DNA of 64,000 nt from Octopus sinensis (lineage: Eukaryota), in NCBI RefSeq assembly GCF_006345805.1, contig NC_042997.1, positions 41,354,001-41,418,000 on the forward strand, in the 5' to 3' direction. Made by a program: the position numbers and the translations under genes. This document shows positions 1 to 64,000 of this stretch, in pieces. The first letter of the stretch is position 1; each line of letters starts with the position of its first letter. The notes under the pieces are model-generated. The model worked only from the letters and a program-made list of their open reading frames with translations. It was not told the DNA's origin and did not search any database.

Positions 1-2861
1 ACCTAAGTCAAGTGTACAAGTCACAAACTTGTGATCTGTGTAACTGACTATATGAAATTGTGGACAACCTACACTATTTTTATCTATTGTCCTACAGAAT
101 ACTCTATCTAAGTACGATCTGGACGACCCGATGCGGTTACTCCTTGTTCACATTGGCACATTCAGGTGGTCCAGTCGGTACCTGTCAGACAGTTGGAAAC
201 GTCTGAGCAGGTCTTTGAGGCATTTGCATCCCCTCCTATTGCTATCTCTGCCCACGTAGTCTAGATGCGTGTCCAGGGTAGCATTCCAATCCCCCACTAA
301 AAATAAAGGACGAGACATTCCCATGAAAGACTCTAGACGTCAAAAGAAATCTGATCGGCCTGTTAAGGACAGTGCATAAACTGTTATCAGTCGAAAAGCA
401 CACTCATTGCTGCCATCGACATCCAAAACGACCAGCCTACCCTCTGGGTCTAGGAAAATTGCTCTTACTTTGAGGTCCAGACTCTTCCGGAGAAGCACTG
501 CGGTGCCACCTCCGCCTATTCTCAGTAGACACGGAGAAAAATAAATGTTGAAATGTGTGCCGAACATGTGCTGGAGTGCTCGCAAGCTGTGGAGTCTGGT
601 CTCACTGATCGCTATGATATGCAGATTTAGTGACTTGATGTCGTTTAACAGGTAGACTTGTTTCCAAGGCAACCCCAAGCCACGTACATTTATACTGCCT
701 ATTTTGAGCATGTTCCTATCAAAACTTGTGTTTTACACATCAAAAGAAGATGAAAAAAAGAGAGAGAGAAAAGGTTACTTATTGTCCGAAAGTCCTTTAT
801 TTTTCACCTCACAGTCTTCTCCCATGAGGTTTTTGTAAAGTTTCTTCGATAAATATTTTTGAAATCTCCCAACAGCATCAGGTTAGAGAGATTTCAGGGT
901 GCTGTGTGTGTTCTGTATTACGTGTATTATTTTAATGTGTTGTGGTGGGGTTGTGCGTGGGTAGTTATTTGTTTTTGTGTCGTTTTCAGTTATGTTGGTG
1001 TTTGAACTAATGTATTCCATTAGGTCATGGTTGTTTGTGTTTATGGCTGTCAACATTGTTGGGGGGTTTGGTGATAGTGTGTTTGTGTTGATGTGTTCGT
1101 TTTCTGTGGATGTTTTTGTTTCGGGAGTGGTGAATCTTCCTGCTTTGTTTGTTAGCTTTTCTATTCTTTTTTTCCCCTTTTTCTCATCCCCTCTGTGGCT
1201 ATTTGCCAATCTTCTGTGTCTTCTTCATCTAATGACATGTGAGAGGAATCAGAGAGTGTGAGGGGAAAAGTATTGGGGTCTATTTTTGACTGTGTTGACT
1301 TTGTTATTGGTGTTGGTTGGTGAGTGTTAGGGTGTGAGTATGGGTTTTTGGAGGTGGGGTGTGGGTATTTTGTGTTTGTGTGATTGTAGGTATTGTTGTG
1401 GTGTTGGGGGGGGGGGTGTTTTGCGGGGATTTGGAGTAGTAATTGTTTCTTCATTTTCGATGCTTGTCTTTTTGGTAGTTGTTCTTGGTTTGGGAGTTGG
1501 TTTCTCTTTGTTTGTTGTTGTTGATGTTGTTTCAGTTCTTGGTGCAGTTGGTGGTGTTGTTTGGTTGGGTAGGTTTGTTCCTGGTTGATTTTCTGTGACT
1601 GGTCCTTTTATTGTTCGTGCAAACTGTGGTGTGGGTAATAAAGCTGGCTTTTTTGTTTTTTCTGGCTGCTGTTGTTGTTGCTGCTGTTTTTTTTCGGCAG
1701 ATTTGCAATCTTTTTTTAGATGTTGTTCACTTCCGCATATATAGCAGTGTGGTCTTCTGCCCTCGACGACCACATACAATTTGTGGTCTTTTGATATATG
1801 TATCTGGGTGGGTATTTTGTTGATGGCCTCTTGGTTGATATGTAACAGAATTTCTACTCTCTTTCCCACCCAGATTTTGTGTTCAGTGACCATGATTTGT
1901 AATATATTAAATTCATCCATTTCCACACATATGGCTGATGTTAGCCATAGAGTGTCCGCTATTTGGGGAACATTGTTTATTATGACCTTAGTTACTCTCT
2001 GTCCAAGGTAGCTAGGTATCATAGTATCATAGCGAGTTCATCCGAATGAAGAGTTAGTGTTGAGAATCGTTTTGCTAACTCTTCAGTGTGGAACACTACT
2101 TCTACATGAGCAAACTTGTTCCACCAGGTAACATATTCTTTAAAATTCCAGATAGGTTGCAACCATTTTTCAATTTTGTTTGTGTTCGCCTTCTCTGGAC
2201 TTTTTGTCTTGTTGTTTATTATTTTATATATAATTGTTTTCTTATTTTCGTTTTCCAGTATTTGTTGCCGTATGTTTATTTTCACTTTGCCATTTTCTTT
2301 TGTGATTAAGGCTTTGGTATCTTTTATCTGCTCTGCAGTAAAAGATACTATTGTTCTTTTTTCTTTTATCGCCTCAGCGAAGTTTGTTGTTGTTTTGTTA
2401 TTATTGTTGCTGGTGGTGATGTTGTTGTTGGCTGCAGTTGGTATATTTGGTGTATTTGGTGTCTGATGTTTGATTGTGCAAATAGGAAGGGGTGGAAAAT
2501 TGCTTGCATAATTTGTCCCTGCATTTGAGCAACTTTCGGCAATTCGTTTGGTGGTCGCGGTCTTTTGTTTCTCTCTTTCAGTTCTTGGTGGTGGAGGAAA
2601 CAAGGTCTAAAAGGAATTGTTGTTCTTGTTGTTGGTGTTGGCGGTGGTGTCAGTGGCAGAAGAGACAGCCGTGGCAGCAGATATCAAAATGGTGGCGCTA
2701 TTGTTGTTATTCTTGTTGTCATTGTTGTTGTTGGTAGTTGTGGCAGTGGATGAGGTAGATGTGGCAGTTTTGGTGGTGGTGGTGGTGGTGGTGGTTATGA
2801 CATGACTATTCATAGTTGTACAAAATTCTCTGTTGTTGACAACAATGTCTTTTTCAAATGT
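1..2861 (-). mobile_element. L1/Tx1-like LINE, 5' part: fragmented ORF1 with CCHC knuckle and APE endonuclease of ORF2
   Basis: CYICGSEQHLKKDC; LKIGSINVRGL..IAISETR..DPEGRLVVLDV; frameshifts and stops; runs off the window start. Confidence 0.85.
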
Positions 2862-3382
2862 TTTTGTACTTGATTTTTTTTGTTATTCAAAAATTCATTC
2901 TTTTTTCCTTCTGTCATTCGAAGACAGGGTAAATCTTCGTCAGACAAACCTGACAAAATTTGATCAACAATTAAATTTCTCGATGTTTTTATTATTGAGA
3001 AATAAATAAAAAATATAAGGTGATAAAAAAGCCCCAAGGGGCAAATTTCACACTTCAAAATAGCCAAACAAAGGTTTGGCTCTTCAAAATTTCAAAAACT
3101 CCGGAATAAATTTTGTAAACAAAAGACGACAATATGTTTATACGTTAGACGCAAAGAAACGCTATGCCGACAAATGCAAATATTTGGAGAAAACAAAATA
3201 TTTGATATTAAAACAGGGCTGAAAATGCCCCTAGGGGCAAAATCCCCTAGGCAAAAAACACACCCAGACGAAAGCTGGGTGTCTTACACACCTTGTGTGC
3301 AAAAATTTGAAACAAGTCTTATAAATAACACAATAATAAATTCGATAAACTTACGAGCCGACGAATCAGAACACACTATCAC

Positions 3383-3383
<1 letters not shown>

Positions 3384-3450
<67 letters not shown>

Positions 3451-3473
3451 GATGGATGGATGGATGGATGGAT
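3384..3473. repeat. (GATA)n/(GATG)n microsatellite
   Basis: read directly. Confidence 0.97.
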
Positions 3474-3767
3474 TTAGATATATACACACACACATACAAA
3501 GATAAATTGATAGATACAACTGAGTGGGCAAGCAAAAATATGAGACACAGCCTAGTGCTTTTTTTATGTTGATAAGCCTGGTACTTATTCTATAAGTTTG
3601 TTCTTGTGAAACCGGTAAGTTATGAGGATGTAAATAAATGAACAGCAGTTGTGAAGCAGTGATGACGGTGAAACACAGAAACAAAGACACACACATACAC
3701 TTACATATATACATACATATATATACAATTAATTTGTTTCAGTTCCTGTCTACGAAATCCATATATA

Positions 3768-4744
3768 TTGTTGTTGGCATCCTTTTTGTCTCGGCAGACA
3801 ATGGAGTTGCGCATAATCTAGTCCGGCTTTTACATTTCATGTCCTAATACATCTCCTGCTGTGGCTCTGTAGTTCTTTCCTAGGCAAACACTCCCTCTGG
3901 CAGGTGCCGCAAACATAGCGAAGACTTTGCCTGGCTGGTTGTAATGTCATATTTTCGTGTTGACGTCTTTTCCTGTCTTTCCATTTCTCCTCTCTCTCTA
4001 TGTCACTCCTTTGTGTCTCCTCTTTAAGGTACCTCGCCAATCTCCATAGTTGCTGGCAACTGCTTCCCAGTTGCTAATATTGATGTTGCAGGCATTCATG
4101 TCCCTTTTCCAAACATCCTTGAATCGTAAGAATGGTCTTCCCACAGACCTAGTGCCCCTAGCAAGCTCTCTATAGAGTATGTCCTTGAGGATTCTGCCAT
4201 CTTCCATATGGCTAACATGTCCAAGCCATCTCATACGTCTTTGTGTCAACAACAGTGCACACATGCTTGGTATTCCTGCTTGCTTGAGGACATCTTTGTT
4301 GAGGACATGATTCTGCCATTTGATGCGAAGGGTTTTCCGGAGGCAGTGCAGGTGAAAGATATTTAGGCAACGCTCTTGGCGTGTATATGGCGTCAAAGTC
4401 TCACTTCCATACAGTAGAGTGCTAAGTACACATGCCTGGTAAATCTTCATTTTTGTGGTCTTGATCAGCTTATTGTTGTCCCATGCCCGTTTGGAGAGTT
4501 GGGCCATCACAGCAGCTGCCTTGCCAATGTGTATATTGAGCTCAGCATCAAGGGATAGGTTGTAGGTGACGGTAGAGCCAAGATAGGTAAACTACTCCAC
4601 CTCCTGTAGTCTGTGGTCTCCAATATGTATGTTTGGGATGTCCGATGTAGCCTGAACCATGATGTTGGTCTTCTTGAGGCTGATAACTAAGCCAAAGTCA
4701 CTACATGCTTGCTCAAAACAGTTGATGAACCTTTGTAGGACTTC
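3768..4744 (-). mobile_element. RTE/BovB-like LINE, 3' fragment
   Basis: KIYQACVLSTLLYGSE, RRMRWLGHV, GRPFLRFKD, terminal C2H-type finger, (CAA)n tail. Confidence 0.88.
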
Positions 4745-5159
4745 TTGGTATATTTGGTGTATTTGGTGTCTGATGTTTGATTGTGCAAATAGGAAGGGGT
4801 GGAAAATTGCTTGCATAATTTGTCCCTGCATTTGAGCAACTTTCGGCAATTCGTTTGGTGGTCGCGGTCTTTTGTTTCTCTCTTTCAGTTCTTGGTGGTG
4901 GAGGAAACAAGGTCTAAAAGGAATTGTTGTTCTTGTTGTTGGTGTTGGCGGTGGTGTCAGTGGCAGAAGAGACAGCCGTGGCAGCAGATATCAAAATGGT
5001 GGCGCTATTGTTGTTATTCTTGTTGTCATTGTTGTTGTTGGTAGTTGTGGCAGTGGATGAGGTAGATGTGGCAGTTTTGGTGGTGGTGGTGGTTATGACA
5101 TGACTATTCATAGTTGTACAAAATTCTCTGTTGTTGACAACAATGTCTTTTTCAAATGT
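4745..5159 (-). repeat. near-identical copy of 2438-2861 (5' end of the Tx1-like ORF1)
   Basis: identical ORF translations; differs visibly in (TGG)n length. Confidence 0.92.
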
Positions 5160-7130
5160 ATCTATGTGATACCAGAGCGGCATCATCAGCAAACTTAGTG
5201 ATGAGGTGAGGCTGTTTAATGAACGCATCTTGAAATCAGTGAGGAAAACGATTGGCTTGAAGGCAGTTGGGATGTCAAACGAGTGCTGGAGAACATGTGA
5301 AATTGTCAAAGCAGGAAAAGAAAGGGATGCTATCCGCAAAAGAGTGGGGATTCACAAAAATGAGTTCCGGGTGCAAGATGAGAAATTGAAAGGGTTGATC
5401 AAAGAAAGAAAGCTGGAGATTTGGCAAAGGAAGGTAATATCTATGAAAGGAACAACACAAATGTGGAGAGTTCTGCGCAGTCTGACTAACCCATGTAGAG
5501 AAGACCCAGCAGGAATAATCACAGAGGCAGTGAAAAAGTATGTTACTCATCTTGAGAAGGCGAATGGTTTTGTGAGGTACTACCAGTCTGCAAGTTCCCT
5601 CAAGATTATACAAAGAAGACAGAGGCATGAAAGGTATAACAAATGGTTTTCTCAATAAGCACCAAGATGACTCTGAAATAGGCAAAGAGTTCACTAAAAG
5701 CGAGATCACAGCAGCAATCAATAGTCTGAATCCTTCCAAAGCAGCGGGTCCAGATTATATTCACCCACACCTTCTGTATCACATTGGGAGCAATGCCCTA
5801 AAAGCTCTAACAGACATCTACAACAAGTCCTGGGCCTCACTCCAAGTCCCGCAGGAATAGCGCAATGCAGACGTATGGCCTATGCTCAACCTGGGGAAAA
5901 TCCCGAACCAATTTTCCAGTTATAGGCCGATCTCACTTACCTCAGTAGTGGGCAAAGTGATGGATTGCGGTACATCATAGAAAGTTACAGGCTCTTAACC
6001 GAAGATCAAGCAGGTTTTAGGCCGAGAAGGAGTACCGAAGATCAAATCCTCAGATTGTCCCAGAAGATTAATGATGGCTTCCAACAGAAACCAATGGCAA
6101 GAATGGTGACGGCGTTGATTGATTTCTCAGAAGCATATGATGGGGTTTGGTGGGATGCTTTAATCAATAAGATGGCAAAGAAGGGAATTCAAATACATAT
6201 CATCAGAAGGACCCATGCGTGGCTGCCGAACAGAATGAACTGGGTTTCGTATGAGGGCAAGCGAAGCAAGAAGCTGGTATTCAAGCAAGGTGTACCTCAG
6301 GGTTCGGTGCTTTCTCCGCTACTTTTCCTGCTCTACATTGATGACTTGGCCGATGAAATGCAAGACCTTAGCATAAGCATTTTTGCTGATGATGTGGCTT
6401 TGTGGAAACAGCACCCAGGCTTGGCTATTGCAGAAAAGGCATTACAAGGCAGGTTAAACAGATTGGCAGAGTGGCGTGCTAAGTGGAAAATGACGATTTC
6501 CGTCCCAAAGTCAGAATGTACCTTCTTCTCGACCAACTCACATGAAGCAAGCTGGAGACCTAACCTAGAGCTAGAAGGCAACCAGTTGAGTTATAACCCA
6601 ACCCCAAAGTTTCTCAGGGTCACATACGACCACCAACTCACCTTTACCGCCCATACAAACATTGTTTGCAACAAGGTGAAGTGACAGGCCACAGCTATAT
6701 GCAGATTGGCAAATACAGATTGGGGATATGATAAGGAAACTCTTCAAGCTACCTATATCACAGTAAGAAAATCCATTATTGAGTATGCAGCGCTACCTTG
6801 GACGCCTTGGATCTCGAACACAGCCATGGAGAAATTGGAGGCGAACCAGCGGTATGCCGGTCGGGCAATTACTGGTCACGTGCACACCACATCCACGGGA
6901 GGTGATGTTGGCCAAAGCAAACCTACCTCTGATTGCAACTCGTACAACCCAGCTAAGCGTTATCACTCTGGAGAAGTCATATCAAGTCGGCCAAGATAAC
7001 CCTCGCCAGTTAATTGCGGAAAGGGAAATTCAACAGTGAACGAAGAGTTGGAGAGAGAAAGCCAAGGAAGCATGGTCCTCCCGATTCGAGGAAAGCAAGC
7101 CACAAAAGCTGACCATAAACATCACTGAAA
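5160..7130 (+). mobile_element. decayed I/Ingi/Jockey-group LINE reverse transcriptase
   Basis: KAAGPD, QAGFRPRRSTEDQ, GVPQGSVLSPLLF, FADD; in-frame stops. Confidence 0.85.
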
Positions 7131-7201
7131 TATTAAAACATTGTTATCACGGTAAGATTCATTATAGCAATATTAACTCTTACATGCTAATGTAAGAGTT
7201 A

Positions 7202-7263
<62 letters not shown>

Positions 7264-8130
7264 CATTTGGTAGTTTCAGGCAAATTTCTACTACATCATC
7301 TGCTACACCCACGTGTTACTGAGGTGTGTGCAGCATTGTGTGTTCTTTTTTGTGGTTGGGAGAGTGCAAACTCTCTCCAGTATTGTACTGTACCAGTTTC
7401 TTTTCTTATGGGATCTGGTTGCAGTCTTTTGTTGTATAAGTGTTTGTATTGTGCATGTAATTCGAGTTGTGTATCCAGTCTTCTGATGGTTGTTTATTTT
7501 ATTGGATATTTGTTATAGGGAATGTGTCTTGTGTTTATAGAGTGTTTTATTTGGGTTGTATTACTAAATTAATAGTGCCTCGCTGTTTCTAGCAGGGTTA
7601 TTTTTTGGATAGTATATGGTATTGAGGATCCTGGCATATTTTTTTCATATGTTTTCTTTTTCCGTATCATGGCCACTACTCCAATCATTACAAGTGTTGT
7701 TTTCAACTTCATGCCCCACATCTTGAATACTCCAATTTCCATGTCTTTGTACTTTGACAATTTCTCCACTTCTTTTTGAGAAACATTTTGGTCAGAAGGG
7801 ACTGCAATATCTATTAGGAAGTTGGTGATTTTTTTGTTTTCCAATAGTTTAGTATTGTGTCTGGGTGATTATCTGTTATTTCTTTGTCGGTTTGAACCGG
7901 CATATTCCAGATGATTGTGGCCTGGCCATTGTCTTGTACCTTGTTTGGCACATGTTTATACCATTTATTGTCAGTTGTTATGTTGTAGTGTTGGCATATT
8001 GTCCACTGGACATAACTATTTACTTGGTCATGTCTGTATATGTATATATTCAAGATACTGGAAGCCGAATGTGTCTTTCCTGGCACCTCAATCACTCAGA
8101 GACAGAGTTAGCAAGCTAGCCCATTGGAGG
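7202..8130 (-). mobile_element. Dong/R4-like (RLE) non-LTR 3' fragment ending in (TAA)n
   Basis: RHDQV..WYKH.P, PD..LIDIAVP..KLSKYKD motifs; (ATT)n at 7202-7260. Confidence 0.82.
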
Positions 8131-8149
8131 TTGTTGGGTGTAATCGTCC

Positions 8150-9320
8150 ACAGCTATTTGAGAGGAGGCATTAATGTTTAGTAAAAGAATAGTGTTAGAG
8201 GTGCTTAGAAGAAGCATAGCGACCGACTTGCTGGTGGCAAGATTGGCTTTTGATCAATTCTTCAATGCCAAGCATGAAGGTTGTGTTCTCATAGCAAGGG
8301 TGCATGAACTAAGACACAAGGGAATGAAATCAGTTTGATGAGCCCAGGCGACAGAGGTGCAATGTGGCAGCAGCAAGGCCACAATTCAGTCTTTGACGAG
8401 ACAGGACAGGTACATGCTGCAAGAAACCAGGCGGGTGTGTTTGGAACTGTGCGGAGCATGCAGTGAGTCAGAGACAGGGGTGGATTTCACTGCCTCCCTT
8501 CATAGTAAGTCACTCCTTTCGCCCAGGGATGAAGAGTTCTGCAAAATGCCAATAACAGCTGAAGACACATGGGATGCGATCACAAGCTGCACAAGGGAGT
8601 GGATGGTCTACCATTTGTCAGACTTCTTCTTGGCAGTTGTCTACCACAAATGGCAGCAGAACAAGAGAATTCTCAATACTGTGAGCTATGTGGTACAGTG
8701 ATACTGCTGAGAAAGAACCTGAACAAGGTGGTCCAAGTAGACAATTTTAGGATTGTAGCTCGACTGAAAGCAGATTATGAGATTTAAAAGTGAAAGTGTT
8801 AGGCATGAGGTTAGTGATGGTTATCGATATGACTAGATTGCTGACATCCTGGTATGTGCTATGCCAAACAGACGACCTATTCATGACAACCTCCACCTCA
8901 AACGCTACAGCATAGAGAGGCTGGGTAAGGAACCTGGCATGGGTGGGGCTTTTGACTTGTTCAAGTTCCACTAGAAAAGGAGATTGAGGGAGGAGAGGGA
9001 AATGCTGCTCCCCAGTATTTATGTTGAAAGGGGAGTGAATGTGGCAAAGATAACCCATATGAATGGATCAACTCTGAACATGGAATTGAAGAGAGAGGCA
9101 CCTGCTAACATGCACTTGGCAGTCAGGATGACCAGGATGTGTGGGGGTTCCTTGGTTGGCCCTGGGTGAAACTCCTCCTCTGGGGGATTTGATTGATTTT
9201 TTGCTGTTATTTCTTCTTGTTTTTTGAGTATCCACATATTTTTATGCTAAGACCCACTCGTCTCTTATTTTGTATTGTCCATTTTTGTTTTGTGTTCAGC
9301 CCTGGTGGCCAAAAGAAAAT
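8150..9320 (+). mobile_element. highly decayed L1/Tx1-like ORF2 remnant
   Basis: fragmentary RT-region similarity and a 3' end ...gccctggtggccaaaagaaa. Confidence 0.5.
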
Positions 9321-9439
9321 TATACGCAAGCAGCCATCTCAGTCATGTCAGGGTCACCAATTTTTTAATTAGATTGTTTGTTATGATGTGTTACTTTTAT
9401 GGGGCTACATGTTTAAATGCCTTTTTTTGTTGGAGCTCC

Positions 9440-10900
9440 TGGAGTCTTGCATGTGTAGCAGGCTTGCTGTCTGCAGCCTATGGTATCATGTTATTCGTTC
9501 CTTTCAGCTATCTAATACTTCCCTGATTATTCTGGTTGTGCCAAGGAGGCAAACCTTTTGTAACAATTCTACTGGGCACTCTATTCCAATTTCCTTTATA
9601 TTCCTCTTGATGCCTTCTGGTATTGTCCCCAAGGACCCAACAATAATTGGCACTATCTTCACCTTCTTCATTTTCCATAGCCGGGCTATTTCGTACTTAA
9701 GAGGGTTGTATCTATGTATCTATCTTTTCGCCTTCCTGGTTGACTGTTCATGAGTCAAAGGGGCATGCACTGTCAACTGTATAGCATATGTGATGCATCT
9801 TGTTGACCACCATTAGGTCTGATCTGTTATGCTCTGATCTGTTTGGATTGGGAAATCCCAGAGGAATTTGCTGGTCTCTGACTCCACCACGCTTTCTGGT
9901 TTGTGCTCATATCATGTCTTGCCTCTCTCTAGCCTCCACTTTGTGCACAGTTTCCAATGTAGCACTTCCAATACCTGGTCATGTCACCACAACTTGTAGT
10001 GGTTTGGGGCAAGTATTATTATTATTAACTCCATCTGTTATTCTTTCAGGGCCAATAAAAGAAGTACCAGTCAGACACTAGGGGTGGGGAGCACGATTAA
10101 CTTGTCCCCTCTGCCAACATTTCAGGCAGAGTAGAAAGGATTATCCTTACTATGATGATGTTGCTTTGCTTTTGTACGAACTGAGTTCAAATCTCACCTG
10201 ACGACCCCAAGAGACAGCAGGTTACAATTTCAAGTGGGCATTAGGAATAGGAGGGTTGATAACTGTCATATTCTTTGGGGGAAAAAAGGGGTCAAATAAG
10301 AAGATTTGGCGCTTTAATTGTCTACCTTGGGTTTATAAGGATTCTTTTAGAACATGTGCTTTTGATAATATGTGGAAAAAGATTGTTTTGGAGTTATAGA
10401 GAGACTATATTTCACAGAATCTGAGCAGTCTCCATCAGGACTATTTGCTTGAATTTCTTCCATTTTTGAATTCCTTGGGATTTGAGACAGGTAATAACCA
10501 GCCCTTTTCATTATTATTCATAAAGCACCTGCAACCATGGATATTGTTCAAGTCTTGAATTACCACATTTTGCCAATTTCTATTGCAAGATCTTTGTATG
10601 TGGTCAAATTTTGGTAGGTCTTCACAGATACATTCACATCAATTGGGACGTATTGATGTCGTGGCATGCTTGGCATCTGAAATCCTTCAGTATAATATCT
10701 GGTCTATTTGCATCTGTCTTTCTGTCAGCTTGAACAAAAAAGTTCCATGTGAATAAGATATCATTTTGAAGCACTGGAGATGGTTTGTATTTCCACCAAT
10801 TTCTATGATGGGGCAGGTACAATTCTTTGCACATTTTCTGGTTTGGGACTGGGTTTTGAAGTCCATAGCACTTCTATTTGATTTTGTGTTTGTCATGTTG
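9440..10900 (-). mobile_element. further Dong/R4-like RLE remnants
   Basis: QADRKTDANRPDIILKD; degraded KY..L..EI..W motif. Confidence 0.65.
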
Positions 10901-11399
10901 GCAGCAGTGGGTGGTTTGTTTTCTTTGAAGGCAGAAAGTCTTTAAGTGAGTCACAGATCCACATATATAACAGCTTTCATTCTTCTACAATCACTGACAG
11001 GTGGGTGCCACCTGGGAGGTTTATCAGGTCAGACACCTTCTCAATATATGTTTGGTCAGTGTGTATGATCAATTCCATACCGATGCCTGACCAGTTTTGC
11101 TGCAGTATTTTCTTTTCCTTCATAATAGTCCTCTCTTCCTGCCAAAATGGAAGCTACAAACCAGGTGATGGATATTTCTGTCAGCACATTTCTCACCTTG
11201 TTAAAAGCAAGGCACTAGATGCAACAACTGGGGATTAAGAAGAGTTTTTCATTCCTCAATGTGGTCACAAAATGTGTGTATGTATGTATATATATACATA
11301 CATACATACATACAAGCTTTTACTTGCATTTCAGTGGTACGTAAATAAACGGCGTAAATAAACGAAAGACAACGTAAATACACGAAGTTGACGTCTGAC

Positions 11400-13260
11400 G
11401 TCAGATTTCTCTACTTTCACTTCTGACACCCAAAGGCATGACAGTGCCGTCGAAGTTTCTTTGAATTAATACTTCTTCATCAGAAAGTTCATCCGTCTAT
11501 AAGCTTTCCTTCTAGCTTCAAATGTTCGGTACTACTTCTACAGATTTGCGAAACTTTTCGAATAAATGGCCTAAGGAACTTAGATTTCATAATTTGCCAA
11601 ATGTTGAATTTTCATCGAAATCTATTCTTTTACCCAAATTTTTGATGGCAGAAGTAAGAGAAAATTTAAAGTCTTCAACTTTCTTTCGAACCTCATCAAT
11701 TTTTCAATTGTTCATCTTGAAAGCCGAAAAAATTCTTTTGTATATCGATTTATTGATTCTTAAATCTGTCCTGATATCGAAAATATCTACTGCTGTACTT
11801 TCAGGGTTTTTTTCAAGTTCTTTAATTGATAATGTGTATACCCCCATTACATGTTGCGAAAACATCAGATAGAGTTCAATAATTTGGAGGGTATTTCTGT
11901 GGAATCCCCGTCAATGGAAAGAAGTTTATATAATTCTTTAGAGGAATCAGTTCCTAAGAAAAATAGGAACTCAAGGCTTTCCCAGAAAGTAAAATTCTTT
12001 CAATACATGCCTGAAGTGATAACCGTCTGGTAGGTACATGCCGAAGAATCTCTCCATATCCTGTCTCTGCAAATAAATGAAAGTCTTTAAGAGTTTCAGT
12101 TCTTTTTGCCGATACTGAAAAATGCCCAGATATCTTTAGGATAATATTTTCTACATTACCATAAGTCGGCGAGCTGGCAGAACCGTTAGCATGCCGGGCG
12201 AAATGCGTAGCCGTATTTCGTCTGCCGCTACGTTCTGAGTTCAAATTCCGCCGAGGTCGACTTTGCCTTTCATCCTTTCGGGGTCGATTAAATAAGTACC
12301 AGTTACGCACAGGGGTCGATATAATCGACTTAATCCGTTTGTCTATCCCCTTGTGGGTAGTAAAGAAACAGATATTTTCTACATTTAAGTTTTCCAAAGC
12401 ACTTTTTACTGAATTATGTAAAATGTGTGCACTGCAATTGGCTTTAATAACACTGTTATTTAGTGTGAGAATGTTAGAATATAAAGAATGCTTTATTCCA
12501 AAATTGCAACTTGTATTATCTGCAGTAAAACCTGAAACTCTTTCCCAGTCAAGTTGCAAATTGCCCAAAATCTTTCTCAAACGTCTAAACATGCCATCTA
12601 CACTTTCATCAGCATTCTCAAAAAAGTCAATAATGTTATTATTCTCTGCACCATGTTCCATATTGAAATATTGAACACAAATGGGAAACATTTCCCTGGG
12701 TTTTTTTTTGTGGCTAGAAATATCAATTTGAAGGCAAAACTATAGAGGAGAATCATGTTGTTTCGAATCTTTCAATGCTACCTCTAATGCTTTTTTGATG
12801 TAACACATTCGTAACTATGGCCTCCGATTTGGTCCGACCACAAGATATCTTTCCAGGTACTTTGGAATCCTGGTAAAATTTTGAATTTAATTTCAAGCTA
12901 CAATCAAGAGAGTTGTAGGAATGATTGTGTTTAACTGCATGATATATATTTGAGCTACTTCTCAAGCAATTACATTATCTTCTTCTTTTGTATTGGTTTT
13001 CACGAAAAATTTATCAATTAAAGATTTGGAAAGTGAAGCACTGCGGTTACTTTTATGCCTATCAGAAGTCTTGTGTTGTTTGATAGCTACAACAGCCATA
13101 CAGCCAATTTTAAAGGTCCTATTACGAGTAATGCATTTTGCCTCTTGTTGATTAATAAGTTGCTGCCAACCATTCATACTCCTTTTCCAGTTTTTGTTAT
13201 ACGAGCACAATCTCTTCTTTATCGCTGAGGGTTCCCCGTCACTACAAAATATTAAGCAGT
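11400..13260 (-). mobile_element. hAT-superfamily-like transposase pseudogene
   Basis: BED-finger remnant, YHAVKHNHSYNSLDC, SCGRTKSEAIV, FTADNTSCNFG, CSAHILHN (CxxH); frameshifts. Confidence 0.8.
12158..12371 (+). mobile_element. tRNA-derived SINE with 14-bp TSD (atattttctacatt at 12144-12157 and 12372-12385)
   Basis: A/B-box-like ggcgagctggcagaa...gagttcaaattcc; central gcctttcatcctttcggggtcga. Confidence 0.9.
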
Positions 13261-13844
13261 CGCTGCTGTCCCGCCTTACTAATGCATTAAAACCTTATGA
13301 AAGAAAATAGTTGATTTAGCATTGAAATAAAATATATGTTCCAAAGCAAGGTCGAGAGTCGATGATGAATCATATACGCACACAGACGCCATTAGAAGAT
13401 ATTTAAAATATGTGACTATAGCTTAGGCTATGGTAGGTCTATTTAGCTTCTGAAAAAAGCAAATTCTGCTAGCGCATAAACCCCAGAATTTCTTATAACT
13501 TCAAACTCCTATATTCTCTAGCCTACTTCTTTGCCATTTAATGGGTGTGTGTGTGTGTGTGTGTGTGCAAGAGAGCTAGCATCCAACTGAATGAGCGACA
13601 AGCACTGGGCCTCACAGGCTTGCGATGATGTCACTAGCTATATTGAATTTGAAAATAATAATTACTCATTGTAATTTTTCACCAACCATGACTATATGAA
13701 GTTAAAAGATAGTATGTGGCCCGACAAACATGTATGTAAAGTGTGCACAACTTGGAATGTGAACTGAAACTGAAATGGTAGCACTTGAAAAGTTGGTACA
13801 TTCTTGTAACAGTGTCAAAATGATCATGTCTGGAAAACACACTT

Positions 13845-14026
13845 TCAATTAATATTGTAAGAATCCTGTAAAACTTTTAGTCCATGGTGTCCTAGCATCA
13901 CTCTTCCCACAAGAACACTGCATTTGTATATTCTCTTTATTCCGTGACGGTCAGGAGTAGAATAGGTATCATTTGCAGAATAATGGATGTCACTGGCAAA
14001 ATAAACACCTTCACCATATGCTGTGG
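13845..14026 (-). CDS. last detectable PARP exon with triad Tyr (ATAYGEGVYFASDIHYSANDTYS...VLVG...QDSYNIN*), ending early
   Basis: ttcttag acceptor; in-frame TGA at 13845-13847. Confidence 0.9.
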
Positions 14027-17000
14027 CTAAGAAGAGAAAAAAAGATATATATGTGTGTGTGTGTATATATATATATATGCTAATATTTATATAAAATGAA
14101 TGGTAGAACTGAAAGTCCTAAAAGTTTATGATTACATAAATATCATCATTTCATGTCTGTTTTTGGACGGTTTGACTGAAAACTGGTAAGCTGGGGAGCT
14201 GCACCAGGTTCCAATCTGATCTGACATGGTTCATACAGCTGGATGCCCTTACTAACGCCGACCAGTCTAAAAGTATAGTGGGTGCTTTTTATGTGCCACC
14301 GGTACAGGTGCCAATTATGACACACTGGCATTGGCCACAACTACGATCTTACTTGGATGACAGATCTTCTCAAGCATGGTATATTGCCAAAGGTATCGGT
14401 CACTTCTCACTGCCTCCCTGAGGCAAAATGTAATTGACAAGGATGAGATTTGAACTCATGGGCGGAGACCCCAATGGATTAGCAGCCAATTACCTTCACT
14501 GCTCAACCAAGGCACTGGTATTTATAATAACAAAGGTTCCAGTTGATCTGATCAATGGAACAGCCTGCCAGTGAAATTAATCTGCAAGTGGCTGAGCACT
14601 CCACAGACATGTGTGCCCTTAACACAGTTCTCAGGGAGATTCAACATAACACAATCAATATTTATATATATATCTCAAGGACAGGTCATTAAGAATGAAA
14701 TGTCTGGTTTTCTTATGCACCAAGTTTGACAGTCATTAACTCTAATGTTTTATCCTGACAATTCTCTGTTTTGCAACATTGAAGAGTTACTTATTCACTT
14801 TCTGAAATGCAGTTCATGGTGTTTGATTATATTGTAAGTTTTCTCTTGTAAATCAATTTTTGTGAAGCCATGGACAGATTAAAAATTTGAGTTGTTTATG
14901 AATACGAGTTCTGTCATGGAACCAAATTATCTCAGACAGCTTGAAACATCAATGGAGTGTTTGGTAAAGATGTGGCAAATGAGTGCACTGTACATTTGAG
15001 AAGTTCCGGTCTGGTGACTTTACCCTTGAAAATCAGCCCCATGGTAGACCGGAGACCAAGGTGGATAATGATGAGCTGGAAACCAGTGGAAATGGATACA
15101 TCTCAAACTACGCGTGAGTTAGTAGCAAGGTTTGATGTTTCAATTCCAACTGCTTTGGTCCATTTGAAACAAATTGGCAAGGTAAATAAGCTGGACAAGT
15201 GGGTAACACACAAACTGAATGAGCATCAAATGACACGTCGTCTTGAAACTTGCTGTTCTTTACTGTTCACGGCATAAAAGCAAACCATTTTTGCATTGTA
15301 TTGTTACGTGTGATGAAAAATGGATTCTTTTGAACAATAGCAATGTTCTGCATGGTGGTGGTATAGAGACGAGGTGCCAAAACACAACCCAAGAAAGAAA
15401 TATTCACCAAAAATAGGTAATGGAATCTGTTTGGTGGTCCAGCGCTGGTGTCATCCACTACAGCTTCATGAGTCAATTACAGTGGATGTATACAATATTG
15501 CCAATATTTACCATTGAACTTGTTTGGATGGCATTTTGTGGAACATCACTCTTCTACTCTCCCCATATTCATATTCACCATACACATTAAAATCTAATTC
15601 CAAATGATGATAAAATAGTTAGTGAGAGAAGATCATTTGAGATATCTAAATGGAGTGACCACTGCTGGTTTATCAGATTTCTATACAGTTATTAAATGTC
15701 CCTTAACCAATTTCTAGGCCGTAGCAGACATTGAATATTTCAATGAGAGTTAACAACACTGTATTGATTATCTCAGTATATCTATAATTGACACACTCAG
15801 AATGGTGATTGCTAGGCCTGGTGTTCGCTTGTTGATATTTCTGTCCAGTTCTGCCGACCTACCACTACACCTAGTCCTTCTTCCCCAAAACATTACCCCT
15901 CTGGAATTCTGCCCCTTCTCTTATCTTTCCTGCAATATTTTCATTTACAAAGGTTCAAGAGGACCATTAATGGATGGGGACAGACCCTTCCTCCCAATCC
16001 AAATAAAAGTGTTGGTTCCACAATAATAAAATACACCTGGTTTACTCTAGAGCAGAAGATGTTAGGAAGGGGACCTGGCAGTAGAAACGATGCCAAACAT
16101 GGAATGTGTGGGCAACATGGCATCCTCTCTGTGTGAGAAAGGATTCTAAACAGCAATCAATGTGGAGAGTGACTGCCCAGCTCAAGACAATAGGAAGGGC
16201 GGGTAGATGATGATGATGATGTTGATTATAATATACTTACCATTTTTACCACAATAGCTACGGTTGAATCCTGATTTATTTATTCCATCAACAGATCCTT
16301 CAGCAGTACCATGCCAAAGGCCATCAACTTCATTTGTAATCTTTGGATTTTCTACCTCAAACTTTCTTTTCAATGCTTGGTATCCATGGTATAATGTTTT
16401 ATTTTGAATTCTCTCAATCTGTAGAAAGGAAAATTCACTTCTTTGACAAGGAAATAACGTTTGTGGTGAAAAACCCTGACCCTATCTGCTTTTATTTTCT
16501 TTTTTATTTGATACCAATTTTGATTCAACTGTAAATTTTGGTAAGGCACAATAGTTTAGCTGCAAAATGGTGTTGCATGTACAATTCAATGCAAGAAGTT
16601 AAAGCAGAGGTATTTTTGTTGAGCAAAGATTTCTTGTGAATATCCAAAAACACTTAGAACAATCCCAAAATAAGTTCATACATCTTCATCATCATCGTTT
16701 AATATCCACCTTCTATGCTGGCATGGGTGGGATGGTTTGACAGGATCTGGCCAGCCAGAGGCCTGCACCAGACTTCTGTGTCTGTTTTAGCAGGCTTTTT
16801 ACAGCTGGATGCCCTTCCAAATGCCAACCACTTTACAGTGTGGAGTGATGCTTTTTAAATGGCACCAGCACAGACAGGGTCACCAAGTAACTTGCAAAAC
16901 AAGGATCCTTTGAGAAGGGAGGGGGCATTGGAGGAGGAGATCTTGTGTCAGATGTTGAAAAGTTATAGTGAGACAAGACAGAGAGAGGTAAAGGTTGAGG

Positions 17001-20000
17001 ACAGAAGCAGGTATGCTGCCGCAAAGAAGATGCAACGAGAATTAAATCTTTTATACAAACAAAATGTCTCTTAACATTTTGTTTTAACAATAAACCATCA
17101 AATATTATTTATAAACAGAAATAAAAATACAAACTTTGATTATACGATACGAAGGCAAATCCTGATGGAAAGTGGCCTTGATGTCATCATATTCTGGTCC
17201 ATTTTTGACTGGAACAATTTTAATTAATTCCTCGTTTTCCATTGTTGACCATGTATTAGGGATCAATTCTAGAGTCCAAACAGAAATCAAATATTTCAGA
17301 ACAAAATTAAAATTATGAACCCTTTTTCTATTGAAAGTTTTAAAAAAATAAACAGGAATATTTTGATTAATTTTCAGGTTTAGACAAGAAATACTGCCAA
17401 CCAGGATGGTGTGAATCAGCCCTGCTTTACCTGCTAGAAATAATAACACAAATACTTTTAAATCAGATCTCAATGTTGGATGTTCAAGAACCAAATAAAG
17501 GGCAGATTTTCAATCCTGAGATCATTCTGATTCCAAAAGGATATAATATTTCTATGTTGAGCATTTGTAGACTGAAGTATAGAGGTTCCAGACATTCAGA
17601 CAGAATATCACTTTTATTATAATAGCTAAAAAAAAAAGCCCACCAAAAAATAAACGAGAATGTCTTTATAGTAAAAATATGCACGTACCGTCCTTTAGGT
17701 TCTGTTTTCTCTTCATTTTAAAATCACTCCCTCTGAGTTGAAAACTCATTTTCTGAAAATCGTATCTTCTGTTGTTCCAATCAAGGAATTTCTTTTGCAG
17801 TGAGTATGCTTTCTCAAGCTTGGCATTTTCTTTGTCACTAAACATTCTTACGTTTTCTGGATTATTTTCATCAAAGTAAGACCATTGTACCATTGCTTTA
17901 AGAAGAGTTTCCTCGTCAGTTTCTTTGAATTCCATTAATAATGATTGGACAGAGATTTTAGCATCTTTTACATGAGAATGTCTGCCATAAATTGTAATTG
18001 TTTCACTGATAGAAATCTGGATTTTATGTATTCTACTAATATTCCTTAAACTCAGCTTCTGAAAAAAAAAATATATATGTATATAAATAGAGAGAGAGAG
18101 AGAGAGCTCACCACTGCCGCTAACACCTGTTACTAAGAATCACTATCACAGTGGGTTCCACTTCATTTGTTAATTTTCCTTTTGAAGGTTTTTGCAGTTC
18201 TAATGTGAAAAATAATTTAATGTCCACACTCGACTCTGAGTAAGTCTATGTGAAAATAAGTACGTATGTACTAACTTGTGTTCACAATTACTAATGCTAG
18301 GGTGCCACTCCCCCCACGCCATACACATTTATGCACATGAATTTCAAAATCCAACTGAAGAACTAGGAAGGAATTCAATATGAAAAGGGACTTCACCCAA
18401 GAGCCAGAGTAGCAAGATTTTACTTACTTAGAAGGGAAGGTGAAAGATGGCTAATATGAGTAGAAGACTGTGTGGAGTAACCTGGGGTAGATATAGTCTC
18501 TTGTGTAGGTAATAGTGAAGTGAGTTTATTAAGAGCTGCCAGAGACACAGCAGAACATAGGGAAACCAAAAAGCTAAATGATATCAAAAACTAGAAAAAG
18601 AAGAAAGATTATTTGACAGCCAATGGAAGGCTTAGCATGGTGACTCCCAAGGATAGTTGCAAGAAGTAATAATAGTGAGACATAATTATGGTTGAAGAAA
18701 TGAAGGCTGAAAAGGAATGTATTAGAGAGCTGAAGAGAATGGAAAGCATGGTACCATTGGCTGAGGGTAATAAGCTCACTATGCATGCAAGACTGCAGGA
18801 GCTCCAATGAATCCTGTGATAAAAAATGGTGTAGACCCAAAGTGCTGATACTGCAACAATGGGATTGAAACAGTGGACCACCTAATCTCTGGGTGTAATG
18901 ATTTAGCACCTGTAGAGTATAAATCAAGACATGACAGTGTCGACCAATATCTACTTTGGATAATGTATCAGTATCATAAAATCAAAATTGCTGACAAATG
19001 GTACAAGCACCACCCTGAGGCTGTTAGAGAGGGAGAAAATGTAACGATTCTTTGGGACTTCCCAGTATGTACAGATGTGACCATCAAAGCTAATAAACCA
19101 GAAATTATTGTGAAAGACCAAAACAATAAAGTCTGTTTATTGATTGATGTGAGCGTACTTTGTGACTATGATATCTCAGCAAAAGAATTTGATAAGCTCA
19201 GAAAATATAACGATCTGCTGATTGAAATCAAAAAGATGTGGCATCTCAAGATGTCTACAACACCAGTGATTGTAGGAGCACTTGGAATGATCAAAAAAGG
19301 AACTGAAAATTATTTAAGAATGATCCGTGGATTACCATCCATGCAGGAAGTTCAAAGGATTGTCTTAACTGGTAACTGGTCACACGTATTGAGAAGAGCA
19401 TCGTTGCTGTGAATTTTCTTTCCTTTTTCCCTTTTATTTTCTTTGTTTATTTTTTCCTTTTTTCTGTCTTTCTTCTCTTTTTTTCTCTATCACATGACTT
19501 TGTAAATGAACAATCTGCTGTGTTTATTTTAATGGCCTACCAATGTATACAGTACATTTCTCTGCCCTAGGTGTCAGGAAGACACTTAGCAAGAAATAGA
19601 AACAGAACTGAAAGATGATAATGAAAATAACGATAACAATAATAAGAGGACTAATAATAAAAAGAGAGCTAATATCGGTAGAAGACTGCATGGAGTTAGA
19701 ATAGATATAGACTACTATGTAAGTTGTAGTAAAGAAAGTTTGGAAACCAACCAAAATACCAAACGAACTTAAAAATCAGAAAAAAGGAACAGAAATTATC
19801 TGACTGGCAGGAGAAGGCATTGCATGGTAGATTTCCAAAGATAGTTTCAGTAAATAGTAGTAGTGAGACATGGTTATGTTTGCTTAAAGGATGGCTGTAT
19901 AGGGAGACAGAAAGTTTGTTAGTAGCAGCACAAAATCATGCATTAAGGACTAATTGGATAAAGGCCAAGATAGACAATAACCAAGTAGATTCCCAGTGTA

Positions 20001-23000
20001 GGTTATGCAAATCAAAAGAGAAAAGTGTTACTCATATAGTAAGTGAATGTAACATGATGGCAAAGAAAGAATACAAGAAAAGACAACCCAGAGAGAGCAA
20101 TCCACAGGGTGTTATGTAGAAAGCTGAAATTTGACCATACTAATAAATCATATGTTCACGAACCTAGTAGAGTGCTAGATATAAAAAATATAAGATGTGA
20201 GACATTAACATTCAGATTGACAGAGGAACAGAATTTAGGCCTGATTCAGTAGTTATAGACAAAGAGAACAGAAAGTGCTATATAACTGATTTTATAGTCC
20301 CAAATGATGAAAAAATTAATATGAAAAGTATAGAAAAAATAGCAAAGTACTAGGACCTAGCCACTGAATTACAGAGACTATAGAAAGTGAGTGTAAAAGG
20401 TATACCAGTAGTTATACGTGCATTAGGAACTATCCCTAAAGATCTGAACAGATGGATAGAGGAAATAGACATAAAACCCTGTTTAGTACAGTGGCAGAAA
20501 ACAGTGTTATTAGGGACAGCTAGGATACTTAGGAGGGTTCTTGGCATCTAAGGTTACTCTGTTGTAGCCTGATGTTAGGAATTTTTCTTTTCAACAGTCT
20601 AATCTGTTGTACGTATATGAATCATCATCATCATCGTTTAATGTCTGTTTTCCATGCTAGCATGGGTTGGATGGTTTGACTGGGGTCTGGGAAGCCAGAA
20701 GGCTGCGCCAGGCTCCAGTCTGATCTGGCAGTGTTTCTACAGCTGGATGCCCTTCCTAATGCCAACCACTCCGTGAGTGTAGTGGGTGCTTTTTACGTGC
20801 CACCAGCACAGATGCAGGCGGTTCTTCCTGTCCTTCCAAGCCTGTTTCTTTTCTCTAATAGCCCTGTCAACCACATTGTTCCACCACCTCGTCACCTTGG
20901 GTCGAGAGGGGACTTTGCACCAGCCACAGATCTGATCAGTGGCTCTCAGCAAGTTGTCCCGTAGAAACCTCCATTTGTTTTCCACATTATGTGATGCTAT
21001 ATCCCCTTCTATTTCATCAAAGGCCTTGAGTAATATGTCTCTAAATCTCTGCTCATTTACAGGATGTTTAAGTTTCCAGACCCTTCTCCTCGAGGCTGGT
21101 CTTTTTCTGGGCATCCATTAGCCCTAATCCTGAAGTCGCTAACTACTAATCTATGTTGAGGGGTACATTCTTTGTCTGGGAAGGTTTTGGCATTTATAAG
21201 CAGCCATCTTTCCCTTTTTCTGGCGAGGATATAGTTAATTTGGCTTGTGTGTCTGCCAGAACGATAGGTGACTAGGTGATGGGCAAGTTTCCTTAAGTTG
21301 GTATTGCAAACCATAAGAGCATTTGCATTGCAGAACTCCAGCAGCCTGGTTGCCTCTTCATTGTGGGAACCAAAACCATAGCCTCCATGTATGGCATGGA
21401 AGCCCCCTGCACATTGTCCAACATGTCCATTGAAATCACCAGCCACAAAGAGAAGGTCCCTGTCATTTGTCAACAAGGTAGTCTGCAATAGGGTGTCATA
21501 GAATCGGTCTTTCTGCCCCTCTGGTAGCCTCGGTTGAGGGGAATAGGCCGAGATTATGGTAGCTGACATATGGTGAAGCACTAATCTAATCTTAAGTAGT
21601 CTGTCACATACTTTGACCACCACGATTACCTTATCAACCCATTTCTCCGCAAGAAGTATACTCATGCCCCCAACCCCGTCAGTATTCCCTGCCCAGAAAA
21701 TCTAATAATAGTAATATAAAGATTTTCTCATTGAAATTGGAAAATGTGTTATATCAATGTGGTTAGAATGACCCCAGCACAAGAAGTACAAATGTTTGTT
21801 TTAACTGATATGTTACATTTTGAGTAGAAAATTGTTGATGTGACAATGATAACCATCCGTGTAAATTTTGTTTTCCACATAATTTCATCTGATTTTGTAA
21901 ATGAACAACCTGGTGTGTTTATTTTAATTGCCTATCAATGTACAAAGTGAGTTTTTTGCTCTAGGTGTCAAGAAGGCACTCAGCAAGAAATGGTAACAAA
22001 ATTGAAAGAAAAGCAAATAATAATAATAAATAAATAACATGACCTGATGCTGTACCAGGCAGTGGCCCTCATGGCTTCTGATCTTAACTGATTCGAAGTG
22101 TTATCAGTACATTGTTTTGTCTTGGTATAAAAGATGGGCTACAGCAAATATTCTGCTCAATATCAGATTTACTTGTCAGTTGCTTGACCTTAACCAGTTG
22201 AGCTGGTCCCTTAGTGGCTGACGATATGTACATCTCTGATCATGAGCATAAGTAGTAGGGGAGCATCATAGCCATACGTTGAGCAGGATTCTTTAGAGTT
22301 TGAATAATTCATCCCTGAAAACATGGGTGTTTTGTTCATCATCCTTAACCCTTTCGTTACCAAACCGCCCAAAGCCGCCCGAAAAAATTTTGGTTAATGT
22401 GACCAAACCGCCCAAAGCCGCCTATATTTACCTATTCATATTTAAATGAGAATATCAGAGCAAATCTCTTTAGTACATTCGTGAAAACACGTATTATACT
22501 TCATAAACAATTCAACTACAGTTTTGTACAACAATCGAAGTGTAATTTTAATTCCCTGAATTTTGGGAGATTTTTTTCCGTAATTTGTTCCTATTGTGTT
22601 TTCAAAATTTGTAATTCTGACAAAAAATGGATACGAATTTCATTATATCAAGCAGCGAGTCAGAATTCGAAGGATTTTTTACTGAAGACCTTCATAAATC
22701 TAACTCTATGACTGAAAAAAAAAAGCATGTGGTATTTGATAATGAATCTGATGTTTCATTTTCCGAAAGTGGAAACAGTGAATCCGAGAGCTCCGACAGT
22801 GATAAAGAAAATGAATTGGCACCTGAATGGAGTGAAAATTTAAAAACTGTTTCTTTCGGTGATTTTTCTGAAGAAACTGGACCAAGCCACAGACTTTCCC
22901 AGAAGAGTAAAGCCTTAGACTATTTCTTTTTACTTTTTCGAATGAGCCTATTTGAAATCATTACGGCGGAAACAAACCGTTACGCTAAATGTAAACAAAG

Positions 23001-26000
23001 CGAAAGAAAGGATAGTTAGTGGTTTCCCATAACCTTAAATGAAATTAAGACTATTTTGCCATAAATATTATTATGGGTATCAGAAAGTTACCCAGAATAA
23101 CAAATTCTATTGTAAAATTTTGTTGTATACCCAATTGAATATTAGCTAATAACCCATTTTCTATAGCGATGTTTGAACAAAATTTTAATAATTTTATATT
23201 TTGAATTTACCTGTATCTACCTGCAATTAGTCACTTTGTGACAAAAATTATAGTATAGAATTGGTTGAGAACATTTCATTAGATTATCTTCCAAAATTCA
23301 CATTAATATATTGATAAATAAAAAAGTTATAGTTGTTTAATGAAACCAGACTAAATTTATGATTATGTTAGAAATTAATTGAAACACATAAGGGGTGTAT
23401 TTTGGTCAGAAATATAGTAACGAAAGGGTTAAACAACCTTTATTCAGGAACCTTTTGAGCAGGATGGTCTACTCTAACTGAAGAAAAATCTAACTGGGGC
23501 CTGCTTGCAAGGTCATGCACTTTCTTACTATAAGATTGCCATGTTGCACACATGGTTGTGATGCTTGTGCCTAGTGTACCCTTATCAGATGGGCAGTCAT
23601 GATGGGTATATTTGGATTTGTGTATTTGGTTCCCAGTGTCACTTTGATGGCATGCATTGCTCTCTCATCCAATAATAATATTTGTACTGAAAAACAAGAT
23701 CGAGTGAGCTTCTGCCCTTTTGCTCATTGTGTGGTTTCCGTCCAAGCTGAGAAACCAACAATTTATGAGTCTCAATTGTGTTGACATCAACTGCCCACAT
23801 TTTCAGGAGGTTTCTCTCCATCAAATATTGTTATATCCTTATGCCTCCAATATCGTTGTACAGTTGATATTGTCGATGATAGGTAAAGAATACACTGTAA
23901 CAGTGTTATAACAATACAAAATAGAAACACTTAAGGAACCAACAATCAATATTTCCAACACACCAACTCAAACTCTAAACTGTATCTGGACTTTGAAGAC
24001 CAAACTATGAACTCCTGACTATGTCAGACCACTACTATTAATATGTAGTGGTCCCATCTATTCTTGTCACTCGGTCTTTTACATTTGCCACAACATCCCC
24101 CCTTTTGAGATTTCGGGTTCCAAAGAAATAAAGAAATTTTATTTATTATTATTGTTTAGTATTTTTTTGCTTGGGCCTTATCTCAAGGTGTTTGGTCTGC
24201 TTCCATTTTCTCATGCTGGTTCTATGGGACTTGATTACTTTTGGTGCTGGGACATCGAATACATCAAAAAATATTTCTATAGGAATTTCTCTTCTTTAGC
24301 TGAATTACATGTCTCTTATGTTCCCAGCATGATCCTTTAATTAGATACATCATACTTCCTATTTATTTGGTTACAAGGCCATCCTTCCAGCCTTCTTTAC
24401 CATTTCTGTAGGTTCTAAAATGCCATTTACCTCCTACTTCAAAATATTTTGTTGCATCTTTCATATTTCCTTTACATCTTATTTTCTCTGGGAAATAACT
24501 TATCAAAAATCGATTTTACTCTTCTTGTAAACATCAATTCTGTGGGTGACTTTCCTGAATTTGAACTTGGATTGGTGCTTACACTATATACCCTTAAGAA
24601 TTTTGTTAGTGATTTGTCATTACTTAATTTGTTCCTAGCTTTTCTTAACGCACTTTTAAATGAGCCCACGAACCTTTCTATCTGTCCATTTGACCTGGAA
24701 TGCAAGTATGCTTTATCGCATGCATTTTACAGAAGTTCTTGAATTCATACCTGAGATTTGCTTTCAATTATCAGAAACTAATGTGTCTAGAATACTGTAT
24801 CATGCAAACAATTCATATAGGAACTTTATAGTTGTCTTAGTAGTTGGTTTATTGCCCCTGCATGCCTCTGGCCACTTTGTACAGTTGCCTACCACGATTT
24901 GATAGTAAGCACTGTTCTCCAGTCTGGCATAGTTGATATGTAACCCAGACCATGGGTTCTCAGTCTCTGGCCATGATTGGCATTTTATTGGCGACAAGTT
25001 CTCGCCAACTTTTTGGTATCTCAGTCCATAGTTGGCCAACAGACGTAGTTTTTTTGTCCTCGACATTACTGGGTGTCAGCTGTGGAATTGCTGCAATACA
25101 CGTTTTTGTAATGCAGTTGGTACTACAACTCTTTACTATCGTTGCATATTGAGAAACTACTTGAATTTGTATTTTTATTCTGCTTCTATTTTAAAGCTTC
25201 TTTCATTTCTGTAATATACTCATTGTTTACTGATTTCATTCTTATATTCTGTGCAGTTGTTGGCAGTTCTTGGATAACATATATCAGTCATAATACTTGT
25301 AGGCACAGTTACGTCTCCTGATGATAGGTGTCTAAATAGCTCACCACTAGGTGGCACAGCATGTAACTCTGAGGTTCCGGCACTTAGTCCTTCCTCTTTC
25401 TCATTGAGATAGCAGAATGCGAGGATGTGACTACCTTTAGCTCTTGCATAAGGTACACAACAGCTAACAGACATTGAGAAGATCTGACGCTCAATGTCTA
25501 AATACACAGAAGATGAACATGGCCTTTCACTTGTAAACACCTTTCATGATTTATTCAACTTGTATATATTTGTGACCCGGAGTAAAAGTATTCAAAAGCT
25601 ACACCTTGGTTCTGTGGATATTCATTGTACAGTTTTCTTTCTTTGAATGACATCTTCTATTCGAGCTTTCTGAACGGAGTCGTTATTAGATGAATACTTT
25701 CTATTTCATTTTCTGCCTGCGGTGTGGCTATTACAGTATCTTCTACTGGTTCCGTAATTTAGGGAATTAGTCTTGATAAACAGTGTGCAAGACTAATTTA
25801 TTTTGATGGAACATACTGCATTTTGAAATTGCAGTTTAGTAATATTATACCCTAATGTTGTAGCCAGGTTGCTGTATGGGTAGGTAACCCTTTCATTGAT
25901 CCATAAATTGATAGCAATGGTTGATGGTCTGTTTGTAAGGGGAAAACTTTTACCATGTAGAAACCTGCAAAATGTTTCCACAGTAAAAGTAATCGTTAGG

Positions 26001-29000
26001 GCTTCTTTTTCTAGTGGACTGTATTTTTTCTCTGCTGCTATCAGCTAACATGAAACAGGAATCACTGGTTTCCTAATTCCATCTTCATACTCATGTAGCA
26101 AATCTGCTCCAATTCCATACTCCAAAGCATTAGATGCTACAACAATGTCTATTTCAGGATGAAAATACAGTAGACACAATATCTGCGATTAGAATTTTTC
26201 AAATTTTTTCAATTGCATTTTGGTATTTTTAACCAACCAATTCCACTTTACTTCCTTTTTAATAAGTCATTCAATTGAGCTCTTAATCTGTGCATGTTAA
26301 GAATGTAGTTTTGGTAGTAGTTTGCCAGCCCAACAAACACTTATAACGTTGGTATATTTGTCGGAACAGGCACATTCTTTATTGCATCTGCCCTCGATGG
26401 ATCAGGCCATCTACCATTTTTATCAATCCTTTGCCCTAAGTACTTAATTTGAGGCAAAAAGAATTTGCATTTTACTTCACTCAAATTGAACCTGTACTCT
26501 TTAATTTTCTTGAACACAGCTTTTATATGCTCAATATGCTGTTCACATGAATTACTTTTAATCAATATTTTGTCTAAATAAGGGACTGTAAATTCACAAT
26601 CATATAACATAGCATCCATGATTTGCTGAAATATTGCCGGTGTAACCTTTAATCCAAAAGCTTACCAGGTATGTCTGTACAATCCTCTGTGTACATTTAT
26701 TTTCAGATACTTTGAGCATTTGTCATTTACTTTAATATGTAAATAAGCGTCAGACAGATCCAATTTAGAGAAATTTTTTCCACCATTTAATTTTTGCGAA
26801 AATGTCCTCTGGTATCAAGAGTGGATGGTGGCATATCTTTAAGCAGTCCTTTAATCCTGTAGAGATAATTGGCACACAGTCTAATATTATCATTTTTCTT
26901 CTTAATGTACAACATGGGTGCTGCCCACTTAGAGTAATCCACTTTTTAGATGATTCCACTCTTTTCCAGTCTGTCTAACTCTTTATTTATGATTTCACTT
27001 GCTGCAGATGGTACTTTTCTGTTAGATTTAAATATAGGCACAGCGTTTTAACTTATTTAAAAGCAGGCTTTGGTCTTTTTATATAGACCTATGTCCACTG
27101 ATAGTACTTGGGGAAACATCAATTCCTCACACGATTTATTTCTAACAGGACAACCATTTATGTTTTTGCAGTAGAGACTTATGGGAGGTACCATAGGTCA
27201 AATAACTCCAACCAATCTTTACCAAACTGATTGATTGTATTCTCCACAAAGAATATTTTGGCTTTGCATGTTTCTCCTTGAAATGTGATGCCTGTACACA
27301 TTTCACCCATGAAATGTAGTTTATCGCCGTTTACTCAACCTCAGTTTCCCAATTTTTGCCCATGTATCCGCATTAATGATAGAAATATCCCTACCCGTAT
27401 CCAGCTGTTGTTTAATGCTTATTTTTGTTTGTATGAATATTCTTGTTTTTGTGTTGCATTCACTTAAAACATTTTGCATCCAACTCTTGTAATCTTGTCC
27501 TACAGTGTGAGCTCTTGCCACCAAGTTTCTGACACCTACAGCATTTTTGGTTTTTAAACGGACACGCTTCCCTGAAGTGTAGGCCTTCACATCAGTAACA
27601 TGGATTGGGGCCTGGCACTATTTTTTGGTTGTACTTTCCGGGTTGACACATCTGTATTTTTGCAGAATCTTTTCTTGAATTATTTTCATGCAGTGCTTCA
27701 GGTTTACCATTGTTTGACATTCTTCTGCAATGGTCTGTAGACCATTGCAGCCTTGGTTCGCTTGCTCCATTTTAGAAAACCTTGCCTGAATTCTCTATCT
27801 TCATTTGCCATAAGGCTTTCTATGAAGATAAGCGATTTAAACATATCCTCAGTGAGTTCCTAAAGTTTAGAATTTTCACACATATGGTTAACTTCTCTGG
27901 CATATGTAATAAAGTCATCACTTTTCATTAAGTTCCAACATTCCATTTGAGTGATAAATAATGATCTTTGATTATTACATGCAACCCTTGTTAAAATTTT
28001 CCTTGTACCTTCTATGGTATGCAGAAAACATAATACCCTCCTCTGGATTATAAGTGAATTCAGAAATTGAGTTTGCCATGATGTCTGCTGTAAACGAACT
28101 TACCGAATTTTAAACTTCCTTCACTGTAACTCAGTTAACCGTTGTTGTTGTTGTAATATTTGCTTCTGTAACTCCTGTAGTTGTTTTGGTTGCTTCTCTT
28201 GAAGCTGTATTACTGCTGCTAATAGCTTCTCCATAATTTAACAATTTGTATGATGCTCAAATTGACAAATAACCTCTGTGAGCTTTGAAAAATCCTCGTT
28301 GTGAGATGTTATATCTTTACGCCTCCAATATTGTTGATGATAGATAAAGACTACACCGTAACAGTGTTATAACAATACAAAATAGAAACAGCAGCAGTAA
28401 AAAAAACACAACGAACCAACAATCAGTATTTCCAACACACCAACTCAAACTCTAAACTGTATCTGGACTTCAAAGACCAAACTGTGAACTCCCGACTACG
28501 TCAGACAGATTCTATTTATATGAAGTGGTGCCATCTACTCTCGTCAGGGGTGTTGTACAACAAATATATATATGTACCTTAGGACTCTGGTTGAGACCCA
28601 GTTGGAAAATGAAAATAAAATTCAATCAGAAAATGATAACAACAATAATAATTAAATAAGAACCCTGTATTGTTGTGGACAACTTACTCGAGGTTCTGTC
28701 AAGTCCACATCAAATGGTATTTTCTCAGTTGTTAATAGAGAATTGTACTCCTTTTTAACAGTTTCTATAGCATTGTCAAGATTTTGGTATTTAGCTAAGA
28801 ATTTCAATGTGACACCAACATCTTTTTGACCAGCAAAGACATTATCTTCTATTTCTTCATCTTCATCATCTGAAATAGAAGAAATATTCATTTTGTCAAT
28901 GAAAAATAACCAAACAAGCAGCAGAAGATTTCTTATGGTGCAGCTTCAAGATTAAATAATAATTGTAGTGTTTCCTGTTTTTCTGTTCAGTGAAGAGCTA

Positions 29001-32000
29001 TCGGTTCTTGAAATAATGAAGTTAACCTGAAAAAGATTATCACCTTATCCCTGTGGGGAATGATATCAACTGCTCTTTAATTATTGCTATATATTACTAT
29101 CTAGTACATGTTTACAATATGACTATTTCAGACCACTGCTACCATCCTGAGACTCTGCGTAGTGAATGATGTCAAGTGTTGTTAAAATTATTTCTTCTTT
29201 TTTTGTATTCAAGTTTAAATTCTCTCTAATTCATCATCATCATCATTCGAAATCCAATGTCCATGCTGGCATGGATTAAATAGTTTGACCAGGGATGGTA
29301 AGCTGAGGGGCTGCACCAGAATCCAGTCTCATTTGGCATGGTTTCTACAGCTGGATGTCCTTCCTAACGCCAACCACTCCAAGAATTTGCATGACTCTGG
29401 TATCTACCACAACTGCAATTTTTCTCGGCTTGATGGGTCTTCTTTTCAATTATGACATAATGCCAAAGATCTCAGTCATTGCCTCCGTGAGGCCCAACAC
29501 TTGAAAGGAGCTTTTCATATGCCTCAGGCCCCAGCCATTTTGTGTCCATAAGGCCCAATGTTTCAAAGGCGTTTTTTACATGTCACCAGCACGGGTGCCA
29601 GTTACAACTATGATTTTACTTGGCTTGAAGGGTCTTCTCAAGCAAAGCATATCGTCAAAGGTCTCAGTCACTAGTCATTGCCTCTGTCATTGCCTACATC
29701 TGAAGATCATGCTTCACCACCTTGTCCCATGTCTTCCTGAGTCTACCTCTTCCACAGGTTCCATCCACAGTTAGAGATCGGCACCTCTTTACACAGCTGT
29801 CTTTGTCCACATGCATCACATGACCATACCTGAGCAGGCATATATATGTCATCAACATCATTATCATCATTGCCGTTTGATGTCCACTTTCGGTGCTGGC
29901 ATGGGTTAGATGGTTTGACTGACAACTGGCAAGCTGGGAGGCTGCACCAGGCACCAATCTGATTTGGTAAGGATTTTACAGCTGGATGCCCTTCCTAATG
30001 CCACCCACTGAGAATGTAGTACATGCTTTTTATGTGCCAGTCAGGTGGCACTGGTATGGGCCACATTTGGTTCATGCTTTTTACATGCCACTGGTACAGG
30101 TGGCACTGGTATCGGCCACGCAAAAGCTGATACAAGAATCTTCATTCATCACAATAATCATTTTGACCTATCTAGCATCAATCCCTCATGGGTGGGATAC
30201 TGTACAACTGGTTTAGGTATATCCCTTGGTATAGATGTGTCTAAGGTGTCTGCAAGAGGTATCTCATTACAATAAACTCTGGTTCCATCCTTCTCTAGCA
30301 ACCAGCACTTCTTTATACAGCTACCCTCATCCATACATTTCCCATGTGCATACAACTGCTGCGTTCTCTCTTGCATGTCATATCTGATGCCTCTTTTGCC
30401 AGTCTCTCTCAACATATACTTTGTTCACACATGCACACTGACATTGCACATAAAATGGAGTATATTGGCCTTCATTTCCCTCTAGTTTTCACATGTCCTC
30501 TGATTCAGGGCTATTGTTTCACTTTCATGTAGCATTACTGTTCACACACAAGCATTATACAATCTACCTTTGGTTCTGAGAAGAAGAGGACTTTTGTTAC
30601 CAACAGAAGTAGAAGGTCTCTGAACATTCTCATGCTGGTTTTTTTTCTAGCAACTATACTTTCAGTACATCCACCTCCACTGCTAATTAATCTACCTAAA
30701 GAGCAGAAGCAATCTGCTACCTCTAGGTACACTGTATGGAATTTCTACATACACCTTTTCTATATATTGAAGCGACTACAGTCCTGTCTGTTTGCCTACT
30801 TTGGTCTTTGCTAAGTTGACTCAGAGGCCCTTTCACATTATGCAACAAACACAATAACAATTCAACATAAACAAGGAATAATATATAAACATATATGAAA
30901 CACAATAATTTAAGCAAAATATAATTTAATTCAAAGACCTGGAAAGCATTTAAGGAAAGCAACCCATGTAGAGGGAGAAATCAACTTAGCTAAGTCGAAC
31001 CAGAAAGTTGAACCAGAATATCCCATCAATATTGACTTTCTGCCACTCATTCAAACTGCTATATTCAAAGGTGCTGGACAAAAAGATAAGGTGGTGTGCT
31101 GGCAAAATGCGTAGCCGTATTTCGTCTGCCGTTACATTCTGAGTTCAAATTCAGCCGAGGTCGACTTTGCCTGTCATCCTTTCGGGGCTGATAAATTAAG
31201 TACCAGTTACACACTGGGGTTGATGTAATCGACTTAAACCATTTGTCTGTCCTTGTTTGTCCTCTCTGTGTTTAGCCCCTTGTGGGTAGTAAAGAAACAT
31301 ATATTCAAAGGTGCAACTGGACAAATTTACTATTATCCCAAGGATGAAATATTCCACATCCTCTACAAAATTGCACATTAGTGGTTCATGGATAGCTCAT
31401 GTGATTCTTTTGCTAGTGTTCTCTTGTATGGGTGTTGCACAAAATCAGAGCAGAGTCCATCTCCTCTTCATTCAACTTGCGGATGCTTAATTTTGTCTTC
31501 TTTTGGTGCACATGATGGTTCCATCAGTTCTTCTTTTGTTTCACAAAGAACTGTGAACTTCAATTGAGTGAATCTGGGGTGTGAGGGTGGTGGTGGTGGT
31601 TGTGGTGGATTCTCCTTATATGTTTCTCTTGTCTGTACTGTGTCTCCTTGTCACATCTCTTCTGGAAACTTGGTGCATCCAAAGGCACCCACAAGTATTT
31701 CTAAGGTTGTATGTGACATGTCGTACCCCACATCATTTGGGTAATTAGTTTTAAGTTGTCGCAGTTAATTATTGTAGTCTTTACGGTTAAGCGTGACATG
31801 AGGCTCTGCCCTGCTGCACTAGAATTACTGCTTTGGGTTCTGAACTCATCGTGGGTCACAGCCCTAGAGTGGACTTGGGGTTTTCATTGATGGTTAAGAT
31901 ATATAAATCTATAATGGCCCTTCCTGAGTAAGGTTACCTTTGTGCTGTCCACTTACCCTATAAAGGTGACAACCGACGAGGGACCAATGTCACTGCTGAT

Positions 32001-35000
32001 GGTGTCATTGCTGTCACTTTTGTGTCCCACTTGACAATGCAGTGCATTATGTATAGACCCAGGTGTAGGACTTGTGTGAAGAACAAGTTGAACAAAACAG
32101 GGTGAGCACACAGCCATGTTTTAGGCCATTGAAGATGTCAAAAGAGTTGGTGCAGTGAGTATTGCAAAAAACATATCCGGTTATGTTGTCGTGAAAGAGT
32201 CTTGTCAGTGGTCCTATCACCTCGCACCTGTCATCAAGGCTGGACTGGAACTACTGCTGGTACTTGGCTGATAGGAGTCTGGCCATGCTGAAGGCTGGTC
32301 TAATGAGCTCTCAGCCATTGTGGTGTTCGGGAACTACACAGATGTTGAGCTTGGCTCTTATTAGTTTGTGGTCAGTCGAGCACTCTGTCCCATGCATTCT
32401 CCTGGTGATGAGGATGTCACTGCTATCACGCTGTTTTGAATGCAGATGTGTCCGTGATGTTTTATACTTATCAGCCAGCAGGAAGATGATGTTGGTAATC
32501 AGCAGGTTGTGCTCGGCGAATTTGCTCGGCAACTGAAGACCATTGCTATTCATTTACACAACTCCATACTTCCATCTAACCCTTCTCCACCACTCTTTAT
32601 CCTTGCCAACAACAGCATTGAAGTACCCTAGTATTATAAGCTTGTCAGTAGCAGGCATGTGATGTAGCACAGTGTCCCAGTCAGCACAGAACTGCTCTTT
32701 GATCTCTTCTGAGCATGAGATTGTAGGGTCATACCCACTCATGACAGGCACGAAGTGTTTGTGGCTGATAGGGAAGTAGAGTTTCATAGGCTTTTCATTT
32801 ACACCTGTATGAAGGTTGGGAGACTGTTTCAGGAGACAGGACTTAATGGTTTCTCCAAATACATATATTCTCTTCTCATGTACAGTCTTTCCTTTCCAGA
32901 AGAAAGTGTAGCTGCTGCCTGATTCTGTCAGGGACCATTCCTCAGTCTAGATTGCTGCTAGGTCGATATTGTATCACCACAATTCTTTGGCTAAGAATGA
33001 TCCTTGTAGCAATGGTTAGGTCTTTCTTTCTCCGTTTGAATTGACTGCAAATGGCTAAGTCTGTCAGCTGCGAGTAGTTGACCAGATCTGTTCAGGGAAA
33101 GCTTTCTTTAAGGCACTTTTTCTAGACCCTTATCTTACTAGGGTGTGCAGTGTGGTCCTAATAACGCTGCTCAGTCACTTAGGTTGCTGTTAAATTTTCT
33201 GATGTGTAATGCAATGACAGCGACCACTGGTCTGCTGGTCTCCTATGTGCAGGCTTGTGACTAGAACTCCGAGCACTTATCTCCACCTGCAGTCTTCATC
33301 AATGGTCTACCTCACCACAGGGTATGAGATTGACTGTTGGAAGGTTGAGAAGCACAGACACCTGTGCATGAAATTGTTGTAAGTTTGGAAGCCATTACAC
33401 AAAGATAATTGCACTCTCTCATCAAGAAAAAAATACTTGAGTCAGTGGCATGGAACATCGCTATGGTTGGAGACCGTTTCTGCAGCAGGGGATGACCAGA
33501 GGCCCATAGTGATTCATCATGCAGCATGCACCCTACAAAACCTGCTGGTACTGTCAGTCCTATGGAATGTGATTAACCACCTCCCACAAGAGTTACTAAC
33601 CCTCCCTGATATAAAGAAATTACACATATGTAAATACAAAAATATACAAATACAAAAATATAACAATATAATAGAATATGAAATAAGAATACAAAAATAT
33701 CAAAAAGAAAAATGCTAAAACTATCAAAATATAAAAGGGGTGCATAAAAATATAAATATAAATGTATAAATATAGAAATATGAAAAAGAAGTTTTGAAAA
33801 TACGCAATTCAGATATACTTTCATGCACGTGCACACACACACAAACCAGACATACATATATACACATTATTGAATGGCCATTGTCTACTCATGAGATCCT
33901 TCACCTTTTCGCAGGTTGAATTTCCCATCCTACAGGGTATCCAACAAATACCCAGCAAGCTCAGTGTAGTGGCCAGTTTAGTCACTGACCATCCGACCAT
34001 GTGATACGTTGTACTGCGTTACATGTTACCAGTAGCAATTAAGTGTGACATGACATAATTTGAATATACATTTAAGATAAATAAAAAGAAAGTATTTACC
34101 TGATGATGCAGCTGAACTACCTGTTGTGTTTCCTTGGAAATATTCATCAAATTTCTGTTAGAAGTAAACAAATAATTTATCATCACTCAATCAAAAACAT
34201 AATTTCATAATTAATTTCTGTTAATTTCAATGCAATGCTTTTATTCATTGCTTCTATCATGAATGTTGTTTTAAATTTACATTTCTATTCACTGTATTAT
34301 AAAATAAACTCCTACGATGGACAGGGTTTGGAATATTCTGTCGTTCGGTGAGGAATTGTTACTTAAAGAATAAGAAAACATTATTCATGGAATTGTAATT
34401 GCTTTCGAGACTCCATGTTATGTCCAAGCTTCAGCTTAAGTCTTCATTATTTTCAAAACTGATTAAAACCAAAAGAAGAACATTTCTGTTGAAACAGACT
34501 GGCTTTGAGTAAATTCCAGTGAATTACTGGTATGTCAACAGTGCTTTACTTCAATGCTATATATACTGTCCTACAGAGTATATCTGCAGATGTGTACCCA
34601 ACACTGGAGAAAGAAGAAAAGGAACTGGTCCAGCCAAACAATTTTTTCTGTCCCCAACACATATTGTATACAGAAAGTGTATGTATGACCCTCAGTTTAT
34701 ACACACCCGTCTTACTATACATACAGAATATAGTTGTATACAAACAACGTACTTACATTAGTCTATATGTACAAATATAGTCTATAGATGTTTACATTAG
34801 TCTGTATATACAGATGCTGTATATCAACACTAGACATTTCAAATAACAACTCTGACTATTACACACTTCTATGCACAATGAAAAGATATGAGAGATAAAC
34901 TATTATGATTTGTTTCTTTGCTTTAATTTTTGCATTATTCTATTCATCTCCTGCTTGTGTTTGTATCATGTTGAAACAAACCCATCTTTAATTTAATTTA

Positions 35001-38000
35001 ATTTAATCCACCATCATCAAAGTTTCTCTCCTAATGCCTCATTTCCTCATTTAATTATTAACGTCAATGTAAATATATATCTCTGTTATTGTAAATATAT
35101 CTCACCTCTCCTCTATCTCCATTACTTCATCAGCTGTGGAAATGTGCAAATCCCATCATTTCATCTTTTCCTTACTCATGATGTGCCCATCCGCTCATGC
35201 TCTCATTACCTACATTTCTTCTGTACTGGAACCCCTCCCAACAATCCTTCTTCTGCCCTCCCCACTTCCTTCCCTTCATAGTTGCCTCTCATCCATATCA
35301 CTGCAACACTAATGTCGTACTTTCTATACTTTGCACCAAAATGCAGAACCTATCAGTCCGTTAATTGATTAACTAATTAGTTATTTTCATATGTTCATTA
35401 TTGTATTAACAATGCTTTTATAGCCCTCACTTGAGGCAGATGCAGCAAGTATAAGATAAATGAATAATGGCAGATAAAATGCATAGACAATTGATATGGC
35501 ATGCCTGGTGGAAAACATTTGCTGAATCCTTCCTCCCAGATGCTGAATGTCATTCTCTTTCTCCCTCTTACCCCCTGCCCCAACCTCCTGAAGTTCCCTA
35601 CAATTGGCTTTGTCAATGTAGACACATTGAAAGCTAGGTCTGTTGAGATGTTCTAACAGAGGTGTTTCGATGTGTGCTGCCTTCAAGAAGTAAGGTGGAG
35701 AGGAGCTTCGTCCATATACCTCACAGGCAAAATACATATCTATAAAATTCTCTGGGAAAGCATCAGCGATGGGGTAGGTGGAGTAGTCATACTTCTAGCT
35801 GAGAAATGGGTGGATAATGTAGCTGAGATAGTCAGAGTGTGTGTTTGGGTACTTGAGCTCGGAGTAGAGTTGTATGGCAACAGTTATTTCTGCCTATGCC
35901 ATTCAAATTGGTCTGCCAAATGAACAGAAGGATTGCTTTTATGATATTCTTTGGCAGATCATCAACAACTTTGAATGATCGGATATTTAGAGATGTCCTA
36001 ATTGAAACTTTTAACATGAACCAGGAAGAGATAGAGACATGTAAAATAGAGGACAGCTAGAAGTTCTTACGAGACAACTGGAAATGAAGGATCCAACACT
36101 TAACAATTGTAAGGAAGTTCAGGAGAGTGGAGTAGGGTGTAAGATGGAGAAGGAGAATGACATGCAGCATCTGGGAGGAAGGATTTGGCAAGCATTTCCC
36201 ATCAGGCATGCCATATCAGTTGTCTATGCATTTTCAGTGAAGCATTTAATGAAAAGAAGGGGAGTTACAGACGTGTAACACAGAAGATACAGGGAAGTTC
36301 CCATGAATCAATTTACTGAGATCTGCAGACCAAGTTTTGTGGGTGGTGTCAAATCTGAATTAGACCTATGGTAGCATGGTGTTGGAACAGTGTAGTAGAC
36401 AGGGCCATTAGAGTGAAGAAAGAGGCCTGGAAGTGTGATGGTAATATAGAGAAACATATGAGCAGGGAAACAAGGAGACAGGTATACTCAGCAGGAAGTA
36501 GAGAGTTTGTCAGTTCTTTCTATTGCGTGAGGGCTTGAGGTGTTTTGTATGTGAGGAAAAACCGTGATGTTGTAGGAGAGAATTATATTTGGAACAAGGG
36601 CAGTAAATGATCAGTTCTATTTCTTTTCTTTATTGTGGAATATTGGTTTTGGTAAATTCCAAGAATATCAACATCAAACAACAAATAAATCAACCAACCT
36701 TTACTATTTCTGTGTCTTGAGGATAAACCATGAAGTAAACATCTTTGATCTGGCTTGAATTTTGGTTTGAGTAGTTTTTCACTGCTTCAGACATTGTTCT
36801 GGGTAGATTTTCAATGGGGTACTTCAATGTTCCAGCTCCTAATATAGGAAATGCAAGGCTTTTTGCTCCCATTCTCTCAGCAGTTTCCAGACAAGTCGTT
36901 ATTATTTGAGTCATGTTTGCCAAAATCTAAAAAAAATAATTGTTTAGTAATTGATAATGAACATTTTATGGAACTATTTCCAAATTCTTCTTACAGGGAG
37001 AAATCATTAAGTTGTAATAAATATATTCTTTGATTAAGAAATTTCCCACATATTCCGATATGAGCCTCGAAAGGAGAGTAAAAGGACTCGGGGGCAGTTT
37101 CTGAAGGACCCGTACGGTTTTACTAAGAAGCTGTTCACTGAACCGAAGAGTGGTAATTTATCGTGCACTAAAGAAGAATTGGATGCTCATATTAAGGAAA
37201 CCTACAGTGATCCGCACCGTAACCAGCCGCTGCCACCTCTACATGGGCTAAATCATCTCTCAGGACCTGATATTGAATTCCAGATTGGGGACATCAGGGA
37301 CAGAGAGGTGAATGACTTCGTAAGAAAGACTAGAGCAAAGAGTGCCCCAGGAGGTGATGGCTTCTCATATAAAGTCTCACAAGTACTGCAATCTTCTGAG
37401 AAAGAAGCTCTTTGTCCTACTCCGACAACTGTGGCGCGAGGAGACTATAGTAGAGGATTGGTGTAAGGCAGAAGGTATATACCTGCTGAAAGAGGCCAAT
37501 GCAAAGACCATAAAACAGTTTAGGCCGATATCCTTATTGAATGTGGAAGGCAAGATCTTTATGGGAATTCTGTCGAGGAGAACAGTGACATATTTACAGA
37601 GTAATGGATATGTTGATGAATCTGTTCAAAAGGCCGGGATCCCTGGATGTGTTGAACACTGTTTTTCGATTTGGAAAGCGATCCAGGACGCCAAACAAAA
37701 CAAGAAAAGTCTGAACGTGGTATGGTTCAGTGCCACATGAATTACTAATAACAGCCATGGACCACTTCCACATTCCTAACAAAGTGATCAAAATAATGAG
37801 GATGTACTATGACAGTTTCGAAATGAGGTTTACAACTGGAAATTTTACAACAGATTGGCACCGATTGGAGGTTGGCATTGCTGCTGGCTGTACAATATCT
37901 GTCACGTGGTTTATCTTAGTCATGGAGTTGATTTTGAAAGGTGTAGATTTTTCGTAACAAATCGCCCATGTACAATCGCCTAAGAAAGCCTTCATGGATG

Positions 38001-41000
38001 ACGTGACACTTTAGCTACAGATAAACAAATCATGCAGAATGCCCTCTTGAGATTAGACGAACTTGTAAGGTGGTCAACGATGCGATTTAGAGCAAAAAAG
38101 TCACGTAGTCTGACATATGTTAAGGGAGAGGAGAAAGAATTTAAGTATCGAATATCTGAAGGAAGCATTCCAACAGTCAAGGAAGAGCCCGTCAAGAGCT
38201 TGGGACGAGTATACGCTGGAACATTGTCAGACAGAAGTCGTGGGATTGAAATTATGAAACAGGCCGAGGCTGGGTTATCAGCGATTGATAATTCGAAGTT
38301 ACCAGGTAAATATAAAATTTGGTGCTTGCAGTTCGGCTTGTACCCGCAACTTGCATGGCCACTTTTAATATACGAGGTAGCATTGTCACGAGTTGAAATC
38401 ATTGAACAAAAATGTAATGTGTTCATTAGAAAGTGGCTAGGCCTACCTTGTATGTTGAACAGTTCAGCTCTTTATCTTAAAAGAGGTTCGTTGCAGCTAC
38501 CAATAGCATCAATAGTTGAAATATATAAGCTGGGGAAGATACGGACGGTCATAATGCTGAGAGGATTGAAGGATATGGAAATCAGGCGTAACCCACCAGA
38601 GGTGAAAACAGCCAGGAAGTGGAAAGCAGAGGCAGAAACTGACAACATCTTTTCTTCTCTTATACCCAGAGATATGGTGGAAGCAACGCAGAACCATCGG
38701 AAAGGATTTGGTTTTGGCGCAGATCAGTTCAGACTGTTTGCAAGCATGATGCGGAGTGAACGCAGATCTGTTGTTAGCAACAGCGTCAAAACAAGAGAAG
38801 CAGAGAGAAGAGAGCTTCATTTGATCCGATGTTTTCATCAAGGTCAAATGACGAGATGGGAAGAACATGTTGTTGAGAGGAAGGTAAGTTGGGATGAGAT
38901 GTGGAAGTGGACAACATCTCAGCTGAGTTTTCTGTTTCATTCATCTTATGATGTTTTGCCATCAACTACGAATCTAGTAAGATGGAACGTCTCAGAGAAT
39001 GACATCTGCAAATGTGGAAAGGTCGGTACACTAAAACATATTCTTTCCAACTGTTCATTAGCATTGAACAGGTATACATGGAGGCACAACTTGGTCCTTA
39101 AGGTTATCTTAAATGCTATAAAGAACCAAATTCATCTCAACAACACTGAGAAAAAACCGTTGAAAGTACCATCTAGAGATTTCATTACCTAAGTGCGACC
39201 AGGTCAGTGGATCTGTTTCAAGAAGATCATGAAACTTCCTGAGAGAAATGGAAAGTGGAACGGCTAGTGGGAGGTAACTGCAGATTTACCTGGGTGCCAG
39301 TTTTTCTTTCCCATCCCAGTTACGAAAAAACCAGATATTTTGATGTGGTGTGAAAGAAAGTTGTAAATATAGTCGAGCTAACGGTTCCTCATGAAGATAA
39401 TATGGACGCCGCTCGGGCTCAAAAATTGAACCGTTATGTAAACATCCTCGAGGAATGTGAAGACGCAGGCTGGAAAGCAGAACATTTTCCAATGAAAGTC
39501 AGTTGTAGAGGGTTTGTTGGACACAGCGTGAGATGACTGTTATTATCGTTAGGCCTAACTCATCATAAAGTCAATGCCACCATGACTGATATCCAATCTA
39601 CAGTGGAGAAGGCTAGCCACTGGATTTGGTTTAAAAAGAGACGATGAGCGATGGCTAGAAGGATATTAAGTTTAACTTTATAACCAGCTGATCTAGCAAT
39701 CGGTGTGCATTGATGCCGTCGAGAGGTAGGCCCCGAAACAGCGTGCATTCTCTCCTGATGACCCCATACACTTGCTGGCTTCCGATATACGGAGCTTTTG
39801 ACTGGTAGCACTTGCATGTGCAAGTTGTTTGCAAGACATATTTAGTTGTTGCAAACTGAAATGGTCTATGATTTACAGATTAGAATAACATTTAAACAAC
39901 ATCAAGTGATTACTAGATTCATAGACGACGTGATCATTGGATTAACATAGATCATGTGACAGAAGGATCAACATAGATCATGTGATAGAAGGAAGCCTGT
40001 CTGAATGAACATATGGATGCCATGAATAGAAAGAGAAATGTTGTAAGATTAGGTGGATACACAGTGTAATTGAAGTAGGCTCTTGTAATTAATGGAAACA
40101 ACAACAGGTAATAAGAGAGATTAATGATTCTTTACAAGAGGGAAATCTGAGTGAGAACACATTGTAAAATGCAGCAATAGAGCCCACAAGGTAGGACAAC
40201 ACAGAGAACCGCCTGGGATGCAGTGTTTGGGATACAACATCCTCTACACTGCACACAAGAGACTGTATTTTAATGTAATAGTTTGTTCAAGGAATATCTA
40301 CAATACAATGTATATCAATCAATTTCGAACTGGATGTTAGCAAGCATTAGGAACAATTAGAATGGTTGGTGAGGACAAAACTGTCTCATGGAATATGCTC
40401 CTAACATTGGCTATTTGATTCGTAATCAGTTGCCTATCGTCCATCACCATGTGGAGGAAAAGGTCAGTTTTCCTCAATGGTGGCAGTTGCCTATCTTTCC
40501 AGTGGCCATTCCGAGAATTCATGATCTGGAAACTATAAGGAATGCTACAAGTCCAGACTGTCACACTGTAGCCCATACTGTACATCAGTGGACATCAACA
40601 TACATGCTACTGTCTTGAAGCAGACGGAAGTGTTGTATGACTGGAAAAACACATCTGTGGATTGTGCATAGTTTTATGGACAATTCCGTTCATGCCACAG
40701 GGATGCTGGATCAATGATAATCTAGGGTTGTACAACAACTCTTTCAATAAATCGATATAATATGATTGATACTTACTGAATCAGATGAAGTTTCATCCCA
40801 GGGAGGTAATACCAGATGAAATACATTCTTACAGTTGAGGTTATATCCTTTAGTAATGACTATTTCAAATGTAGAAATACCTTGAGGATATTTCTGGTTA
40901 CATTCAACTTGTATCTCTGGACCAGCAGCAAGGAGAATATATTTGGAGATAGCACCAATGTTAAGCTGGAGGTGTTTATTGGTGCTGTTAATGATGACAT

Positions 41001-43500
41001 CAACCTACAAAAGAATTTAATGGTAAACAACTAAGGAACATTCAGTGGAGAGAAGAGAGATACATTGTTGCAGTTGATATTGTTGTTAAGAAAGGCTCTA
41101 CAGAATGGTTGTAGTAAGTTTGAGGTTGTTAAAGTTAGCAAAAGATTTCTCAAGATATCAGATGTGAAGGAAATAAAATGTTTGAGTTAGATTGAGAAAA
41201 TGTTTTAATTAACTGTAATGATTCCTCATTTGGAAATGAAATAATAATTAAATAAATAAGTTACATGAATCTATTTACTCACAGATGCATTAGAAATTGA
41301 ATCAATCATTAGGTTTATTTTGATGCCAGGATTCTTTGTCAGGGCCACATTAGTTTTGGGTATCACAGAAGCTGCTTTCTGTTGTGGATGAAGAGGGGAT
41401 GGGTTTGATGATGAGGTTCCTGAAAAGAAACAAGTATTAATTAACATGTGTGTGTGTGTGTATATATATCATCATCATCATCATCATCGTTTAACGTCCG
41501 TTTTCCGCGCTAGCACGGGTTGGACGGTTCGACCAGGGTCTGGGAAGCCAGGGGCTGCACCAGGCTCCAGTCTGATCTGGTAGAGTTTCTACAGCTGGAT
41601 GCCCTTCCTAATGCCAATTACTCCGCGAGTGTAGTGGGTGCTTTTTACGTGCCACCTGCACAGGTGCCTGGGGGGGTCCGGCATCGGTCATAATCGGTTG
41701 GAGCTTTCAACGTGCCACCGGCACGGAAGCCAGCCAAGGTGGCGCTGGCAACGGCCATGTTCAGATAGTGCTTTTTATGTGCCACCGGTACAAGAGGCGG
41801 TGCTGGCATCGGCCACGTTTGGATGGTACTTTTTATGTGCCACCGGCACAGAAGCCAGTCGAGCCGGTGCTGGCTACGGCCACGTTCGGATGGTGCTTTT
41901 TATGTGTCACCGGCACAGGTATCACAACTACTATTTCCATTGATATTTATTTCGATGTTCATCTTCATGTACTTGACTCAACAGGTCTCCTCAAGCACAG
42001 TGGGACGTTCTGGGATCCAGGGTACTTTGAATGGGCAGGGGCTATGCGAAACTGGTGCATGAAGCAGCCCGGGTCTTTGCAGTCACAGCATATCTCCAGA
42101 GATCTCTGTCCTTCGCCATTGCCTCAGTGAGGCCCAACGCTCTGAGGTCATGCTTGACTACCTCATCTCATGTCTTCCTGGGTCTACCTCTCCCCCTGAT
42201 ACCGTCAACTGTTTTGGAGTGGCACTTCTTCACACATCTCTCCTCATCCATCCGCAGTACATGACCATACCATCGCAAGCGTCGCTCTTGCACACCACAT
42301 CTGATGCTTCTTATGTCCAGCATTTCTCTCAAGGTGCTTACACTCTGTCGTGCGTGCACACTGACATTACACAACCAGCGGATCATGCTAGCTTCATTTC
42401 TTTCAAGTCTACGCATGTCCTCTGCAGTCACAGCCCATGTTTCACTACCGTGAAGCATGGCAGTTCGCCCACATGCATCATACAATCTACCTTTGGGCCA
42501 TCCCTGTGACATTCTGTGTAGAGGCCCTTTGTCGCCAGTAGGGGTAGGAGCTTTCTGAACTTTGCCCAGGCTATTCGTATTCTAGTGGTGATACTCTCTG
42601 AGCATCCACCTCCACTACTAACTTAGTCACCCAGGTAGCGGAAACTGTCAACTACTTCTAGTTTCTTCCCCTGGAGTGAGATGGAATATGTTTTCTGTGT
42701 GTCTGTGGTGTCTATTGTCCCTGTGCATCTGCTGCATATGAAAGCTATCATATCAGTTAATTTCCCTTTAATGTTGCTGCACCTCTTATGCATCCATAGC
42801 TTACATTGGGTGCATCTTATGGAGTTTCTACCTACACCTTTCCTACAGATCGAGCAGGGTCACCTGCCCGAGGGTGTGTGTGCTGAGTTCGCCTTTCTGC
42901 TTACTATAACTTTGGTCTAATATATATATATACATGCTTATACATAAAATATTAGGAAAAATACACCTTTTATCGATTCAAATGAACAATTAAGTTACAC
43001 CATCTAGAAAATTGCATACCATAGAAAAGTTAAAATTAAAATGACAATTAAAAAGTAAAAATTAAGTAAATTACAAAAATAATATAATGTATATAACAGG
43101 TAATATATATACACACACACACCCACACACACACACACATATATATATAATATATATATATACACACACAATATTAAATGTTCTACTATATTAAATTGTA
43201 AATTGAAAGATTTGTCCTTCAATGTATGATGAGTAAAATTTCATAAAGTCCATATTTGAAAAAGAGAGACTCTCCTGTGTTGAGGTTATAAATGACAGAA
43301 TACAAACGGACAACTACTGAGTCTGTTGTCTGATCTTCAACTGATTAAGTCTAATATCTCACTGATTAAATAGATATTAAGTTTTATCATACAGGAGCAA
43401 TTGGTTCCACAAATCAAAGTGAAATGGTTTCATTCAAATGTTGGAATATCCTTTGTTCAATGTTGTATTTTCCAAAAATCAAAGCATGTGTCAAACTCTG

Positions 43501-43546
<46 letters not shown>

Positions 43547-46421
43547 TAATACAGTCCATACTTGAAAAAGAGACTTTCTTGTGTTGAATTTATAAATGAT
43601 AGAATACAAATTGACAACTACTGAGTCTGTTGCCTGATCTTCAATTGATTTAGTCTAATATCTCACTGATTGACAGTTAAATAAATATCAAGTTTTATCA
43701 TACAGGAGCAACTGGTTCCACAAATTCAAGTGAAATTACTGGCCTTGTGCCAAAATTTGAAACCAAAATTCCAGTGATGTTTATGGTCAATAAAATAAGT
43801 ACCAGTTAAGCACTGGGGTTGATATAATTGACTTAGCCACTCTCCTGAAATTGCTGGCCTTGTGCCAAAATTTGAAACCAAAATTCCAGCAACGTTTATG
43901 GTCAATAAAATAAGTACCAGTTGAGCACTGGGGTTAATGTAGTTGACTTAGCCACTCTCCTGAAATTGCTGGCCTTGTGCAAAAATTTGAAACCAAAATT
44001 CCAGCAACGTTTATGGTCAATAAAATAAGTACCAGTTGAGCACTGGGGTTGATGTAATTGACTTAGCCATTCTCCTGAAATTGCTGGCCTTGTGCCAAAA
44101 TTTGAAACCAAAATTCCAGTGATGTTTATGGTCAATAAAATAAGTTCCAGCTGAGCACTGTGGTTGATGTAATTAACTTAGCCACTCTCCTGAAATTGCT
44201 GGCCTTGTGCCAAAATTTGAAACTAACATTCCAGTGATGTTTCTTGTATTTGTTATAATTAATAGAGATAGTCTTTACTTAGTATCAGTTAAATGTTGAT
44301 TATATTTTTCTGTTTGCTAATGTATTATAATAATGACATTACTTTGTCTTCAAATACTTTTCTGTCTTTACCCACTGAACTCCCCAACTCACCCCTAATC
44401 CCTCACCAACGAAATGATTTTATCTGTTTACTTTTTCATAATTCAGTTGTGCTGGATGTTTGTAGAATGCAACATCAACTGGAAGGTGTGAAGTTAAATG
44501 TTCAACCATTCTGGGAACCATCTGAAGAAAACACCATTTCAAGACATCAAGTTCATGACTATTTACTACCTTCCAAGTTCCATCTGACTTTCTTAAAGAA
44601 ACATACATATATATAAGCAATGTAACATATCTGGAATGGTACAACAATGCAGAGTGGACTATAATAACTGTTAGAAATAATTGAATTATTCATGGTCTAT
44701 AATTTTGGATTATAAAAATTCCTACCTCAGAGATTGCTAGGAACTAACGGAGTCCCTATTATAGTTGGTTTTCTTATTCTTCTAATGGTTACTGAAATCG
44801 GTTGGAAGCGTTCTTGTAATAGTTTCATGAAGTTCTTTCTGGAATACCTCAGGAGAAGTGTGTGAGGATTGTCATGTCTTGAACTCGTGTGTGTTGGTAC
44901 ATTCATAGCACTGTTTTTCTTGTCAGTTGTTTGACCATAACCAGTTGAGCATGTCCCTTAGTGGCTGATGATATGTGCTTCTCTGATCATAAGCAGAAGT
45001 AGTGTGGGTGCATCATAGCTATGTGGTGAGAGGGATTCTTTGGGGTTTGAATAATTCACCCCTGGAGACAAGAGTGTTTCACTCAACATCCTTTAATAAC
45101 CTTTATTCAGGGACCTTTTGGGTGCGATGGACTACTTGACCTGAAGAAAATTCTAACTGGGCCCCCACCTGATAGGCCATGCACTGTTTATCTTGATAAG
45201 AGATAACGATGTTGTGCACATATGGTTGTGATGCATGATCCTGGTGTACCCTTAACAGATGGGTAGAAATGATGTGGATACTGCGCTTTGTATATTTGTA
45301 CCCCATTGTCACTTTGATGGCATTTGCTGCTCTCTCATTCAATAATAATAATAACAATAAAAATAATTGATGATGATGATGATAAGGAAAAAAAAACAAA
45401 AGAATTTACCTGATGATACATCTGAACCATCTACTGACATTTGTTGGAAATATTCTTTAAATCTCTGTTAAAAGTAAGCAAATAATTCATTATCACTCAA
45501 TGAAAAAATAATTAATTTCTGCTAATTACAATGCAATGTTTTAACTCATTGTTTCTATCACAAATATTGTTTTAAATTAATATTTTCATTTATTGTATCA
45601 TAGAATAACTTCCTATGAGGAAGAGGCTTTTGAATATTCTGTAGTTTGGGGAGGAATTTTTATTTACAGAATAAAAGGAAATGAAATTTGCTTGTTTAAG
45701 TGACTGTAAAAAATTATTCATGGAATTGAAACTGGTATCAAGATTCCATGTTATGCCCAAACACCAGCTTAATAATGACAAACCGATTTTACTTAATTCC
45801 TCATTACTTTCAAAACTGATTAAAACCAAAAGAAGAACATTTCTGTTGAAACAGACTGGCTTTGAGTAAATTCCAGTGAATTACTGGTATGTCAACAGTG
45901 CTTTACTTCAATGCTATATATACTGTCCTACAGAGTATATCTGCAGATGTGTACCCAACACTGGAGAAAGAAGAAAAGGAACTGGTCCAGCCAAACAATC
46001 TTTTCCCGTCCCCAACACATATTGTATACAGAAAGTGTATATATGACGCTCAGTTTATATACACCCATCTTGCTTACATCCATCTATGCATAGACAATAT
46101 AGTTTACATTACTATAAAAATATATATATACTGATATTCTATATATATATATATATAGACAAGACATTTACATTAGTCTGTACACACACATCTTGTACAT
46201 CTATTATATAGATATGAGTGTATATGGTTCTGTATGTGTGGTTAGCCCTGAAAGTCCCTGAAACGATGTATCCTCAAGAAAAAACGAATTTGATATTCAA
46301 AATCTGCATCCCAATGAATGGTCATCCATAAATAATAATATGAAAATATAATTTGCAACGAGAACTCAACTACAAATGTCTTTCTCTCTATTTGTTACCA
46401 TGAATCTCTCTCTATTATTTT

Positions 46422-46453
<32 letters not shown>

Positions 46454-46455
46454 CC

Positions 46456-46487
<32 letters not shown>

Positions 46488-49400
46488 TGTATTATCTCTC
46501 ACGTATTGCTTTCATACTGTTTAAAACAATGTCTTCTAAAGTTTACTTCCGTTGTATCACAGCTTCTATGCACAAACCCTGTTTTTTCATTGCTATTCTG
46601 ACCTCGTCTGTAGAATTCATATTTTTTACATCCAAATCATTTTTGAAGACTGCAGAATGAATGATATAATCAGATGGAGCAATGTCTGATGAATATGGTG
46701 GGTGGGGCATCGTTTCCCATTCAAACTGCTCCAGCCTTTGGAATGTCATTCTTGCTGTATGTGGCCAAACATTATCCTGATGGAAGAACACCTTTCGTCT
46801 TCAAACCAAAGATGGTCGTTGTTCTTCTAGTGCTGACTTAAACTGCTCAAGCTGCTCACTGTAGATCTCCTTTGTTATTGTTTGGTTTGGGTTTAAAAGT
46901 TCAAAGTGGACTTAACCTTTCATATCTCACCAAACTGATAACAACACCTTATATGGATGAAGACCTTCTTTCTCCTGGTGTATCGGTCTTTCTCCTTTCC
47001 CTACACACTTCAGTACTTGACATTCTTATAGAGAACCCATTTCTTGTCACCAGTCGCTATTCAGTCCAAAAAAGATTCATTCATGAGATGTGACAGCAAA
47101 GAAGAGCACACCTTCACTCTCAGTGCATGATTAGACTCAGAAAGTTAGTGAGGAAATCATTGACACCATTTGCTGTTTGCTGACTTTGTCTGGTGGCATG
47201 CAGGTGTCGATGAATGGTTGAATGACCAAATACAAGCTTCTCTGTTAGTTCCTTAACAGTATGATGGGATTTTGTTCCACCAGGCTTTGCAGGACATCCT
47301 CATAGAGCTCTACAGATCTTCCAGAATGAGGGTTGTCTTCTAGGCTGTAGTTTCCAACACAGAATTTGTGGAACCACCATTGACACTGGCTTATACTTAT
47401 TGTCCAATCCTCATATACTGTATTAATATTCCTCACACTTTCCATTGTCTTTATGCCGAATATGCTCCTTTGTAACTTCCATTGTAGCTTTGAAAAAATG
47501 ACTGTTAAAATTGAACTACACTCTTCAAAATTTGAATTAAGAATAATTCAAAGGTAAAATTACTACCTGCTTTTATAGCAAGTTGATGCAGGTACTATTT
47601 TTTCCCATCCCCCTCCGACTTTCAGTTCATGCAATGGAAAAAATCACATTATTTATGGAAAAGAAATGTGTCTGCATGGGTAATGGCTCAATTGCATTTA
47701 ATGATGCTGCAAAGAGAGAGACTTGGAGATACCACTATGAAAGGTTGTCAAATGAAGAGAATGAATGGGAGAATGAGAGTCTGCCAACAGAGAGACCAAC
47801 TATCTAAATTTACAGTACCTTGGTAGATAAAGCAATTAAGGGTATGAAGACAGGGAAAGCCCAGACCCATCAGGAAACACTGCAGAGATGCTTAAAACAT
47901 CTGGCAGTGTCGGCTATAGCCTAGTCACCCATATAGTCAAGCAGGTGATACATGAAGGAGTCATACCCGATGACTGGTGTAGCAGCATAATAATCAACTG
48001 CTACAAAGATAAAGGTGACACTTTAGATAGAAATAATTAGAGAGGTATCACGTTGTTGGATCAGGTAATGAAAGTCACATAGAGGGTTGTAGCCCAACTA
48101 ATTAGGGAGAGAGTTAGTTTAGACAAGATACAGTTTGGGTTTGTGCCAGGGAAAAGCACCACTGATGCTATATTTCTGGTAAGACTGCTGCTGGAGAAAT
48201 ACCTAGCCAAAAATAAACCTCTGTACCTGACTTTCGTTGACATGGAGAAAGCCTTTGACAGGGTCCCCTGATCACTTATCTGGTGGTCAATGCGGAAACT
48301 GGGGATAGATGAATGGTTAGTGAAGGCTGTACAAGCCATGTGCAGGGATACTGTCAGTAAGGTGAGGGTTGTCAACAAGTATAGTGAAGAATTCTGAGTA
48401 GGGATCCACCAAGGACCAAGTCCCTAACTCCATTTTATTCATCATAGTCCTCCAGACAATAACAGAGGAATTCAAGATAGGATGCCCCTGGGAGATCCTT
48501 GATGCTGATGATCTTGCTCTTATAGCTGAGTTACTATCAGAACTAAAGAAGTTTCAGGTGTGGAAGTAGTGTCTAGAATCAAAGGGTCTTAGAGAGAATT
48601 TCGCAAAAACTAACGTCTTAATAAGTAGGAAGACAGACAAATCACAAATCCATTCAGGTAGATGTTCTGCTTGATCTGTAGAAAAGGCATCGGTAGAAAT
48701 TCCATAAGATGTACCCAGTGCAAGCTATGGACACACAAGAGGTGCAGCAATATCAAAGAAGGCTAACTGGGAAGATAGTTTTTGTGTGTGCCAAATGCAG
48801 AGGGGCGATAAACACTGGAAATGTGCAGGAAACAGATTCCATCACATGCCAGGTGGAGAAACTAGAAGTAGTTCATAGCTTCTGTTACCAAGGTGACCAA
48901 GCCAGCATTGAGAGCAGAACTTCTTGAATGAGAATACCCCAGGCAAAGTGCAGAGAGCTCCTACCTCTGCTGGTAACAAAGGGCCTCTCACTCCAAGTGA
49001 AAGGTAGACTGTATGACACATGTGTGAGAACAGCCATGCTACATGGCAGTGAAACATAGGCTGTGACAGTTGAAGACATGCATAAGGTCACAAGGAATGA
49101 AACCAGTATGCTCCACTGGATGTGTAATGTCAGTGTGGATACACAACAGAGTTTAAGAACCCTGAGAAAAAAGTTGGACATAAGAATCATCAGATGTGGT
49201 GTGCAAGAGAGACGACTGCACTGGTATGGTCATGTGGTGCAAATGGATGAGGATAGCTGTGTGAAAAAGTGTCACACCCTAGCAGTGGAGGGTACTTGTA
49301 GAAGAGGTAGACCCAGGAAGACATGGGATGAGGTGGTGAAGCATGATCATAAAATGTTGGGCCTCACAGAGGTGATGACAAGCAACAGAAACCTTTGGAG

Positions 49401-52400
49401 ATATGCTGTACTTGAGAAGACCTGGCAAGCCAAGTGAGACGATAACCATGACCTATGCCAGTGTAACATAACCAGCCCATTTAAGAGTACCCATCAATCA
49501 TTGGCCAATAAACTGCACTTGAGGAGACCTGTTGAGTCAAGTGAAATCATTGTTATAGAGGATGCCAATGCTGCCTGATTGGCAGCTGTGCTGGTGGCAT
49601 GTAAAAAGCACCATTCGAGTGAGGTTGTTGCCAGTGTTGCCTGATTGTTCCCATGCTGGTGGCATGTAAAAAGCACCATTTGAGCTTGGTTGTTGCCAGT
49701 GCCACATGACTGGCCCCCATGCCAGTGGTACATAAAAAGCATCCACTACAATCTCGGAGTGGCTGGTATTAGGAAGGGCATCCAGCTTCAGAAACCTTGC
49801 CAGATCAGGTTGGAGCCTGGTGCAGACTTCTGGTTTGCCAGTCCTCAGTGGAACCTTCCAACCCATGCCAGCATGGAAATGAGACATTAAACAATGATGA
49901 TGGTGATGATGATGAAGCTGATATTCCACCCATCTCTGCTATTGATGCTCAAACACAGAGTAGGGTTTGCTGACCCCTGTTACTTTGTTGAACACTTGAC
50001 CATATCAGATTTTATATTTTGGAGATATCTACACTCCAACAGGGGGTTGAGTTCCACTCAGTTACATTGATGTTCTTGGAAAAGACACAGAACAAGAAGC
50101 AGAGTAAAGGGGGAGGAGGCGGACAGAGATTATTGGTGTGGAATTGTGAAATGTGTCTTGATTGTGGCAGCTTGGAAGAGGAGGAGGAAGGGGAGGAGGA
50201 AAAGAGTGAAAGGAAGACAGACAGCACTGATTTCAAATCTGCTGAATCAGAACTGACTCGGGGTTAAATAAGAACAGTCAAACTGCAAAGAAGACCTTCA
50301 GTGTTACCAATTCTTGTTGAGTTGGTTTTGAATCCAATAACAACCAACAAGCAAAACATTCTTAGCTTCAAATGTTACAATGGAATATTTCAGAAGCAAG
50401 AATTTGGTGATGGGAAATAGTATAATGAAAGGATAAAGCACAAGATATAATGAACAGCCTTAAAGGTAGCATGAAGAAAGGTACCCAGGACATGCTGTGA
50501 AGTGGTTGGCATTAGGAATGGCATCCAGCCATAGAAACCATGCCAAAGCAGACACTGGGGTTTAATAAACCCTTCTGGCTCATTGGAGCCAGTCAAAATG
50601 TTGCACCCATGAAAGTATGGAACAAGGGCAGTAAATTATTATGAGGGTCATTTCTATTTTCTTTTCTTTATTGCGGAATATTGGTTTTTGGTAAATTCCA
50701 AGAATATCAACATAAAACAACAAACAATAAATACATCAACCAACCTTTGCTATTTCTCTGTCTTGAGGATAAACCATGAAGTAAACGTCTTGAATTTTGG
50801 TTTGAGTAGTTTTTCACGGCTTCATACATAGTTCTGGGTAGATTTTCAATGGGGTACTTCAATGTTCCAGCTCCTAATATAGGAAATGCAATACTTTTCA
50901 CTCCCATTCCCTCAGTATTTTTCAGACAAATGGTTATTATTTGAGTCAAGTTTGCCAGAATCTAAAAAAAATAATTGTTTAGTAATTGATAATGAATATT
51001 TTATTAGAGGAAGGAATTGTTAAGTTGTAATTAATATATTCTTTGATTAACAAATTCCACACAAAATTTGTTGTTCTAAACAGAAATGTTTTACAGATTT
51101 GAATAGTATTAAACAACTTCTAGTGATTATTGGATTAACAGATCATGTGGTCATTGGATTAACACATCATTTGACAGAAGGATCAACACAGATCATGTGA
51201 TAGCAGGAAGTCTGGTCTGAGTGAAGATATGGATGCCGTGAATGGAAAGAGAAATGTTCCAAGATTTGGTGGTTGCACAGTGTAATTCAGGTGGAATTTT
51301 GTAATTAACAAAAAAAATAATAGGGAAGAGGAGAGATTAATTATTATTTACAAGAGGGAAATCTGGGTGAGAACATACTGCAAGAAGCAACAAAACCACC
51401 CACAAGGCAGGGCGCCACAGGCACAAAAGATTCTACACTGCACACAAGAGACTATGGTTGAGTCAAAATGTTCAGGGAATATCTACAATAGAGTCTACAT
51501 CAATTTCAAACAACCAGAATCCATGCTTTGGAAATTGTACAGAATACCACAACACCAGACTGTCACACTGTAGCCCATACTGTACATCAGTGGACATCAA
51601 AATACATGCTACTCTCTTGAAGCAGACGGAAGTGTTGTATGACTGGAAAAACACATCTGTGGATTGTGCATAGTTTTATGGACAATTCCGTTCATGCCAC
51701 AGGGATGCTGGATCAATGATAACCTAGGGTTGTACAACAACTCTTTCAATAAATCGATATAATATGATTGATACTTACTGAATCAGATGAATTTTCATCC
51801 CAGGGAGGTAATACCAGGTGAAATACATTCTTACAGTTGAGGTTATATCCTTTAGTGATGGCTATTTTAAATGTAGAAATACCTTGAGGATATTTCTGGT
51901 TACATTCAACTTGTATCTCTGGACCAGCAGCAAGGAGAATATATTTGGAGATAACACCAATGTCAAGACAGAGATGTTCATTGGTGCTGTTAATGATGAC
52001 ATCAACCTACAAAGGAATTTAATGGTAAACAACTAAGGAACATTCCATGGAGAGAAGAGAGATACATTGTTGCAGTTGATATTGTTGTTAAGAAAGGCTC
52101 TACAGAATGGCTGTAGCAAGTTTGAGGTTGTTAAAGGAAATAAAATGTGAAGGAAATAAAATGTTTGAGTTTGATTGAGAAAATGTTTTAATTAACTGTA
52201 ATGATTCCTTATTTGGAAATGAAATAACAATTAAATATAAATAAGTTACATGAATCTATTTACTCACAGATGCATTAGAAATTGAATCAATCAATAGTTG
52301 TATTTTGATGTCAGCATTTTCTCCGGATGCCACATTAGTTCTGGGTGTCATAGGGGCTGCTTTCTGTTGTGGACCAAGAAGGGAAGCGTTGAATGATGTG

Positions 52401-55400
52401 GTTCCTGAAAATAAACAATTAAACATTTTTCTCTCTCTCTTAAAAGAACTACTTTATTCCATATAAACAGTAATGATATTCCTTTCTGAAAATAGGATTT
52501 AGCAAGAGAATACATGCTAACTTGTAGTCACCCCCCCCTCCACACACCTTTTATATAGCGACAAGGCTATATAACGTTATTTCCATCTATTTCTTCTACC
52601 AAATGGACTAAAAATACATTGAAGAACATACTTGAAACTTTCAAAGTCTGAAAACAGTGAAACTGATTAGTAAAATGTGATCTTCCACCTCTTATGAAAC
52701 GTTTTTGCTTAAAGACTATGTTGCAAATTACGGAAGTGCATGACCTAGGGTTTAAGACGAAAAGACATCGACAGTAAGACGGAAAGACAGAATAGGGAGA
52801 AAATAATAAGGGTCTATGATGATAATACTCGCAAAAATACAATGAAACGAGGAGCAAGTTGAAAGCTTAAAATCTCTTATCTGAAATTTTTCATCCTCTG
52901 AGAATCGTGTTTACAGCCAGGGTTAATCAATATATATATATATGTATATATATATATAAATATGTATATATATATGGTGCATTTTAAAACCTTTCTTGTA
53001 ATTTTTGTTTCATGTATATATCACTCATATGGCAGTGTTGTCTGCTTCACACAATTTACCTGCTTACCACATCACATGACTCAGGCTGATGGTCATGTGA
53101 GCAGTAATTTCTAACAGGGTAACCTGTTCAAGGAAAGAAACTTGGTTATTCAGTTGAAGAAGGCTTCCAGAGCTAAATGGCCTCTCGTAAATACTTTAGA
53201 GTCAGCCAACGCTATAACTCTTGGTTCGACATTATTGGACATAAGAAAATAAAACAGTTATTTCAAGAAATTTCTCTTTAAAGAATGATAAGTAGAAAAA
53301 TGTAAATCATCATAATCATCGTCATTTAACATCCACTTTCCATGCTGGCATGGGTTGGATGGCTTGACTGAAAGTGATAGGCTGGAGAGCTGCACCAGGT
53401 TCCAGTCAGATTTGACACAGATTCTACAGCTGGATGCCTTTCCATATGCCAACCACTCCAAGAGTGAAATGGGTGCTTTTTATGTGACACCAGCATCGTC
53501 TACGATTTCATTTGGTTTGATGAGTCTTCTCAAGCATGGTAAATTGCCAGAGGTCTCAGCAACTTATCATCTCTGTGTGGATCAAAGTTTGTAAGGTACT
53601 TTTTGTGTAACACTGGCATAAGCCACAACTACAATTTCACTTGGCTTGATGGGTCTTCTTAAGCACAGAATATTGCCAAAGGTCTCAGTCAATAGTCATA
53701 GCCTCCATGAAGCTCAATGTTCGAGGATCATGCTTCACTACCTCGTCCCTTGTCTATCTTGGGTCTATCTCTTCCACATGTCCCCTCCAAAGTGCAGTCT
53801 TCTCTCTTGCACACCACATCTGATGCCTCTTGTGCACCATTTTTCTTTCCAGATGCTTACACTCTGCCATACATGCACACTGACATTGCACATCCAGTGA
53901 AGCAGAGTGCCTTTATTTCTTTCAAGCATTTACATGTCCTCTGCAGCCACAGCCCATGTTTCACTGCCGTATAGCATGGCTGTTTGCACACAGGTATCAT
54001 ACAGTCTACCTTTCACTCTGAGGGAGAGGCCCATCATTATCAACAAAGGTAAAAGCTCTCTGAACTTTGCCCAACCTAATCTTATTCTTACAGCTATGCA
54101 CTTGGAGCTTCCACTTCCACTACTAATTTGTTCACCTAGATAGCAGAAGCTGTCAACTACTTCTAGGTCTCCCTCACAGGCATTTGATGGAGTTTATTTT
54201 CTGTACATTTCTAGTGCTTATTGTACCTACACACAACAACTATCTTCCTGGTTAACCTTCCTTTGATATTGCTGCACCTTTTATGTGTCCATAGCTTGCA
54301 CTGGGTTCATCTTATGGAGTTTCTACCTACACCTTTTCTGCAGATCAAGCAGGGCCATTTACCTGAAGGGATTCGTGATTTGTCAACCTTCCTACTTGCT
54401 AAAACTTTGTTTTTTCAAGATCAACTCTAAGGCCCTTCGATTCTAGACCTTGCTTCAATGCCTGAAACTTCTTTAGTTCTGGTAGTCAATCAGCTAATAG
54501 AGGAAAGTCATCAGCTTAGAGGAGCTCCCAGGGACAGCCTATCTTGATTTCCTCAGTTACTGCCTGGAGGACTATGATGAATAAGAGGGGGCTGAGGTGA
54601 ACCTCTACTTCTACCTGGAATTTTTCACTATACTTGTTGCCAACCTTTAACTTGCTGACAGCATCCCTGTACATGGCTTGAACAGCTCTCACCAACTACT
54701 CATTTATCCCTAGTTTCTGCAGTGACCTCCAGATAAGGGATTGGGGGACTCTGTCAAAAGCTTTCTTTATGTCAATGAAGGCCAAGTACAGAGGTTTATC
54801 TTTGGCTAGGTACAGAGGTTTATTTCCCGCAGCTGTCTTACCAGAAATATAACGTCAGTGGTGCTACTCCCTGGCACAAACCTAAACTGCATCTCGTCTA
54901 AACTTACTCTCTCCCTAACTATTTGGGCTATGACCCTCTCCATGACTTTCATCACCTGATCCAACAATTTGCTAACTCTCCAATGTCTGTTTTTTTTGTG
55001 GGGGTGGGGACACTTTATACCTTCATATTAATTAGAATATGAACAAAAGTCATGTTTACAATGTATCAGATAAATAATTATAATTATCCTTTGTTAGGGA
55101 ATCACAGAATGAGACAAGAATATTTTATCAACAGCCATAAATTAAACATCATCATCATCCTTGATTTCACATCCATTGTTCCCTGCTTGCATGGGTCAGA
55201 TTAGTTTATTGAGGCAGACTTTCTATAGCTGGATGCTCTTCCTGATGCTGACTCTCACCTGTTTCCAAGCAAGGTAATATTTCCCCCTGGCCACACGAGG
55301 TTTCCACAGAAGACAGGAAACAAACAACCTCACTTGTATGCTGGAGATGCTTGTTTACAGCCATCACGTGATGTGAAGACAAGAGTACAAACACACACAC

Positions 55401-55871
55401 ACAAACACAATACATATATGAGGGGCTCTTGTATCAGTTTCTATCTTCTAAACCAGTTGACAAGACTTTGGTCAGCTCAGGGCCATATTAGAAGATATTT
55501 TCTTGAGTTCCCTTACATTAGGAATCACCATGGTTAGAAATGAATCTTTTTAACCACAAATCCATGGCTGTGCCCATAAACCAATTATAGGAATCAGATA
55601 AAAGTTGACTGAAGGAGGAAAAATCTTAATTAACACCTGAAATAAATCATTTAAGTTTTCACTAAAATATCAAACAAATAACAAGTCCTACCTCTGCTTT
55701 TACTGATTCCAAACACCGTTTCTAGATGATGCCTAAAAGCTCTGATTACATCCTTCTGTTCATCAATCAAACAAATATGTTTTATTTTAGAATTTGAGTA
55801 AGCATCAAGATAAATCTTTATAGTTGTTACTATACATTCAGTTCCTTCTTCTATGGGTATACCAAAAGTAC
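13845..55871 (-). CDS. PARP14: Spliced PARP14/PARP15-like macro-PARP gene (macrodomains-KH-like-WWE-PARP catalytic), 5'-incomplete in window; possibly partly pseudogenised
   Basis: 14 GT-AG exons with matching phases (except the frameshifted exon at 50745-50961). Motifs: VDVIINST..AAGPEIQVEC and SLAFPILGAG (macro), VQWSYFD..LEKAY (WWE), [32 protein letters not shown] (PARP). Orthology to PARP14 versus a lineage-specific paralogue is not established. Confidence 0.9.
14870..15500 (+). mobile_element. mariner (Tc1/mariner) transposase remnant
   Basis: FGKDVANE, LKQIGKVNKLDKWVTHKL, IVTCDEKWIL, WWSSAGVIHY; frameshifted. Confidence 0.85.
16241..16418 (-). CDS. PARP catalytic exon with triad His (IERIQNKTLY...LWHGT...[10 protein letters not shown])
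   Basis: ttctacag / gtaagt, 178 bp. Confidence 0.95.
17135..17268 (-). CDS. macro-PARP exon: start of PARP catalytic domain (ELIPNTWSTM...GPEYDDIKATF)
   Basis: ctctag / gtttgt, 134 bp, phase 1/0; P-x-x-W and EY motifs. Confidence 0.9.
17689..18058 (-). CDS. macro-PARP exon: KH-like segment (ITIYGRHSHVKDAKISVQSLL) plus WWE domain
   Basis: ttttcag / gtacgt, 370 bp, open frame; VQWSYFD...FSDKENAKLEKAY...YDFQKM. Confidence 0.9.
18430..19600 (+). mobile_element. Dong/R4-like non-LTR 3' fragment
   Basis: DHLISGC, YKSRHD, ILWDFPV, ANKPEIIV, LLIDVSV, PVIVGALG. Confidence 0.88.
19640..20600 (+). mobile_element. second Dong/R4-like 3' fragment
   Basis: LHGRF, ETESLLVAAQ, CRLCK..SVTHIVSEC. Confidence 0.85.
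20622..21700 (-). mobile_element. RTE LINE endonuclease fragment joined to an RTE 3' tail
   Basis: IISAYSPQ, AGDFNGHVG, QHRLVVSD; catcatcgtttaa tail. Confidence 0.85.
22349..23428 (+). mobile_element. internally deleted piggyBac element (PGBD4-like N-terminus, ORF 22627-23019)
   Basis: TTAA at 22345-22348 and 23429-23432; 12-bp TIR CCCTTTCGTTAC/GTAACGAAAGGG; LDYFFLLF..EIITAETNRYA. Confidence 0.93.
23829..28562 (-). mobile_element. decayed full-length Ty3/Gypsy LTR retrotransposon
   Basis: TG...CA LTRs at 23829-24095 and 28307-28562; 5-bp TSD AATAT; PPT next to 24095; RT (PYLDKILI, IKYLG), RNase H and integrase (SNGQIERFV) remnants. Confidence 0.92.
28688..28869 (-). CDS. macro-PARP exon: acidic linker and start of KH-like region (DDEDEEIEDNVFAGQKDVGVTLKFLAK...TEPR)
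   Basis: tctatttcag / gtaagt, 182 bp, phase 1/0 fits both neighbours. Confidence 0.82.
29690..30790 (-). mobile_element. RTE LINE 3' fragments
   Basis: YGHVMHVDKDSCVKRC, GRGRLRKTW, LEVADCFCSLG. Confidence 0.75.
31090..31298 (+). mobile_element. tRNA-derived SINE (same family as 12158-12371)
   Basis: direct sequence similarity. Confidence 0.88.
32200..33560 (-). mobile_element. BovB-like RTE 5' region and endonuclease remnant
   Basis: DKLIILGYFNA, NSNGLQL..FAEHNLLITN, STDHKLIRAKL. Confidence 0.75.
34100..34154 (-). CDS. macro module copy 2, exon D (KFDEYFQGNTTGSSAASS)
   Basis: ctaacag / gtaaat, 55 bp, phase 0/1. Confidence 0.82.
35475..36595 (+). mobile_element. decayed RTE 5'/endonuclease fragment
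   Basis: CCLQEVRWRG, GVGGVVILLAEKWVD. Confidence 0.75.
36699..36926 (-). CDS. macro module copy 2, exon C (ILANMTQIITTCLETAERMGAKSLAFPILGAGTLKYP...IKDVYFMVYPQDTEIVK)
   Basis: ttttag / gttggt, 228 bp, intact; SLAFP motif. Confidence 0.92.
37055..39835 (+). mobile_element. 5'-truncated R2/Hero-like RLE non-LTR retrotransposon with 7-bp TSD ACATATT
   Basis: SAPGGDG, FRPISLLNVEGK, GCTIS, AFMDD, CKCGKVGTLKHILSNC, WRHN, KPD..ELTVP; TSD at 37048-37054 and 39836-39842. Confidence 0.9.
40330..40540 (-). mobile_element. small mariner-like fragment present only in module copy 2
   Basis: HMVMDDRQLITNQIA..SI..ETV (HTH-like region); absent from copy 1. Confidence 0.5.
40777..41004 (-). CDS. macro module copy 2, exon B (VDVIINSTNKHLQLNIGAISKYILLAAGPEIQVEC...)
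   Basis: tttgtag / gtaagt, 228 bp, macrodomain core. Confidence 0.92.
41283..41419 (-). CDS. macro module copy 2, exon A (...PGIKINLMIDSISNAS)
   Basis: ttttcag / gtgagt, 137 bp, open frame. Confidence 0.87.
41469..42918 (-). mobile_element. RTE LINE 3' fragment with ~55-bp 3' UTR repeats and (ATG)n tail
   Basis: KGRLYDAC.RTAMLHGSETW, RRLRWYGHV. Confidence 0.9.
43735..44245. repeat. tandem array of a 115-bp SINE-related unit (~4.4 copies)
   Basis: ggccttgtgc recurs at 43741, 43856, 43971, 44086 and 44201. Confidence 0.92.
45410..45464 (-). CDS. macro module copy 1, exon D (RFKEYFQQMSVDGSDVSS)
   Basis: ttaacag / gtaaat, 55 bp, paralogous to 34100-34154. Confidence 0.8.
46540..47600 (-). mobile_element. 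mariner transposase remnant
   Basis: FHQDNVWPHTA, PHPPYSSDIAPSDY, WFHKF..G.YSLED.P.SGR. Confidence 0.88.
47660..49915 (+). mobile_element. decayed RTE LINE (RT to 3' tail)
   Basis: QFGFVPGKSTTDAIF, VDMEKAFDRV, RRLHWYGHV, (GAT)n tail. Confidence 0.88.
50745..50961 (-). pseudogene. macro module copy 1, exon C, frameshifted by an 11-nt deletion
   Basis: ILANLTQIITICLKNTEGMGVKSIAFPILGAGTLKYP...; 217 bp versus 228 bp for its paralogue 36699-36926. Confidence 0.85.
51779..52006 (-). CDS. macro module copy 1, exon B (VDVIINSTNEHLCLDIGVISKYILLAAGPEIQVEC...NLNCKNVFHLVLPPW)
   Basis: tttgtag / gtaagt, 228 bp, core macrodomain motifs. Confidence 0.92.
52268..52404 (-). CDS. macro module copy 1, exon A (linker plus macrodomain start, ...ADIKIQLLIDSISNAS)
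   Basis: ttttcag / gtgagt, 137 bp, open frame, paralogous to 41283-41419. Confidence 0.85.
53310..54980 (-). mobile_element. decayed RTE LINE 3' half
   Basis: same family as 61945-64000. Confidence 0.85.
55692..55871 (-). CDS. macro-PARP exon: C-terminal half of a macrodomain (GTFGIPIEEGTECIVTTIKIYLDAYSNSKIKHICLIDEQKDVIRAF...)
   Basis: ttacag acceptor, gtagga donor, 180 bp, phase 1/1; GxFGxP loop and I-x-H-I-x-L-I-D strand typical of a macrodomain end. Confidence 0.85.
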
Positions 55872-56482
55872 CTGTAATAAATAAAGTATACAACATATTT
55901 AATCCAACAATTGTTCTTACTCAAAATATATATAATTAACCTGTGATATAATTTCAGTAATTTATCAGCTGCAATGCCAAGAAACAATACAATTCCATCA
56001 TTTAGAAGATTCTTTAATAGACAGGGGGCAAATTTCTAGGTGCAATACCATGGCCATTCATGACCGAGGTGGGGTGGGGTGGGGGTCTTTAGCCCCCATT
56101 AATATATAATGGTATTTAATAAGAACTTTGTTTCTCTCTTGTTGAACACATTTCTTTTCTTTCTTGTTTGTTCAGTTAAATAATAATAATAATAATGATA
56201 ATAATAATAATAACAATAATAATAATAATAATAATAATCGTTTTAATGTTTCCTTTTCCATGTTTCAGGTGGAATTGGTTGAGGCAAATTTTCTATGTCT
56301 AGGTGACATTCCTATCACCCACCCCCACACCAAGGAAGCTAATATTGCCCCATGGCCAGACATGTTTTCATTGTAGACTGCAAATGGATGACACTGCTTG
56401 TATGATGGTGATCCTTGTTTACAAATATCATGTGATTAAAAGACAAACAGGTACTAACACAGTCACACACACACCCACCCAC

Positions 56483-56537
<55 letters not shown>

Positions 56538-58059
56538 GTGACAATTAGTTGGTTGTCATAATAAAACTCAGAGTTCTGTATGTCAGGGCTTAAATCTGCT
56601 CTGGCATCTCATCAGTTATTAAGACAAAACAAAAATGCTATGAAAAAAACTGTTGAAGAAAGGAAAATTACTCTAATAAGCATAGGGAAAGTAAAACTTT
56701 TTCTCAGAATCTGCATATGCACACACACATATATATATATATATATATACATACAGTTGTGCACACACACACGAACACGTGTGTGTGTGTATATATATGT
56801 AGTGAATCTTGCATGCATGAAGTAGATTTGATCCACCATAGCCAAATTTAAATTAACACTATTACAGAACTCTTCCCACGATGGAACAATGGTGTTTCTC
56901 TGACAGCAGTTTTACATTTTTCTGATGCCTTTAGCTAGGCCGAAATAATGTCTTCACCGCTTGACCCTTTCTAACCTCTTCTACTTCAGCAAAAGCTAGA
57001 ATAGAGATAACAAGACCACCAACTGAATCTGTTGTTCTCAATGATATATCTATCCTTCTGGATCTTTATAAAGCAAGCATACCCCAAGCAAAAGTGAGTT
57101 CATCACAGTCATGACGACTTAACGGAGTTAGTCACGGTTGGTGACGATTCAACGTGGTCTGGCTGACCAACGTTGGTCAGAGGGAGAAAGCAACTGTGAG
57201 ACAACACCCTACAATTCTCTCTAGCTCTAATTCTGTCCCTTACAATGTCATTCTATCTCTCTGTAATTACTACTACTAAACAATGAAGAGGACACATAGA
57301 CAAACTTTACTTCACATGCCTTTGGATCTATCACAACATGCCCGTCGAGGCAAGTTATTTTAACGTAACAGTAAATAAACATTTCCTCTAAACTTCATGC
57401 AGTGTCTATCTTTCACATCCTACAGTATGCTGTCATAACAACAAATAATCATCGTCGCAACTGCTGACTCTGACAATTTCAATATCAACCAAACTAAATC
57501 CGTTACATATATATATAGTCAGAATTTACAAAAAATAAAAGATGAAGACAGATCTGTAAACAACAAGCAGATGTATTAGTTTAACACTCCGGAAGTGAGA
57601 AAGTCTTTAACGTTTTGAGCCTACGCGCAGAAAGAAACACAGAAATAAACAGGAAGAGAAAATAAAAAATGTTGACTAGCGATCTATCATGGCAAATGCT
57701 AGACAGAGGAGTCACACAGGAAAGCTAGGAAGAATGGGAAATAATAAAGTAGTTGTGATCCCAAAACGAATGTGCTCATATGTGTGAGAATGTGTATGTG
57801 CATGTGGATGAGGGTTGGTGACCTTGACACATGTGTGTGCATGTGTAGATGTATGGATGATGCTGTGGGTTCTGGGAAGTGGTTAGTGCTAGTGTGTGCA
57901 GGGTGGTATGATGTGGTGTTAGGGGGTATGTGGGAGTGGGATGGGATTGGATGAACAGGGAGGGTGGGGTTGGATTGTGTAGGGGTGGGGGTTACAGCGA
58001 AGGGAGAAGGTGGGTTGGAGAGAAGAGAGGAAGTAGGTGTCAGAGCAAGAGGAGAGGTG

Positions 58060-59190
58060 CGTGGGAGGAAATAGATATGAGAGGAAGAGAGGAGGGTTTC
58101 ATGAAGAGGGAAAGAGAGTTGAGCCCATGTGGTGCAAAGGAGCGAAGAGAGAAGGTTAATCCCTGTTCACAGGAAAACGGAAGCCTGGATGGCCCCTGTG
58201 CAACGACATTCTGAACACAGACAGGTGCTGTAAAGAATGACTGGTAGAGCAGAAATGGCATGAGACTGGGGTGTCGTTGCCAAGTCTGATGTCTCGGAGG
58301 TGTTCCGTGAACTGGTCAGCCAAGCGGCTTCCCATTTGACTGATGTACAGAGAAGGACAAAGAGAGCAGGAGATGCAGTAGATGATGTTGCTAAAAGTGC
58401 AGGTGAAGGAGTCAGTGATATATTAGGGTTGATGATGGATGCCTGTGGGGCGGGGATGTTAGAGAGGTAAGGGCAAGTGCAGCCGTGTGGGAAGGAGCCG
58501 GAGAATAGGCCGGGTTGGGTTAGGGCTGTGGACCAAGAAGTCACGTAGGTTGTGGGTTCTTTTGAAGGAGGGGAGAGGTCCATTAAGGAAGATGTGCAAT
58601 GGGTAGGGGTCAGACTGGAGTCGCCAGAAGGCTCGTAGAATGGTGTGTTGGATAGAGTGGTGGGGTGGAAGGTGAGGGTAAACAGGAGACGGCGGGGGAG
58701 AGACTAGACGCACAGTCCACCAAACGTGGTCTGGCAAGGGCAGTGTGGATAGTGGTGAGCGGATATCTACGTAGGAAGAAGTGGCAAGCCATGAGTTGAG
58801 ACTCAGTCTCAAACTCATGGTCGTCACTGCAGAGCCTGTGTAGATGAAGGAATTGAGAATAGGGGATGGAGAGCTTGGTGTGTTTAGGGTGGGAGGAGGA
58901 GAAGTTGAGGTATGAGTGTGAGTCTATGTTTATATTGGAGGTGCTGAGAGTGGTGTGATGAATGCTGACCGTGGAAATAGTGCAGGAGAAGTGGGGGGCA
59001 GGATGGGAAGATTTGACAAAAGAGAGGAAGGCGTCTAGGTATTCGTGGTAGAGTGCACCAATACAGTCATCAAAATATCGACCATATGATGATGATGATA
59101 GTTCAGGAGTGGGACCAGTGCATCTTGAGAATATTTGGGCCTCAAAGTTCCAACAAATAGGTGCACATTGTTCCCATATACATACTGACA
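58060..59190 (-). mobile_element. Penelope-like element remnant (RT C-terminus plus GIY-YIG)
   Basis: GRYFDDCIG, HSYLNFSSSHP..K.SIPYSQ, NIIYCISCSLC..LYI, APHGLN. Confidence 0.85.
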
Positions 59191-59210
59191 CATGCGTGTA
59201 CATATACATA

Positions 59211-59287
<77 letters not shown>

Positions 59288-59439
59288 GTAAACATAAATA
59301 CATATAAAACATGCATACACACACATATTCCAATATAAAGAGTGAAAAATAATATACAGAAAAAATATATAAAGGAATAAAATATAAGAAATGGGAAGAC
59401 ATGAAACGCTTGCATGTGGACATAATATAAAAAGCAGGA

Positions 59440-59725
59440 TCTATCTGTGCTCTGGGGGGACGGGGGGCAAAAACATAACAAATGTTTCGCTATATTTGGA
59501 CATGACCCAAAAAGTTCAGTTCTTGAATTTAGACATGTAGTAGGGTCTAAAGAACTTTTCCAAACGAGCCATCTTTCCATATCGCAAAGACTGCACTTTC
59601 CACTGCCATTAGTGTAAGGCTTACATTTGGCCAAGATCTTCCAGTGGATCTTCTAACTGACACCTTTTTCTTTTAAGGACCATATATAACTGGATTAATT
59701 GGTTGTTTTCCTTTTATCCCAGTGT
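59440..59725 (-). mobile_element. second Penelope-like GIY-YIG C-terminal fragment
   Basis: KPYTNGSGKCSLCDMER..CLNSRTELFGSCP. Confidence 0.7.
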
Positions 59726-59729
59726 CTGA

Positions 59730-61105
59730 AGCTTAAGGTCTGATTGCCAGAGTGGCTATCCGGGCATTTGAGGGCATAACTGAGAGGGCCACTATAAAAT
59801 GCAGTGGTCCCAAGACAGTGCCCTGTGGAAAACCGCTCACTATTTGTGTGTTCATAGAGGTGGCTCCATTAGCCACTACTGCCTGACTCCTATCTTTCAG
59901 GAAGTCATGTAACCACTCTCCAAGTTTTCCAGCTATGCCGAAGTCACACAGTTTGTGGCATATCATACCATGATCCACCTTGGCAAAAGCTTTTGCAAAA
60001 TCAAGGTATATTATGTCCCCATTTGATCTGTTAGTAACTGCCTCAACACCTCATCATAATGTTGTAAGAGCTGGGTCAGGCAGCTCCTACCTGGTCGCAA
60101 ACCATGTTGGGTATCACTTAGCAAGTTATTTTTCAAGGAATGTGAATAGTTTCCCTCTGATTATCCTTTCCATGACTTTGCTGATGTGTGAAGTCAGAGA
60201 GATAGGCCTATAGTTTTTGGCATCTGTTCTACTTCCCCTTTTATGTATTGGGCATATTATTCCCTCCTTCAGCTTGCTTGGCAGTTTGCCATTTGTAAGA
60301 AAGCTCTGGAAGAGAATCTTGAGGGGTTTTGCCAGGGCATGCTTACACACTTTGAGGAGGATGGCTGGGAAACCGTCTGGACCAGCAGCTGAGTTTGTGT
60401 CCACTTCATCTATGGCTAGTAGGACATCTTTTTCGCTAATGTCAATACATTCTATTGTAACCGCCTCGCTATTTATAGGTGAGGCGGCAAAGAAGTCCAC
60501 TGGTTCGTTCACTTGTCTGTGTTCCAGCGGGGTGGTAAAGACACTTTTGAACTGGTCATTCAGCATCTCACTGATCATAGTTGGACTGTCTGTGAGGGAG
60601 CCATCCTTTTGGAGGAGGGGTCCTATCTTGTAGTGCACTGAGACTGTTTCTTTCGCGTAATGAAAGAAGGGCTTTGGGTTTGATTTAATGTTTTTTATAA
60701 CCCAGGCTTCTTTGTCTGCTTTCTCCTTCACATAGGATTGTTGTAGCCTTTTTTCGATCTCCATCAGTGTTGTTTTTAGGCGAGACGTTTCGCTACTTTT
60801 GGGATGTTGGTTGAGACGATTTTCAACCTTCGTCTGTCATCTCATGAGGATCTTCCTGTCTCTTGGAATCTTGCTCCTATTTGTTTTGGCCTTGTGCTCT
60901 GGGACATATTTCTGGCATACGGCTTGCACAGAAGACATGAAACAACATTCTAGTTTCATTCAATGTCTGGTGTGGAGAGACATTCCGGCCAGTCCTCTCT
61001 GAGGATCTCTTTTTGGATCGATTTCCAATCTGCTTTGTGGAAGTTCAGATTGGAGAGATTTCGGGTGCTTTCTTTAGGCTGTATATCTCTGGTTACTTTC
61101 GGCCC
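59730..61105 (-). mobile_element. CR1/L2-group LINE ORF2 fragment
   Basis: LNFHKADW, SAAGPDGFP, NYRPISLTS, GFPQGTVLGP. Confidence 0.85.
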
Positions 61106-61175
61106 AATATATGTATTTATATACATATATATATATTTATACATATATATATATTTATACATATGTGAAGCCATA

Positions 61176-61703
61176 ACCCATGGCCCCTACCTGGCACGTA
61201 GTCAGTCCACCTGTGCATACCTTCCTTCTTGTGACACTTGTGAAGACCTGTTGAGGCAAGTGAAAATCAATCAAATCAAATCAAACCAAATCAAAATAGA
61301 TGAACATCAATGGAATTTGTATCCGTGTGGTACCAGTGCCGGTGGCACATAAGAAAACAATCCGAGCGTGACCGTAGCCAGTACCGCATCGACTGGCCTC
61401 CGTGCTGAGGGCACGTAACAAACACCATCCGAGCGTGGCCGTTCGCCAGCCTCGTCTGGCACGTAAAAAACACCATCCGAGCGTGGCCGTCTGCCAGCCT
61501 CGCCTGGCACCTGTGTCGGTGGCACATAAAATCACCCACTACACTCTCGGAGTGGTTGGCGTTAGGAAGAGCATCCAGCTGTAGAAACACTGCCAGATCT
61601 GACTGGCCTGGTGCAGCCTTCGAGCTTGCCAGACCCCAGTTGAACCGTCCAACCCATGCTAGCATGGAAAGTGGACGTTAAACGATGATGATGATGATGA
61701 TGA
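61176..61703 (+). mobile_element. RTE LINE 3' UTR fragment with (GAT)n tail
   Basis: reverse complement of the 3' UTRs starting at 41469 and 61945. Confidence 0.85.
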
Positions 61704-61944
61704 TATTTATACATATATATATATATTTATACATATATATATTTTATATTTATACATATATATATATATTTATACATATATATATATATATATTTATACA
61801 TATATATATATTTATACATATATATATATTTATACATATATATATATATTTATACATATATATATATTTATACAAATATATATATATTTATACATATATA
61901 TATATTTATATATATATATATATTTATTTATTTATATATATATA
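61704..61944. repeat. AT-rich compound microsatellite (TATATATATTTATACA-like units)
   Basis: read directly. Confidence 0.95.
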
Positions 61945-64000
61945 TCATCATCATCGTTTAACGTCCGCTTTCCGCACTAGCATGGGTTGGACGGTTCGAC
62001 TGGGGTCTGGGAAGCCAGGGGCTGCACCAGGCTCCAGTCTGATCTGGCAGTGTTTCTACAGCTGGATGCCCTTCCTAACGCCAATCACTCTGCGAGTGTA
62101 GTGGGTGCTCTTTACATGCCACCTGCACAGGTGCCAGCGGGGGGTCTGGCATCGGCCACGATCGGTTGGAGCTTTTAATGTGCCACCGGCACGGAAGCCA
62201 GCCAAGGCAGCGCTGGCATCGGCCACGTTCGGATGGTGCTTTTTATGTGCCACCGGCACAGAAGCCAGTCGAGGCGGCGCTGGTAACGGCCACATTCGGA
62301 TGGTGCTTTTTATGTGCCACCGGCACAGGTATCACAACTACTATTTCCATTGATATTTGTTTCGATGTTCATGTACATGCACTTGACTCAACAGGTCTCC
62401 TCAAGCACAGCGAGATGGTCTGGGACCCATGGTACTTTCAATGGCCAGGGGCTATTGGAACTGGTGCCGGAAGCATCCCGGGTCTTTGCAGTCACAGCAC
62501 ATCTCCTGAGATCTCGGTCCTTCGCCATTGCCTCAGTGAAGCCCAACGCTCTGAGGTCATGCTTGACTACCTCATCCCATGTCTTCCTGGGTCTACCTCT
62601 CCCCCTGATTCCTTCAACTGTTTGGGAGCGGCACTTCTTCACACATCTCTCCTCATCCATCCGCAGTACATGACCATACCATCGCAAGCGTCGCTCTTGC
62701 ACACCACATCTGATGCTTCTTATGTCTAGCAGTTCTCTCAGGGTGCTTACACTCTGTCGTGTATTAACACTGACATTACACATCCAGCGGATCATGCTAG
62801 CTTCATTTCTTTCAAGTCTACGCATGTCCTCTGCAGTCACGACCCATGTTTCACTACCGTGAAGCATGGCAGTTCGCACACATGCATCATACAATCTACC
62901 TTTCACTCTGAGTGAGAGACCCTTTGTCGCCAGTAGGGGTAGGAGCTTTCTGAACCTTGCCCAGGCTATTCGTATTCTAGTGGTGACACTCTCTTAGCAT
63001 CCACCTCCACTACTAACTTGGTCACCTAGGTAGCGGAAACTATCAACTACTTCTAGTTTCTCCCCCTGGAGTGTGATGGAATCTGTTTTCTGAGTATTTG
63101 TGGTGTCTATTGTCCCTGTGCATCTGCCACACATGAAAACTATCTTATCAGTTAATTTCCCTTTGATGTTGCTGCACCTCTTATGCGTCCATAGCTTACA
63201 TTGGGTGCATCTTATGGAGTTTCTACATACACTTTTCCTACAGATTGAGCGGGGCCACTTGCCCGATGGGGTGTGTGCTGAGTTCGCTTTTCTGCTTACT
63301 ATAACTTTGGTCTTTGCTACATTTACTCTAAGGCCCTTTGATTCTAACCCTTGTTTCCACACCCAAAATTTCTTTTCTAGTTTTGGTAGTGATTCTGATA
63401 TGAGAGCCAGGTCATCAGCATAGAGGAGCTCCCAGGGACAACCTGTTTTGAATTCCTCTGTTGTTGCCTGGAGGACTATGATGAATAAAAGGGGACTGAG
63501 GGCTGAGCCTTGGTGTACACCTACTTCTACCCGGAATTCTTCACTATATTCGTTGCCAATCCTAACCTTGCTGACAGCCTCTCTGTATAGGGCCTGTACA
63601 GCCCTTATTAGCCATTTGTCAATCTCCAGTTTCCACATAGACCACCAGATAAGGGATCAGGGGAACCTGTCAAAGGCTTTCTCCAAGTCCACAAAAGCTA
63701 TGTAGAGGGGTTTATCTTTAGCTAGGTACTTCTCCTGCAGTTGTCGGACCAGGAATATAGCATCAGTGGTGCTTCTACCCGGCACAAAACCGAACTGCAT
63801 CTCATCTAAGCAAATTCTCTCCCTAATGAGATGGGTTATGACCCTCTCTGTGACCTTCATCACCTGATCCAACAGTTTAATATCCCTGTAGTTATTTCTA
63901 TCTAGAGCGTCACCTTTACTCTTGTAGCAGTTGACTATATGGTGCTGCTACGCTAGTCATTGGGTATAGCTCCGTTATGTACTACCTGGTTTACAATGCA
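61945..64000 (-). mobile_element. relatively young RTE LINE (RT with PHD-like insert, to 3' tail); continues beyond the window
   Basis: QFGFVPGRSTTDAIF, VGVHQGSALSPLLF, LLYADD, FRYLG, RRLRWYGHV. Confidence 0.92.

What the first reader, a model, noticed from the sequence alone, without database searches (positions are those of the whole stretch)
34080..52430. Macro-PARP carries a tandemly duplicated four-exon macrodomain cassette
Seen: exons of 137/228/228(217)/55 bp and flanking introns occur twice. The module starts and ends in phase 1, so it can be duplicated or skipped without changing the frame. Established: PARP9/14/15 macro-PARPs are antiviral genes with variable macrodomain number in vertebrates. 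Inference: this is a lineage-specific macrodomain expansion in an invertebrate immune-like gene, which could yield isoforms with different or chimeric macrodomains (e.g. A1-B1 spliced to C2-D2 stays in frame).
Basis: partly seen in the sequence, partly recalled or inferred. Interest (0 to 1): 0.75.

Follow-up and report, generated by a model that had tools for sequence, protein, structure and literature searches.

The report
Decaying octopus PARP14 copy, swappable readers
This octopus immune-type gene does carry its ADP-ribose-reading domain twice as a four-exon block, but one block is frameshifted and the enzyme end is deleted, so it is likely a dying copy of a large gene family whose members carry zero to six such blocks and appear to swap them.

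Summary
The two four-exon blocks are real, with GT-AG ends. The unit is 648 nt, phase 1 to phase 1, and encodes a PARP14 macrodomain-2-type reader. It is not a haplotype misjoin: two other contigs hold both blocks in tandem, and an O. vulgaris gene model uses exons of both. But this copy is damaged. Exon C1 lacks 11 bp, so the full path stops at 45459. A 2.8-kb deletion removes the last 31 codons of the ART domain. The 5' exons lie inverted 60-80 kb upstream. The likely second haplotype kills block 1 by different lesions. With MD1 the gene has three macrodomains, the ancestral number, so it is no expansion by itself. The expansion is family-wide: 22 catalytic exons and at least 38 blocks on this chromosome, up to six per gene, no MD3 found, strong recombination. 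Automatic gene models of three paralogues show skipped or chimeric blocks. No splice form of this locus could be shown. This scan already noted the family on other DNA of this genome (e1-9503992, e1-9573272). My nine literature searches found no description of it.

The parts
55692..55871 (-). Exon U (180 bp, phase 1-1): last exon of the MD1-type macrodomain. The preceding exon T lies just outside the window, at window-continued 67309-67061
   Evidence: MD1 clade
52268..52404 (-). A1 (137 bp): linker and first strand of block 1; 'first-position' A type, 97.8% identical to an A exon 164 Mb away
51779..52006 (-). B1 (228 bp): N-terminal half of MD2-type macrodomain, open
50745..50961 (-). C1 (217 bp): C-terminal half of macrodomain with an 11-bp deletion near 50791, a frameshift; splice sites intact
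45410..45464 (-). D1 (55 bp): last helix and linker; holds the premature stop (45459) when C1 is included
41283..41419 (-). A2 (137 bp), open
40777..41004 (-). B2 (228 bp), open; Pfam Macro E 5.8e-11
36699..36926 (-). C2 (228 bp), open
34100..34154 (-). D2 (55 bp), open; 'last-position' D type also ending paralogues P0002 and P0009
28688..28869 (-). Exon E (182 bp), acidic linker after the blocks
17689..18058 (-). Exon F (370 bp); KH8/WWE-like region by position only (Pfam did not call it in P0019/P0020)
   Evidence: domain label inferred
17135..17268 (-). Exon G (134 bp), start of ART domain
16241..16418 (-). Exon H (178 bp), ART domain with the WHGT histidine
13845..14026 (-). Truncated terminal exon; a 2.8-kb deletion at 13854-13858 (5-bp microhomology) removes the last 31 codons and gives a stop at 13847
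51516..52421 (-). Likely gene-conversion tract between the blocks: 97-99% identity over about 400 bp of B and the following intron, against 74-87% in A
   Evidence: sliding windows
37060..39830 (+). About 2.8-kb insertion that lengthens the B2-C2 intron (3850 bp against 817 bp); resembles a non-LTR retroelement remnant (recalled resemblance; Pfam found nothing in the three ORFs tested)
43731..44605 (+). Inverted 0.9-kb fragment of the family's own 5' part (115-bp tandem array plus start of the large KH exon) inside the D1-A2 intron; 88% to the full exon region

Best explanation
The window holds the 3' half of an octopus PARP14-like gene with two tandem copies of a phase-1 four-exon macrodomain-2-type block, of which the first is frameshifted, and it is most likely a decaying member of a birth-and-death family in which this block is likely multiplied and reshuffled by unequal crossing-over and gene conversion. 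Mechanism by steps. SHOWN: the 648-nt block is frame-neutral; A|B, B|C and C|D junctions are phase 0, so any exon-to-matching-exon jump between blocks keeps the frame; the family has many genes and blocks; exon histories conflict; this copy has an 11-bp frameshift, a deleted ART C-terminus and out-of-line 5' exons. INFERRED: frame neutrality lets recombination add, remove or mix blocks without killing the gene, and lets splicing step over broken exons, so dead blocks accumulate; the block binds ADP-ribose but does not hydrolyse it (by likeness to PARP14 MD2); this copy lost its promoter and RRM/KH exons through a 63-kb staggered-break inversion and makes no working transferase.
For: Frameshift: C1 is 217 bp, whereas 34 of 38 C exons recovered on C1 are open; no other of the 40 scored C-exon matches shows the 11-bp gap; one 73-nt short-read contig of run X2 matches the deleted form with 0 differences. 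ART truncation: against the paralogue at C1:40.83 Mb the window lacks 2811 bp; 15 of 18 evaluable terminal exons are complete, 2 frameshifted, 1 deleted, which is the window's (one more was cut by the fetch edge). Inversion: in C10081 large exon, T, U and blocks run on one strand; here the RRM and large exons lie on the other strand, with the same ~1-kb intron piece at both ends (97%); C9482 is collinear across the first junction. Second haplotype-like contig C9482: A1 nonsense, B1 226 bp, C1 deleted, 1-bp loss in E, while A2-D2 are 99.6-100% identical to the window. Family: 30 catalytic-exon matches, 22 on C1; 38 B exons on C1, a lower bound because searches scored 40 of 66-69 candidates. Recombination: neighbouring-site incompatibility 0.16 against 0.286 permuted, p = 0.0005, 36 blocks; A tree rejects a local clade, B and C do not. 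Domain type: best PDB match PARP14 MD2 (3Q71, E 2e-29; MD1 3Q6Z 2e-12; 4ABK, recalled as MD3, 8e-12); all 13 octopus block domains form one clade (SH-aLRT 99) outside the MD3 clade.
Against: Block 2 and exons T, U, E-H are open with good splice sites, and paths that skip C1 stay open for 479-835 codons from a Met in exon T, so a truncated protein is possible. An annotated model on C9482 uses D1-A2-B2-C2-D2-E (P0022), and several paralogue models also start at that T Met. The X2 contig has only 27 letters on one side of the deletion, under the tool's 31-letter rule, and X2 may be the assembly's own sample. The 1-bp lesions (large exon; C9482) could be long-read errors. A scaffold gap at window-continued 151236 lies beyond the inverted piece, so two truncated head-to-head copies are an alternative to one inversion. 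Expression of this copy was not measured.
Confidence: 0.7

Rival explanations
1. The 3' half is still expressed from an internal promoter and would give a catalytically dead, single-reader protein (block 1 skipped, or A1-B1 joined to C2-D2), a PARP9-like regulator or decoy.
For: Open paths of 695 codons from the T Met; block 2 nearly identical and open on both haplotype-like contigs while block 1 is dead on both; O. vulgaris model P0020 keeps T, U, A2, E, F at 96-100% and also ends without the terminal exon.
Against: No annotated protein of the window itself appeared or 63 (weak); no promoter or transcript assigned; exon E has a 1-bp loss on C9482; the shared block 2 may simply be a recent common haplotype.
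Confidence: 0.18
2. One reading: a working gene with a recent local duplication that yields one- and two-reader isoforms.
For: True in structure for the paralogue on C10081, where both blocks are open and the 5' exon is in line; B and C trees allow a local origin.
Against: C1 frameshift, ART deletion and inverted 5' half in the window copy; A exons are old types.
Confidence: 0.08
3. Assembly artefact: the two blocks are mis-joined haplotypes, or the lesions are sequencing errors.
For: The region has near-identical paralogues, haplotigs and nearby gaps; unplaced contigs carry 1-bp indels.
Against: Both blocks in tandem on three contigs and in the O. vulgaris model; blocks differ by 5-26% with different intron insertions; the 2.8-kb deletion has a clean microhomology junction; the 11-bp deletion appears in short-read contigs.
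Confidence: 0.04

Closest known systems
PARP14 (human; molluscan, cnidarian and lancelet PARP14-like proteins)
   Same: RRM, KH, MD1, reader macrodomains, ART order; clustered paralogues, gene gain and loss, fast evolution (PMC4038475, PMC13224862, passages read); block is MD2-like.
   Different: No MD3-type domain among the octopus domains placed; MD2 is repeated 0-6 times per gene as an exon cassette; about 20 or more genes on one chromosome against four in lancelet (PMC13224862). 13 of 14 non-octopus homologues scanned have 3 or fewer macrodomains. The window copy is broken.
PARP15 and PARP9 (partial PARP14 duplicates)
   Same: Arise from partial duplication; PARP15 repeatedly lost or shortened by a macrodomain (PMC4038475).
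   Different: They are vertebrate or mammal lineages (PMC10221186); the octopus copy is an independent truncation.
Oyster protein P0038 (Saccostrea echinata model)
   Same: Five macrodomains, none grouping with MD1 or MD3: an apparently independent amplification of MD2-like readers.
   Different: Two PARP stretches, so possibly two fused gene models; its domains do not group with the octopus clade.

Membership tests
PARP14-like macro-PARP | Tandem macrodomains N-terminal to a PARP-type ART domain | tested here: met
   Pfam Macro and PARP exons in order on one strand
PARP14-like macro-PARP | MD1 of hydrolase type | tested here: inconclusive
   Relatives' domain falls in the MD1 clade, but here its loop-1 part lies in the inverted, frameshifted large exon, so no whole MD1 is encoded in line
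PARP14-like macro-PARP | MD2 | tested here: met
   block 2 open, block 1 broken
PARP14-like macro-PARP | MD3 | tested here: not met
   0 of 18 octopus macrodomains placed fall in the MD3 clade; only 6 octopus proteins were placed
PARP14-like macro-PARP | N-terminal RRM and KH domains in line | tested here: not met
   present but on the opposite strand 60-80 kb upstream
PARP14-like macro-PARP | Complete ART domain with H-Y-(L/I) triad (triad positions recalled) | tested here: not met
   last 31 codons, with the third triad position, deleted; complete in 15 of 18 evaluable terminal exons
PARP14-like macro-PARP | ADP-ribose binding, mono-ADP-ribosylation, antiviral induction | not testable with these tools
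   no assay or infection data
Symmetric-exon cassette used in alternative splicing | Unit length a multiple of three with equal flanking phases | tested here: met
   648 nt, phase 1-1; not met by copy 1 (637 nt)
Symmetric-exon cassette used in alternative splicing | Observed skip or chimeric junctions at this locus | tested here: inconclusive
   spliced B-C, C-D and A-B joints seen at 90% likeness cannot be assigned to a paralogue

The most novel reading that the evidence does not exclude
Octopuses have turned PARP14's MD2 reader into a combinatorial immune repertoire: about 20 genes carry arrays of a frame-neutral cassette whose ADP-ribose-pocket loops diversify, and both DNA recombination and cross-cassette splicing (A>B', B>C') assemble new hybrid readers, while broken exons are spliced around. 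Enzyme-dead copies such as this one would persist as decoys or as sequence donors for gene conversion.
Probability: 0.2. Interest if true: 0.72.

Novelty: new variant of a known kind. Interest (0 to 1): 0.4.

Why it matters
For this locus alone, little: it is most likely a dying paralogue. At family level it offers a testable case of an antiviral-type ADP-ribosylation gene family expanded far beyond the known vertebrate and lancelet copy numbers, with MD3 apparently replaced by a recombining MD2 array. Dozens of natural MD2 variants on one scaffold would let one ask what reader macrodomains recognise beside ADP-ribose, an open point in the PARP14 review read here (PMC13224862: physiological targets of MD2 and MD3 not established).

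Tried and rejected
1) RNA evidence: no listed holder was on record as RNA. Laying four guessed-RNA runs on 34-53.5 kb was swamped by repeats, and the spliced joints seen cannot be assigned to this copy. In one search the 8 shown of 14 X18 pieces did not span the deletion; this is no evidence either way. 2) Read-depth test: contig depths are not copy numbers, so it was not used. 3) Macrodomain-specific positive selection: codon models gave B omega 1.59 (M2a vs M1a 2dL 105, 37 sequences) and C 0.60 (2dL 28, 34 sequences), but control exons were also high: H 1.15 (2dL 16, 21), terminal exon 1.44 (2dL 45, 15), U 0.91 (2dL 8, 9). NG86 gave B 0.95 and C 0.47 on 22 of 40 blocks (13 left out for missing, broken or other-length exons, 5 for internal indels). 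B 0-fold diversity (0.117) is no higher than intron diversity (0.129), and only one of three thresholds showed an excess of very variable sites (p 0.08, 0.09 in the opposite direction, 0.005). Recombination inflates these tests. 4) Mis-joined haplotypes: rejected (see rivals). 5) One search used an intron stretch by mistake and told nothing. 6) The 229-bp B exon on C10081 is an alignment-edge artefact; it is intact. 7) Literature searches found no paper on an octopus PARP14 cluster; subscription journals and octopus genome-paper supplements were not seen, nor Fig. S1 of PMC10221186. 8) No structure or complex prediction was run.
Full report
Source and setting. The window is G000:C1:41354001-41418000 in a 2.72-Gb genome. 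Close homologues are annotated Octopus sinensis and O. vulgaris PARP14-like proteins; some lie on contigs of the same lengths as C1 and C9482. The gene is on the minus strand.

Observation. Self-BLAST shows four homologous blocks in the same order. B and C match Pfam Macro, and PARP exons follow at 16.2-16.5 and 13.8-14.1 kb. The intact unit is 137+228+228+55 = 648 nt, phase 1 at both ends and phase 0 at the three inner joints. It is not a haplotype misjoin: C9482 (98-99% collinear over about 90 kb) and C10081 (95-98%) each carry both blocks between U and E, and O. vulgaris model P0020 uses B1, A2 and B2 in order. Three versions exceed two alleles, so at least one, probably C10081, is a paralogue (inference).

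What the block is. A protein identical to block 2 but for one residue matches human PARP14 MD2 best (3Q71, E 2.4e-29). In a tree of 56 macrodomains from 18 proteins, all 13 octopus block domains form one clade (SH-aLRT 99), separate from the MD1 clade (100) and the MD3 clade (98); their link to vertebrate MD2 has support 89. So the layout is MD1 + n x MD2, with no MD3 found. With n = 2 this gene has three macrodomains, the ancestral count given in PMC10221186 (section 3.1 read), which also reports MD2 as lacking hydrolase residues and activity in humans. Reader function for the octopus block is inferred from this.

The copy is damaged. (1) C1 lacks 11 bp near 50791; with all exons the frame stops at 45459. 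The paralogue on C10081 has the 228-bp exon. A 73-nt contig of run X2 matches the deleted form exactly, with 46 and 27 letters either side; run X1 shows the undeleted letters as loose ends. (2) The terminal exon ends after 58 of about 89 codons: 2811 bp are missing relative to the paralogue at C1:40.83 Mb, with a 5-bp microhomology. 15 of 18 evaluable terminal exons are complete. P0020 also ends without this exon, which fits a lesion shared by both species but does not prove it. (3) Exon T (window-continued 67.3 kb) is the last in-line exon found up to 204 kb. The RRM exons and the large KH exon lie on the other strand at 115-133 kb, and one ~1-kb intron piece sits at both 70.4-71.3 and 133.5-134.4 kb in inverted orientation. 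A staggered-break inversion of 63 kb is the simplest reading; C9482 shares the first junction. (4) The large exon has a 1-bp frameshift in an A run, which may be an error. On C9482, block 1 is dead by other lesions (A1 stop, B1 226 bp, C1 deleted), while block 2 is 99.6-100% identical to the window's. Paths that avoid C1 remain open for 479-835 codons from a Met in T but all end at the truncated ART.

The family. The catalytic exon H has 30 matches, 22 on C1 in clusters at 40.8-41.4, 205.6-208.0 and 211.1-211.5 Mb. I recovered 38 B exons (37 open) and 38 C exons (34 open) on C1; these are lower bounds. Annotated proteins carry one to five blocks, an O. bimaculoides protein none (P0091), and two genes have six in DNA. 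Of 14 non-octopus homologues, 13 have at most three macrodomains; one oyster model has five with two PARP stretches.

How blocks move. A1's nearest relatives are first-position A exons of other genes (97-98%), while A2 ranks 29 of 51; B1 and B2 are each other's nearest after the C9482 copies. Identity between the blocks is patchy, 97-99% in intronic tracts beside 74-82%. The A tree rejects a local clade (AU p 0.021); B and C trees do not. A site-order permutation test on 36 blocks gives p = 0.0005. This fits unequal crossing-over plus gene conversion (inferred).

Splicing. Exact mapping of annotated proteins shows whole-block skips, A>B' and B>C' chimeras in three paralogues, and all five isoforms of the 205.7-205.8 Mb gene avoid its two broken exons. 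These are automatic models that must be open and may rest on mis-mapped short reads, so they are leads only. For the window copy no junction could be assigned.

Selection. Variable residues cluster in the loop after the conserved NSTN motif and in the GAG loop, which line the ADP-ribose pocket (recalled). Site models favour a class with omega above 1, but control exons do so too and recombination is strong. Fast evolution is family-wide; reader-specific selection is not shown.

Comparison with what is known. Duplication, loss, partial copies and positive selection of macro-PARPs are known in vertebrates (PMC4038475, passages), and clustered PARP14 paralogues in lancelet and sponges (PMC13224862, passages). 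An octopus mucus proteome lists a PARP14-like protein (PMC11431876, passage). Nine searches found no account of the octopus cluster. Two unreviewed notes of this scan describe the same cassette at 205-208 Mb; none lies near this window.

Verdict. Observation confirmed, interpretation partly supported. This locus is most likely a decaying paralogue (0.7); a truncated expressed reader is the main rival (0.18). The family is a new variant of a known kind, interest 0.4.

Noticed in passing
G000:C1:41425300-41488400 (window-continued 71.3-134.4 kb): Apparent 63-kb inversion with a ~1-kb inverted duplication at both ends, separating the gene's RRM/KH exons from its 3' half; first junction shared with C9482.
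   Followed up: yes
window:43731-44605: Inverted fragment of the family's own 115-bp tandem array and start of the large KH exon inserted in the D1-A2 intron; present on C9482, not at this place on C10081.
   Followed up: partly
G000:C1:40837500-40880400: Neighbouring paralogue in which T and U are followed by the F-I exons with no A-D block detected between them; O. bimaculoides P0091 also has no block.
   Followed up: partly
P0038 (Saccostrea echinata model): Five macrodomains, none of MD1 or MD3 type, and two PARP stretches: possible independent MD2 amplification in oysters.
   Followed up: partly
P0020 versus P0019, MD1 loop 1: The window-type gene reads NATN...LMEGV where P0019 reads NAAN...HMGGV, so MD1 hydrolase residues may vary among paralogues; not tested.
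   Followed up: no
P0020 residues 5-372 and 661-1028: The O. vulgaris model repeats the KH-MD1 segment twice, a second kind of internal duplication or two merged genes.
   Followed up: no
   Followed up: partly
window:2438-2861 and 4745-5159: 424-bp direct repeat at 98% identity about 2.3 kb apart, near a zinc-knuckle ORF (1327-2037) and RT ORF (5926-6684); probably a retroelement.
   Followed up: no
window:46540-47550; 25793-26661; 41460-42920, 47900-49900, 53300-55000, 61900-64000: Mariner-like transposase remnant (HTH_48), LTR-type RT/RNaseH remnant, and several copies of one LINE family fill the introns.
   Followed up: no
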